Shown here piece after piece: positions 1 to 64,000 of a DNA stretch of 64,000 nt (position 1 is its first letter; every line of letters begins with the position of its first letter). The DNA comes from Macrostomum hystrix. Lineage: Eukaryota > Animalia > Platyhelminthes. The notes beneath the pieces were generated by a model. It was not told the origin of the DNA. It saw only the letters and a program-made list of their open reading frames with translations, and searched no databases. The stretch lies in NCBI GenBank assembly GCA_950097015.1, contig CATNEN010000011.1, forward strand, positions 620,001-684,000, in the 5' to 3' direction. The translations under genes were made by a program, and so were the position numbers.

Positions 1-3000
1 GATCTGAGCAATGAAGATAAATGCAACAGCCTCGTACAATGCGGTACCGTCCATATTAATTGTAGCCCCAATCGGCAGCACAAACCGGGTGATGCGCCGA
101 TGAATTTTAAGGTTTCCCTCGAGACACTTTAATGTGACCGGCAGGGTTGCTGAAGACGACGCAGTGCTCAGAGCGGTTAGCCAGGCTTGGAACATACCCT
201 TGAAGAATATCAGCGAATTCTTTCTCGTCAGAACCAAGTAAATGAGGTTCAGCGTTATTAGAGAGTGAATAAGTTGGCCGGATGTCACAGTGATCACAAA
301 GAAAACCATGTTGCGCATTGTGGACATCAGGTATTTGTCCTCCAGCAGCTTGGCGGTGATCAGAAAGTAAATGCCAACTGGCGTGTACCTGCAGGTCCAC
401 AAGAGCGTTAGTAACAATAATAATTGCAAGGTGCCTGTGGTCAGTACAACTGCAATGCGCACGCGGGTTGCATGCCGCCTAGACTTCAAGCACGAGTGAC
501 GCGTTCTGATTAACTGGTGGGTTTACTGTCTGTCTCAAATGGGTCTAGGCTGGGGTGGGGGTTGTTAGCGTGACTGCCTACTTGTATCTTAGTGCGCCAA
601 GCCTTTTCAAACCTCCGTTTTTTACTTTCTGAATTACTCCTGAATTACTCCCGGTTCAGAATTACTTCTGAACCGCTGTGTTCTTTCTTTGGCCGCGCTG
701 CCTCAGCACTTGGCGGCAGTAGACTCACAGCCAGAGAGAGGCAATACAGCCAATGCATTTCGCTGACTCCGCTGAGCACAGATTCTCATTGACTAACACC
801 TGCCCTGGCTTTTACATCACGTTAAGCAGTCCCATGCAGTGATCCTAATGGGCGTAAATTGCGCTACAAGCCCCTTTACCATCTCTCCATCTCTCCATGG
901 CTGCGCCCTAAATTAATATGGCCACAAGAGCTCAGGGACATAGGTGCGAAAGTCAAACGCGCAAACCTAGCAAGCACTAACCATGATGAAGTGAGCTATG
1001 AAGTAGATAAGTAAACGATTTGAGTAAATAAGTAAGTAAACAAGTAAGTAAACAACTACATCTTAGAGCATGCACCTAGGTTAGTAAAAAGTGAGCTTGA
1101 TTAAAAACTTACCACATGACAGCTCTGTTCATAACGATGACAACATCGTTCAGTACCTTGACTAGTTGCACCAGCATTTTTCCTTTTTCCGGCATGTTTC
1201 TCAGAACGGCTCCGAAAAATAATGAGACACTCACTAAACCTAAAGACAAATTCGCAAAGATGCTGGAACTTTATAATCGCAATTAAAAGTATTCAAAATA
1301 TGTGCGAGTAATTGAAAAAAATATATATTAATTTAAAAGAAAGAAATTTATAAACTAAATTATTTTACAATGGTAGCAAAATACCAACCAATTGCATTTG
1401 GAACATCCACTTTTGTCTTTTTGAATTTATTGACCAGCCTCCACGATTTGCCGTCATTATAAGTTTCATTTGTGGTGTAGTGGATATTCATTTTCTTCTG
1501 TTGAAAGCAGGTCGTCACTATGTTGTCTGGAATGATGTTTCTGAAATGTTTTTCAATTTCTACGCTTAATTTAGCATTACGTAACACCGTCTTTCTTATC
1601 AGTCTCCTGTCGGATCTCTTCTATCTGATATATTGTGCTATCCGTATCAAGTCTCATATCTCTTCTACAATAAATCTCTTTCTAATTCCTATAGGGCAAC
1701 GCAGTTTAAGCAAATTGTAAAATTGAGAACTCACCGAAGCCAATCCACATAGCTTATCAAATGCGAATCAACATCAAACAGCTCATTACTCGATTGTTCA
1801 GTTTTTATAGCATTGGGGCTGCCAGGATGGATAAAAATCACCAGGATTAAGCCGACAATGACAGCTAACAGTGTCCTCACAATGTAGTACACAGCTGTTA
1901 TAATAGTCATTTTGGTTGAAGAGCCTGGGGCAAGGCTAGTGATGCCTGCGTTGTAAAGTTATGCACAAACAAGCATTTATATTTATTGTTTTATGCCCGT
2001 CGAGCCAGATGTTCAGCCAGTGGCACAGCCGCCCAAGCTATTGCACAGCGGTGTTCAGTCCGTGGACTGGAGAGACCGCCTGCACCCACCCTAGTTTCTA
2101 ACCCAAATCGGATTCTTAGATGCTGGCACCTATTTACAACTGGCTAGGGAATAGCTTCGGGGTAAGTGACAGAGCGTTTAACACGTTTGCCTTCGTACTA
2201 AGGTAGCTCGAATCCCGCGGCGAGGCCACATTCATTTGGGGCGCAGCCGCGGGGAGAACGCTTGGGGGCTTGTTGTGCAATTTACGCCCTTGAGGGCCAA
2301 CCTCCAAGGCACAGTGAGAGTGTACACTGCCTGACGATGAGAAAGTCAGGGCAGACGTACACACCTGTGTGAGTGTGTGCCTATGTACAGCGTTTGTCTG
2401 CGTGTGTGCTCAGGAATCAGCGAAATGGGCAGAATTGCCTCCTCGCTGGCTGCGTGTCTAGTGTCATCAAATAATGTGGCATTGCCCGCAGCCCATCTGC
2501 AATTATTATTTTTATTAGTAATTCACTATATATATTATTAAAGTGAACAGCTTTTCCTGTTTGTTGAATTTTGAAACTACGAACACTGGGCTACATGCTC
2601 CCTTATTGTAGTTTGTATTAGATTGTAACTAGTTGGCTGTGCTTATAATTGTGAATTGGGCGACAAGTAACGCACTGAATATATTGTAATAGAATAAGAG
2701 TTTTGAAATCTACCTGAAACAAGGGTTGAGACTAGCAGCGGTATCATGAGCATCTTGAGCATTCTTAACATCAGGTCGCCGAAAAAATTGAAAACCATGA
2801 TAACCTTTAGGCTAGGATTAGTCTTGCGAAGGAGCATACCAGTCATCACGCCCAGTAGAACGGCCAGAATAGTCAGCAGCAGCATATTTTTGTCAGTTTT
2901 CTGAAACCTTGTGCATCTACGAGTAGCCTTTCTGCTTTTAATAGAGATCGAGTCGTAGGATGGCAGCTGCTGCACACTCGGCCTGGCCAATTCCTGCGAT

Positions 3001-3038
3001 GCGGTCGATCTTCTGCTTTCACTTGCTTCGAAGCGCAT
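1..3038 (-). CDS. SLC1/EAAT-family glutamate/aspartate transporter, copy 1 (exons 3038-2714, 1945-1735, 1540-1389, 1239-1113, 388-<1; 3' part outside window)
   Basis: GT-AG bounded exons keep frame and encode FFGDLMLRMLKMLMIP, IHPG, IPDNIVTTCF, WYTPVGIYFLI, ALSTASSSATLP and GATINMDGTALYEA, all SLC1 signature regions. Near-identical to the complete copy at 18521-23079. Confidence 0.93.
2150..2495 (+). mobile_element. tRNA-derived SINE-like repeat (family with copies at ~22191-22536, ~45105-45400 and ~58770-59035)
   Basis: Head has degenerate Pol III A box (TGACAGAGCG) and B box (AGCTCGAATCC). The body ggccacattcatttgg...gagggccaacctccaaggc...gtgtacactgcctgacgatgagaaagtcagg recurs four times in the window. 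Confidence 0.7.
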
Positions 3039-4092
3039 CACCAATCGATAATGATTGCAGTTTCTAGTCAATTTGTGCTTAACAGGACCCTGTATTGTTT
3101 AGTAGGAGGAAAAAGTAAGAAATATTTTTTACTTTATAAAAATCATGGACTTCTCTAGTTAGGATGTGGAACGGAAACGAAAATCTAAGCTAGATTTCTT
3201 CTACAACATGGGGCCCTGGTTTTCAAGCATACCGAGTAAGCTTTATCCACCCAGTTTGGAACATAAACATGTCTGCAAACCCCAAACCTACGAGCCAAGT
3301 CAATTCGAACAAATACTCGTATAGCATTTTGCAGTCAGTTTGACTTTAGGAGCAGTTGACTTAATCCAAAGTGGCAGAACGCAACACTCGAGGCCCATAG
3401 TAACAGTATTTGGCTGCGAACACTTGCACTTGCTCACTGGCTGACGGCGTGGCCAGATTGTCACTCACAGCGGTTGCAACCTGCCGGAGTGTCCGGTCGC
3501 GCTTCCTGGCGACGGACGATGGACTCGAACCATCTAATCGCGAGTGGACCGCGGCAGGGATGCCAGCTCAACGATATCCATCGCACTTGGCAAGTCAGCG
3601 ATTTCCGGCAACTCGTCTGTCGCCGCACCACCCACATCCTCTCTTCTCTCTCCACCTCTTATTCACACGTCCTTCAACATGATCGAAAGTTTCGTTTTTG
3701 TCCAAACTTTCCATCAAAAGCCATTTGTTTTCGTCGCTTCTACCAATCCTACACCGACTCCAGACTGATTCTGTTCCAGCGATCGTAGTCTATGGCCTAA
3801 TCGTTCAGCAGCGTCACCTATTGGCGCTGCTAAATGTAAATATAAAGATCGGCTATTGAGGATAGCGCCCGAGGTCACAGACATTGTAGTACGATAAAAG
3901 CGGTCTTTCGCGTCCCTGGGATTTCCCTAGGGAAATCCAAAAAATAGGTTAAAGTCTAAATGTCTATGGTCGTTAAGCTAAAATATTGAAAACAGAGTTG
4001 TATTTAGAACAATAAACAACTAAACAAATTACATTATTTCTAACAAGTAAAACAGGTTATTTTCCGTAAATGTCATGCAAAATATCAATATG

Positions 4093-5157
4093 TCACCTAT
4101 GATAAATGTTGAATGTGCAGCCGGTGAACGTGCCACTGAAGCCGCCACTAGAACTAGAACTGCAAGTTGACAGATTGGTGGTTGAAGCTAAACTTACTTT
4201 ATTTTCACACCCAGCCTGACTTAATGCATCCGAAACGCATGCCAATTGGGACTCCTTCTTCTTTGAGTATCTTATGTACCGCTGGGTTGACACAACCGAA
4301 CGATGTCCCGTCACATGGCCGATGTCTTCCAGCGAAAAACTGGCGTTGTGCAGCTCAGTCACGACCGTTGCTCTGATGCAATGAGGCGCATACTTTCTAG
4401 ACAGTCCAGCCTTCTCAGATATTGTCTGCATCATTGATCCCAGCGTATTGTGTCCAACTGGCTGCTTGGCAAAATACCACGAGTCTGCGTTAAGCTTAGC
4501 CCTCGGCCGAATGAAGACGATGCTGTTCACGACACCTTCTCGGTTCTTAGCATTCGCGATCCTTTCCATGTAGTCTTTGAAGCAGCCCACAGGGCAGTCA
4601 GGTAAGCCGGTAGAAACCATCAGCACCTGTTTAGTATTTTTTGCTGCATTTTCCAAGTGTCCTCCATCAGTCTTTGTAGCCATCGGCCGCAACTTGATAG
4701 CCTCTTGCCCAGATGCAGTGATGATCTCTTCGAACGACTCAACTGTTAGGCGTCGAAACCACTCTCTCGCACGCAGCCCAAAATGAGTCATCATATTGTA
4801 ATAGAACTCATGCTGTAACTTTGCTGGAGTGCTCCGATCGAAATACTTTCGAAGCTTAGCTAGATCATTGTCTTCTATGGAGCTGAATCTCTTTACTTCT
4901 CCGCCGTTCTCCAGAAACAGTTTAGCAGCAGCTTTTAACATATTGTTCGCTTTTTTGAACAGCTGGTTAGATATGATATCCACTCCACGCACCCGAAGCA
5001 GCCAGCGATACAAACCGGCCCGGAAACAGCGCAAAGTAGCAGGTGCATAGTACCCACCGTCAGAGCGCTTGATAGTTCCATACGCAATCCGGATACAGGC
5101 CGCCAATCGCTCCTCTGCGCAGGTCTTAATGTCGACTTCAAGTTGAAGGGACTCCAT
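4093..5157 (-). CDS. Crypton tyrosine recombinase (DUF3504-like); N-terminal part probably continues in a shifted frame up to an acceptor at 5460
   Basis: Catalytic set visible: FGLRARE (R), TK, HCIRAT (HxxR), TGHRS (H), QRY (Y). Also CPV..F..Y and WY..QPVGHNTL motifs typical of Crypton/KCTD1/ZMYM DUF3504 domains. Confidence 0.88.
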   Translation of the reverse strand: MESLQLEVDIKTCAEERLAACIRIAYGTIKRSDGGYYAPATLRCFRAGLYRWLLRVRGVDIISNQLFKKANNMLKAAAKLFLENGGEVKRFSSIEDNDLAKLRKYFDRSTPAKLQHEFYYNMMTHFGLRAREWFRRLTVESFEEIITASGQEAIKLRPMATKTDGGHLENAAKNTKQVLMVSTGLPDCPVGCFKDYMERIANAKNREGVVNSIVFIRPRAKLNADSWYFAKQPVGHNTLGSMMQTISEKAGLSRKYAPHCIRATVVTELHNASFSLEDIGHVTGHRSVVSTQRYIRYSKKKESQLACVSDALSQAGCENKVSLASTTNLSTCSSSSSGGFSGTFTGCTFNIYHR

Positions 5158-5573
5158 GGTCGAATAAAATTTTTCCAGAGCCCATTTTTCTTGGTGACTC
5201 GCACTTGGTGGTTCAGTTTTTTCTCAACCAAATCAAGATCTTGTATTAGAGCCTCGATATCTTCGTTTCGAGGCTCTTTTGCATCTAGCAGTTCGGCAAG
5301 CGTATTATCATCAATTCTCGCAGCGAATGCAGCCGCCATCTCTTTTATTCTATCTGCGTCCATTTCTAGAGCAAATAGAGCGTTGTCAGCTTCCATGCGT
5401 GCGGCTATCTCGTCCTTCGTCAGTCCAAATATGTCTCCGTATTCAATATGTAGCTGACCGCTAGGGTAGGATCCACAGAATAAACCAGAATGCTCAATCA
5501 GCTTCCAAATCTAAAGCCGAAATATAAAGCCATAGACACTACTCCTGAGGTGAAGAAGAGTTAAGTAGTACTA

Positions 5574-7860
5574 CACCTTTTTGCACTCAAATTCGTCATT
5601 TCTGAAATCAAGTTCAATAAAACTGCATTCATATTCGGACAAACTCTATGGCTATACTTGTGAACTGCAAGCAAATACGGCAAACTGCATTCAAATTCGG
5701 CAAAATGCATTCAAAGTCGGCAAAATGCATTCGAATTCGGCAAACTGCATTCAAATTGGGCAAACTGCATTCAAATTCGGCACCAGCTCAACCAGATACA
5801 AAAATATCTATGGCACAAGTCCATAATATTGATCTAACTGCATTCAAATTCGCCAAACTGCAAGCAAATTCGGCAGCAGAAGTATGAGAGAAGGAATGGG
5901 GTGGAGTTGCTAATATGGCTGAGCTTGTTTTTACCCGAGAAAAGTTTAAAACCCTAGACATTTAGATTCTCATTTAGAATCATTTTGTCTATGGCAATCA
6001 GCAGCCACTGAAAGGACACGGGAAAGGGAAGTTACGTGTTAATCTCGTAAAAACACCCCCTTTTCCTTACTCCATGCAACACCAGCATCAATCATGGCAG
6101 CCCAAAACTACAAGCGAATCTCGAATGATGACAGGCATCGCCTGCTTGCAGCTCATCAGACAGGTGAGGACTACCAGACTCTGGCAAGACAGCTAGGAAT
6201 ATCAAGATCGACGGCGTACTCCATCGTGCAGTCTGGGCGTGGTGAGAAGCGTCCACAGGGAGGCCGACGAGTCAAGAAGTTTGACGAGGAAATGGAAGAT
6301 TTCTGCCGTGAAGTGCTTGACCTGAACTCACTTGAATCAATCAACGCATTCGAGCTCGCTTTCCAGACAAGCCGCTGGTAGATGAATCCACGCTAAGCCG
6401 ACACCTTGATGGAATGCTGTACACAGTCAAATTGGTACGCGACTGTCCTGCTGCCCGCAATTCTCCAGAAGTTATGGAGGAACGCTTTGCCTACGCCACA
6501 TGGTGGTGCTCTGCCGACGTCGTCAACCAGCCGAAGATATTTATCGATGAGTTCGGTTTCGACACGTGGAATCGGCGATCACAAGGGAGAGCGCAGCGTG
6601 GAGTTCGTGCTTATCGCGTGATAGGAGGCCAGCGAGGACCCCGACTGACGGTGTGCATGGCAATGTCGCCGCAAATCGGCGTCGTGCATTACCAATGCTA
6701 CAACAGGGGCATGACGAAAGAGCATTTTGCTGAGTTCCTGCAGATAACCATGGGAAACCTGGAGCATGCTCAGATCCAGCATCCAGCCTACATAATTTTC
6801 GATAATGTATCCAGTCATAATGACGCCGAACTGCAGGAATCTGTTGGCGCAATTGAATTTCGCAGGCTACCAAAATACAGCCCATTTCTGACTCCGGTTG
6901 AGAGCGCGATCTTCGGCTGGAAGGCAGCAATCAAGCAAGAGATCGCTGCCAATGCGGATAGTTTCATCAACCCGACCGCAGAGGCCCGCGCCGGAAGAAG
7001 TCTCGTGCAATTTAGGTTTGACGAGCTGCGCCGATTCGCTGATAACACCGTCATGACCGTTACACCAGCAAACTGCAATGCGTGGTACAATCACTGCTTT
7101 TCATTCGTGCCTCGCTGCCTTGCTCGGCAGGAAATTCTCGGTGACTAGTTGCTGAAACTGGCAAATGACCATTATTTTCGCATTGTTCGAACTTTTTTGA
7201 ATTGCTCACCAAAATGTTTCGAATTGTCCGGTTTAAATCTTGTTTGTGGTTCTTATTGGCCTATTTAAGTACTTTTCATTGTTTCACATATGCACTGTTA
7301 CTGTCTCTGTCATTAGAAAATGGTTTATTCAGTACTTAGGCACAGCACAATACACCCATTCCTTTTCTCATACTTCTGCTGCCGAATTGGCTTGCAGTTT
7401 GGCGAATTTGAATGCAGTTGGATCAATATGATGGGCTTGTGCCATAGATATTTTTGTATCTGGTTGAGCTGGTGCCGAATTTGACTGCATTTTGCCGAAT
7501 TTGAATGCATTTTGCTGACTTTGAATGCATTTTGCCGAATTTGAATGCATTTTGCCGACTTTGAATGCATTTTGCCGAATTCGAATGCATTTTGCCGACT
7601 TTGAATGCATTTTGCCGAATTCGAATGCATTTTGCCGACTTTGAATGCATTTTGCCGAATTCGAATGCATTTTGCCGAATTCGAATGCATTTTGCGACTT
7701 TGAATGCATTTTGCCGAATTTGACTGCATTTTGCCGAACTTGAATGCAGTTTGCCGTATTTGCTTGCAGTTCACAAGTATAGCCATAGAGTTTGTCCGAA
7801 TATGAATGCAGTTTTATTGAACTTGATTGCAGAAATGACGAATTTGAGTGCAAAAAGGTG
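5574..7860 (+). mobile_element. Tc1/mariner-IS630 superfamily transposon with long TIRs (~5574-5900 and ~7357-7860)
   Basis: Ends CACCTTTTTGCACTCAAATTCG...CGAATTTGAGTGCAAAAAGGTG are inverted, flanked by TA (5572-5573, 7861-7862). TIRs contain 20-bp internal tandem repeats (gcaaaatgcattcaaattcg). Confidence 0.95.
6094..7148 (+). pseudogene. Tc1/IS630-like transposase, frameshifted near 6350 (HTH 6094-6350; DDE domain to 7148)
   Basis: HTH region (LARQLGISRSTAYSIV) continues in another frame as RARFPDKPLVDESTLSRHLDGM. IFIDEFGF, IIFDNVSSH and YSPFLTPVE give a D,D(32)E triad. Confidence 0.88.
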
Positions 7861-8396
7861 TAAAATTTGAGAAGTAGTCACCCTTTTGTATGTCTATTCA
7901 AGTTGGAACTTTTTATGGACAGAGAGGCCCGATTGTATATTTGTAGCTGTAGCGATGAACAGTTAAGAAACAGCAGAATGAGCAGCAGTTTAAGCAATTG
8001 TATTCTGTGGTAGGATCTATCTCCTTCCATCAGGTTAAGTGATTTCGATCCAGAAGATCCAGAGTTTAACTCACTATATTCGGCCATAGACATAAGAAAT
8101 ATAGACACCGGTCTTTAATGGGTGTTTCCCCAGTCAGGCGGTCTTTCGCGTCCTCGGACTGATCCATTTTTAGAGAAATCTTTAAAATAGATAGGAAAAC
8201 TATTATCGTACTATACAATAACCCTATAGCACGGTTTCCTCGGTCTTTAATGTCTATGGCCTCGAGGCGCTTCGCGCCTCGGAAACCATGCTATAGTATA
8301 ACATTGATACCCGAAATAGCCGGTCTCTATTGTCATTTGCAAATGATAAAATGTTTCAAGGACACCTCATTATTGACAGCAAAACTTTTATGCATG

Positions 8397-8545
8397 GCAC
8401 GCAGTCCGTTGCTCTTTCGGCGGTCATTAATGGGGTTCAGGTACTTTCAGGTACCTGGTATCTGGTACCTGGTACCTGGTACCTGGTACCAGGTATCAGG
8501 TTCAGGGTTCATTAATGACCGCCGAAAGAGAAACGGACTGCGTGC
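8397..8545. repeat. Small fold-back (MITE-like) palindrome with a 7-bp GGTACCT tandem core
   Basis: 36-bp arms 8397-8432 and 8510-8545 are reverse complements with one mismatch. The core consists of (ggtacct)n units. Confidence 0.8.
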
Positions 8546-9447
8546 GTAATGGGGTTCATTAATGACCCCGTTAAGCCAACTAACACAGTCAGTAAGAAGT
8601 AGCCAAGTTGTTGAAAGACTTCATCAAATGGTACCGTGCCCAATATCAGAAACGTTCTCATCAGTAACGAGAACACCCCAACCGGTGCGTACCTTGGTTT
8701 AGTGAGGTGAGAGGTTACATCAAAGTTTAAATGACAACCCTTGAAAACGTTGCATTAAAATAAGATAAGTTTGAAATGGATTTTCCACGACTTATACGCT
8801 TGCGTCAGTTGTTGTTTGGGTTGGTTATGTATCAGTTCGAGATTGGGTCAGTTAGAGATAGGGTCAGTTGCTTTTTTGGTCATCAGATTGCACCGAGGAT
8901 TCACCAAGTTATGACCCGCACTATCATGCAGCAAGTGTCGTTGATGGCAACCGTCAGGTCAATCAGGTCTCGCGTCTGATTTGACAAGCGTTTAATCACC
9001 GAACCGAAGAATATTGAGAAACTGACGCAAGCTGAATTTGGGGTTGGGTTGCGCCTTAGTGACAGGCCAATTATGAAACTGAGCACATATGTGTAATATT
9101 CCAATCTAACATGTGTGCTCGGAATGTATGCTAGCTGTGCCTAGAACCGCGTGCATTGGCCCAACCAATTATCTGCCTGCGATAGATATTAAATAGGCGG
9201 GTAAAGCTTGCGGCTTTAACCGCTTTTAATGTTTGAGCAATCCGCCTCGCTACCTTCTCTTTACCAGTCACTCTGCTCACCTAGCTGTACATCCTAGTTT
9301 GCGCTACCTTGCGTGTTTTACGTACTGAGCGTGTGCACTATCACCACCACCCCTAATTCCCGGGGCACGTGCCTACCACGTAGTTTTATTTGACAACTCT
9401 CTCAGCGTGAGAGGGTGTCGCTGCTGCTCAATTGTCAAAATTTTGGA

Positions 9448-10515
9448 ATGGATCACTTTTTATCAATGACTTCGCGCCAATTATCTGAGCACCTAGAATC
9501 GCTCGGCTGCAGCGTAGAGGAAAGTGCATCAGGTACCAGAGGCGACAAGATAATGAAGATTCTGGCACGGCAGAAGGACACCACCACGGCAACCGACCAA
9601 AGCTTCCAAGCCCGAGTTGACCAGCTGCTCGAGACAGCTGCTAGCGGAGGGTCGACGACAGAGCAGATCGACACCAGCAGGACGGGGCTCGCTGCAGCTG
9701 CTGGACCTGGTGATGAGGACGTCGAGGTGGAGATTCGGGCGGCGCAGCAGCGCATCCGACTGCTTCAGCTGAGGCGGGAGGAAGCTGCCCTGCGTTCTGA
9801 GCTCGAGTCCCGCACAGCCGCGCCGCAGCCAGCCGGAAATGACCGGGGTGAGTGGCGATCAGTTCTTAGCACCTTGCTGTCGCAAGACACAGGGGAAAGC
9901 GCGAAGGCCCGGGAACCCCGGCTAAGTAAACCTCTGTTAGTCACCGATTTCCTCTGCAGGGAAGGCTCAGGTGAGAACACAGTGGTGCATAGCCGCTCAG
10001 GTGACTTGGTATTTAAAGGCAACAAGGCAGTTAGCCCTGAAAACGTCAGTCTGGCGCAATGGATTGTCGGTAACGCCAAGGTGCTGGACTGTATGCTAAG
10101 CAGAGGACAGCTGGTGCGAACTGGTGCAGATGGGCAGCCCGATGTATCCGAACTGCGACAGTACCTGAAGTACAATGTCCAGATTGGTGAACTGGCAGAG
10201 GCTGGTTTTGGAACGGCCAAAATTATGCGCTTTGACGAGAGTTACCGCATCAATCAGCACAACAGCGACCTGCCGTGGGCCACCGAGTCTTTTCAGCTGT
10301 TCGCCAGGCACCTGCTAGCCCCAGACAGCGCCAGCGACACTCGCTTCCAAAAGCCCAAGTTTTTGCAGTATGCAGCAAACCGTCCCGTCTGCAACAATTT
10401 CAACGCCAACAAATGCTTTCGCAAAGCCTGTCACTTCCAACACATTTGTAAAATCTGCAAGGGCAACCACCCGGCCTGCGCGCACGAGCCGGGCACAGAA
10501 GCTTCAAAAAACTGA
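9448..10515 (+). CDS. gag: Ngaro gag-like ORF1 with C-terminal Cys/His zinc-knuckle region
   Basis: First ATG lies immediately after repeat A1. Coiled-coil segment, ..FDESYRINQ..W motif, and C-terminal CNNFNANKCFRKACHFQHICKICKGNHPACAH. Confidence 0.85.
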   Translation: MDHFLSMTSRQLSEHLESLGCSVEESASGTRGDKIMKILARQKDTTTATDQSFQARVDQLLETAASGGSTTEQIDTSRTGLAAAAGPGDEDVEVEIRAAQQRIRLLQLRREEAALRSELESRTAAPQPAGNDRGEWRSVLSTLLSQDTGESAKAREPRLSKPLLVTDFLCREGSGENTVVHSRSGDLVFKGNKAVSPENVSLAQWIVGNAKVLDCMLSRGQLVRTGADGQPDVSELRQYLKYNVQIGELAEAGFGTAKIMRFDESYRINQHNSDLPWATESFQLFARHLLAPDSASDTRFQKPKFLQYAANRPVCNNFNANKCFRKACHFQHICKICKGNHPACAHEPGTEASKN

Positions 10516-10604
10516 GCACGGAGGCCAGCCAGCGGCCCCCTAGCAAGGAGACCGTCAGCGAGCTGGCCCAGCTCCCTAGTTTTAGTCTTTTAAACCCTCA
10601 AGTA

Positions 10605-12257
10605 ATGTCCGAAGCCGCGCTTTCTTGCTCCGGGCTGCACAATGCGTTATCTGTTTGGGAAGAAGAGTTGCAGTTGGACCCTGACGCTGAGTTCATCTTG
10701 AATGGTATAAGAAAAGGTTTCGAAATCACCAACCAGGGCAACATCCTCGCAGCTAGCGAAGAAAACCACAGATCCGCTACCTGTCCTGAGAATCGTGATC
10801 AAGTTGAGGAGCTTATCCTGAACGAGCTAAAGAACAGCAGATACATGCTAGTGAAAGATAAGCCGCACATCATCAGCCCCCTGGGAGCTGTGGCCAAGTC
10901 CTCTGGTGGCCTTCGGCTGATCCACGACGCCAGCCTGCCTCGGGGCCGAAGCATCAATGAGTATTTCAAGCAGGACAAAAAGCTTCGCTTTTCGACAGTC
11001 AGCGCGTTTACTAAGAAACTGAAGCTGGGTTGGTTTATGGCAAAAATCGATCTGGCCAAAGCCTACCGCTCCTGTCCTGTAAGCTCTACGGCCTACTCAA
11101 TCACAGGACTCCGGTGGACCTTCAGCGGCGAGAGTAAGCCCAGGTACCTCGTCGACACGTGCCTCGGCTTCGGGTTTGCTGCTAGCGTCAACATATTCCA
11201 CCGGCTGTCGGAAGCTGTCAAGCGCATGATGGTTCGGCGAGGTCACCTAGTTATCTGCAATTATCTCGATGACTTTGCCGTTGCCGCGAACACACGGGAA
11301 GCCTGCCAGGAAGCCTATAGCACACTCCTGAATCTGCTGCGCCGCCTGGGCTTTGCAATTAACTGGGAGAAGCTATCTCCACCCAGCAAGTCCATGGTCT
11401 TTCTCGGCATCCACATCGATACGGCTGCAGGCCGCCTGACTCTCCCGCAGGAGAAACTCGAATCTTTGCAGAGTTTGCTGGACGCCGCAGCTGCCAGCAA
11501 GCGACTCAGCAAAAAGCAACTGCAAAAGCTTTGCGGAAAAATCGGTTGGTTTTGCGAGGTCGCCCGCGCTGGTAGATCGTTACTTCGGGGCCTCATCAAC
11601 CTGACCAACAGCCTAGATTTGCCTCACCACAAGATGCGCATCGAAGGTCAACTTGGTGAGCAACTGCGTTTCTGGCGATCAGCGACAAACTGGATGCATG
11701 GAATTGAATTGTGGCCGGCCTTCTCGAACCGGCTGGTGGTTGAAACAGACGCATGTCTGGCAGGTGGTGCTGCGGTCATTTCTGATGGAGCTAATACCGA
11801 CTGGATTTACGTGAATTGGTTAGCTGACTTCAACAGTGCTTTGTACGGTCTGCACATCAACTACCTGGAGTGTGTGATGCCTTTGATTTTTATTATCCTA
11901 TTCAAGGAGCGCCTAGCTAACTGCCACGTTGTCTTTTACACCGACAACTCATCCGTTGCCGGGATGCTGCGCAAGGGCTCTGCCAAGCCGCCGGTGGTTC
12001 AAGCGCTGATGCGCACGGCTGTTTTACTCGCGCTAAAGCACCGCATTCACTTCGAGGTGTTTCATGTCCCTGGCCGTTATCAAATTTTTAGTGACCCAGC
12101 TTCTCGTCAGAACCACAAGCATGGACTCATTAACTTTTTATTTCGCTACTATGGCACAATCTACATCGACCCTTCTGTTATCGCATCGCACGCCCTGTCT
12201 GCTGCTTCCTGTCAATCTCTCCTTTCACAGGTTCAGCGGCTGCAGCGGAGCCCCTAA
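10605..12257 (+). CDS. Ngaro reverse transcriptase-RNase H (frame open from 10452, overlapping the gag end in the -1 frame)
   Basis: RLIHDAS, AKIDLAKAYR, LGFG, YLDDF, FLGIHID; RNase H motifs ETDAC, HINYLE, YTDN, SDPASR. Confidence 0.95.
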   Translation: MSEAALSCSGLHNALSVWEEELQLDPDAEFILNGIRKGFEITNQGNILAASEENHRSATCPENRDQVEELILNELKNSRYMLVKDKPHIISPLGAVAKSSGGLRLIHDASLPRGRSINEYFKQDKKLRFSTVSAFTKKLKLGWFMAKIDLAKAYRSCPVSSTAYSITGLRWTFSGESKPRYLVDTCLGFGFAASVNIFHRLSEAVKRMMVRRGHLVICNYLDDFAVAANTREACQEAYSTLLNLLRRLGFAINWEKLSPPSKSMVFLGIHIDTAAGRLTLPQEKLESLQSLLDAAAASKRLSKKQLQKLCGKIGWFCEVARAGRSLLRGLINLTNSLDLPHHKMRIEGQLGEQLRFWRSATNWMHGIELWPAFSNRLVVETDACLAGGAAVISDGANTDWIYVNWLADFNSALYGLHINYLECVMPLIFIILFKERLANCHVVFYTDNSSVAGMLRKGSAKPPVVQALMRTAVLLALKHRIHFEVFHVPGRYQIFSDPASRQNHKHGLINFLFRYYGTIYIDPSVIASHALSAASCQSLLSQVQRLQRSP

Positions 12258-13273
12258 GGACGGAACGAGACCGGCTGCTCAACCAAGCTCTGGCACCGAA
12301 TACGAGACGAGCACTACGGTCCCAGCTAGCCTGCTGGGAGCGCTTCTGCACCGACATCAGCGTGCACCCTCTAGAGGCCGATGGACCGACGGTGTCACTC
12401 TACGTATCACACCTACACCTCAAGCACCTGACCTCATTCGCCAGCTTCCCCGCCTACCTGCACGCGGTGTCGTGGCTCTACAAGCTGGCTGGGAGGGCCG
12501 ACCCGACTGCCCACCCTCTAGTGCGCCTTGCCCTTCAAGGCGTCAAGCGGCAGCGCGGCGCCCATGCGAGACAAAAAGCCGGTCTGACCCCCGCCATGCT
12601 GCTGCAGCTCAGGTCACACATCGACACAACATCCTGCCGCGGCGCGGCCTTCTGGTGCTGTCTGCTGGTCGGCTTCTGGGGTCTGCTGCGTGCGGACAAT
12701 CTGTGCCTCTCTTCTGAATCAGCCGCCCGGAGCCCGCAGTCTTCAGCCAGGGCGGTGCGGCTGAAAGACCTGCAGCTGTGCAACAGCGGCATCGAGCTGC
12801 GAATCCGTCACAGCAAGACCATCCAGTTCGCTCAGCGTGAGCACATGGTCTGGCTGCCACGATTGCCCACCGCGAATGGGTCTCGTCATCCGCTCTGCCC
12901 GTTCAACGCGGTCCTCCTTCACCTCAAGCTCAATAATCTCGCGGAAAACGGACTCGACTCGATCCTGTTTGCCTTTCGATCGGGCCAACGACGGGTCCCG
13001 GTATGTCGATCGCAATTTACCAGACAACTATTTAAAGCGGCGACAGCGGCTGGCCTCGACCCGACAACAATCTCCGGGCACTCATTGCGCAGAGGCGGAG
13101 CGACATTTTTCGCCAGCTCAGGAGCATCAGTGCAAGAAGTTATGGCTTTGGGAGACAGGCGCAGCGACTCCGTGTTCCGCTACATCAAACCGGGTGATGA
13201 GGGGCGCCGGCGTGCGGTAGACGCAGCATCTGCCCACATCATCAGCTGCCACCCATCCCCTCACCGCTTTTAA
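12231..13273 (+). CDS. Ngaro tyrosine recombinase (no in-frame ATG; frame open from 12134)
   Basis: Reading upstream of the tracked ORF gives LRTERDRLLNQALAPNTRR..WERFC, a SAM-like N-domain start. Then GLLRADN (R), SKTIQF (K), GHSLRRGGA (HxxR), GDRRSDSVFRY (Y; the H/W position is R). Confidence 0.9.
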
Positions 13274-14128
13274 CTTTTTTTTTTGGCCTTGGGCCTGCGT
13301 CGCCATGTTCGTACCGCCACTTTTCTCGCCTCCGCCTCTTTGATCTGGACATTAATAGGCGGGTAAAGCTTGCGGCTTTAACCGCTTTTAATGTTTGAGG
13401 AATCCGCCTCGCTACCTTCTCTTTACCAGTCACTCTGCTCACCTAGCTGTACATCCTAGTTTGCGCTACCTTGCGTGTTTTACGTACTGAGCGTGTGCAC
13501 TATCACCACCACCCCTAATTCCCGGGGCACGTGCCTACCACGTAGTTTTATTTGACAACTCTCTCAGCGTGAGAGGGTGTCGCTGCTGCTCAATTGTCAA
13601 AATTTTTCTTTCTTCTTTTTGCTTTTACCTCCGGTCGTTTTATTTCTTCGTCTAAAAATACACTGCTTAATGCTTAATCGCTTTAGGGCCTGCGTCGCCA
13701 TGTTCGTACCGCCACTTTTCTCGCCTCCGCCTCTTTGATCTGGACATTAAACTTACCAAGCAAGCTCATCTCTTCATCATATCTAATCTTGTTCTGCACT
13801 AAGCCATTGGTGCCTTCGCTGTATATTACAGAACTTTTTTTTGCGAAATTCTTCTTGAAGTAAACCATCTGGGAAAATATTTCTGAAATGGGGCACTTCA
13901 GTGAGAATCAAATTATATTATAAGTTGTAAGTTTATTTATTCTTAGTCTACTCTATATTGTAAGCATCAAGGGATATGGATCGGTAATTCACTCCATGCA
14001 GAAAGAACCAATGGATTTTTATTGCTAATCCGCTCTATGCAGCACAGATAATATATAACTATAATATATATATTATGTTTGGTTGTATAGTATGTTTAAC
14101 TATAACTATATATTATATATTATCTGTG

Positions 14129-16758
14129 CCATGCAGTAGACCTCAAGGGATTTGAATTGCTAATCTACTCCATACAGAAGGTATCGAGGGATTTGAATTG
14201 CTAATCTACTTCATGCAGAAGGTATCAAGGGACTTGGATTGCTAATCTACTCCATACAGAAGGTATCAAGGGATTTTAATTGCTAATCTACTCCATGCAG
14301 AAGGTATCAAGGGATTTGAATTGCTAATCTACTCCATGCAGAAGGTATCAAGGGATTTGGATTGCTAATCTACTTCATGCAGAAGGTATCAATGGACTTG
14401 GATTGCTAATCTACTCCATGCAGAAGGTATCAAGGGACTTGGATTACTAATCTACTCCATACAGAAGGTATCAAGGGATTTGGATTGCTAATCTACTCCA
14501 TGCAGAAGGTATCAAGGGATTTGGATTGCTAATCTACTCCATGCAGAAGGTATCAAGGGATTTGAAATGCTAATCTACTCCATGCAGAAGGTATCAAGGG
14601 ATTTGGATTGCTAATCTACTCCATGCAGAAGGTATCAAGGGACTTGGATTGCTAATCTACTCCATGCAGAAGGTATCAAGGGATTTGGATTGCTAATCTA
14701 CTCCATGCAGAAGGTATCAAGGGATTTGAATTGCTAATCTACTCCATGCAGAAGGTATCAAGGGATTTGGATTGCTAATCTACTCCATGCAGAAGGTATC
14801 AAGGGATTTGGATTGCTAATCTACTCCATGCAGAAGGTATCAAGGGATTTGGATTGCTAATCTACTCCATGCAGAAGGTATCAAGGGACTTGGATTGCTA
14901 ATCTACTCCATGCAGAAGGTATCAAGGGATTTGGATTGCTAATCTACTCCATGCAGAAGGTATCAAGGGATTTGGATTGCTAATCTACTCCATGCAGAAG
15001 GTATCAAGGGACTAGGATTGCTAATCTACTCCATACAGAAGGTATCAAGGGACTAGGATTGCTAATCTACTCCATGCAGAAGGTATCAATGGACTTGGAT
15101 TGCTAATCTACTCCATGCAGAAGGTATCAAGGGATTTGGATTGCTAATCTACTTCATGCAGAAGGTATCAAGGGATTTAGATTGCTAATCTACTCCATAC
15201 AGAAGGTATCAAGGGACTTGGATTGCTAATCTACTCCATACAGAAGGTATCAAGGGATTTTAATTGCTAATCTACTCCATGCAGAAGGTATCAAGGGATT
15301 TGAATTGCTAATCTACTCCATGCAGAAGGTATCAAGGGATTTGGATTGCTAATCTACTTCATGCAGAAGGTATCAATGGACTTGGATTGCTAATCTACTC
15401 CATGCAGAAGGTATCAAGGGACTTGGATTACTAATCTACTCCATACAGAAGGTATCAAGGGATTTGGATTGCTAATCTACTCCATGCAGAAGGTATCAAG
15501 GGATTTGGATTGCTAATCTACTCCATGCAGAAGGTATCAAGGGATTTGAAATGCTAATCTACTCCATGCAGAAGGTATCAAGGGATTTGAAATGCTAATC
15601 TACTCCATACAGAAGGTATCAAGGGACTTGGATTGCTAATCTACTCCATGCAGAAGGTATCAAGGGATTTGGATTGCTAATCTACTCCATGCAGAAGGTA
15701 TCAAGGGATTTTAATTGCTAATCTACTCCATGCAGAAGGTATCAAGGGACTAGGATTGCTAATCTACTCCATACAGAAGGTATCAAGGGACTTGGATTGC
15801 TAATCTACTCCATGCAGAAGGTATCAAGGGATTTGGATTGCTAATCTACTCCATGCAGAAGGTATCAAGGGACTTGGATTGCTAATCTACTCCATGCAGA
15901 AGGTATCAAGGGACTAGGATTGCTAATCTACTCCATACAGAAGGTATCAAGGGACTAGGATTGCTAATCTACTCCATGCAGAAGGTATCAAGGGATTTGG
16001 ATTGCTAATCTACTTCATGCAGAAGGTATCAAGGGATTTAGATTGCTAATCTACTCCATACAGAAGGTATCAAGGGACTTGGATTGCTAATCTACTCCAT
16101 ACAGAAGGTATCAAGGGATTTTAATTGCTAATCTACTCCATGCAGAAGGTATCAAGGGATTTTAATTGCTAATCTACTCCATGCAGAAGGTATCAAGGGA
16201 CTAGGATTGCTAATCTACTCCATACAGAAGGTATCAAGGGACTTGGATTGCTAATCTACTCCATGCAGAAGGTATCAAGGGACTTGGATTGCTAATCTAC
16301 TCCATACAGAAGGTATCAAGGGATTTGGATTGCTAATCTACTCCATGCAGAAGGTATCAAGGGACTTGGATTGCTAATCTACTCCATGCAGAAGGTATCA
16401 AGGGACTAGGATTGCTAATCTACTCCATACAGAAGGTATCAAGGGACTAGGATTGCTAATCTACTCCATGCAGAAGGTATCAAGGGATTTGGATTGCTAA
16501 TCTACTTCATGCAGAAGGTATCAAGGGATTTAGATTGCTAATCTACTCCATACAGAAGGTATCAAGGGACTTGGATTGCTAATCTACTCCATACAGAAGG
16601 TATCAAGGGATTTTAATTGCTAATCTACTCCATGCAGAAGGTATCAAGGGATTTGAATTGCTAATCTACTCCATGCAGAAGGTATCAAGGGACTTGGATT
16701 GCTAATCTACTCCATGCAGAAGGTACCAAGGGATTTGGATTGCTAATCTACTCCATGC
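14129..16758. repeat. 41-bp minisatellite array, about 64 units
   Basis: Unit gctaatctactccatgcagaaggtatcaagggatttggatt with period 41 (e.g. 14282 to 14323). One further unit at ~17455-17488. Confidence 0.98.
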
Positions 16759-17457
16759 TATGGTGCAGGCGGCTGGCGAGCAGCAGAGCGACTACAACAG
16801 GTCAGCCGGGCAGCTGCGCAGATTCGGCCAGGGCGACGAGGTGCTGCTGCGCATCGAGCTGAGGGGCTCCAAGCTGGCGCCGTACTGGGACCCCGGCTGG
16901 CGGGTGCTGTCCCAGCGCAATCTGGTGGTCGAGATCGGCAAGAATGGCAAGACGCGCAGAGTGAACGTAAACCGCCTTCGGCCGCTGTTCCTGCCGGCAC
17001 CCGACGTCGAGCGTTTCGAGCAGCCGCCCTTCGCGCACGAACTGCACGGCGGCGGAGACGCTGCGGACGAGCTGCCCCAGAGGCGCTACCCGGTGCGGAG
17101 GCGGATGCCGGTTGATCGATATGTGCCGGGTTGAACCTTTGATTGAATGGCTGCGCTGAACCCATTCATGGACTGTCTTAATATTGCTTAAGTTGCACCA
17201 ATCACTTGCTGCGTTTTATTCTTTTTGAATTTATTTTTTTCCTTCGATTCTTCTCTTTTCTTTGCGTGGGAGGATTGTAGTGTGTGGCAATGCATCGTAC
17301 ATATGCGTTCACTTCTCTGTGTGTCTAATGTACATCAACCGCGTGCATGCCTTTCTCTCTCACTTTTACACCTTGGCACTGATTGCTATTTAACTCGTGA
17401 GTCAATAAATAAATCGCTGTAAAGCTTCGTCAACTCTAAGTCGCAGTCTCTCTGCCA
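16759..17457 (+). mobile_element. 5'-truncated Ty3/gypsy-like LTR retrotransposon fragment (integrase C-terminus, 3' UTR, probable LTR)
   Basis: ORF with KLAPYWDPGWRV...VNVNRLR (GPY/F-like) and RRYPVRRRMPVDRY. Purine tract gggagga at ~17268-17274, then TG...CA segment (TGGCA...TGCCA) with AATAAA at ~17404. Confidence 0.7.
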
Positions 17458-18520
17458 TGCAGAAGGTATCAAGGGATTTGGATTGCTATTTTATTCTAGT
17501 TGCAGCGAGAATCATACGATGGTTCGATATGATTTAGAATAGATTCTTAACATGAAATTTTAATTCGAAAATTCTACTTAGTAACACATCAGGCACAGTA
17601 AATACATTAGACTGCGGCCTACACATTAGGTAACTAACAAATCCGAATCTGTGTGAGCTGAGGAGATCAGAGTTTGGAGAGATTAAGCAGAACAATTGGC
17701 TGAGTGATTATGCAAGGTAACTGTCTGGCAACGGATTCTCGTTCGAGTTCTTAGTACCACATTTCTAGACCCCTGTAGCGCAAATGCAGGAATCCCGTTG
17801 TGAGGCGTGTCTCGACCCAATCTGGGGCCTCGCCCCAGTCTAAAACGGAAGTTGCAGCAATGCCCGATTTTCGGCTTGTCCAGATCTGTGTGATAAACTA
17901 GGAGCTGCGTACTCCGGGGACTCGATCCCATATGTCTGCGGTGGCCACGTAGACGCACTGGGTGGTGGCGCTACCCTAGATCATCTATCCGCGCTTTGCC
18001 GATAGCCATTCCTCAGTTCTGTAACAAGGGCCTAGACCGATTCGACCACCGCTACCAAAGCTAGGAGTCAGTTGCGCACCGCACTACTGACGACAATAGG
18101 CTGTTGAGGCCCTGTCTTGCCCGATTCCAGGCAATCCGCAGCGCTCCCTTACTCCCTTAGACTTTTCGCCGGTTTCGAGCACAGCTTGGGGTAGGCACGA
18201 CAATTATGTCCGTGGCCTATGGGACGAGTGGGACTGGCTAGCCTGACGCCAATAGGACCACTCCAAACCTCCACTGGACCCCTCAATCCAAAAATGTATA
18301 AGTTTCGAAAGTAGCACAGAAGATGCGGCAGTTTTCAATTGTAGCCACATGCATTGGTATTTTAAACAAAAAGATATATTTATCAGCAAGTTTATTTATA
18401 CGTATCAAATAAATATGTGTTTTTAAGACATCGCCAGCAATAGAACAGAATTTGTGTAGTAGCTTTGTCACTTCTTTAGCTTTTGCGGCTTGTTCTCGAT
18501 CTGTAAAATAGATTTCAGAG

Positions 18521-21500
18521 TCATCGAATGATGTTCAAAGTTGTGCTATCGTCATTATCTAACGGTGGAGCTTCAATTTCGGAAGCAGTGGCTTTGAAGA
18601 TTGCGGCGTCGGTCGAATAGTTTAGCGGGTTCGCATCCTCTTTCACCTGTTCGCTGCACAAGTGGGCCACAATGCAGGCTCCAACTGCGTCGCCGAGTAC
18701 ATTGATCGAAGTACGAATGCGATCTCTGCATTGTTTGTTTAGAGGCGTCTTATTGTTGATGCTAAGAGATGAAGCACCAAGGGGCAGACGTTTTCTAGAA
18801 ATTTTAGGACTCTAGAAATATAATTATTTTTGGAAAGCTATGGGAAAATTTGAGCCTGGATTCTGTTTTTTTATGGCAATTCATTGAATATAATTAGAGG
18901 TACAGAATAAAACGGTGGGTACTTAAATTACCCCCCGTGGTTTTTCTACAGTTAATGACACGTGGACATACTAAAATTATCATAAAATAGGCATAAAAGT
19001 CCTTTCTAATGCTTTTCTCACTCTTCCGCTTATGATTTAAGCTTACAGCAGCCAATCGACAGCCAAGATGAGAGGGATGTCATTAAGCGGTAGATTGACT
19101 GAATTCAGCACGGTTACCAAGGTGATTAGTCTAGCGCCGGGCACACTAGTGGCTCCCATGGCCACAAAGGTGACTGTAGAGCTGCGGGTAAACCATTTTT
19201 AGGGGCGCGGATGCAAGTTTTGTGAACGGAAATGTTGCAAGTTTGCTGCAAGTTGGCTGTGAAGCTACGGGTAAACCATTTTTTGGGGGCGCAGATGCTA
19301 GTCTTATATACTAAAATGCTGCAAGTTGGCTATGAACTGTTCTAAATTTATCTCACAAATGCACTTTGTTTGTTTGCTGGCCAACGGACAAGGGAATAAA
19401 ATAAGCTAGCTAGAAAGCTATGGATGGCCAAAGCTATGGATTGGAACTACCCACCCTCCCCAAGACGTCGATCAATACAAATATAGCCACATCGAATGAA
19501 AGATCGACTCGTGGCACACTATACTCGTAACAACCGAGGCTAAACATTGTAGTCTCGGTTTTCCAAGAGATTCCAGCACCCTCTAAAGCTGTATAAAACA
19601 GAATATGCAATTTTTAAGCAATAAACTGATGGGAAGAAGTTACATTACATAATTTTCCTCGACGGTTATGTGGGAACCCTAAGGGGTTGAAGCACGGCAG
19701 TTAGAGCTTTTGACTTTTTACTGAGGCCGGGAGTTCAAATCTCAGTCAAAGAAAAATAAAGGTATCATTCTGAAGGGAAATTTAATCCCCAATGGCTTCA
19801 GTCGCAGATTTTTTGTAATAGCATTAGCTAGGGTTGAATTTGGGTGGTGTGATAATGCAATGAACTCAGCTTTTAGAAGCAGCGGCTGTGCCACTGGTTG
19901 CACTACCAGGTTATATGTAAAGGTCTCTGTCTTTTTTAGCAGTATTAGTACTAATAATAATCATATATATCATTAGAATTATTCGAAAGCAGCACAAACT
20001 AACCAGGTAATTATAATCTGGCTGAAGTTCAGCGCCATTTTGTTGATCTGAGCAATGAAGATAAATGCAACAGCCTCGTACAATGCGGTACCGTCCATAT
20101 TAATTGTAGCCCCAATCGGCAGCACAAACCGGGTGATGCGCCGATGAATTTTAAGGTTTCCCTCGAGACACTTTAATGTGACCGGCAGGGTTGCTGAAGA
20201 CGACGCAGTGCTCAGAGCGGTTAGCCAGGCTTGGAACATACCCTTGAAGAATATCAGCGAATTCTTTCTCGTCAGAACCAAGTAAATGAGGTTCAGCGTT
20301 ATTAGAGAGTGAATAAGTTGGCCGGATGTCACAGTGATCACAAAGAAAACCATGTTGCGCATTGTGGACATCAGGTATTTGTCCTCCAGCAGCTTGGCGG
20401 TGATCAGAAAGTAAATGCCAACTGGCGTGTACCTGCAGGTCCACAAGAGCGTTAGTAACAATAATAATTGCAAGGTGCCTGTGGTCAGTACAACTGCAAT
20501 GCGCACGCGGGTTGCATGCCGCCTAGACTTCAAGCACGAGTGACGCGTTCTGATTAACTGGTGGGTTTACTGTCTGTCTCAAATGGGTCTAGGCTGGGGT
20601 GGGGGTTGTTAGCGTGACTGCCTACTTGTATCTTAGTGCGCCAAGCCTTTTCAAACCTCCGTTTTTTACTTTCTGAATTACTCCTGAATTACTCCCGGTT
20701 CAGAATTACTTCTGAACCGCTGTGTTCTTTCTTTGGCCGCGCTGCCTCAGCACTTGGCGGCAGTAGACTCACAGCCAGAGAGAGGCAATACAGCCAATGC
20801 ATTTCGCTGACTCCGCTGAGCACAGATTCTCATTGACTAACACCTGCCCTGGCTTTTACATCACGTTAAGCAGTCCCATGCAGTGATCCTAATGGGCGTA
20901 AATTGCGCTACAAGCCCCTTTACCATCTCTCCGTCTCTCCATGGCTGCGCCCTAAATTAATATGGCCACAAGAGCTCAGGGACATAGGTGCGAAAGTCAA
21001 ACGCGTAAACCTAGCAAGCACTAACCATGATGAAGTGAGCTATGAAGTAGATAAGTAAACGATTTGAGTAAATAAGTAAGTAAACAAGTAAGTAAACAAC
21101 TACATCTTAGAGCATGCACCTAGGTTAGTAAAAAGTGAGCTTGATTAAAAACTTACCACATGACAGCTCTGTTCATAACGATGACAACATCGTTCAGTAC
21201 CTTGACTAGTTGCACCAGCATTTTTCCTTTTTCCGGCATGTTTCTCAGAACGGCTCCGAAAAATAATGAGACACTCACTAAACCTAAAGACAAATTCGCA
21301 AAGATGCTGGAACTTTATAATCGCAATTAAAAGTATTCAAAATATGTGCGAGTAATTGAAAAAAATATATATTAATTTAAAAGAAAGAAATTTATAAACT
21401 AAATTATTTTACAATGGTAGCAAAATACCAACCAATTGCATTTGGAACATCCACTTTTGTATTTTTGAATTTATCGACCAGCCTCCACGATTGGCCGTCA

Positions 21501-23079
21501 TTATAAGTTTCATTTTTGGTGACGATATACAATTTCTTCCTTTGAAAGCAGGTCGTCACTATGTTGTCTGGAATGATGTCTCTGAAATGTTTTTCAATTT
21601 CTACGCTTAATTTAGCATTACGTAACACCGTCTTTCTTATCAGTCTCCTGTCGGATCTCTTCTATCTGATATATTGTGCTATCCGTATCAAGTCTCATAT
21701 CTCTTCTACAATAAATCTCTTTCTAATTCCTATAGGGCAACGCAGTTTAAGCAAATTGTAAAATTGAGAACTCACCGAAGCCAATCCATATAGCTTATCA
21801 AATGCGAATCAACATCAAACAGCTCATTACTCGATTGTTCAGTTTTTATAGCATTGGGGCGGCCAGGATGGATAAAAATCACCAGGATTAAGCCGACAAT
21901 GACAGCTAACAGTGTCCTCACAATGTAGTACACAGCTGTTATAATAGTCATTTTGGTTGAAGACCATGGCGCAAGGCTAGTGATGCCTGCGTTGTAAAGT
22001 TATGCACAAACAAGCATTTATATTTATTGTTTTATGCCCGTCGAGCCAGATGTTCAGCCAGTGGCACAGCCGCCCAAGCTATTGCACAGCGGTGTTCAGT
22101 CCGTGGACTGGAGAGACCGCCTGCACCCACCCTAGTTTCTAACCCAAATCAAATTCTTAGATGCTGGCACCTATTTACAACTGGCTAGGGAATAGCTTCG
22201 GGGTAAGTGACAGAGCGTTTAACACGTTTGCCCTCGTACTAAGGTAGCTCGAATCCTGCGGCGAGGCCACATTCATTTGGGGCGCAGCCGCGGGGAGAAC
22301 GCTTGGGGGCTTGTTGTGCAATTTAGGCCCTTGAGGGCCAACCTCCAAGGCACAGTGAGAGTGTACACTGCCTGACGATGAGAAAGTCAGGGCAGACGTA
22401 CACACCTGTGTGAGTGTGTGCCTATGTACAGCGTTTGTCTGCGTGTGTGCTCAGGAATCAGCGAAATGGGCAGAATTGCCTCCTCGCTGGCTGCGTGTCT
22501 AGTGTCATCAAATAATGTGGCATTGCCCGCAGCCCATCTGCAATTATTATTATTATTAGTAATTCACTATATATATTATTAAAGTGAACAGCTTTTCCTG
22601 TTTGTTGAATTTTGAAACTACGAACACTGGGCTACATGCTCCCTTATTGTAGTTTGTATTAGATTGTAACTAGTTGGCTGTGCTTATAATTGTGAATTGG
22701 GCGACAAGTAACGCACTGAATATATTGTAATAGAATAAGAGTTTTGAAATCTACCTGAAACAAGGGTTGAGACTAGCAGCGGTATCATGAGCATCTTGAG
22801 CATGTTAAACAGAAGATCGCCGAAAAATTTGAAAACCATGATAACCTTTAGGCTAGGATTAGTCTTGCGAAGGAGCATACCAGTCATCACGCCCAGTAGA
22901 ACGGCCAGAATAGTCAGCAGCAGTAGAATTTTGTCAGTTTTCTGAAACCTTGCGCATCTACGAGTAGCCTTTCTGCTTTTAATAGAGATCGAGTCGTAGG
23001 ATGGCAGCTGCTGCACACTCGGCCTGGCCAATTCCTGCGATGCGGTCGATCTTCTGCTTTCACTTGCTTCGAAGCGCAT
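18521..23079 (-). CDS. SLC1/EAAT-family glutamate/aspartate transporter, copy 2, complete (7 exons, ~526 aa)
   Basis: Exons 23079-22755, 21986-21776, 21581-21433, 21283-21157, 20432-20004, 19181-19047, 18725-18521 total 1581 nt, all GT-AG with matching phases. Motifs SSSATLP, NMDGTALYEA, HP2 GATSVPGARL, AVDWLLDRIRTSINVLGD. Confidence 0.93.
22191..22536 (+). mobile_element. tRNA-derived SINE-like repeat in EAAT copy 2 intron 1
   Basis: Paralogous to the 2150-2495 copy. Confidence 0.7.
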
Positions 23080-25169
23080 CACCAATCGATAATGATTGCA
23101 GTTTCTAGTCAATTTGTGCTTAACAGGACCCTGTATTGTTTAGTAGGAGGAAAAAGTAAAAATTATTTTTTACTTTATAAAAATCATGGACTTCTCTGGT
23201 TAGGATGTGGAACGGAAACGAAAATCTAAGCTAGATTTTTTCTACAACATGGGGCCCTGGTTTTCAAGCATACCGAGTAAGCTTTATCCACCCAGTTTGG
23301 AACATAAACATGTCTGCAAACCCCAAACCTACGAGCCAAGTCAATTCGAACAAATACTCGTATTTTGTTTTGCAGTCAGTTTGACTTTAGGAGCAGTTGA
23401 CTTAATCCAAAGTGGCAGAACGCAACACTCGAGGCCCATAGTAACAGTATTTGGCTGCGAACACTTGCACTGGGACCGACCACTTGCACTTGCTCACTGG
23501 CTGACGGCGTGGCCAGATTGTCACTCACAGCGGTTGCAACCTGCCGGAGTGTCCGGTCGCGCTTCCTGGCGACGGACGATGGACTCGAACCATCTAATCG
23601 CGAGTGGACCGCGGCAGGGATGCCAGCTCAACGACATCCATCGCACTTGGCAAGTCAGCGATTTCCGGCAACTCGTCTGTCGCCGCACCACCCACATCCT
23701 CTCTTCTCTCTCCACCTCTTATTCACACTTCCTTCAACATATCGAAAGTTTCGTCTTTGTCCAAACTTTCCATCAAAAGCCATTTGTTTTCGTCGCTTCT
23801 ACCAATCCTACACCGACTCCAGACTGATTCTGTTCCAGCGATCGTAGTCTATGGCCTAATCGTTCAGCAGCGTCACCTATTGGCGCTGCTAAATGTAAAT
23901 ATAAAGACCGGCTATTGAGGATAGCGCCCGAGGTCACAGACTTTGATACCCGAAATAGCCGGTCTCTATTGTCATTTGCCAATGTATACCGGCTATTGAG
24001 GGTATCAATGGTGACCGAGGACGCGCAGCGCTGCACGACGACGGAAATTTTTTTCTATAAAAAAAAACAAATCGTATTTCCATACCTCTCACACTTTTTC
24101 GCACTCCCTTGAGCACACTGGTTGGGTTAGAACACTGTTTGCTTAATGAGATAATTGAAATAACTGAATTTATTATGACATTAAACATTTAAAGCACAGC
24201 AGCACACGCAACACAGCACGCAAAGCTTTAAAATATTTAATAATATGCATATAAAGGATTAGTTCAGTCAGTATTTAGGCTAGCAATAAATGCACGAATG
24301 CAGAAATAACAGAAACTAATTACATAACAAGCTAGCTTACTATTATATTTATAAATCAGAGTTTGATGCTGCAATGAAAAGAAAAAAGCCGAATGAAGCA
24401 TAACATTAAACTTTTAACCACTACTTAATAAGCATGTATTTGCTACAACATCAAGTATACAAAGTGGTCACAAACAAAAAAGATTTTAAGGGAGACTTAA
24501 AGAAATTAGAATTTGCTTCGAAAATGAGTGAATAGTTAAGCTACCTGGGTTATAGGATGCTATTGTACATAGTTAGCTTTAGACCGGGATAATTACAGCA
24601 TTTTATATACAACCAGCTTATTGTGAATATTAGGAGGCAGAACAAATTAGTTGTTGCATGAAACTAAAACTGCGTAAAAACACAACAGTAGAATTTCTCG
24701 TGGGCCATTGTATTTCATTGAATAGGATAATCTCATTGGATTTACAATTCATAGAGATTGTAATTATAGTTCTGGCAATTATGAAGGGCTTATAGTTCTG
24801 GAAATTATCAAGGGATTATAATTCTGGGGATTATCAATGGAATATAATTCTAGGAATTATCAGGGATTACAGTTCTGGGGGATTATGAACGAATGAAAAA
24901 CTGGGTTTATAAATAACAGAATTCGACTGTAGATGATCTAAAATACAATATTTTAATTGATTGAGCCCAGGGACAATGAATTTGCATCTACGGCGATTCG
25001 AAAATTCCAATCATCTGGCCCTCTGGTTTAAAAAATCAAAACTTTAACATCGGTAAAAATTAAAGTTAACATGTTGACAATAAAACAAATAAAACAACAT
25101 AGTATTAATTAATCAGACACAAAAAATTCACACTCAGGCAGTTTATACTTCCAAACCTGGTTTAACTTA

Positions 25170-28100
25170 TCAGCGCAGTGTTTTACGCCTACGCAGTCGT
25201 TCAAGGCTGGCTTCAACGGAGGCAGCCGCTCCGCTACCAGCCTGCTGCGCGCCGGCAGACAGTCGGCGCTTCTTTGTAGCCGAAGCAGCCCCAGCAGCAG
25301 CGCCGCTCTTCTGCGCCGCCTCTTTCTGAGGCGGCTTCTGCTTTGATTTAGCTGCCGAATTTGTAGCAGTAGCGGTAGATACTACTACCGGCGCAGCGGC
25401 AGCAGTAGTAGCCGTTGATCTGGTCTGTCTGCGCGATCCGGCTGAACCTAAAGTTGGCGTTGGTGCACCGGCGCTGGCCTGATTCGGTGTCACAGGCAGG
25501 TAGAAACTAACCGGATTAGGATCAGCTGGTGTTGGCCCGTCGGCAAAGGCGGCAGCAGCAGCAGCGCCACCTGGGGATCGTTTAAATGCCGGCGAAAACA
25601 GTGTGCGATCACTGGCCTGCCGCTTCAGCGACTGTCCGATGCTTGGCTTAGCAGTAAGCGCGGATGGCGTTCTTCCAGAAGCAGCAGTGGCAGTTTTCGC
25701 AGCGTGACCGTGAGCATTAGTGCCTGGCCTGTTAGCATTCTGCCATTTTTCGCAATGAACCAGCAGATCCTGCAGGCAGATTGGCTGCTCGGGCTCAACG
25801 CTGACTTCGCCTTCGACAAGAGTTGGGGAGTCGCGTTGTAGGCCGAGTCTGGCTAGGGTGAGGTCACGCTGCTCGCTGCGCAATTGGGACATTGGCCTGC
25901 CAGGAGGATCCAGCATGACAACTAGGGCGGTAATGTTGTCAGCGCGAAGGTCGGCCCGCATCCAGCGATGCATCGCCAGTTGAACTAGGCTGCCACTGGG
26001 GTTGTAGAAAAAGTTAGGCGGCACGTCCGGGTCGGTAAACACCTATGTGGCGGGGCGTTTGATAGATTCAACTGGCCGTTAATTAAGGCTTAACAATTTT
26101 GATTTGGTGGGCTAAGAACGATCGATTTAAAGGGCGAAGAATGGTTGATTTAGGGATGGATAAAAATCTATTTAAAATCGGTTTAGGGGCAAAGAATGAT
26201 CGATTTGAGACACTAGTAAGTCAGCAATATACAAGTCAAGGGATGACCAATCAAGGAAGCTAGGCAATTAGGTACTAACCTTGAGCTCTGTAGATCTTTC
26301 GCAGATTCGGACCATCTCCACAGCGCTATCGGGAGCCACCATATTCCAGAGTCCGTCAGATCCCAATATTAAGCACTTGTGCTTATTATAATCCAAATTT
26401 ATGCACTGTACATCTGGTTCAGGTGAGACGTGAAATTGTGACGATTCCTTGTCGTAGGACCAAAGATCGCCGAGTGAGCGAGCCACGGCTAGGAATGGCA
26501 CAGGAACAGTTTCAAACTGCTTCGATGACTGCATCTGAGGTGAGTCTCCGATAGCTGCCGGCCTGCGCCACACTACTCTGTAGACGCCGCCTCTCTTCAT
26601 TAAGCTACCGCCGGCTCGTTCGATTCTCTCCCGCTCCTTGGGATTCGACGGCTTGTGCTCAACTGTTAGAGTCTGGGCTTGCCAGAGATCGCGTGACTGT
26701 TCGCGATTATCGCGACAGCCTAGCACAATGGCCGAGTCGCCAACGTGGCCAATGTACAGTTTGCGATTGCGCACAATCGCTATGGATGCTGTGGTGCCAG
26801 CTGTACTGTCAAGACCGCGAACAGTCTTGGCCCAACTGCCTGTTCATTTAGAGTTAATAGATACGAATGTAATTGCTAATTAGAAGCTGTTAAATTAAAT
26901 AAGTTACTATGACCATAAAGTTAATTTTTTTAAAGTGTACATATAATGTCAATATTATGTGTGGCACTTGCATAGCTTGACATAGTTCTCATTTTCTCAT
27001 AGTTCTCATAGTTTTGGGAACTATGTTAAGCACCTAAACTGATGAATTCTAGCAAACGTAAGCAGCAAGAGCCCTTAAAAAGAGAAATGAGAAAATTACA
27101 TAGATTGTGAGGCTGATTTTAGAGGATCAGATGGTAGAAATGTAGGAATCACTCTTTTTGTGAAAGATAAAAAAACGAATGCCATAAAAAATACACAAAA
27201 ATGAAAAATGATATATTCATGACCAAAATATATGTTGAAACACAATACATACCCACCATACCCAATCTATATATATAAAAGTGAAAACTCTGTCTGTCTG
27301 TCTGTGTGTGTGTGTGTGTGTGTGTGCAACCTTTTGTCTTTATAGACGCCGAAACCGCTCAACCAAATCGCACCAAACTTTGCACATACCTAAAACCACC
27401 TACGCTGAGTGCAATAGGCTACTCAAATTCCCGAAAAATCATTTCCTTCCTGCTCAAAAGTGCAAAAAACTGCTCAAAAATCGTCAAAAAATCACTCAAT
27501 TCGACATATCGTCGCCCCACTTTGTCAGATTTTCTCCAAATTTGATCCACTTACACTTTACATGTTTTCCAACAATGCTATCAAATTTTGAACATCTCTA
27601 CACAATCCAGAGCAAAGCTGCATCATCTCAAAGTGAGTCACTTTTTGTTTTCCGAGGGCAGCCACCCCAACTCCCCTCCGCCACTCTGCGGGCCAAATTT
27701 TATTACAGCCACCCCCTCCCTTCCCCGGGCGCCGAAGCCCCAGACTGCACATTGTATTTCAAGCCGTGAATGTACACAGCCCAAACCCCTAGACTGTCTA
27801 CTGGCCCCCAAGCAGCACTGAGACTGAGTGCGGTGAGTGCGGTGGCGTCCCAGTGCGCAGGGCTCTCCGGTCGATATTTGGGTGAGACAGTACAGAAATG
27901 ATGCCGCCAACGAAATTAACTACCAACTGCTTCAGGAGTTGCCAGGTGCAGTTTTCACCTACAAGTCAATTGAGACAACGTTGACTGATGACACCGCTGT
28001 GGAGTATCCTGTTGAGTTTCTGAACTCTCTAGATCCTCCTGGAACTCCATCGCACAACTTGCAGCTGAAAGTTGGGGCACCAACTATGCTCCTCCGCAAC

Positions 28101-31100
28101 CTGAATGCGCCAAGGCTGTGTAACGGCACCAGACTGATAGTCAGGCGGCTCTTCCCACACGTGATTGAGGCCACGATAATGACTGGATCTGGCAGAGGAG
28201 AGTCTGTGTTCGTTCCCCGGATTCCAATTATCCCCACGGACCTGCCATTTCAGTTCAAGCGACTGCAGTTCCCTGTGAGAGTGTGCTTTGCGATGACTAT
28301 TAACAAGGCTCAGGGACAGTCGCTGAAGGTGGCTGGCATCAACCTGGAGACTCCTTGCTTCTCGCATGGGCAGCTTTATGTCGCCTGCTCCCGTGTTGGA
28401 ACTCCAGCCTATTCATTTTCGCACCAAGGGGAAGAACGAAGAATGTGGTGTATCCCCAGGCCTTGAGGTGACTCGCAAGCAATTAATAGAAAAGTAGTCA
28501 CGAATTGACCTTGACCTGTCTAACTCTGAACTCTGAAACAGTTTAATTTTGTTTCTTTGACATTGTTATTGTTATGCCATGGCTATTTTCCTTATGTATA
28601 CGCGTGTACATGCATACTGTATACAGAGGCAGATTTAGGGGGGGCGGGGGGGCAGTCGCCCCCCTAAATTTTAATCATGGGAATAAGATGCCCCCACCAG
28701 GGGCACCAGTCGCAGCACTGGCGCCCCTTTTCGGCCGCTGGCGCCCCTTTTTCAGCCGCTGGCTCCCGTTTTTCAGCCGCTGGCGCCCTTTCTTGGCTCC
28801 TGGCGCCCTTTTTCGGCCGCTGGCACCCCCTCTATGATTCTCATGGCGCTCCCCTGACAGACCGCCCCAAAACAAAATTCCTGGATCTGCCACTGACTGT
28901 ATAGAGGAGTGGCTAAGAGACATGTTTCTAAAGAAGTAATCAAGAGGGGGCTGTTTGGACTAACTTTTCACTTATTTTTTACTTAAAACGCCCTTAAACA
29001 AACTCTTCACTTTTCATTAATGCAGTAAATAGATAAATGGTGACCTTCACTATAAAGTTAATACAGAGACGTGAATTGCTTACTGCTTTGCTTTAAATTT
29101 CTGCCCCAAAAACAACGGGCAAAAAAAGCTAGTATAGTTATAAATCAAAAGTTTAGAGTTTTATATTCTTTTTTCTATTTTATATAGCATTTATATACTT
29201 CTATATACTTCTAGACATAATAAAATACCTATAGGTTTATTATACTAAAATCAATATCACTTTTTACCACTGGCATAGTTTAGGTCAACCAACATACATG
29301 TGCAACACCCGGCCGAACTGGCCAGGTGAAACAAGGGCCAAGCAAGGTAAGTTGCAAAAACCAATCAACCAAGCACAAAAAAATCAAAGGGGGGACCAAG
29401 GGACAAAAAAGAAGGTGTGAAGAAAAGGAAAAAGGGGAGAGAAAAATAGAGCGAACTAAGTCATAAATAGAGCAAAAACTAGGTCGCACGGCCCGCTAAG
29501 ATTTGGGAGGTTGCATATGTATGTCAACCAAGCTAAACTAAGCTCATAGGTGTAGTTAAGAAATTAGGCTTCTTATAAAAAGTACAAATATGCTTACTAT
29601 GTACTAACAATATTGGCAAAAAAAATTTTTGCAAGTTTTATTGCTGATTGTCTTGAATTATACTCTTTTAAAATTTAAATTGTATTTGGATTTCAAATTG
29701 GCAGCACAAAATTAAAAGCTAGAGATTTTATCATTTACCCCTCTATCATACTTCTGTAATTTAGAGTTTACACAACTAGTTATTGGCAATGACTATACTA
29801 CCAGTGGTCATGGCAGGTCTCCTAAATTTTCGCACCAGCCAAATTTTTTCGTGCCATAGGTACTATACATACAGCTAAGAATACCCAACAAAAAGAAGTT
29901 ATGATAACTGTGGTATAGATAAGTTAGCAATACAAAATTACAAATGTAGCTTAAAGTGTAAAATTAGACAGACAGTGTAAGTTGTACTATTGCATAGAAA
30001 ATATTAAAAGGAGGTTAGATTTGAACAGTGCGCTGAGACTGAGAGATCATACAGCAATCTAAAGAGTTCACCCTGTCTGGTCCGTTTGTTGTAAAGTTAA
30101 GCAACATTTGGATCAAACTATATACAGATCTACAGTTTTTCCCAGATTTAGTTGGCATTTGTTAAAAAGTAATTATAAAGGATGCTAAATATAGAACTAT
30201 TACTTGATAATCGATTAAGGATCATAGTTCAATAGTGCACAGTGGATAGGAAGCACGCCAGAGCTAGATGGACTCGTCAGTCATCACGTCGGAACTTCTC
30301 CGCAATGTCTTCAGGAAGTCCGTTTACAATGGCCATATCCGCAGCCTTTCGCTTGATCACTGCCTCAGTGATTCGCTCCACCTCTTGTTCCTTTTGCTTG
30401 CGAATGCGCTCCTGTTCCTTGCGAAGGATTTCCAGCTCTCTGTCCCTCTCTTCAGTCTTTGGCCTAACCTCATCAAGCAGTTGAAGTGCTGCAGCCTTCT
30501 CCTTTATTTTTTGTTCAATCTCCATCTCCTTGGCCTCTGCCTCACCCTGTAGGGTGCTCAGCTCCTTGCTCGCCTTCTTCTCAGCTGCAACCTCAGAAAA
30601 CACCATCCCCAACAGTTTCTGGGACTGCTTTAGTTTCTCGGCAGCCAACTCGTCTCTTAGCCTCTGACGGTATGCTGCATGTGCACTGGCACACATGTTC
30701 TGCAGCACCAGAGTGACAGACAAATTCGCAGCAGTCCACTGCTGAAGATTCAGGCACGATTGACTGACGGTAAGATTTTTGACCATGAACAGCACTAAGC
30801 TCTGCCACTTCTTCATGATGGTGCCTCTCAGCTAACTGAACACTCACTCAACTTCCGCGTTCCCATGGGGCAAAACAAGTAGTTCTTGTACTAATCTCAT
30901 CAGCAGCAGGATGATTTCCAGCATTCAAAATGGACTCCCAGAAGCTGACGACATTGTCGTTTGGGGTAGAGGTAGACACATCCTCCTGTTGAAGACGCAC
31001 CGATCCTATATCTGCCGATATAAACTATTCAGTAACAACAAATTAAGACATGCACATGTGAATATGAAGGTCAAATTAGTTATGGAGGTACAGAACATCA

Positions 31101-32051
31101 TGAAATGTAATTATTCAAATGGGTGCCTGGAGTTTAAAGCTTCTTAATGGAAAAATAGCGCAAAAATGGGGGAATATTATTCATATTTTTGTGCCATTAG
31201 CCATCCGCATTTTTTGCGCCATGGTCACAGAAATTGCGTATTTGCGCCATTTTCGCACAGGCGCAAATTCGCGCCACCACCACCACTATATACTACGTTA
31301 GGCTATTTAAAAGAATAATATTTAAGAGTGACTGTTGAATTGAGAATAATGATGTACCCATTTTAAAAAGGATATCCATGTATTTAAAAAATTACATTGT
31401 ACATTTTTTCTAGTCTAAAAGCTTATGTGAAATTACTTAAATTTAGTAAAATAAATAGTTTTGTAATGATTTTTAAAAAGCAACATTTGTAACAAAAAGG
31501 CTAAGTTGCACTAGGCCTAGTATAAATAAATCAAAATATATTGTTGATCAAAATATATTGTATTCCTATTCAATTTTTCTTTAGCTATAGTATAAGCCAA
31601 TGTTTGGTTAGGCCCCTATGGAAATAAAAGAAGCTTAATTTTATATTCAATATATCTCAAGATTTACCTTAACAGATGCCAAACTAAAAGATGTACAAAA
31701 AAGAATAAAATACTTATGGTAATGATTAGGCCTACCTCTTTCATTCCACATGGCCTTATGGGTGTTAATAAAGCCTTGCCTTATTGCTTCTAAAACAGCA
31801 TTGTCATCTGTTGACCAGAAACCGTCAATTTTTTTAATTTCATTTAACAAATGTGCCTTTGCATACTTTGCAGCTTCAGAACCACCATGGCCATCGAAAA
31901 CACCAAAGTAGGCAAATCGAATTCGATCAGAATCTGGTTTGTCAGGAGATTTTTCAAAATAGTAAGTTGCAAAATCCTCCATGTAAACTCGCATGCCTTG
32001 ATTAAGACATTCTGTTACTCGCAAGTTGATCCCTATTTCAAAGTTTTGCAT
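25170..32051 (-). CDS. PPM1D: PP2C-family phosphatase PPM1D/Wip1 orthologue (exons 32051-31736, 26839-26280, 26042-25170; ~582 aa)
   Basis: NQGMRVYMED, FGVFDGHGG, STAGTTAS, HVGDS, EHKP, RVVWRRP, FLAVARSLGDLWSY, ILGSDGLWN, RADN. The RVVW-x-RP B-loop and GDLWSY are PPM1D-specific. Exon phases 1 and 0 match. Confidence 0.93.
27266..29132 (+). mobile_element. Non-autonomous Helitron A (in PPM1D intron 1) carrying the PIF1-like helicase C-terminus
   Basis: A|TC 5' end (TCTATATATATAAAAG), 3' gcccc..cgggc hairpin then CTAG|T. Internal ORF 27837-28466 with LKVG.P.MLLRNLN..RLCNGTRL, RLQFPV, FAMTINKAQGQSL, FSHGQLYVACSRV. Confidence 0.9.
28624..28895. mobile_element. hAT-type MITE (272 bp) nested in Helitron A
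   Basis: Terminal inverted CAG(A/T)GGCAGAT. 8-bp TSD ACTGTATA at 28616-28623 and 28896-28903. Confidence 0.88.
29295..29510. repeat. Dispersed direct repeat (second copy ~33435-33690)
   Basis: Shared ...gtgaaacaagggccaagcaaggtaag..aaaaccaatcaaccaagcacaaaaaa.tcaaagggggg accaagggacaaaaaa... block. Confidence 0.8.
30277..31000 (-). pseudogene. Decayed hAT-like transposase C-terminus (dimerisation-like domain plus coiled-coil tail)
   Basis: Minus-strand translation gives VSFWESIL..HP..RLVQELLVLPHGNAEVE*VFS*L (cf. FW..YP.L..LPHSNA..ER.FS), with stops and frameshifts, followed by CASAHAAYRQRL and a charged coiled coil. Confidence 0.6.
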
Positions 32052-34143
32052 TTTTTGTTCCTTAGAACTTAATAGCCTATATCTAGATATAACAGAGGGA
32101 GGGAGAATGATTAGCTGCAAGGGTTCAACAGATAACAAATAACTAGGCCTAATATAAGCTTAAACGAAAGGGTAAATGAACTTCTAATTTTTTTGGTTAG
32201 CTGGGCCTACTAAAGGTTAAAATCAGGCACCTAGTCTTACCCTTTGGTTAGATTTTTAGGTTGGTTATATAGTAGGGGGGCCTATCTAGTCTAGACTCAA
32301 GTCAATGAAGGCACTTTCGCACTTAACTCTTGGACGAAACGAAACGAAAGGGCTAGGCCTATAGTCAGTCAGTGCTGAATAGGATAGCAACCTATTTCTC
32401 CTTTTAACATACACAGACAGAGTACAACAGCCGAATCGACAGCTTTTTAAAGCAGAAATAAATTGCTACGTTCGATACTAATAACTCAGTATTTTAGTCA
32501 GCCAGGTTCCGATTGCACTTAGCCTGTCTCCCCTGTTTGTAAGGGTGTTAGGGCTTTTTTGAAACTTTTTTGTTCTAGATTATACTTAGTGCATTTTTTG
32601 CTTTTTGAATAGAAGCTACTAAAAACTTTAGAAAGCATTAGAAAATGCTCTAGTTATTTGCTTTCTAGAGTTCAGTTCTCCGTCTTTGTTATTTCTAAAA
32701 AAGAACAAAAATTTAAACTTTTTGTTTCCGAGAATCATTGTTAAAGAAATTAATAAAAAACAAATACATCATTCGTAGTTTCATTATATTATTGAATGTC
32801 TACTAGTTGTGTGCATTTATTTCTTTGCGAAATGCAAATCTATTTGAACTAAGACCTCGCATGCCAAACCAAAAAAACATTTTCTCAAGGTTTTATCTGT
32901 GCCGATTCAGACTTCTTGAATTTTAGTCATATAAAATCCTTTGGCTTTTCCATTTTACTTGGAATTCAAAACATTGACTGACTATTTCTTTTTGCTGTAG
33001 CTTACCTGAAAAGTAAAAAACGTAGGCTATCTATATGTAGATGAGTTAGTACAGGTTTGCTCATGGTTATTGAAACGAAAATTAAAACTAGTCTGATTTT
33101 ACATTATTTTATGAACAATCTTTTATTTATGATTATATAAACAAAGAAATGAGCTGCATTGCAAGAATGTAGTTGTTTCTCTCATGTCATTTGTCATCAT
33201 TTTCGTGGTGTTTGATTTAAACATATTTGGGTAACTACAAAATAGGAGTAATCTCAATACTCAATAGGTCCCCTTGTCTCTATTGAAGTTTAATCCTATT
33301 TATTTGCCATCCACCCTAAAATAGAAAATCTAATTAAAATAGTACTTAATTCCTGATTCCCTATGTACTACAAAAGTGTCGTCATCAGCATAGTAGTTTC
33401 CAAAGTACTCTTGTGCTGTGCATTGCTGCTCATACATGCGCAACACCCCAGCCGACCTGGCTGAACCGGCCGGGTGAAACAAGGGCCAAGCAAGGTAAGT
33501 CGCAAAAACCAATCAACCAAGCACAAAAAATCAAAGGGGGGACCAAGGGACAAAAAAGGAAGGCGTGAAGAAGAGGAAAAGGGGGAGAGAAAAATAGAGC
33601 AAATGAGAGCAAACTAAGTTGCAACTGAGAGCAAACTAAGTTGTAAATAGAGCAAAAACTAAGTTGCATGGCCGGCTAAGATTTGGGAGTTTTCACATGT
33701 ATGATAGCTGCTGCCTGAATGATGGAATGCTTTAGGCTTGCCTAACCAAGTGCAGCTGTCCATTATAATCAAGGCCAATGAGCTGTGGGCTTCCACTCAC
33801 TCCAACAGGGACACTGACTACATCCCTATGTCTTATACCTGCCAAGAACACAATCAGACAAATTAAACTTAATAGTGCTAGACATGGCAGTTTACTAACA
33901 GCCTACTGTTTCTTGAGCTAGACCACAATGGACAAATTATGAGAACAAGACAGTTTTCTTTCTAAGCAAATTTATTTTTATCAAACCTATAAACTTTCAA
34001 ATATCTAGCTAGTTTAGTAATAAGCCATTTTTGTACTTATAACTAAGAGCTTGTAGTTCTTGGCTATAGCTTGGTATTAAATATTATTCAAGGTGCCAGT
34101 CTATATTAGAATTAATAATACTTTTTAGTGACTTATTTATTTA

Positions 34144-36419
34144 CTAGCTTTTTTTTGCCCGTTGTTTTTGGGGCAGAAATTTAAAGCAAAGCAGTAAGCA
34201 ATTCACGTCTCTGTATTAACTTTATAGTGAAGGTCACCATTTATTTAAGTGAATTTATTTAAGTGAAATGAAAAGTGAAGAGTTTGTTTAAGGGCGTTTT
34301 AAGTAAAAAATAAGTGAAAAGTTTGTCCAAACAGCCCCTCTTGATTACTTCATTAGAAACATGTCTCTTAGCCACTCCTCTATACAGTCAGTGGCAGATC
34401 CAGGAATTTTGTTTTGGGGCGGTCTGTCAGGGGAGCGCCATGAGAATCACAGAGGGGGTGCCAGCGGCCGAAAAAGGGCGCCAGGAGCCAAGAAAGGGCG
34501 CCAGCGGCTGAAAAACGGGAGCCAGCGGCTGAAAAAGGGGCGCCAGCGGCCGAAAAGGGGCGCCAGTGCTGCGACTGGCGCCCCTGGTGGGGGCATCTTA
34601 TTACCATGATTAAAATTTAGGGGGGCGACTGCCCCCCCGCCCCCCCTAAATCTGCCTCTGTATACAGTATGCATGTACACGCGTATACATAAGGAAAATA
34701 GCCATGGCATAACAATAACAATGTCAAAGAAACAAAATTAAACTGTTTCAGAGTTCAGAGTTAGACAGGTCAAGGTCAATTCGTGACTACTTTTCTATTA
34801 ATTGCTTGCGAGTCACCTCAAGGCCTGGGGATACACCATATTCTTCGTTCTTCCCCTTGGTGCGAAAATGAATAGGCCAGCTGGAGTTCCAACACGGGAG
34901 CAGGCGACATAAAGCTGCCCATGCGAGAAGCAAGGAGTCTCCAGGTTGATGCCAGCCACCTTCAGCGACTGTCCCTGAGCCTTGTTAATAGTCATCGCAA
35001 AGCACACTCTCACAGGGAACTGCAGTCGCTTGAACTGAAATGGCAGGTCCATGGGGATAATTGGAATCCGGGAACGAACACAGACTCTCCTCTGCCAGAT
35101 CCAGTCATTATCGTGGCCTCAATCACGTGTGGGAAGAGCCGCCTGACTATCAGTCTGGTGCCGTTACACAGCCTTGGCGCATTCAGGTTGCGGAGGAGCA
35201 TAATTGGTGCCCCAACTTTCAGCTGCAAGTTGTGCGATGGAGTTCCAGGAGGATCTAGAGAGTTCAGAAACTCAACAGGATACTCCACAGCGGTGTCATC
35301 AGTCAACGTTGTATCAATTGACTTGTAGGTGAAAACTGCACCTGGCAACTCCTGAAGCAGTTGGTAGTTAATTTCGTTGGCGGCATCATTTCTAGGACAC
35401 AGAATTGCCCTCTCTGACAGCCAGTCAACGTCAGCATATCGAACCATTAGGTTCGGGTAAACTTTTGCCTTGAGCTCCTGCACTGACTGCACAATGGTTC
35501 CGATTGTAGCGATCGATGACTGCCCATCCTCGGTGCTAATCTCCAGCAGACCATTGCCAATTCGCAATAGATTGGCAGAGAACTCATGAGCTGTTTCGTC
35601 TCCTTGAATTGTAGCTCTCATGTTTTGTTCGTAGGTGCAACTTCACAACCGATGGCCACAGGTGAGATGATTTTAGGCAAGCATTAATCTCATCAGCAGG
35701 AGTGCCACGCGGAATCACAGGCAGCGTCTGTCTAAAGTCTCCAGACAGCAGCAGTGACACCACCCATCAGTTGATCGCCAGCCTCTCTCTTTCTTCTATC
35801 CCAGGCTGGCTGGAGAGAAATATCGACCGGAGAGCCCTGCGCACTGGGACGCCACCGCACTCACCGCACTCAGTCTCAGTGCTGCTTGGGGGCCAGTAGG
35901 GGTCTAGGGGTTTGGGCTGTGTACATTCACGGCTTGAAATGCAATGTACAGTCTGGGGCTTCGGCGCCCGGGGAAGGGAGGGGGTGGCTGTAATAAAATT
36001 TGGCCCGCAGAGTGGCGGAGGGGAGTTGGGGTGGCTGTCCTCGGAAAACAAAAAGTGACTCACTTTGAGATGATGCAGCTTTGCTCTGGATTGAGTAGAG
36101 ATGTTCAAAATTGACAGCATTGTTGGAAAACATGTAAAGTGTAAGTGGATCAAATTTGGAGAAAATCTGACAAAGTGGGGCGACGATATGTCGAATTGAG
36201 TGATTTTTTGACGATTTTTGAGCAGTTTTTTGCACTTTTGAGCAGGAAGGAAATGATTTTTCGGGAATTTGAGTAGCCTATTGCACTCAGCGTAGGTGGT
36301 TTTAGGTATGTGCAAAGTTTGGTGCGATTTGGTTGAGCGGTTTCGGCGTCTATAAAGACAAAAGGTTGCACACAGACAGACAGACAGACAGACAGAGTTT
36401 TCACTTTTATATATATAGA
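34144..36419 (-). mobile_element. Non-autonomous Helitron B carrying the middle and C-terminus of the helicase (frameshifted)
   Basis: Same TC...CTAG termini as Helitron A, in opposite orientation. Fragments SGDFRQTLPV, RAILCPRN, LCNGTRL, QGQSL, VYPQALR. Confidence 0.9.
34389..34660. mobile_element. hAT MITE copy inside Helitron B
   Basis: Same element and same 8-bp TSD context (TATACAGT) as 28624-28895. Confidence 0.88.
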
Positions 36420-36421
36420 TA

Positions 36422-38840
36422 CTAGCTTTTTTTGCCCGTTGTTTTTGGGGCAGAAATTTAAAGCAAAGCAGTAAGCAATTCACGTCTCTGTATTAACTTT
36501 ATAGTGAAGGTCACCATTTATTTATTTACTGCATGAATGAAAAGTGAAGAGTTTGTTTAAGGGCGTACTGGCTCTGACAGCCAGTCAACGTCAGCATATC
36601 GAACCATCAGGTTCGGGTAAACTTTTGCCTTGAGCTCCTGCACTGACTGCACAATGGTTCCGATTGTAGCGATCGATGACTGCCCATTCTCTGTGCTAAT
36701 CTCCAGCAGACCATTGCCGATTCGCAATAGATTGGCAGAGAACTCATGAGCTGTTTCGTCTCCTTGAATTGTAGCTCTCATGTTTGTTCGTAGGTGCAAC
36801 TTCACAACCGATGGCCACAGGTGAGATGATTTTAGGAAAGCATTAATCTCATCAGCAGGAGTGCCTCGCGGAATCACAGGCAGCGTCTGTCTAAAGTCTC
36901 CAGACAGCAGCAGAGTGACACCACCCATCAGTTGATTGCTATTGCGCAGGTCTTTCAAAGTTAAGTTGAGTGCTTCAAATGCCAGTTTGTGGGACATGGT
37001 ACACTCATCCCAGACGATAAGCTTGCAAGCCTGAAGCACTCTGGCAGTGCCTGTGTTTTTCTTGATGTTGCACAGCGGATTCTCCGCTCAAGACAGATCA
37101 AGCGGCAACTTCAGTGCTGAGTGGGCAGTGCGACCGCCTGGCAGCAAGGTGGCTGTAATTCCAGAGGAAGCTACAGCAATGGCAACGTCACCTCGTTGCC
37201 TGACCTTTGCCAGAAGGAGGTTGATTAGAAATTTTTTTCCTGTGCCACCTGGAGCATCAAGAAAAACCATGCCACCAACGTTGTTGTTGACTCTGCGCAA
37301 TAGCTCGCGGTACGCCTCTAGCTGCTCAGGCATGAGTCGGGGCTCATTCTCCTCTATGAACTGTCCCAGCTGCTCCTGGTCATCCAGCTCTTCCAGCAGT
37401 CCCAGTCGCTGACATGCTTCATGAAAAGTTTGGCAGGTATGGCCTTCCACCGTTCTAATGTGTCTAAATGACGTCGGACCAATCACGGTGTGTAGCAGGT
37501 AGTAGCATTCACTGTGGTTTGGGTGCACCGTGTACTCTGGCTAATGCATCAGTCTGTCGTATTTCAGGATGGCCTGGAACTGCAGCGCCTTGAACCCGCC
37601 GCTTCCATCCTTTCGAAGAGGCGTTCCATGTGTAATAGGCAGGCACCTGGTGGTACAGCAAAGTCCTGGCAAAGGGGTCTTCAGCGCACAACTTGAAGAA
37701 AGCAGTAAGAGTAGTGTCCTGTGGCCTTTGAGCACGCTGCTGGATGTTCTCCTCCGTAAAGTATACTCTCTGACCGTTTTCCAGGTGCACACTGAGGTGC
37801 ATGACAGTTGGGTGGCGTTCATGAATAGAGAATCCGAAGATTCGCCACATTGCCTCGTTAGAGCTGATACCTTCCGCTCTTGAAGCGATTGACTTCGTCA
37901 AATTCGTTTACTATGCCTCCAGGTCCCTCAATGTTGAACACTGCTTGGTCGCTACCCTTGTTCACGTACTTGCAAATGTACTTGATTGATTTAACAGAGT
38001 TGCAGTACTCAACGTTGATGTGTGGATTGAACACCTTGGACAGTAGCGGGCAGTAGGGAACGACCCATCTGTTGTCCAGATCGATCTCTTCATTCCCATG
38101 GCTGCATAGAATAATGCGAGTGGTAAAGCCGCCATCCTCACGTGATCTCCGTCGATACAGCGGATAACCGTCTTGTATTTTAGCAAAGCACTGTACGCCA
38201 GCCTCTCTCTTTCTTCTATCCCAGGCTGGCTGGAGAGAAATATTGACCGGAGAGCCCTGCGCACTGGGACGCCACCGCACTCACCGCACTCAGTCTCAGT
38301 GCTGCTTGGGGGCCAGTAGACAGTCTAGGGGTTTGGGCTGTGTACATTCACGGCTTGAAATGCAATGTACAGTCTGGGGCTTCGGCGCCCGGGGAAGGGA
38401 GGGGGTGGCTGTATTAAAATTTGGCCCGCAGAGTGGCGGAGGGGAGTTGGGGTGGCTGTCCTCGGAAAACAAAAAGTGACTCACTTTGAGATGATGCAGC
38501 TTTGCTCTGGATTGAGTAGAGATGTTCAAAATTGACAGCATTGTTGGAAAACATGTAAAGTGTAAGTGGATCAAATTTGGAGAAAATCTGACAAAGTGGG
38601 GCGACGATATGTCGAATTGAGTGATTTTTTGACGATTTTTGAGCAGTTTTTTGCACTTTTGAGCAGGAAGGAAATGATTTTTCGGGAATTTGAGTAGCCT
38701 ATTGCACTCAGCGTAGGTGGTTTTAGGTATGTGCAAAGTTTGGTGCGATTTGGTTGAGCGGTTTCGGCGTCTATAAAGACAAAAGGTTGCACACAGACAG
38801 ACAGACAGACAGACAGAGTTTTCACTTTTATATATATAGA
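36422..38840 (-). mobile_element. Non-autonomous Helitron C carrying the Rep C-terminus and helicase N-terminal/middle fragments
   Basis: TC 5' end at 38840, CTAG at 36422-36425. DNRWVVPY, HINVEYC, KSIKYICKYVNKG (Rep tyrosines), EAMWRIFGF, FLDAPGGTGK (Walker A), GRTAHS, IVWDECTM, GDFRQTLP. Confidence 0.92.
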
Positions 38841-39622
38841 TAAAAGTTATTTATTTATATTTTATATTTAATATAAAAATTCACTATCAAAGCATAGTGA
38901 CAAACAAATTAAAACTGTAATGATAAATCATTATTTTTTTATCAAACTATGTAGCAAGGTCTAGAAACATATGGTAGCTCTAGTCTGTTTGCTATGAAGC
39001 ACAATAATATCACTTACACAAAATAGTCAACATGATTAATTTTTGTATGATTTTTAAACCAAAAACAGATTTGTCTTTTTTAATGTAAAAAAGAGATTGT
39101 ACAAAGTTAATGTGCATACTATGAGCTTTAAGCTATTATAGCTAATTACAGGCAACAAACTTTAGGTATTAGGTCACATTAGGTATTAGTTATATAATAA
39201 ACAGTAATAACTTTTTAGTAATAAAAATAGCACTAACTATTAAATTCAGTATTTAACCAATCACAGCTATTGTGTATAATGTATTAAATAACAATTCAAA
39301 ATTAAAATGTATAAATTATTCTAAATTATATATATCTGGAATACTTTATTTGATTATATTTTAAATTGTATTATATATCATATACTCGTATATATCTACT
39401 ATGATTTAATATATATGTATATATGTATGTGACTTAGCTACAGTGAACGTTTTTGTTGTTATGTGCACAGTTTTTGGATTCCAGAAATTTGAGTCCTATA
39501 ATGTCATCATCGTCTATTTATTATAAGAAGCTGCTTCAAGACTTGAGTGAGTTATTATTGTTTTTTCAATCGATTCAGTCTGTTTTATGTTCTTGCATGT
39601 AACCTTGACCCTTGTTGTGCAG

Positions 39623-42600
39623 AATCTAGGATCCAAAGCCATTATTTAGCATATTCGCAACTGTTCCCAATCCCAACCCACTCACTGTCAGAGCAATCTC
39701 AACTGGATCGCATTCGTTTCGCCGCCTACCGCACCGCCATGAAGCTTCGCTTCATTCAGCGTCGAGTAAGTCTTCACCTGGTTGACCTGTACACCCTGAT
39801 CGAGTGCTTCCGCTTGGCGCACTTTCATGTGCTAGAATTCGACTCAGAAGTCAGCCCGGAACAGCTCGAACAGCTGTTGTGCACACTCTACGATCAGCTA
39901 AATAAGCGATTGGGTTTGGCCAATTCTGTAGAGGTCGCTGGTGCTCATGACAACTATCTGCAGGAGCTGGCTGGCATGCTGCACGCCTGGCTGTTTGCCA
40001 GATGTCAATTCGGCTTCGGCCAGAGAATGACAGCTCTAGGCGTCAAGGTGGCATTGTCGATTCTGTGCAACGGCAAACCCATGGACAAACTGCGCTATCA
40101 CTTTACTCTGCTGTGCGATCCGGTCACGGGTGTGCTAGACCGATCCAAAGCCCAAGCTTACCTGGTTGAACTCCTCTCACTGCCAGCTGGCGTTTTTGAA
40201 CAGAACAATTTCTATTACCAGCCTGAGACTTGCTGCTTCTTGTCGCAGTGCGCCGGCTTGTTGCACTTTCTTGAGATTCTCCTGGCTGAAGATGCCGCGC
40301 CGCAGCCTCTGCTCTGGTTGACAACATTTCACCGGCTGCAGACAACGGCCAGTCACCCGGTTCGCTGCTCCGTGTGCGGCCAGGAGCCCATTTTGGGATT
40401 TCGCTACAAATGCCAGCAATGCGTGGGATCATTTAATCTGTGCCAGGAATGCTTCTGGACTGGCGCCACCGCTGGCAGTCACACTTTGAATCACGAGGTC
40501 AAGGAGTACACTAGCTGGGTGAGCACTCTGGCTTTTTGCCATTCCTATCTGTTATTCCAAGTCGTCAGATTAATAATTAAATCCTTTATCATCAGATTTG
40601 TAATCCTATCAATACTACCAATATAACTTATCCCATCCGAGATCTCAAGATTAGGGACCACTCTAAATTTCGTAGAGTTATTGATCAAAGCGTTAATCCT
40701 AGGAGTAGGATTACGGATCCCACTCTGAAGCATAAGATTACTTATGCCATCCATAATCCTAAGATAATCGATCCCAAGATTAGCTATCCCATTCATAATC
40801 CTAAGATAATCGATCCCGAGATTAGCTATCCCATTCATAATCCTAAGATAATCGATCCCGAGATTAGCTATCCCATCTATAATCCTAAGATAATCGATCC
40901 CAAGATTAGCTATCCCATTCATAATCCTAAGATAATCGATCCCAAGATTAGCTATCCCATTCATAATCCTAAGATAATCGATCCCGAGATTAGCTATCCC
41001 ATCTATAATCCTAAGATAATCGATCCCAAGATTAGCTATCCCATTCATAATCCTAAGATAATCGATCCCAAGATTAGCTATCCCATTCATAATCCTAAGA
41101 TAATCGATCCCAAGATTAGCTATCCCATCCATAATCCTAAGATAATCGATCCCGAGATTAGCTATCCCATCCATAATGGATAGATATAGATAGAACTTGG
41201 ACAATCTAAGCTGGGCCATGAACATTAAACAAAAGGGAGGGGCTGGCCCGCTATAGCCCTCCTTTAAGCCACAGACACTCAGGCTGAGAGAACCCCCCTC
41301 CCCCTCGATTTTTATCGATCGGGCGGCACAGCATCCCTGCAAGCCATCCCTGAATTTCATATTCATACTTCATCAGATAATTAAACTTTCCAAGACTAAA
41401 GCACCGTATTCATTTCAATGCTGGGCACACAGTTTATATGCGAAACTTACATGCGATTACTTAACCATTTTAGCACATTTTTCACTCAAGGTTGTATTTA
41501 TTTGTGGGATGAAAAAAAATCACGTTTTATAAATGAAAATCAATACTGTACATCTGAAATGTGATGCACAGCTTCAAGTGACATGTCATTGTCTTGGAAA
41601 CATCTAGACGCATCTATTGAAACCATTTTCAATGACATTGGGGCAAAGAACAACATTTTATTAGAGTAAACTCGAAAATGCTGTTTCTCTTAAAAGTACT
41701 GCATCGTGTACTGACGCTCAATCAATGTTCACAGGCAGGCATGGATGCACTCCTTTTGAAGAGGGCTCTAAATGCTATCCAACGACACCAAACTTGATTC
41801 GAGAAATTGCACTACTAAAATCTTATGAGTAAATCTTATGAGAAATTGGCATAAGCCCCGGGTGTCAAAATTGCTGCAATGTGCCTTCTATTTCGAAAAA
41901 TCGAATTTTCCAACACTAATGCAGCTGCTCATCGGATGCGGCATAGTATTGGGTACATTTCGTCTCTACATCAAAAGAATTCGGAAGACCGTTTTTACAA
42001 AATTTACCTTTAAAGTTCGAAAAATAGCATGATTTATTCAATTTCTACGAAAACAACACGTTTTCCATTTCTAACTGCAAATCAAGATTTAGCATCTTGA
42101 ATGTGACGCTGACTCTAAGTTGACATGCCATTCTCTTTCAAACATCCACATGCGTCTATTGACACCATTTTGAGCTCAATGCGACAAAGTGCACTATCGT
42201 AGAGGCAGAAATAGCAAACTTTTTCTCACACGTACACCTGTACAGGTACATATTTTAGTAAAGATGGCCAACTACTGAATGTGTGTACACGAGTCTAGTA
42301 TCAAATGAAAGATGGTCCTAAATGCAATTCAGCAAAGGTAAGCGCAGCACCAACGGATGCAGCAATCAAAAGTTATGACTGATCCCGTTTTGCATGTTTT
42401 AGCCCCCCCGGGGGTCAAAATTTGGGATTTTCGCATCCACCAACGGGGCAAGTGGATGCTTAGAAAATTCAATATATACATTTTGTGCGCACATCTGTTG
42501 GGCTTCTGAAAACTGAAGCCGCATTCGAATCGCACACCAAATACGTTCTGGCCATGCAGTTTTGTACCTCAAGAAATGACTAAAAATGACCAAAATCACG

Positions 42601-45600
42601 TTTTTGGGATTTAATTACCCACATCTTCGGTAAACAACAACCAATCAGTCTGGAACCAACATTGTCGTATAGGCGACACCCAAGAAAGTTGGTTGACATG
42701 TGTTGAAATGCAATTTAAGTCACGTGTCTGTGTCATAGAGGCGTCTAAAGTGCACCCTGTACTAAAAGTACTTTAAAAGTGCACTTTTATCAATCACAAA
42801 AGTACACCGTCAAAAAATTTCTCCACCATCCAGTAGGCCCATGTGTTGGGGTTATGACTTAGCAAGTCAAAGTTTAAAAACATGCACATTTTTTCAACCT
42901 CAAAAACCAGTTTTTTGACCCTTTGACCCAGAAGATGGATCAGCAAGAAAAAATCCATATCAAATCATTGTAGGCTTCTATAGCCCGCATCGACTGGATA
43001 GAGTCACTTGGCGACACCATAAAATGCCGAGAAAAGTGCCGAGAGACAAACTTTTGTCATGTCCAAAAATATCATGTTTTTGGTTGCCATGGCAACCAAA
43101 GCGCGTTGCCATGGCAACGCTTTTCACTTCAGTACATAGACCTGAGTGTTTTACATGTTTTGCAAAAAACCGCATCCAAATCGGTTCAACTGGACAAAAG
43201 CGGCAATCGTTAAAAGTTGAAAAACGTGCTTTCCTATCCCGACACGTTGGTTACGTCTTATCAAGATGAGATATCGCATCCGTAATGACCAAGAGAATGC
43301 CTCGCTAATGCTGGGCTTCCTCTTGGCCATTACTGGCTCACTCATCCCAACTAGTTGATTTCACCGCGAACTTTATTCTTTTCCTTATATGATGCCTTGT
43401 CAAACAGCTGGCTTCAGTAGCCTCAGTGTTTGCTTTTCTCCCTCACCCCATCTCTTTTCCAGTGTTCTCATTGTGGCTAGCTTTTCATCAGTTCAGTGGT
43501 TGCAGGATTATAGCAGTTCTCTTAGTGTGCTATAGTGTGCGCCCAACTTACATTATAAATCTCCCTTTAAATTCCGCTTAGAGAAGAGAAAAAGTGCACT
43601 TTTTTTATTTGAAATTCGAAATGCAACATGATTCTACTCTTAGTAGGCTTATTTGCGTATTATCAAATGTTGTGCGCGATATTTCGAGCGATAGCCAAAT
43701 TAAACTGTAAGTTGGCTCTGTGCTACGAGGTGTTATTAAAATGCTAAACTGGAGTGATTTTCGCTATTTTAGACTTGTCACGAAGCAAAAGTCATTTAAA
43801 CACTGATAACATTTATAAGTGTTATATTGTCGATTCTTGTCGAATAACCTTGAATTTTTGTCCTCAGAAAACTCATTTCTTAAGTGCTGTTTTCGATTGT
43901 CATGTCGATTGCTTATATATTTTGAAAAATACAGAATAAGAAAAAGAAAAAATTATAAATGATATACCCCCGTGGTCTCTACTGATAAGATTCTGAGATT
44001 GACATGTGTGCATAGCGTAGATGATATTGGATTTCCGCATTTCTAAAACACACCAAACCCACTGTCTAGCTATTCATGACACTTGCGACACGCAATCCTG
44101 TTATCTCTGTCCATTTTGAGGTCTTGTCTTTGAATTAAAACATTCTATACGACTTGGCGAAAAACTCGGCTTAGCTTGGCATGCAATTCTGTCGCTGTCC
44201 ATCTGTACAGAAGAAGGCGAATACCCTGCATATATGGAATCGAAGTTTGCTAGAAATCCCTATGTACGAGATGGAAGGCAGGCAGATCTATATCCTATGC
44301 CGGAAATTTTTTTGTTTTGTGTGTGCGTGGGTCCACTTTATTATTTAGCAGAATTGGGGTTGGGTAGGCGTTGGGGTAGACTTTTAGGGGTACTGTGCAC
44401 ATCTAAGGGTGGTGGAGTGATGCGGATGTAAGACGATTCGTGATTTTTTCGGCTTACAAATCCTAAGTCCCTCACTAAAGACAACCCAACAGTGTGGCTG
44501 CTGGCTATCCCCCATATTTTTTCCAAGAAGCACGCTTGTCTTTCTTTCCTCTGCGTTTCAGGTGGGCGAATTGCACCAGGCATGTGCATAGCACAGGTAT
44601 ATATATAAATATACATAAGGCTTTCAACTGGACTAGCCTAACGTTCATTTCTTTGAAGCTTACGAATCAGTTAGTTTTCCTAATCTTCCTAATTACGACC
44701 GATTATAGTGGTATAATAATAGCGATTGCTTCTGATTTTTGATCTTCAAAAACTAGCATAACTAGAAGATTAAATGCCTAAGAAGCAGGGCGATAAGACT
44801 GACTCAGTGAAGGCTGCGGTCACTGAGTCCTCTGTCTGTCCTCGTTGTTTAAAGACTAGACCACCAATGATTCCTAGTACGCACAACTTAGCCGCTTCAA
44901 AGCAGCAGCAGCAGCAGCAGCAGACCAAGGATCAAAGGCGTCAGTTAGTCAGACGATCTGAAAGCTTTACATCGCGTCTAACGTCATTTTTGTTGCCTGG
45001 TGTGAGTTGAGACCGTTAGAAGCTTTTGACTGGTCATGCATATATAATTTATTATAGTTTCATAATAGTTCTTTATTAATAATGATAATACAAATATTTG
45101 CGGCAGGGCTGTGGACACTGGCACATTATTTTTCGACACTAGACATCGCCAGCGGGAGGCAATTCTGCCCATTTTACTGACTTCTGAGCACACACGCACA
45201 CAGACATTGTACACAGACTCTCACTTATACAGATGCGTACATCTGCCCTGACTTTCTCATCGTCAGGCAGTGTACACTTGTGATTGAAGGCCTTGGAGGT
45301 TGGCCCTCAAGGGCGTAATTTGCACGACAAGCCCACAAGCCTTTTCTCACCAAATGAATGTGGCCTCGCCGCGGAATCGAGCTCAGGGACCTTGGTGCAC
45401 CCAATAGAATTTAACAACAGTAATGAATCAGTCTAGACGTACAGCCCAAAGATAAATGCGATGCAAATCAGTCCTGACACACTGCAACTAGTGAACAGCT
45501 CGTATCTCATTGCAGTGGATTATTCTAGTCAAATTTCCTTTTTTATATAGTCTGATACTGATCTAGGCATTGGCTGGCTTGTCGGAATAATAAAAACTGT

Positions 45601-48600
45601 ACTAATTAGTTGCTAAAACTATTATGGCATTGAAGTGTACTTCTTTAATAGTAAAAAGAGCACGATATTTTCTCCCCTCGGGAAAGACCGCAAGTGTATT
45701 TCAAATACCCACTGCCTGCTTCACGAAAGCTCCCGAAACAAGTCACAGATTTTCGTGAAAGTCCACCAAATAGATCAAACTTTCCGCGCTTCACGATCAA
45801 CTAACTTTTGAAGCCTACCGAGTCCCGACGTCAGCATCGTCGTGATATTCAGCGTTTCTTATCGAAAACCCTAGTGACAAGGACAACAAACATTTGCTCT
45901 CTAAAATACAATAATTAACAATAGAATCATATTGTCTGCTGCTTTTTGCCTCAAGACACCCCGACGAGAATGGTTGAAGTCTTGCTTCATCGGATAAAGT
46001 GGAAAAATTAGTCCGTGTTTTTGATTTTCAAAGCGATTGGTTGAATATTTTAGGAGATACAGAAAACTAAATGGGTTTGTGAAATACCCCCCGTGGTCTC
46101 TCTATCGTCAATAGTAGATTGTACCAATTTGTCATATCCGATTTCAGTGTAAGCCATCCACGCTCCTGTCCGAATGAGCACTACTTACTCGTACGCGTAT
46201 AGTTCACGCTATATATGCTTCCTAGAGTGAGTTTATTTATTTCGACTCCACTTGGAAGCTGACAATTTGGACTAGGGGCTTATGCAATTTTCTCCACGAA
46301 AAATTTCGTGACGAAACGCATGCAGAAATTATTCATTTTTTCTATCCTTACCAACGTTCTCGTCTGACTATTTTACTACGAGCGTAAGTTTTTCTCATTT
46401 GCTATTCTCTCCCCTTTCAATCTTCCCATCCCTGTCTCCTTTTTAATCTTCCCTATTCTTTTCTCCCTATTTAATCTCCCGAATATTTTTCTCACTGTTC
46501 AATCTTCCCCATCCCTTTTTCCTATTCGCATTTCCCCATTCCTTACATGCTTTCTCTTCTTGATTGATGTAGGCTTTACTGCGAAAGTTTCATATTTTTT
46601 TCGATTTATCAAGTCAGCAAAAGCTTCGTTAAATAGTCGAGTTATGTTTTTCTTCACTGTCGAAATCGGAATTAAAAATCGCATTCCCTTTCGTATATGT
46701 TTTACGATTCGCTTTTAATTTCCTGCTTTTTTAGGAAATAAGTTTCTTATAGTATTTTTTAAGCCGTATGATTTTCTCGTCAGTTTATCTCGCCAACGAG
46801 AGCCGACATTGTTTGGTATTCCACTGCACTTTCGCGCCTTAGTTGTATTATTTAGTCGTTAAATCTTAAGCCGCAGCAGCTTTTCTTCCCCGTTTCGCCC
46901 CGCCTAATATCTCATATCCCTGCCCTTCTAGAGGAAAATCCCCATAAATAGGCTTATATGCGAAGTAGTCAGACAAATATGACTATGTTACGAGGCTGGG
47001 CTCCGAAGCAGTTCACTTTATTTGTTGCTTCTGGATGAATTTGTTGCTGATTGCCGATATGTATCGAAAATGGAAATTATGTGTAAATTACACTTACATC
47101 CGTTAGTTTAGGATATGTATAGAAATCAGAACTTAGGTGTATGTTATAGTTGTGTGAATTAGTCGCCGATATGTATCGAAATGTAAAAATTATGGTGTAG
47201 AATATAGGCCTGTAATTGATTTGACGAGTTAATATGGTGTATATTTTAGTTGTATTAATCAGGTGCCGTTAGCGTTACGTATAAAAAACTCAAGTGTAGC
47301 TTCTATTGTTGCTTTGCTAAGTTGCCGATATGTATCGAAATTATTATACATCACTTGGTTCAAAGAAATCGAAGTGCAGCAATGATGGATTGCCGTTGAA
47401 TTGAAGAAGCGAATTCCCATCAGCGCCCTGTTTACTTGTAGAGTATCGATTTCATTCCGTGTTGGGTCGGGCATTTACTGGGCCCACATGTGTAGATAGA
47501 TTTGTCCAAGTGTAAGCGCTGTGCATTCACAGCAGCCTGCTATGACATATGCACAGTGGGCCCGGTTTATTAAGGTTTCTGGCCTATTTCCTTAATTTCG
47601 CTTCAATTTTCTCCCATTTACTGTTCCCCTCTAGCAGTCAGGCTCACCTCGCCTTCCTCTTCCGTCCCTTCGGTGGCCAACGGGAATAGGGGATATTAGA
47701 GTTTTATTTCATAGGATAGGTTGCCCTGGCGTTTCTGGCCAAACTGTAAACTGATGAGAAATGTGAAGGGCAAATATGGGATAAAAGCTATATATTCTCT
47801 TCCCAACCCCCTGGGAAAGGGGAATGCCTAGTCCGTTAGTCTCCTCTCTATCTTCTCCGTCTGTTTTCCTATTTCCTCTTCAAATTCGCCCGACATAAAG
47901 GAGCTTGTGGGGAGCTTAAGTCGATGAATAATTTGGATGTTAAAGTGAAACGGGCGGATGATGGACAGGTTTGGTAAGGATGTAAAAACCATGTCGTAAT
48001 TAATGACTCGGTGTTGATGCGCGCTCGTCTCTCGATTCCATCACCGCTCGACAGGGGTGGCAATTTTTGTGTGTTTTGCTTAAGCCGAGTTCATCATTGA
48101 ATAGAATTAATGCGTGTGTAGTAATTTTGTGGTGATTTTTTTTCTTCTCAGATTTTTTCTATGTACTTTTAATACGTCTAGAAATATTGGATAAAATAGT
48201 GAATATATTTAACTGATAAATTCGATGCAGTTGTATCAGTTTCTAGGAAACCAGGGCTTTTTGTGTGGAATCTGTGGCTTAAATTTTCTAAGAAATATGT
48301 TCATGTTTTGATCCCTTTAAAATAAGAACTCGTACTTTTAAATTCTCTTTAGGGAATTTAGGATAATTTAGCCTTTTTCTTGGAATCAGGAAACTAAATC
48401 ATTAATCTAACCCGACTAAGAACTCTTAGTTTCTCTTCTCTCTTCTAGAAGCAGCCGGGCAAGCAGTCCAGCCTGGCTGCCACTCTGCGCCGCGGCTTTC
48501 ATGCCGGTGCCGCAACCTCGTCGATGTCGCTGCAGTCAGGAGCCGGAGGTGTTGGCCGGGGTCGGCACTTCAGCGGCCAGCCGACAGCGACGGCGTCGAC

Positions 48601-50055
48601 TCTGGAGCGTTCGGCGTCGGTCCGGGGAGCCGGTCCCGCCGTGTTGATGGGCGGCGGCGGCGGCGGAGGCGGCTTTATCGGCGGCTCGACTGCGGCTGCC
48701 CTGCTGGACCCTCCCGATAGCGGGCCGATGCTCGATTTGACCCACATTGTGCCACCGCCTCCTCCGACCACACTCACTCACAGCATGGCTACCGGTGAGA
48801 GATACACAAAGAAATTCAGGAATCTGAGGATTGCTAGTTTAGGAATCTGAGGATTGCTAGTTCATGAGTCTGAGGATTGCTAGTTCAGGAATCTGAGGAT
48901 TGCTAGTTCAGGAATCTGAGGATTTCTAGTTCAGGAATCTGAGGATTTCTAGTTCAGGAGTCTGAGGATTGCTAGTTCAGGAGTCTGAGGATTGCTAGTT
49001 CAGGAATCTGAGGATTGCTAGTTCAGGAATCTGAGGATTGCTAGTTCAGGAATCTGAGGATTTCTAGTTCAGGAATCTGAGGATTTCTAGTTCAGGAATC
49101 TGAGGATTGCTAGTTCAGGAGTCTGAGGATTTCTAGTTCAGGAGTATGAGGATTGCTCCCTTTAATCCCTTATATTCAAATAAACAAGGCGGTTAATTTC
49201 CATACGGCAATGTACTTTTGCACGTATTCTTTCTAGCTAAAGAGAGGCCTATCCTGCTAAGCTCACGGTAAGCTGCGCAGCTCTTCAGCCTAATTGAGCA
49301 GCTTGGCTCGAGGCTGGCTGACGAGAAAATGCGACTTGAGCTGCTCACCTCCCAATTGTAAATCGAATTCCCAAGGTCTTCAGATTTGATTAGCGACTGC
49401 CGCGATTGGCCGCAGAGCAGTACGCTGCTCTCTGCTCTATCAGGAATTCCCTGATTTTAGTGCACGAAAATTACACGCAGGGTTAGCTACTTAAAGTAGT
49501 GTGTAAAAAGCAGAATTCGCGTCGTCTAAAGAAAAAAAACAATTTTCTTAGAATATTAGCCATAGAAGTTTCCTAGAAGCCCATTTAAGTTTCTTAGACA
49601 CAAAATTCTTGTTTTCTATTAAGCTTAATTAAAATTAAAATTCTCTCGGGTTTCTAAAAAAATAATTTGTTAATTGTTCCACCACGCAAAGTCATGTGCC
49701 ATTTCAGATCTCTCGTCATATTTCTACTGTTAAAGAGAATCTGTTCACGAATAATTGTTTTTTAGAAAATTCCAGCTGCTTCCCTACAGCTTGACTTCAT
49801 TTGCAACTAAATTTATGGTTCTCCAAATCGTTCTTTTCTGTCTGTCATTTCTCCAGGCGGCAGTCTTGGTCGACCTGGCAAGCTGACCCAGTTGTCGCAC
49901 AGCTTGCAGCATGTCGACGGTACAACAACAGTCACCAATGCTACAATGCCTATGACAGCGGATGTTCAAACCGCTGCTTTGGCATTGCAGCAGCAACAAC
50001 AATTGCAGCAACAGCAGCAGCAGTTACAATTGCAGCAGCAACAGTTGCAGCTAAT

Positions 50056-50087
<32 letters not shown>

Positions 50088-50816
50088 CAGCTAGCTCGTC
50101 ATGGGCGCCAACTAGCATGTCGACCAGTATTGTGAATTCAACGTCAGCTAATCAGGCCAGCGCAATGATAAATGCTAACCAGCATCAGCAGCGAATGGAT
50201 GATGAGCATAGGCTCATTGCAAGGTTTGTTCTTTTTTGTTAGCGCTCGTGTTGGTAACTCTTTAACTTGTAATAATTTTAACTATAAGCTTTTCGAGAAT
50301 AACTGGTGGAACTCCTTCTGAGGAACTTTACACAACCCGACTCCTCATTTTCCGTGGCAGGTACGCAGCCGCTCTTCAATTAAACGGCGGTGGCATTACA
50401 GGTCCTGCGGCGGCGGCGGCAGCGGCGGGCACGTCAGCTGACCTGGCGCAAGCTCGCGCCCAGGAGAGAAAAATTCGCGAATTAGAGCGTCAAAATGAGC
50501 GCATGTTGGCTGAAATTGAACAGCTGAAGCTGCAGTCAGCACAGCTGCGCGAACAGCAGAGCCACAGCCAGGATCAGCTGATCATCAATCAGAACAGCCT
50601 CCTAGGCGAGCTGCGGCATCTGCGCCAGCGCAAGGATCAGCTGGAGGATCGAATGGGCCGCCTGCAGGAGTCGCGCCGAGATCTGATGCAGCAGCTGGAG
50701 CAGCTGATGGCCAGACTGTCTATGGCCGACAACTATTATCGAGCGCAGTCGGCCGCTGCTGCTGCCGCAGCCGCTGCTTCGTCTCGTTCAGTGCCATCTG
50801 GCATACCGATGCTCAT

Positions 50817-50853
<37 letters not shown>

Positions 50854-51042
50854 TATGCTCAGCAGTATGCCCAGCATCATCAGCTAATTCATCCCTACCA
50901 TAGTTTGCAGTTCCACCCGCAGCAGCAGCAGCAGCAGCAAGATCCAGTCAGACACCTATTTCATGCAGCGGATGATGTTTCAACCGCAATTGGTGGTCTA
51001 GTGGAAGAGTTGCAACAATTGCAGTACTCTGCTGAGGACTGA
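39623..51042 (+). CDS. Dyb: Dystrobrevin (exons 39623-40518, 48449-48794, 49857-50223, 50361-51042; start exon not located)
   Basis: LDRIRFAAYRTAMKLRFIQ, LHLVD, KPMDKLRY (EF-hand region), ZZ finger HPVRCSVC..GFRYKCQQC..LCQECFW..H...HEVKEYTSW, DDEHRLIARYA, coiled coil LRQRKDQLEDRMGRLQESRRDLMQQLEQL. Splice phases are consistent. Confidence 0.92.
40750..41177. repeat. 42-bp minisatellite (~10 units) in dystrobrevin intron
   Basis: Unit ataatcctaagataatcgatcccaagattagctatcccattc with period 42 (40801 to 40843). Confidence 0.95.
45105..45400 (-). mobile_element. 5'-truncated copy of the tRNA-derived SINE-like family
   Basis: Reverse complement matches the body and tail of the 2150-2495 copy. The B box is retained (AGCTCGATTCC) and the A box is missing. 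Confidence 0.7.
48818..49157. repeat. 23-bp minisatellite (~14 units)
   Basis: Unit tgaggattgctagttcaggaatc. Confidence 0.95.
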
Positions 51043-51111
51043 GTGCTGTCTGTGGGGACGCTTTTCTCATATTTTCCCTGCTCTAAGCAACAGAAATCAT
51101 TTCGGGTAAAT

Positions 51112-51325
51112 TGAGTAGATCAGCTGTTAAATCCCATGAATCTTCAGTACATCAGCTGTTAAATCCCATGAATATTCAGTAGATCAGCTGTTAAATCCCA
51201 TGAATCTTCAGTAGATCAGCTGTTAAATCCCATGAATCTTCAGTAGATCAGCTGTTAAATCCCCTGAATCTTCAGTAGATCAGCTCATAAATCCCCTGAA
51301 TCTTCAGTAGATCAGCTGTTAAAGC
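51112..51325. repeat. 32-bp minisatellite (~7 units)
   Basis: Unit cagtagatcagctgttaaatcccatgaatctt. Confidence 0.93.
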
Positions 51326-51611
51326 CTAATACCCTGATATTGTTTTTATCTACGCATATCTGAATATTTTACGCAATCTTATTTTTACGTTTGTTAAATA
51401 AGGCGCCGCGTTTTTTATCTTTGCTCACTCAATCACCCAATATCTACCTTTGTTAACGATTCTATATTATTGATAAACTATTTTTCATTTAGCGCAAATT
51501 ATTAGTAAGCCTTTTAGGTTGTCTAATGCTCAGATACCGAATATTGCTTGCGACTGCCGTATACAATATCTCACTGCCATTACTCAATAAAATTTTTCCC
51601 CTCTCTTCCAC

Positions 51612-51897
51612 CTAACTTTCTCACACCTCTTCCGCTAACTTTCTCACACCTCTTCCGCTAACTTTCTCACACCTCTTCCGCTAACTTTCTCACACCTCTT
51701 CCGCTAACTTTCTCACACCTCTTCCGCTAACTTTCTCACACCTCTTCCGCTAACTTTCTCACACCTCTTCCGCTAACTTTCTCACACCTCTTCCGCTAAC
51801 TTTCTCACACCTCTTCCGCTAACTTTCTCACACCTCTTCCGCTAACTTTCTCACACCTCTTCCGCTAACTTTCTCACACCTCTCCCCCTAACTTTCT
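51612..51897. repeat. 23-bp pyrimidine-rich minisatellite (~12 units)
   Basis: Unit ctaactttctcacacctcttccg. Confidence 0.95.
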
Positions 51898-53997
51898 CGC
51901 CCCCTCTCTTTAACTATCTTTCCTCCTGTTATCTTTCTTTCCACTCTTTCTCACCCAGTTTCTTAGACCTATTTAAACTGATCTATCCTGTCTTTCTACT
52001 GTGAAATCTCTTTATTTTTAAGACGCAACGGTTTTTTATTGTTGCTTAATTCATTTTTCTTTAATCCCAAAAGCAACGATATATATTTTCTCATACTAAA
52101 TTCTTGGTTCTAGGTTGTTAAAAGTCGCTATATTTTGAGTAGTTTTTGCAATTTTCACATACAAATCTAGCTTGTTGCTGCATAATAGGAAGCTAATTTT
52201 TAGCATATCATTGCGACTTTCTGTCGCAATTGAGTGCTTTGTTGTATTACTTCTACTGTAAGTAGTATTCGTGTAGATTTAGATTTTTTAATTTATTTTT
52301 TTTTACTTTCACTTCGAAAGTTATTTCTGTGTAACATCAAACATGTTGCACACATATTGTGTACGTCGTTTTAACTCTTATTAATTAATTATTATTTCTT
52401 ATTTCTACTCGTAGCTAGTCACTTACTATTTCTTGTCGTTAATAAAAAAATGTTTCTGAAACTGCTGCCATATTTTCCGCACTCAAACCTGCCCAGCTTA
52501 TTTCAAAGTAGATTTTTCCTGAGAGCACATTTCTATTTATAGATTAGCGTTTTTGCTTCTTTTCTACTAACCACAGCTTAGTATAAGTAGTCACTACACA
52601 TTTTAATTGATAGGCGTAGCAATTTTTTAGAATTTTGACCAGATATTATCTTATCGACTTGCAAAAACTGTTCATTTGTTTTCTTTGTTAACCGTAATCT
52701 GGCAACGAGTGTTAACCGTGTTTTGCATTTTCTGTCTTGTGTAAATTTAAGGTATATTTTACTATTGCGACTTAGTAAAATTATAACAAATTATTTGTGC
52801 AACTAAAAGTGCAGCTGAACTCAAGTTTGTGTATCATCTCTGTCTGCTTAATTATCATTCCTTTTTCTGGCTATAATTACTTTGCAAGTTATCGAAATTA
52901 GATTTATAAAAAAACGGATTATAACTAAATAAGTTATCACTTTGAGCTTAATATATATAATTGTGCAACGAATAATTGTTCACTTTTGTGTAAATTTGCT
53001 TTAAATTTTGTTTTATATTCAACAGTCAATTCTTTTCTTTGCTCTTGGTTATTTAGTCAATAAAGTATAGGGGTTGTGGGTCCGGGGTTGAAGGTCCGGG
53101 GTTCGATTCGCGACTGACTCCACTGGAACAACTTGTGTCTGCTAAAAAGCTTATTCCGTAGTCAGATATTCGATGGAAGCTAATTCCATGATAGTCAGAT
53201 ATTCGATGGAAGCTAATTCCATGATAGTCAGATATTCGTTAGATAGCTCGTATATTAGAGAATAATTTCTGCAAATCCTATTGTTGTGGACATTTGACAT
53301 TTTAGCGCAGAGAAAAAGAGACATTTGAGAGTAAAAACAATTCGTTTGAATGCAATATACAAAGCGAAGCGAAGCATCCACCTGTTAAAAATGCCACAAT
53401 TCTTCTTTCGCCTGCAATGGCGAGAGAGATTAAGCTTCGGGGTGAGGTTCGGTTGCCGCCAAGCCGCGCTTAGAGACGCAGCTAGCTATTCCCACAATTC
53501 GCCCTCCAGTCTGTTGCCAAGGGCTACCAGTCGAACGCAAACCTCAGCAGTATTTTAGCTTCTATCTCAGGGGGCAGGTTAGAACTCAAAGGTTTATACA
53601 AATTTCTTGCTTTTATTTTCTATTGAACTTCAACTATCTCTCTTTCTGTCTATCTGCTTGAGTAGGACTCATTGTCTCAGTAGCACTCAGCTTCTCAAGA
53701 AACTCTTCATCACAGCAGCTGTTCATAGTCAGCCAGCCAGTTGTACTCAAAATCTTCTCAATTTTCTATTCGGTGTCAAAGCTATTATATATAGCCAGTT
53801 AGACTAGAAGTGCAGAAGGCGTTAAACTCTGCCTGCGTAGTTGCTGCACAGGTTCATTCACCTGACAGGAGAGCTTCAACATCTTTGACTAAATGAACTC
53901 GGCAGCTGTCGACACCGCCGTTCGGCGGCCGAAGACTGCTGGAGCAGGAGCTTTTAAGACGAGCGGCGGCAGGTTGCTGAGGAGGTCAGAGCCACCA

Positions 53998-54597
53998 GGA
54001 CAGTTTTGAGATCGCTGTCTAACAGCTTTTAGAACCAGAGTAACAGTTTTGAGATCGCTGTCTAACAGCTTTTAGAACCAGTGCAACAATTTTGAGATCG
54101 CTGTCTAACAGCTTTTAGAACCAGAGTAACAGTTTTGAGATCGCTGTCTAACAGCTTTTAGAACCAGTGCAACAATTTTGAGATCGCTGTCTAACAGCTT
54201 TTAGAACCAGAGTAACAGTTTTGAGATCGCTGTCTAACAGCTTTTAGAACCAGTGCAACAATTTTGAGATCGCTGTCTAACAGCTTTTAGAACCAGAGTA
54301 GCAATTTTGAGATCGCTCTCTAACAGCTTTTAGAACCAGATTAACAGTTTTGAGACCGATGTCTAACAGCTTTTAGAACCACAGTAACAGTTTTGAGATC
54401 GCTGTATAACAGCTTTTAGAACCAGAGTAGCAATTTTGAGATCGCTCTCTAACAGCTTTTAGAACCAGAGTTACAGTTTTGAGACCGATGTCTAAAAGCT
54501 TTTAGAACCAGATTAACAGTTTTGAGACCGATGTCTAACAGCTTTTAGAACCAGAGTAACAGTTTTGAGATCGCTGCCTAACATATTTTAGAACCAA
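53998..54597. repeat. 43-bp minisatellite (~14 units)
   Basis: Unit cagttttgagatcgctgtctaacagcttttagaaccagagtaa. Confidence 0.95.
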
Positions 54598-54898
54598 ACC
54601 TTCTTACTAGGGAGCTATTGAACGCAGCAAATTATTTTTCCCAAACCTTTCTCTACCCTATGCTTAGATCCTAGCCATCTCAGTCAACTGAGTCAACAGA
54701 AAGATGAAAGAAAGCAGAAGTGCTCAAATTTCCACAGCTAACATCTAAGAGCAAAATTAAAGTTTGCCTAGACATTGTTTGTATATGACTCTGAGCTTAC
54801 TATGGTTATGAGTAATAAGTTATGCTATGCATGAGTCATATCTGATTGCTAATCAAGCATCGCCAATGGAATTCTCACCGCCAATTGCGAACCGGCAG

Positions 54899-57800
54899 GT
54901 CCGGCTCCCAGATGTCGCTCAGGTCAACCGCCGAGGACACCTGCTGGCCCCAGTACGTGCCCATCCGACGGGTGCCCAGCGCTATGAAGAGGAATATTGA
55001 GATTCAGGTAGGCTGAGGTCTGGGGGTAGACGGAGAGTTAAATAGAGTGGAGAATAAGAGTAGAGCGTAGAATAGAGTAGCGGGGACATTAAAGTCGATT
55101 GGTAATTTAAGTAAAGGGGATATTTGAGTAGAGCGGAGATTTGAGTAGAGTGGAAATGGGAGTAGAGCGGAGATTTGAGTAGAGCAGAGATTTGAGTAGA
55201 GTGGAGATTTGAGTAGAGTGGAGATTTGAGTAGAGCCGAGATTTGAGTAGAGTGGGAATGGGAGTAGAGCGGAGATTTGAGTAGAGCAGAGATTTGAGTA
55301 GAGTGGAGATTTGAGTAGAGTGAAGATTTGAGTAGAGTGGGAATGGGAGTAGAGCGGAGATTTGAGTAGAGCAGAGATTTGAGTAGAGTGGAGATTTGAG
55401 TAGAGTGGAGATTTGAGTAGAGCCGAGATTTGAGTAGAGTGGGAATGGGAGTAGAGCGGAGATTTGAGTAGAGCAGAGATATGAGTAGAGTGGAGATTTG
55501 AGTAGAGTGGAGATTTGAGTAGAGCCGAGATTTGAGTAGAGTGGGAATGGGAGTAGAGCGGAGATTTGAGTAGAGCAGAGATTTGAGTAGAGTGGAGATT
55601 TGAGTAGAGTGAAGATTTGAGTAGAGTGGGAATGGGAGTAGAGCGGAGATTTGAGTAGAGCAGAGATTTGAGTAGAGTGGAGATTTGAGTAGAGTGGAGA
55701 TTTGAGTAGAGTGGAGATTTGAGTAGAGCCGAGATTTGAGTAGAGTGGGAATGGGAGTAGAGCGGAGATTTGAGTAGAGTGGGAATGGGAGTAGAGCGGA
55801 GATTTGAGTAGAGCAGAGATTTGAGTAGAGTGGAGATTTGAGTAGAGTGAAGATTTGAGTAGAGTGGGAATGGGAGTAGAGCGGAGATTTGAGTAGAGCA
55901 GAGATTTGAGTAGAGTGGAGATTTGAGTAGAGTGGAGATTTGAGTAGAGCCGAGATTTGAGTAGAGTGGGAATGGGAGTAGAGCGGAGATTTGAGTAGAG
56001 CAGAGATTTGAGTAGAGTGGAGATTTGAGTAGAGTGGAGATTCGAGTAGAGCCGAGATTTGAGTAGAGTGGAAATTTAAATAAAGAGATGTGAGTAGAAT
56101 GGGGATGGGATTTGGAGATTTGAGTAGATTGGGGATGAGAGTAGAGCGGAGATTTGAGTTGAGGGAAGATTTGAGTAGAGCCGAGATTTGAGTAGAGTGG
56201 AGATTTGAGTAGAGCCGAGATTTGAGTAGAGTGGAAATTTGAGTAGAGCCGAGATTTGAGTAGAGTGGGAATGGGAGTCGAGGGGAGATTTGAGTAGAGG
56301 GGGGATTTGAGTAGAGGGGAGATTTAAGTAGACTGGGGATGGGAGTAGAGTGGAGATTTCAGTTGAAGGGAGATTTGAGTAGAGCGGAGATTTGAGTCGA
56401 GGGGAGATTTGAGTAGAGCAGATATTTGAGTAGAGCAGAGATTTGAGTAGAGTGGGAATGGGAGTCGAGGGGAGATTTGAGTAGAGGGGAGATTTGAGTA
56501 GAGGGGAGATTTGAGTAGAGCAGAGATTTGAGTAGAGGGGGGATTTGAGTAGAGCAGAGATTCAAATAGAGTGGAGATTTGAATAAAGAAAAGATTTGAG
56601 TAGATTGGGGATGGGAGTAGAGCAGAGATTTCAGTTGAGGGAAGATTTGAGTAGAGCAGAGATTTGAGTAGAGCAGAGATTTGAGAAGAGGGAGATTTGA
56701 GTAGAGCAGAGATTTGAGCAGATTGGGATGGGAGTAGAGGGAGATTTGAGTTGAGGGGAGATATGAGTAAAGCGGAGATTTGAGTAGAGTGGGGTTCGAT
56801 TAGAGGGGAGATTTCAGTAAGAAGGAGATCTAAATAGCGGCTAGATTTGAAAAGAGGGATACCGGAGGCAGATCTAAAATTTGTACATTCGAGTCACTTC
56901 AAAAGAGAGCGTACAAACTCGCAACCCACCCCCAGACTGACGTAGGCCTGCCGTCAGCCATGGGCGTGAGCAGTGGTCAGGGCACTGTTGAACAGCTGCA
57001 GCCGGGTGGTGGCGCGCTCTTCTACCCATACTTTGTGCCAGGAGTCCAGAGCTCAAACCAGCAGCAAGAGCAACAGCAGCAGCACCAGCACCAGCCGCCG
57101 TTTGTACTATTGTCGCCGTGGCAACTGCCTGGCTACCAGAATCTGCCAGTTCTGGACGCTTCGCAGCTGCGGCTGCTGGAGCCGGTGCTGCAGCAGGCCC
57201 GGGCAGGCGGTTCGCAGCCGCATCCGCTGGACGGAGCTCCGATTTATCGCTCCGGTCGCAACGGCAGCTGCTGGAGGCACGTGAGACAATGCACTGGCAA
57301 CCTCGGCAACAACATCATGTTTATCGATGGTAAGGCTCGCATGGAGACAAAAATAAGATGGCATGTTATCTGCTAGACATGATACACATGATCTTTCACA
57401 CGAAATGACCCCACGACACAATGTCCACAAGACACAATCTCTACAACAAGACACAATGTCCCCAAGACACATTGTCCTCAAGACACAATGTCCCCCAAGA
57501 CACAATGTCCTCAACACACAATGTCCTCAAGACACAATGTCCTCAACACACAATGTCCTCAAGACACAATGTCCTCAACACACAATGTCCTCAGCACACA
57601 ATGTCCTCAGCACACAATGTCCTCAACACACAATGTCCCTGCAGATAAGTCAAGTAAGTCAGTCCCCAAAACACAATGTCCTTCAGACACAATATCCTCC
57701 AGTCGCAACATCCCGAACCCGAAGGTCACGTGAAGGAGGAGGACTGCCGCAGGTTTCCGCCGCACGGCTATCCGGGCTCCTCGGCAGCCGGCGGCCTTAG
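54899..57800 (+). CDS. Putative spliced orphan gene (candidate exons ~54899-55007, 56936-57329, 57703-57800), Gln/Pro-rich, function unknown
   Basis: GC-rich open segments with phase-compatible junctions CAG|gtagg...cccag|ACT and GAT G|gtaagg...ctccag|TC. No recognisable domain and start exon uncertain. Confidence 0.45.
55121..56820. repeat. 17-bp purine-rich minisatellite (~100 units) with higher-order variants
   Basis: Unit gagatttgagtagagtg. A variant gggaatgggagtagag recurs every 5-6 units in the first half. Confidence 0.96.
57413..57690. repeat. 16-bp minisatellite
   Basis: Unit ca(a/g)(c/g)acacaatgtcct. Confidence 0.9.
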
Positions 57801-58279
57801 TGTCCACAGTCGGCTGGCTCCGAAGGCGCAGCCGCGCAACGCCGCGGGAATTCCGTTGGGCAGCTTGGCCGGCTCGAGGACCGGCGATTTGTACAGATCT
57901 CAGGCTCTTGAAAGGGCCAAATCCGGTACGAAGTACTGGTTTGAGGATCGGCAGGCCGCGCCGCGTGAGGCACTCTACTTTCTACTTTAAGTAGTGCAGT
58001 TTGAGTTTGACGGAACAGAAACTCGAAAATATACATCAAATTGCATTTCAGTGGTGCCCAACACAATCCAGGGTCGAATTATGAAGTCTGGTTCTGCTTA
58101 TTGAAACTCTACTTACAAAACGGCGAAAAAAGTTGAGATTTTGTTATAAATTTCCCATTTATGTTTGTGTTCTTTCTATAGTTTTAGCTAAACCAGGAGC
58201 AGAAAATTCTCCAGTCGTATTAGTTACTGTATATTAAACCGAGATTTTTCTCAGTTCTTTTTCTTGCTATTTTCTAAAG

Positions 58280-58470
58280 GGGTGGATGTAGCCAAGCTCA
58301 TGACCTCTTCTGGAACAGAAGAGTTCCAGACTTCTGGCCAAGAGGTCGGGGGTTCGAATCGCAGAAAAATTGAAGCAAGTAGCAACATCGATTGCAGCAT
58401 TAGCTGGGGTAGAAATTTGGGTGGGTGGGTAGCCCCAGTCCATGGACTGAATAGTCCAGTACACAGCCTT
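58280..58470 (+). mobile_element. Second tRNA-like SINE remnant
   Basis: A-box-like TAGCCAAGC and B box GGTTCGAATC, but no convincing cloverleaf. The tail (gggtgggt..ccagtccatggactgaa) resembles the reverse complement of ~2055-2110. Confidence 0.45.
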
Positions 58471-58769
58471 TGCAAGTGATAACTGTTTTATCTATTATTT
58501 AGTTTTTTTATTTGCTCTTCTTCATACAGTAAAGTGTTCTAAATTATAGACGAAATACAAAGAGCAACAGTTAAAAGGCCTGACGACCATTGTTCTATTG
58601 TTCTATTGTTCTATTGTTCTATCCGCCACGTTTATTTTTTTTCTTTTGTCGAAAAATAAAAGTTTATAGTTTATTTTTTTGAACAAAAAATTTGTCGAAA
58701 GACTTTTGTCATGAGGAAAGGACACTAGGGGATATTTCAAATACGAGTACTCACTGCCTACTTCGAATC

Positions 58770-59035
58770 CTGAGCACACACGCACACAGATACTGTACGC
58801 AGGCACACGCTCACACTGTTAAGTGTACATCTGTCCTGACTTTCTCATCGTCAGGCAGTGCACACATAACTGTGCCTTGGAGGTTGGCCCTCAAGGGCGT
58901 AAATTGCACGACAAGCCCCCAAGCCTTCTCTCCGCGGCTGCGCCCCAAATGAATGTGGCCTCGCCGTGGAATCGAACTTAAAGGACCGTGGTGCGAGAGG
59001 CAAACGCGTTAACCGCTCTGCCACCGACGCCCATG
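58770..59035 (-). mobile_element. tRNA-derived SINE-like copy with the best-preserved Pol III boxes
   Basis: Minus strand reads TGGCAGAGCGG (A box)...AGTTCGATTCC (B box), followed by the family body. Confidence 0.75.
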
Positions 59036-59480
59036 CCACCGTACTTTCATGTTGATTGATTGAATATTTTAGGAGATACAGTAAGAAGAAAAGTTTGGGT
59101 ATCTGACATACAACCGTGTGATGCTAAAAATTGGACACAGAAAGAAGTAAAAACCAAAGTCTTTAAGCAAAGCGGCCAACTGAGGCGAATTTATATTTCT
59201 AAAGATGTATTAGCGAGTCTCTATTTTATATCAAGGTGAAGCCGCGTAGTCACAAATTGTTGGGTGCAGTTTAATCTGTTTCGCGTGCTCGCTACAGCCA
59301 TTCGCAAAATCGAAATCATGCCTTAAGACACGCCCTCAGTGCCTGCTGGGAGATTTAGTTAATTGTTAATTTATTCTGCAGTCAACCTTGCTAATATGGT
59401 GGAGATGTTTTTTGCTAAATGTTCAAAAAGTGCAATTTTTTTCTTTCATCGCTACTTGAAGTAGTCTGATTGAGAACTGT

Positions 59481-61515
59481 CTAGCCGACTCGCATCATGT
59501 TGTATAGCGACTGGATCTTCTTCATGGACATTGTGCCCGAGTGGCGCTTCTCCTCCTGGTGCGGCTGACTGCGACTCTTCAGATAGAGGCGAATAGCCTG
59601 CTGGAGCTCGCGACCTCGCTGCAATGCCAGAAACAATTACTCACTCACTGAATCACTCACTCACTCACTGAATCACTTACTCACTCACTGAACCACTTAC
59701 TCACTCACTGAATCGCTTACTCACTCACTGAACCACTTACTCACTCACTGAATCACTTACTCACTCACTGAATCACTTACTCACTCACTGAATCACTCAC
59801 TTCCTTACTGAATCACTCACTCCCTTACTGAATCACTTACTCACTCACCGAATCACTTACTCACTCACTGAATCACTCACTTCCTTACTGAATCACTCAC
59901 TCCCTTACTGAATCACTTACTCACTCACTGAATCACTTACTCACTCACTGAATCACTTACTCACTCACTGAACCACTTACTCCTTACTGAATCACTTACT
60001 CCTTACTGAATCACTTACTCCTTACTGAATCACTTACTCCTTACTGAATCACTTACTCCTTACTGAATCACTTACTCCTTACTGAATCACTTACTCCTTA
60101 CTGAATCACTTACTCACTCACTGAATCACCTACTCACTCACTGAATCACTTACTCACTCACTGGGTCACTCACTCCTTACTGAATCACTTACTCCATACT
60201 GAATCACTTACTCCTTACTGAATCACTTATTCACTCACTGAATCACTTACTCACTCACTGAATCACTTACTCACTCACTGAATCACTTACTCACTCACTG
60301 AATCACTCACTCCTTACTGAATCACTTACTCCTTACTGAATCACTTACTCCTTACTGAATCACTTACTCCTTACTGAATCACTTACTCCTTACTGAATCA
60401 CTTACTCCTTACTGAATCAATTATTCACTCACTGAATCACTTACTCACTCACTGAATCACTTACTCACTCACTGAATCACTTACTCACTCACTGAATCAC
60501 TCACTCCTTACTGAATCACTTACTCCTTACTGAATCACTTACTCCTTACTGAATCACTTACTCCTTACTGAATCACTTACTCCTTACTGAATCACTTACT
60601 CCTTACTGAATCAATTATTCACTCACTGAATCACTTACTCACTCACTGAATCACTTACTCCTTACTGAGTCACTTACTCAGTCACTGAATCACTCACTCA
60701 CTCACTGAATCACTTACTCACTCACTGAATCACTTACTCACTCACTGAATCACTTACTCACTCACTGAACCACTTAATCACTCACTGAATCACTCACTCA
60801 CTCACTGAATCACTTACTCACTCACTGAATCACTTACTCACTCACTGAATCACTTACTCACTCACTGAATCACTTACTCCTTACTGAGTCACTTACTCAC
60901 TCACTGAATCACTCACTCACTCACTTAATCACTTACTCACTCACTGAATCACTCACTCCTTACTGAATCACTTACTCCTTACTGAGTCACTTACTCACTC
61001 ACTGAATCACTTACTCCTTACTGAATCACTTACTCACTCACTGAATCACTTACTCCTTACTGAATCACTTACTCACTCACTGAATCACTTACTCACTCAC
61101 TGAATCACTCACTCACTCACTGAATCACTTCTCTGGTCTCTGGCCTCTCATTTTGTTTCCAAGCCATACGAGAGAGACGGCCTTGGGGCTCGTCATGCAA
61201 TTTACGCCCTAGTTGCTATCGTAACGTATCTTTAATCGTAGCTAATAGCCTGACCGAGCTACAGATAACAAAGTTTTCCAGGAAACTCACGCCGTCGTCA
61301 TCCAGCATTTGCATCGCTGGCTCGCTCTCATCTGAATCGAAATTTTCCCCATCAAAATCGATGTTGAAGCCAGCGCTGGTTCGAGGCTGCTGCTGCCGCT
61401 GCTGCTGCCGCTGCGGGAGACCGTGGCCCACTTCCACCAGGCAGGTGGCAAAGATGAATGCGGCAATGATCAAAGCTGCCGCACTGACACAACTCACGCT
61501 GCTGCCACGTGACAT
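59481..61515 (-). CDS. Secreted amidated neuropeptide precursor, 120 aa (exons 61515-61291 and 59618-59481), PDF/cerebrin-like architecture
   Basis: Hydrophobic signal peptide, acidic spacer, phase-0 intron (GGC|gtgagt...ttgcag|CGA), then ...QEEKR-HSGTMSMKKIQSLYNMMRV-G-stop, i.e. a dibasic site and a C-terminal amidation Gly. Confidence 0.8.
59638..61130. repeat. 19/20-bp minisatellite (~75 units) filling the neuropeptide intron
   Basis: Units ctcactcactgaatcactta and ctccttactgaatcactta, interspersed in runs. Confidence 0.96.
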
Positions 61516-61609
61516 GCTCGACTTGATCCTGGAATCTGTTTTACTAGGGATGATTAAAATGCGTTTTAATCAACTAAAATCACCATCGACCAACTTCCCC
61601 AATTCACCA

Positions 61610-62090
61610 GAACTTCCTGTCCACTGTCCCCTGATTCTTCAGTTCCTGTCCCTTGATCTTTCAGTTTCTGTCCCCTGATCTTTCAGTTCCTGTCCACTGT
61701 CCCCTGATCTTTCAGTTCCTGTCCACTGTCCCCTGATTTTTCAGCTCCTGTCCACTGTCCCCTGATCCTTCAGTTCCTGTCCACTGATCCTTCAGTTCCT
61801 GTCCCCCTGATCCTTCAGTTCCTGGCCCCTGACCCTTCAGTTCCTGTCCCCCTGATCCTTCAGTTCCTGTCCACTGATCCTTCAGTTCCTGTCCCCCTGA
61901 TCCTTCAGTTCCTGGCCCCTGACCCTTCAGTTCCTGTTCAGTTCCCGTTCAGTTCCCGTTCAGTTCCTGTTCAGTTCCTGTTCAGTTCCCGTTCAGTTCC
62001 TGTTCAGTTTCTGTTCAGTTTCCGTTCAGTTTCTGTTCTGCTCCCGATCAGTTTCTGTTCAGTTCCCGTTCAGTTTCTGTTCAGTTCAGT
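61610..62090. repeat. Compound degenerate repeat (ttcagttcctgtccactg/cccctgatc, then 11-bp ttcagttcctg)
   Basis: Directly visible tandem units upstream of the neuropeptide gene. Confidence 0.88.
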
Positions 62091-62749
62091 GGTTTGGAAG
62101 GTGAGAAATTACAGGAAATATGTTTCACATTCTGTTGAGTAAGAACAAACGCATGAATATTTGAAGCAGGCAGCGAAGGACACCCAGTTTATTGACCATA
62201 TTTGAATGCTGAGTTGCCCATTAGCAAGCAGAAGTTCTCTCTAGAAGCTGAGCCAAGAGCTCGATTGAGTCTGCCTTGTAATTCGCAGATAATCGGCATT
62301 GATCCTTGCTGCCCAAATTGATTTTCTAGTCTTTTCGGAAACTGCTTCTCGCCAGGCCAGGGTGGTCTTTTGGAAAGAGAAGCAAACAAGCTAATAAGAA
62401 TCTGGAACCGCAGACACTCACTGAATATGTTGCGCGCGATGCGAAAGTATGCTCAACTGATAATACCGGTCGTCTGCTTTCAGTTGCAGGAATTGCTGCT
62501 CCGATCAACAAATCTTATGCAAGGGTCGCTTTGAGCAACCCGCCACAGTGCTTTATAGTCCATATCGACCTTGCTGTCCAGCCAATGAGGATTTGGGAGA
62601 CCGTAACTGTTCGGCCTACCTGTTCTAGCAGATAACTAGAATTGAATTCGCTCAATTAAGAATATAATATTTCCACTTTAACAGTATTATTAAGACTTTT
62701 AGTGTACACTGCCGAAAAATTTATTAATTAGACTAGAAATGTAATATTT

Positions 62750-63495
62750 TGACTAGAAATGTAATATTTCGACTGGAAATGTAATATTTTAACTAGAATT
62801 GTAATACTTCGCAAAGAAATGTAATATTTCGACTATAAATATAATATTTCGACTAGAAATATAATATTTCGACTAGAAATGTAATATTTCGACTAGAAAT
62901 GTAATATTTCGACTAGAAATGTAATATTTCGACTAGAAATGTAATATTTTAACTAGAATTGTAATACTTCGCAAAGAAATGTAATATTTCGACTACAAAT
63001 ATAATATTTCGACTAGAAATGTAATATTTCGACTAGAAATGTAATATTTTAACTAGAATTGTAATACTTCGCAAAGAAATGTAATATTTCGACTACAAAT
63101 ATAATATTTCGACTAGAAATGTAATATTTCGACTATAAATGTAATATTTTAACTAGAATTGTAATACTTCGCAAAGAAATGTAATATTTCGACTACAAAT
63201 ATAATATTTCGACTACAAATATAATATTTCGACTAGAAATGTAATATTTCGACTAGAAATGTAATATTTCGACTAGAAATGTAATATTTCGACTAGAAAT
63301 GTAATATTTCGACTAGAAATGTAATATTTCGACTAGAAATGTAATATTTCGACTAGAAATGTAATATTTCGACTAGAAATGTAATATTTCGACTAGAAAT
63401 GTAATATTTCGACTAGAAATGTAATATTTCGACTAGAAATGTAATATTTCGACTAGAAATGTAATATTTCGACTAGAAATGTAATATTTCGACTG
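62750..63495. repeat. 20-bp AT-rich minisatellite (~37 units)
   Basis: Unit gactagaaatgtaatatttc, with a recurring variant block aactagaatt..cttcgcaaagaaat. Confidence 0.96.
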
Positions 63496-64000
63496 TTTGA
63501 CGTCGTAAAATTTTTATTCGGCTAAGTCAGTTTTAAACAAGAAGTTTAAGTGCATCTTATGAGACTGTCAATTCAATTATTTGTTGAAATCAACTTTTTT
63601 TAATCCTTTTTATTCACAATTACGAGTACAGCATTTTGAAATTCTTGATAGTTGAGTCTACTCATCAGACGGTTTTGAGATCGCAGGTCTAATTAACCTG
63701 AAGTGAGCTTCCATTGTCAACAACGTCTCAGCAATATCCATTGGCACGCCGAGAACTTAATTCCCTTTTTAATTCCTGAATGCGATCCAAATCTGATTGA
63801 AGCTTATTGAACTGTCAAGATTCCACTAACATGGAAATAAAATCCCTGAACTGCCAAGACAGTGTTAAATCATGTATGCAGCTTGTCATACTCAATGAGG
63901 CTGGGGATTATTAATGGGATTTTCCAAAAACTGAGACTATTTCCCAATGAATTCCGAATCTTGTAAGACACAACAAAAAACCATTGCCATCTTGAAATCT

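What the first reader, a model, noticed from the sequence alone, without database searches (positions are those of the whole stretch)
10452..10605. Textbook -1 ribosomal frameshift signal (slippery heptamer plus H-type pseudoknot) at the gag/pol junction of a Ngaro-type tyrosine-recombinase retrotransposon
Seen: gag ends GCT TCA AAA AAC TGA, giving A_AAA_AAC at 10506-10512 in the gag frame. The -1 frame is the RT frame and is open from 10452 through 10605 into RT. After a 7-nt spacer, stem 1 is GGAGGCC (10520-26) / GGCCCCC (10534-40) with one mismatch. Its loop GCCAGC (10528-33) pairs perfectly with GCTGGC (10562-67), with L1=1 and L3=21. An alternative 7-bp pairing of GGCCAGC with GCTGGCC is also possible. 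Established: X_XXY_YYZ plus a 5-9 nt spacer plus a pseudoknot is the retroviral/coronaviral -1 PRF architecture. Inference: this element makes a Gag-RT/RH fusion by recoding. How DIRS-order elements express their overlapping ORFs is poorly resolved, so a clear, testable signal is valuable.
Basis: partly seen in the sequence, partly recalled or inferred. Interest (0 to 1): 0.85.

Follow-up and report, generated by a model that had tools for sequence, protein, structure and literature searches.

The report
Frameshift site in a Ngaro retrotransposon
A young Ngaro-type (tyrosine-recombinase) retrotransposon ends its gag gene with the classic slippery sequence A_AAA_AAC, and the same motif sits at the same gag/RT junction in a dozen distant relatives, so a -1 ribosomal frameshift that makes a Gag-RT fusion is well supported, while the proposed pseudoknot remains unproven.

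Summary
The element (9192-13750) has Ngaro-type split direct repeats, gag, RT/RH and a tyrosine recombinase. Gag ends ...TCA AAA AAC TGA, and the RT frame is the -1 frame, open from 10452.

The heptamer is supported by comparison with relatives:
- I analysed the gag/RT junctions of 81 related loci (27-46% RT identity).
- A_AAA_AAC lies in the gag frame inside the short -1 overlap in 13 independent lineages. In the formal test it was 8 of 14 lineages against 0.06 expected.
- The codon before it varies (TCA, ACA, CCA, GCA, GAA) but always ends in A.
- Two lineages carry G_GGA_AAC or G_GGU_UUU instead.
- 11 of the 13 lineages have no ATG from which RT could start on its own.

The "textbook H-type pseudoknot" is not established. 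It is the best crossing fold by a crude enumerator (8 of 1000 shuffles as good). A nested hairpin (10520-10575, same 7-nt spacer) is predicted about 8-12 kcal/mol more stable. Relatives show no shared downstream structure, and no alignable copies exist to test covariation.

Verdict: a known mechanism in an element class where I found no published description. Other relatives have in-frame stops or +1 overlaps with UUU_CGU at the same junction.

The parts
9192..13750 (+). Whole Ngaro-type YR retrotransposon (4559 bp), single copy in the window
   Evidence: Self-blastn finds split direct repeats bounding gag, RT/RH and YR. Pfam gives RVT_1 and Phage_integrase. tblastn of its proteins finds no other copy in the window.
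9192..9444 (+). Repeat A1 (253 nt), 99.6% identical to A2 at 13354-13606
9448..10515 (+). gag ORF (355 codons plus TGA) with a Cys/His-rich, zinc-knuckle-like C-terminus; open and unbroken
   Evidence: It is homologous to the upstream ORF of all 40 relatives tested (phmmer 39 of 40, jackhmmer 40 of 40).
10506..10512 (+). Slippery heptamer A_AAA_AAC in the gag frame
   Evidence: The same heptamer is at the same junction in 12 further lineages. Enrichment is 8 observed against 0.064 expected. It is listed among the most shifty heptamers on mammalian ribosomes (PMC5009743).
10513..10515 (+). gag stop codon TGA, directly abutting the heptamer
   Evidence: A stop directly follows the heptamer in 6 of the 13 A_AAA_AAC lineages.
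10513..10519 (+). 7-nt spacer between the heptamer and the first predicted helix
10520..10575 (+). G+C-rich predicted stimulatory structure.
   Evidence: This is a prediction only, with no covariation data.
10452..12257 (+). RT/RH reading frame (-1 relative to gag), open from 10452. First ATG at 10605. Conserved N-terminal motif (W-E-x-E-L) from 10653. No internal stop or frameshift.
   Evidence: RVT_1 E 2.6e-14. Weak RT_RNaseH hit, E 0.029. Relatives align over residues 2-549.
12362..13273 (+). Tyrosine recombinase ORF (303 codons, one frame). No ATG before residue 79, and it does not overlap the RT ORF.
   Evidence: Phage_integrase E 2.8e-6. YR ORFs of 18 relatives align to this single frame only.
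13291..13355 (+). Repeat B1 (65 nt), 100% identical to B2
13354..13606 (+). Repeat A2
13686..13750 (+). Repeat B2

Best explanation
The full-length element RNA is translated from the gag AUG at 9448. Most ribosomes stop at UGA 10513-15 and release Gag. A minority slip back one base on A_AAA_AAC (10506-12), with both the P-site and the A-site tRNA re-pairing. Those ribosomes continue in the -1 frame through a roughly 49-codon linker into RT/RH, ending at 12257, and so make a Gag-RT/RH fusion at a fixed low ratio.

The very G+C-rich stretch 10520-10575, 7 nt downstream, probably forms a stable structure that pauses the ribosome over the heptamer.

Shown: the sequence anatomy, and conservation of the site among relatives. 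Inferred: the slippage itself, its efficiency, and the role and form of the structure.
For: 1. The anatomy is exact: heptamer in the gag frame, RT in the -1 frame, open across the site.
2. A_AAA_AAC is at the equivalent position, in the gag frame, in 13 lineages whose RTs are only 34-46% identical to this one: WIN, L007, L025, L026, L029, L031, L032, L037, L038, L062, L076, L078 and L082.
3. Enrichment is 8 observed against 0.064 expected in the 14 -1 lineages of the formal test.
4. The constraint is on nucleotides, not amino acids. The preceding codon is TCA, ACA, CCA, GCA or GAA, always ending in A.
5. Two lineages have other canonical heptamers at the same place: G_GGA_AAC (L015) and G_GGU_UUU (L039). 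With A_AAA_AAC, these are three of the four heptamers named most shifty on mammalian ribosomes (PMC5009743).
6. In 11 of the 13 A_AAA_AAC lineages there is no ATG in the RT frame between the heptamer and the conserved RT N-terminal motif. None has a stop there. RT therefore cannot start on its own in those elements.
7. The sister lineage L076 (43% RT identity) has the same TCA AAA AAC plus stop arrangement. Its linker is about the same length (50 against 49 codons), it has no ATG in the linker, and it has a G+C-rich hairpin after a 5-nt spacer.
8. In the window, 13 ATGs lie between the gag start and 10605, so leaky scanning to 10605 is implausible.
9. The 60 nt after the stop are the G+C peak of the element.
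Against: - There is no direct evidence: no RNA, ribosome-footprint or peptide data.
- This copy, unlike most relatives, does have an in-frame ATG (10605) 16 codons before the conserved RT motif, with a purine at -3. Independent initiation is therefore not excluded here.
- The downstream structure is not conserved among relatives. Several have no predicted structure better than shuffles.
- The lineages are phylogenetically related, so the enrichment statistic overstates independence.
- One related clade (L014 and L022 groups) has a -1 overlap with no canonical heptamer. Frameshifting on a heptamer is therefore not universal in the family.
Confidence: 0.8

Rival explanations
1. The frameshift occurs as above, and its stimulator is specifically the reader's H-type pseudoknot (S1 10520-26 with 10534-40; S2 10528-33 with 10562-67), not a hairpin.
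For: - It is the top-scoring H-type pseudoknot found by my enumerator at a 5-9 nt spacer.
- Only 8 of 1000 dinucleotide shuffles score as well.
- The loop geometry (L1=1 over a 6-bp S2, L3=21 over a 7-bp S1) is sterically ordinary. That judgement rests on established knowledge.
- The competing hairpin is no more stable than composition predicts (106 of 1000 shuffles).
Against: - Stacking energies are S1 -13.0 and S2 -14.3. With usual pseudoknot penalties the total is about -11.7 to -15.5 kcal/mol, against -23.6 for the nested hairpin with the same 7 nt left single-stranded. The penalties are recalled values and approximate.
- About 6 other places in the same element score equally well.
- No relative, including the sister L076, shows a comparable pseudoknot.
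- No Rfam family matches.
- No pseudoknot-aware program was available.
Confidence: 0.3
2. RT/RH is made independently of gag from the ATG at 10605, on a spliced or subgenomic RNA or by reinitiation. The heptamer is then irrelevant in this copy.
For: - An ATG exists at 10605 with G at -3, 16 codons before the conserved RT motif.
- Some gene-called relatives also begin with an ATG a few residues before that motif.
- The stop-free -1 frame between the heptamer and 10605 is not significant in itself.
Against: - Eleven of the 13 heptamer-bearing lineages, including the sister L076, have no such ATG.
- Gene callers pick an ATG wherever one exists, so the starts are biased.
- Thirteen upstream ATGs and a 355-codon upstream ORF make scanning or reinitiation 90 nt downstream unlikely. 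That inference combines established knowledge.
- This explanation does not account for conservation of the heptamer and of the A in the preceding codon.
Confidence: 0.1
3. The frame change is made by RNA polymerase slippage on the run of six A residues, which would add one A to part of the transcripts, not by the ribosome.
For: The heptamer contains six consecutive A residues. One inserted base would bring the RT frame into register.
Against: - Relatives carry G_GGA_AAC and G_GGU_UUU at the same position. These are tandem-slippage heptamers with no long homopolymer.
- The conserved unit is the frame-specific heptamer, including the final C, not simply a run of A.
- Six A residues is short for slippage by a cellular polymerase. 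That rests on established knowledge and was not tested.
Confidence: 0.03
4. The motif and stems are coincidental features of a dead copy and have no function.
For: - There is a single copy in the window.
- The structure statistics are borderline.
- How YR is expressed in this copy is unclear.
Against: - The terminal repeats are 99.6% and 100% identical.
- gag, RT/RH and YR are each open in one frame.
- The heptamer is conserved across many lineages.
Confidence: 0.05

Closest known systems
gag-pol (gag-pro) -1 programmed ribosomal frameshifting of retroviruses and animal LTR retrotransposons
   Same: - An X_XXY_YYZ heptamer lies at the end of gag, pol or RT is in the -1 frame, and a downstream structure follows a short spacer.
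[quoted passage not shown]
- That review reports 28 of 51 animal LTR retroelements with pol in the -1 frame.
   Different: - This element belongs to the DIRS order. It has a tyrosine recombinase in place of a DDE integrase, no protease, and split direct repeats in place of LTRs.
- The review text held contains no mention of DIRS or Ngaro.
- The stimulatory structure is not conserved among relatives, and in 6 of 13 lineages the stop codon abuts the heptamer.
Described Ngaro-like elements (for example Xenopus DIRS-53_XT, and fungal and Cafeteria Ngaros)
   Same: - gag-like ORF, RT/RH ORF and YR ORF, with split direct repeats A1...B1-A2-B2 (PMC9210276; PMC6681497; PMC8547959).
- Overlapping ORFs are reported for the Xenopus families.
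   Different: - The papers I could read give no recoding signal. [quoted passage not shown]
- This copy has no fourth (SGNH hydrolase) ORF.
- No named Ngaro reference sequence came back from any tool, so relatedness to named families was not measured.
Stem-loop stimulators of -1 frameshifting
   Same: A stable hairpin a few nucleotides after the heptamer can replace a pseudoknot (title and abstract of PMC3203594). The predicted fold here is such a hairpin after a 7-nt spacer.
   Different: This is a prediction only. The hairpin's stability is what its 73% G+C content would give by chance.
+1 frameshift motif UUU_CGU and stop-codon readthrough context UGA_CUAG
   Same: - Sister clades of the same element family have, at the same gag/RT junction, a +1 overlap with a conserved CGU UUU CGU in the gag frame (L002, L003, L008, L011).
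- Others have an in-frame UGA followed by CUA(G) (L001, L077, L079).
- Both motifs are published recoding signals (PMC3498833; PMC12817336 and 10.1101/2021.04.18.440353).
   Different: These are not present in the window element. They show only that the family as a whole relies on recoding at this junction.

Membership tests
Ngaro-type YR retrotransposon (DIRS order) | Encodes reverse transcriptase and a tyrosine recombinase, without DDE integrase or aspartic protease | tested here: met
   RVT_1 E 2.6e-14 and Phage_integrase E 2.8e-6, with no other Pfam hits in the element's ORFs.
Ngaro-type YR retrotransposon (DIRS order) | Split direct repeats in the order A1 - ORFs - B1 A2 B2 | tested here: met
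   A1 9192-9444 matches A2 13354-13606 (99.6%). B1 13291-13355 matches B2 13686-13750 (100%). The pattern is as described in PMC6681497 and PMC9210276.
Ngaro-type YR retrotransposon (DIRS order) | No methyltransferase domain after RT/RH (separates it from DIRS1-like and PAT-like elements) | tested here: met
   The RT/RH ORF is 550 codons with no methyltransferase hit. The criterion comes from PMC3266345.
Ngaro-type YR retrotransposon (DIRS order) | RNase H domain following RT | tested here: inconclusive
   RT_RNaseH E 0.029, 14.9 bits against a cut-off of 24.8, but it covers profile positions 2-100 of 105. Relative P0022 carries PF17917.
Ngaro-type YR retrotransposon (DIRS order) | RT/RH groups with named Ngaro reference elements in a phylogeny | not tested
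   No named Ngaro reference was returned by any tool. The relatives are unnamed metagenome, Logan, coral and flatworm sequences.
Canonical eukaryotic -1 programmed ribosomal frameshift site | X_XXY_YYZ heptamer in the upstream (0) frame within the overlap | tested here: met
   A_AAA_AAC at 10506-10512 in the gag frame.
Canonical eukaryotic -1 programmed ribosomal frameshift site | Downstream ORF in the -1 frame, open across the site | tested here: met
   Open from 10452 to 12257.
Canonical eukaryotic -1 programmed ribosomal frameshift site | Downstream ORF lacks its own initiation codon | tested here: not met
   In this copy an ATG lies at 10605, 16 codons before the conserved motif. The feature is met in 11 of the 13 heptamer-bearing lineages.
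Canonical eukaryotic -1 programmed ribosomal frameshift site | Evolutionary conservation of the heptamer at the junction | tested here: met
   Thirteen lineages with A_AAA_AAC, plus G_GGA_AAC and G_GGU_UUU variants. Eight observed against 0.064 expected.
Canonical eukaryotic -1 programmed ribosomal frameshift site | Stable RNA structure 5-9 nt downstream | tested here: inconclusive
   A structure is predicted at a 7-nt spacer. Its significance is borderline, and it is not shared by relatives.
Canonical eukaryotic -1 programmed ribosomal frameshift site | A trans-frame product is actually made | not testable with these tools
   No expression, footprint or peptide data are available.
H-type pseudoknot frameshift stimulator | Two helices in crossing topology with feasible loop lengths | tested here: met
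   S1 has 6 bp plus 1 mismatch, S2 has 6 bp, and L1=1, L2=0, L3=21.
H-type pseudoknot frameshift stimulator | The pseudoknot is the favoured fold over nested alternatives | tested here: not met
   About -11.7 to -15.5 kcal/mol against -23.6 for the hairpin. The energy model is crude, and no pseudoknot program was available.
H-type pseudoknot frameshift stimulator | Covariation supporting both stems | not testable with these tools
   The closest relative shares 43% RT identity and its linker cannot be aligned. There is no second copy in the window.

The most novel reading that the evidence does not exclude
Ngaro-like retrotransposons of metazoans, as a group, express RT by translational recoding at the gag/RT junction, and they have switched repeatedly among all three classical modes. 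The modes are:
- a -1 frameshift on A_AAA_AAC (probably ancestral in the main clade, with G_GGA_AAC and G_GGU_UUU replacements);
- stop-codon readthrough (UGA followed by C, or by CUAG);
- a +1 frameshift on UUU_CGU.

Many of the -1 sites appear to work with little or no conserved 3' structure, often with the stop codon directly abutting the heptamer. This would be the first recoding signals defined for the DIRS order.
Probability: 0.45. Interest if true: 0.65.

Novelty: new member of a known kind. Interest (0 to 1): 0.5.

Why it matters
Gag-pol frameshifting is a textbook mechanism, so the mechanism itself is not new. For tyrosine-recombinase retrotransposons, however, the papers I could read record only that ORFs overlap or do not overlap. 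They give no expression mechanism.

A defined, conserved heptamer brings several benefits:
- It gives annotators a rule for joining gag and RT calls in Ngaro-like elements.
- It explains why many RT ORFs in databases lack a start codon.
- It sets the expected Gag to Gag-RT ratio logic for this order.
- It offers the recoding field a natural series of related elements that use -1, readthrough and +1 solutions at one homologous junction.

For this window, it also marks the copy as young and apparently coding-competent.

Tried and rejected
- **Same-family copies for covariation.** There were none in the window. The best protein relative is 43% identical. The single metagenome scan returned only 27-46% relatives. 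The stems therefore could not be tested by covariation.
- **Rfam.** There was no match at gathering threshold in the whole window, and only chance-level hits around the site.
- **Pseudoknot-aware folding.** No such program is installed. I wrote a crude H-type enumerator with stacking energies from ViennaRNA and penalties recalled from memory, so its numbers are approximate.
- **A shared downstream structure in relatives.** Nested-fold z-scores range from -1.8 to +1.6, and pseudoknot scores are mostly nil. I rejected this as a family feature. There is only a mild G+C excess after the heptamer.
- **Amino-acid conservation (Lys-Asn) as the reason for the motif.** I rejected this because the preceding, variable codon always ends in A.
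- **Goodwin and Poulter 2004.** The original Ngaro paper could not be read. It timed out and then proved not to be held. Prior mention of a frameshift there cannot be excluded.
- **A tblastn alignment of P0001 beyond the RT stop.** It crossed 7 stops at low identity, and I discarded it as unreliable.
- **P0016.** Its contig gave no DNA.
Full report
**1. The observation**

- gag starts at ATG 9448 and ends GCT TCA AAA AAC TGA. A_AAA_AAC therefore occupies 10506-10512 in the gag frame, and the stop occupies 10513-10515.
- The frame that encodes RT is -1 relative to gag. It has a stop at 10449-10451 and is then open to 12257, with its first ATG at 10605.
- Both stems, the 7-nt spacer, L1=1 and L3=21 are as described.
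- The alternative 7-bp pairing exists too.

**2. The element**

Self-comparison shows split direct repeats.
- A1 (9192-9444) matches A2 (13354-13606) over 253 nt at 99.6%.
- B1 (13291-13355) matches B2 (13686-13750) over 65 nt at 100%.
- This is the A1-ORFs-B1-A2-B2 order described for Ngaro-like elements (PMC6681497; PMC9210276).

The coding content fits a Ngaro-type element.
- Pfam finds RVT_1 in 10605-12254 and Phage_integrase in 12362-13270.
- There is a weak full-length RT_RNaseH match.
- No methyltransferase, protease or DDE integrase hit was found.
- gag, RT/RH and the conserved part of YR are each open in a single frame. I counted no internal stops or frameshifts in any of the three.

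The element (9192-13750) is therefore a young, apparently coding-competent Ngaro-type copy. It is the only copy in the window.

**3. Relatives**

- The RT/RH ORF finds only distant relatives, at most 43% identity. They include a Logan contig, Macrostomum lignano and the coral Oculina patagonica.
- An alignment of those relatives (A1) retrieved 74 metagenome loci.
- Eight more loci came from protein look-ups.
- For every locus with the RT N-terminus, I located three things: the frame of RT, the point where that frame opens, and the long upstream ORF.
- All 40 upstream ORFs tested are homologous to this gag. The junctions are therefore homologous gag/RT junctions.

**4. The heptamer is conserved**

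The 41 loci with a long gag ORF fall into 26 non-redundant lineages. Fourteen of those lineages have RT in the -1 frame.
- Eight of the 14 carry A_AAA_AAC in the gag frame inside the overlap. The expectation is 0.064, from the rate in gag interiors (2 in 8820 codons; any canonical heptamer, 12 in 8820).
- Truncated contigs and the extra look-ups raise the total to 13 lineages: WIN, L007, L025, L026, L029, L031, L032, L037, L038, L062, L076, L078 and L082.
- The codon before the motif is TCA, ACA, CCA, GCA or GAA. The amino acid changes, but the third base is always A, which is the signature of a nucleotide-level constraint.
- L015 has G_GGA_AAC and L039 has G_GGU_UUU at the same place.
- In 11 of the 13 A_AAA_AAC lineages the RT frame has no ATG between the heptamer and the conserved W-E-x-E-L motif. 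In none does it have a stop there.
- A rough neighbour-joining tree places the window element next to L076 and scatters the A_AAA_AAC lineages over the main clade.
- L076 shares TCA AAA AAC followed directly by a stop, a linker of 50 codons (49 here), and no ATG in the linker.

**5. The structure is not settled**

- The minimum-energy nested fold of 10513-10575 is a long hairpin whose main helix is 10523-29 with 10562-68 (-26.8 kcal/mol, z -2.2).
- With the first 7 nt held single-stranded, the hairpin still gives -23.6 kcal/mol.
With customary pseudoknot penalties, which I recalled and which are approximate, it totals about -11.7 to -15.5 kcal/mol.
- The pseudoknot is the best crossing fold my enumerator finds. 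Only 8 of 1000 dinucleotide shuffles match it.
- The hairpin is no better than composition predicts (106 of 1000 shuffles).
- Along the element, 41 of 3826 positions, in about 7 places, give an equal or better pseudoknot score. About 5.6% of positions give an equal or better hairpin.
- The 60 nt after the stop are 73% G+C, the top 0.2% of such windows in the element.
- Relatives show no common downstream structure. L076 has a G+C-rich hairpin after a 5-nt spacer.
- Rfam has nothing.

I therefore keep "a stable structure 7 nt downstream" as likely. I leave hairpin against pseudoknot open, with neither clearly ahead.

**6. Rivals**

- **Independent initiation at 10605.** It is possible in this copy but is not the family's way. 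Scanning would have to pass 13 ATGs.
- **Polymerase slippage on the six A residues.** It does not explain the G_GGA_AAC and G_GGU_UUU variants.
- **Chance.** It is excluded by the comparative data.

**7. What is known**

- The papers I could read on DIRS-order elements note ORF overlaps or their absence. They give no recoding signal (PMC3783388; PMC3266345; PMC9210276).
- The recoding review has no mention of DIRS or Ngaro in the text held.
- Full-text searches for Ngaro with "frameshift" or "slippery" found nothing relevant.
- The original Ngaro paper is not held, so an earlier remark there cannot be excluded.

**8. Steps left out, and a slip**

- I did not write out or build the trans-frame product, and no query mixed two frames.
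- Slip: in my reasoning I recalled from memory a few short recoding motifs of known viruses and elements before papers showed them. In tool calls I used only motifs that my own locus outputs displayed (UUU_CGU, UGA CUAG, A_AAA_AAC).

**9. Verdict**

The -1 frameshift reading is well supported (0.8). The pseudoknot claim is unproven. The finding is a new member of a known kind, of moderate interest.

Noticed in passing
L002, L003, L008, L011 (gag/RT overlaps): A basal clade of relatives has RT in the +1 frame. It has a conserved CGT TTT CGT in the gag frame inside the overlap. UUU_CGU is a published +1 frameshift motif (title of PMC3498833).
   Followed up: partly
L001, L004, L006, L010, L013, L016, L020, L054, L077, L079, L081: These relatives have gag and RT in the same frame, separated by a single stop. 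It is mostly TGA followed by C, with TGA CTA G in L077 and L079 and TGA CTA in L001. That looks like programmed readthrough (the UGA CUAG context is named in PMC12817336 and 10.1101/2021.04.18.440353). Most have no RT-frame ATG.
   Followed up: partly
L014, L017, L018, L019, L022, L023, L024, L044: This clade has a -1 frame relation and a 79-85 nt overlap, but no canonical heptamer. An RT-frame ATG lies inside the overlap, and a conserved CCC CAA sits near the gag stop. How RT is expressed there is unexplained.
   Followed up: no
window 12257-12600: The YR ORF (12362-13273) has its conserved part starting at the first codon of the open frame. It has no ATG before residue 79 and lies about 100 nt after the RT stop. 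In 28 of 35 relatives the RT and YR ORFs overlap by 49-247 nt, in +1 or -1. Expression of YR in this copy is unexplained.
   Followed up: partly
window 14129-16758: A 41-bp tandem array of 64 copies at 94% identity begins about 380 nt after the element's right end. The window holds many other minisatellite arrays, for example 55032-56819 and 59637-61130.
   Followed up: no
window 4093-5157 (-): A 354-aa ORF with Phage_integrase plus DUF3504, which looks like a Crypton-type tyrosine-recombinase DNA transposon.
   Followed up: no
window 6414-7148 (+); 27837-28466 (+); 35010-35621 (-): Other mobile-element remnants: a DDE_3 transposase ORF and two Pif1 2B-domain ORFs that may be Helitron fragments.
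   Followed up: no
window 19979-20533 (-); 39547-40626 (+): Probable host exons: a sodium:dicarboxylate symporter (SDF) segment, and an EF-hand_2/EF-hand_3/ZZ (dystrophin- or dystrobrevin-like) segment of 359 codons. The host looks like a metazoan. It is not human-like, and the species was not identified.
   Followed up: no
window 8397-8545: A 36-nt inverted repeat (97% complementary, 77 nt apart) with a palindromic centre lies about 650 nt upstream of the element.
   Followed up: no
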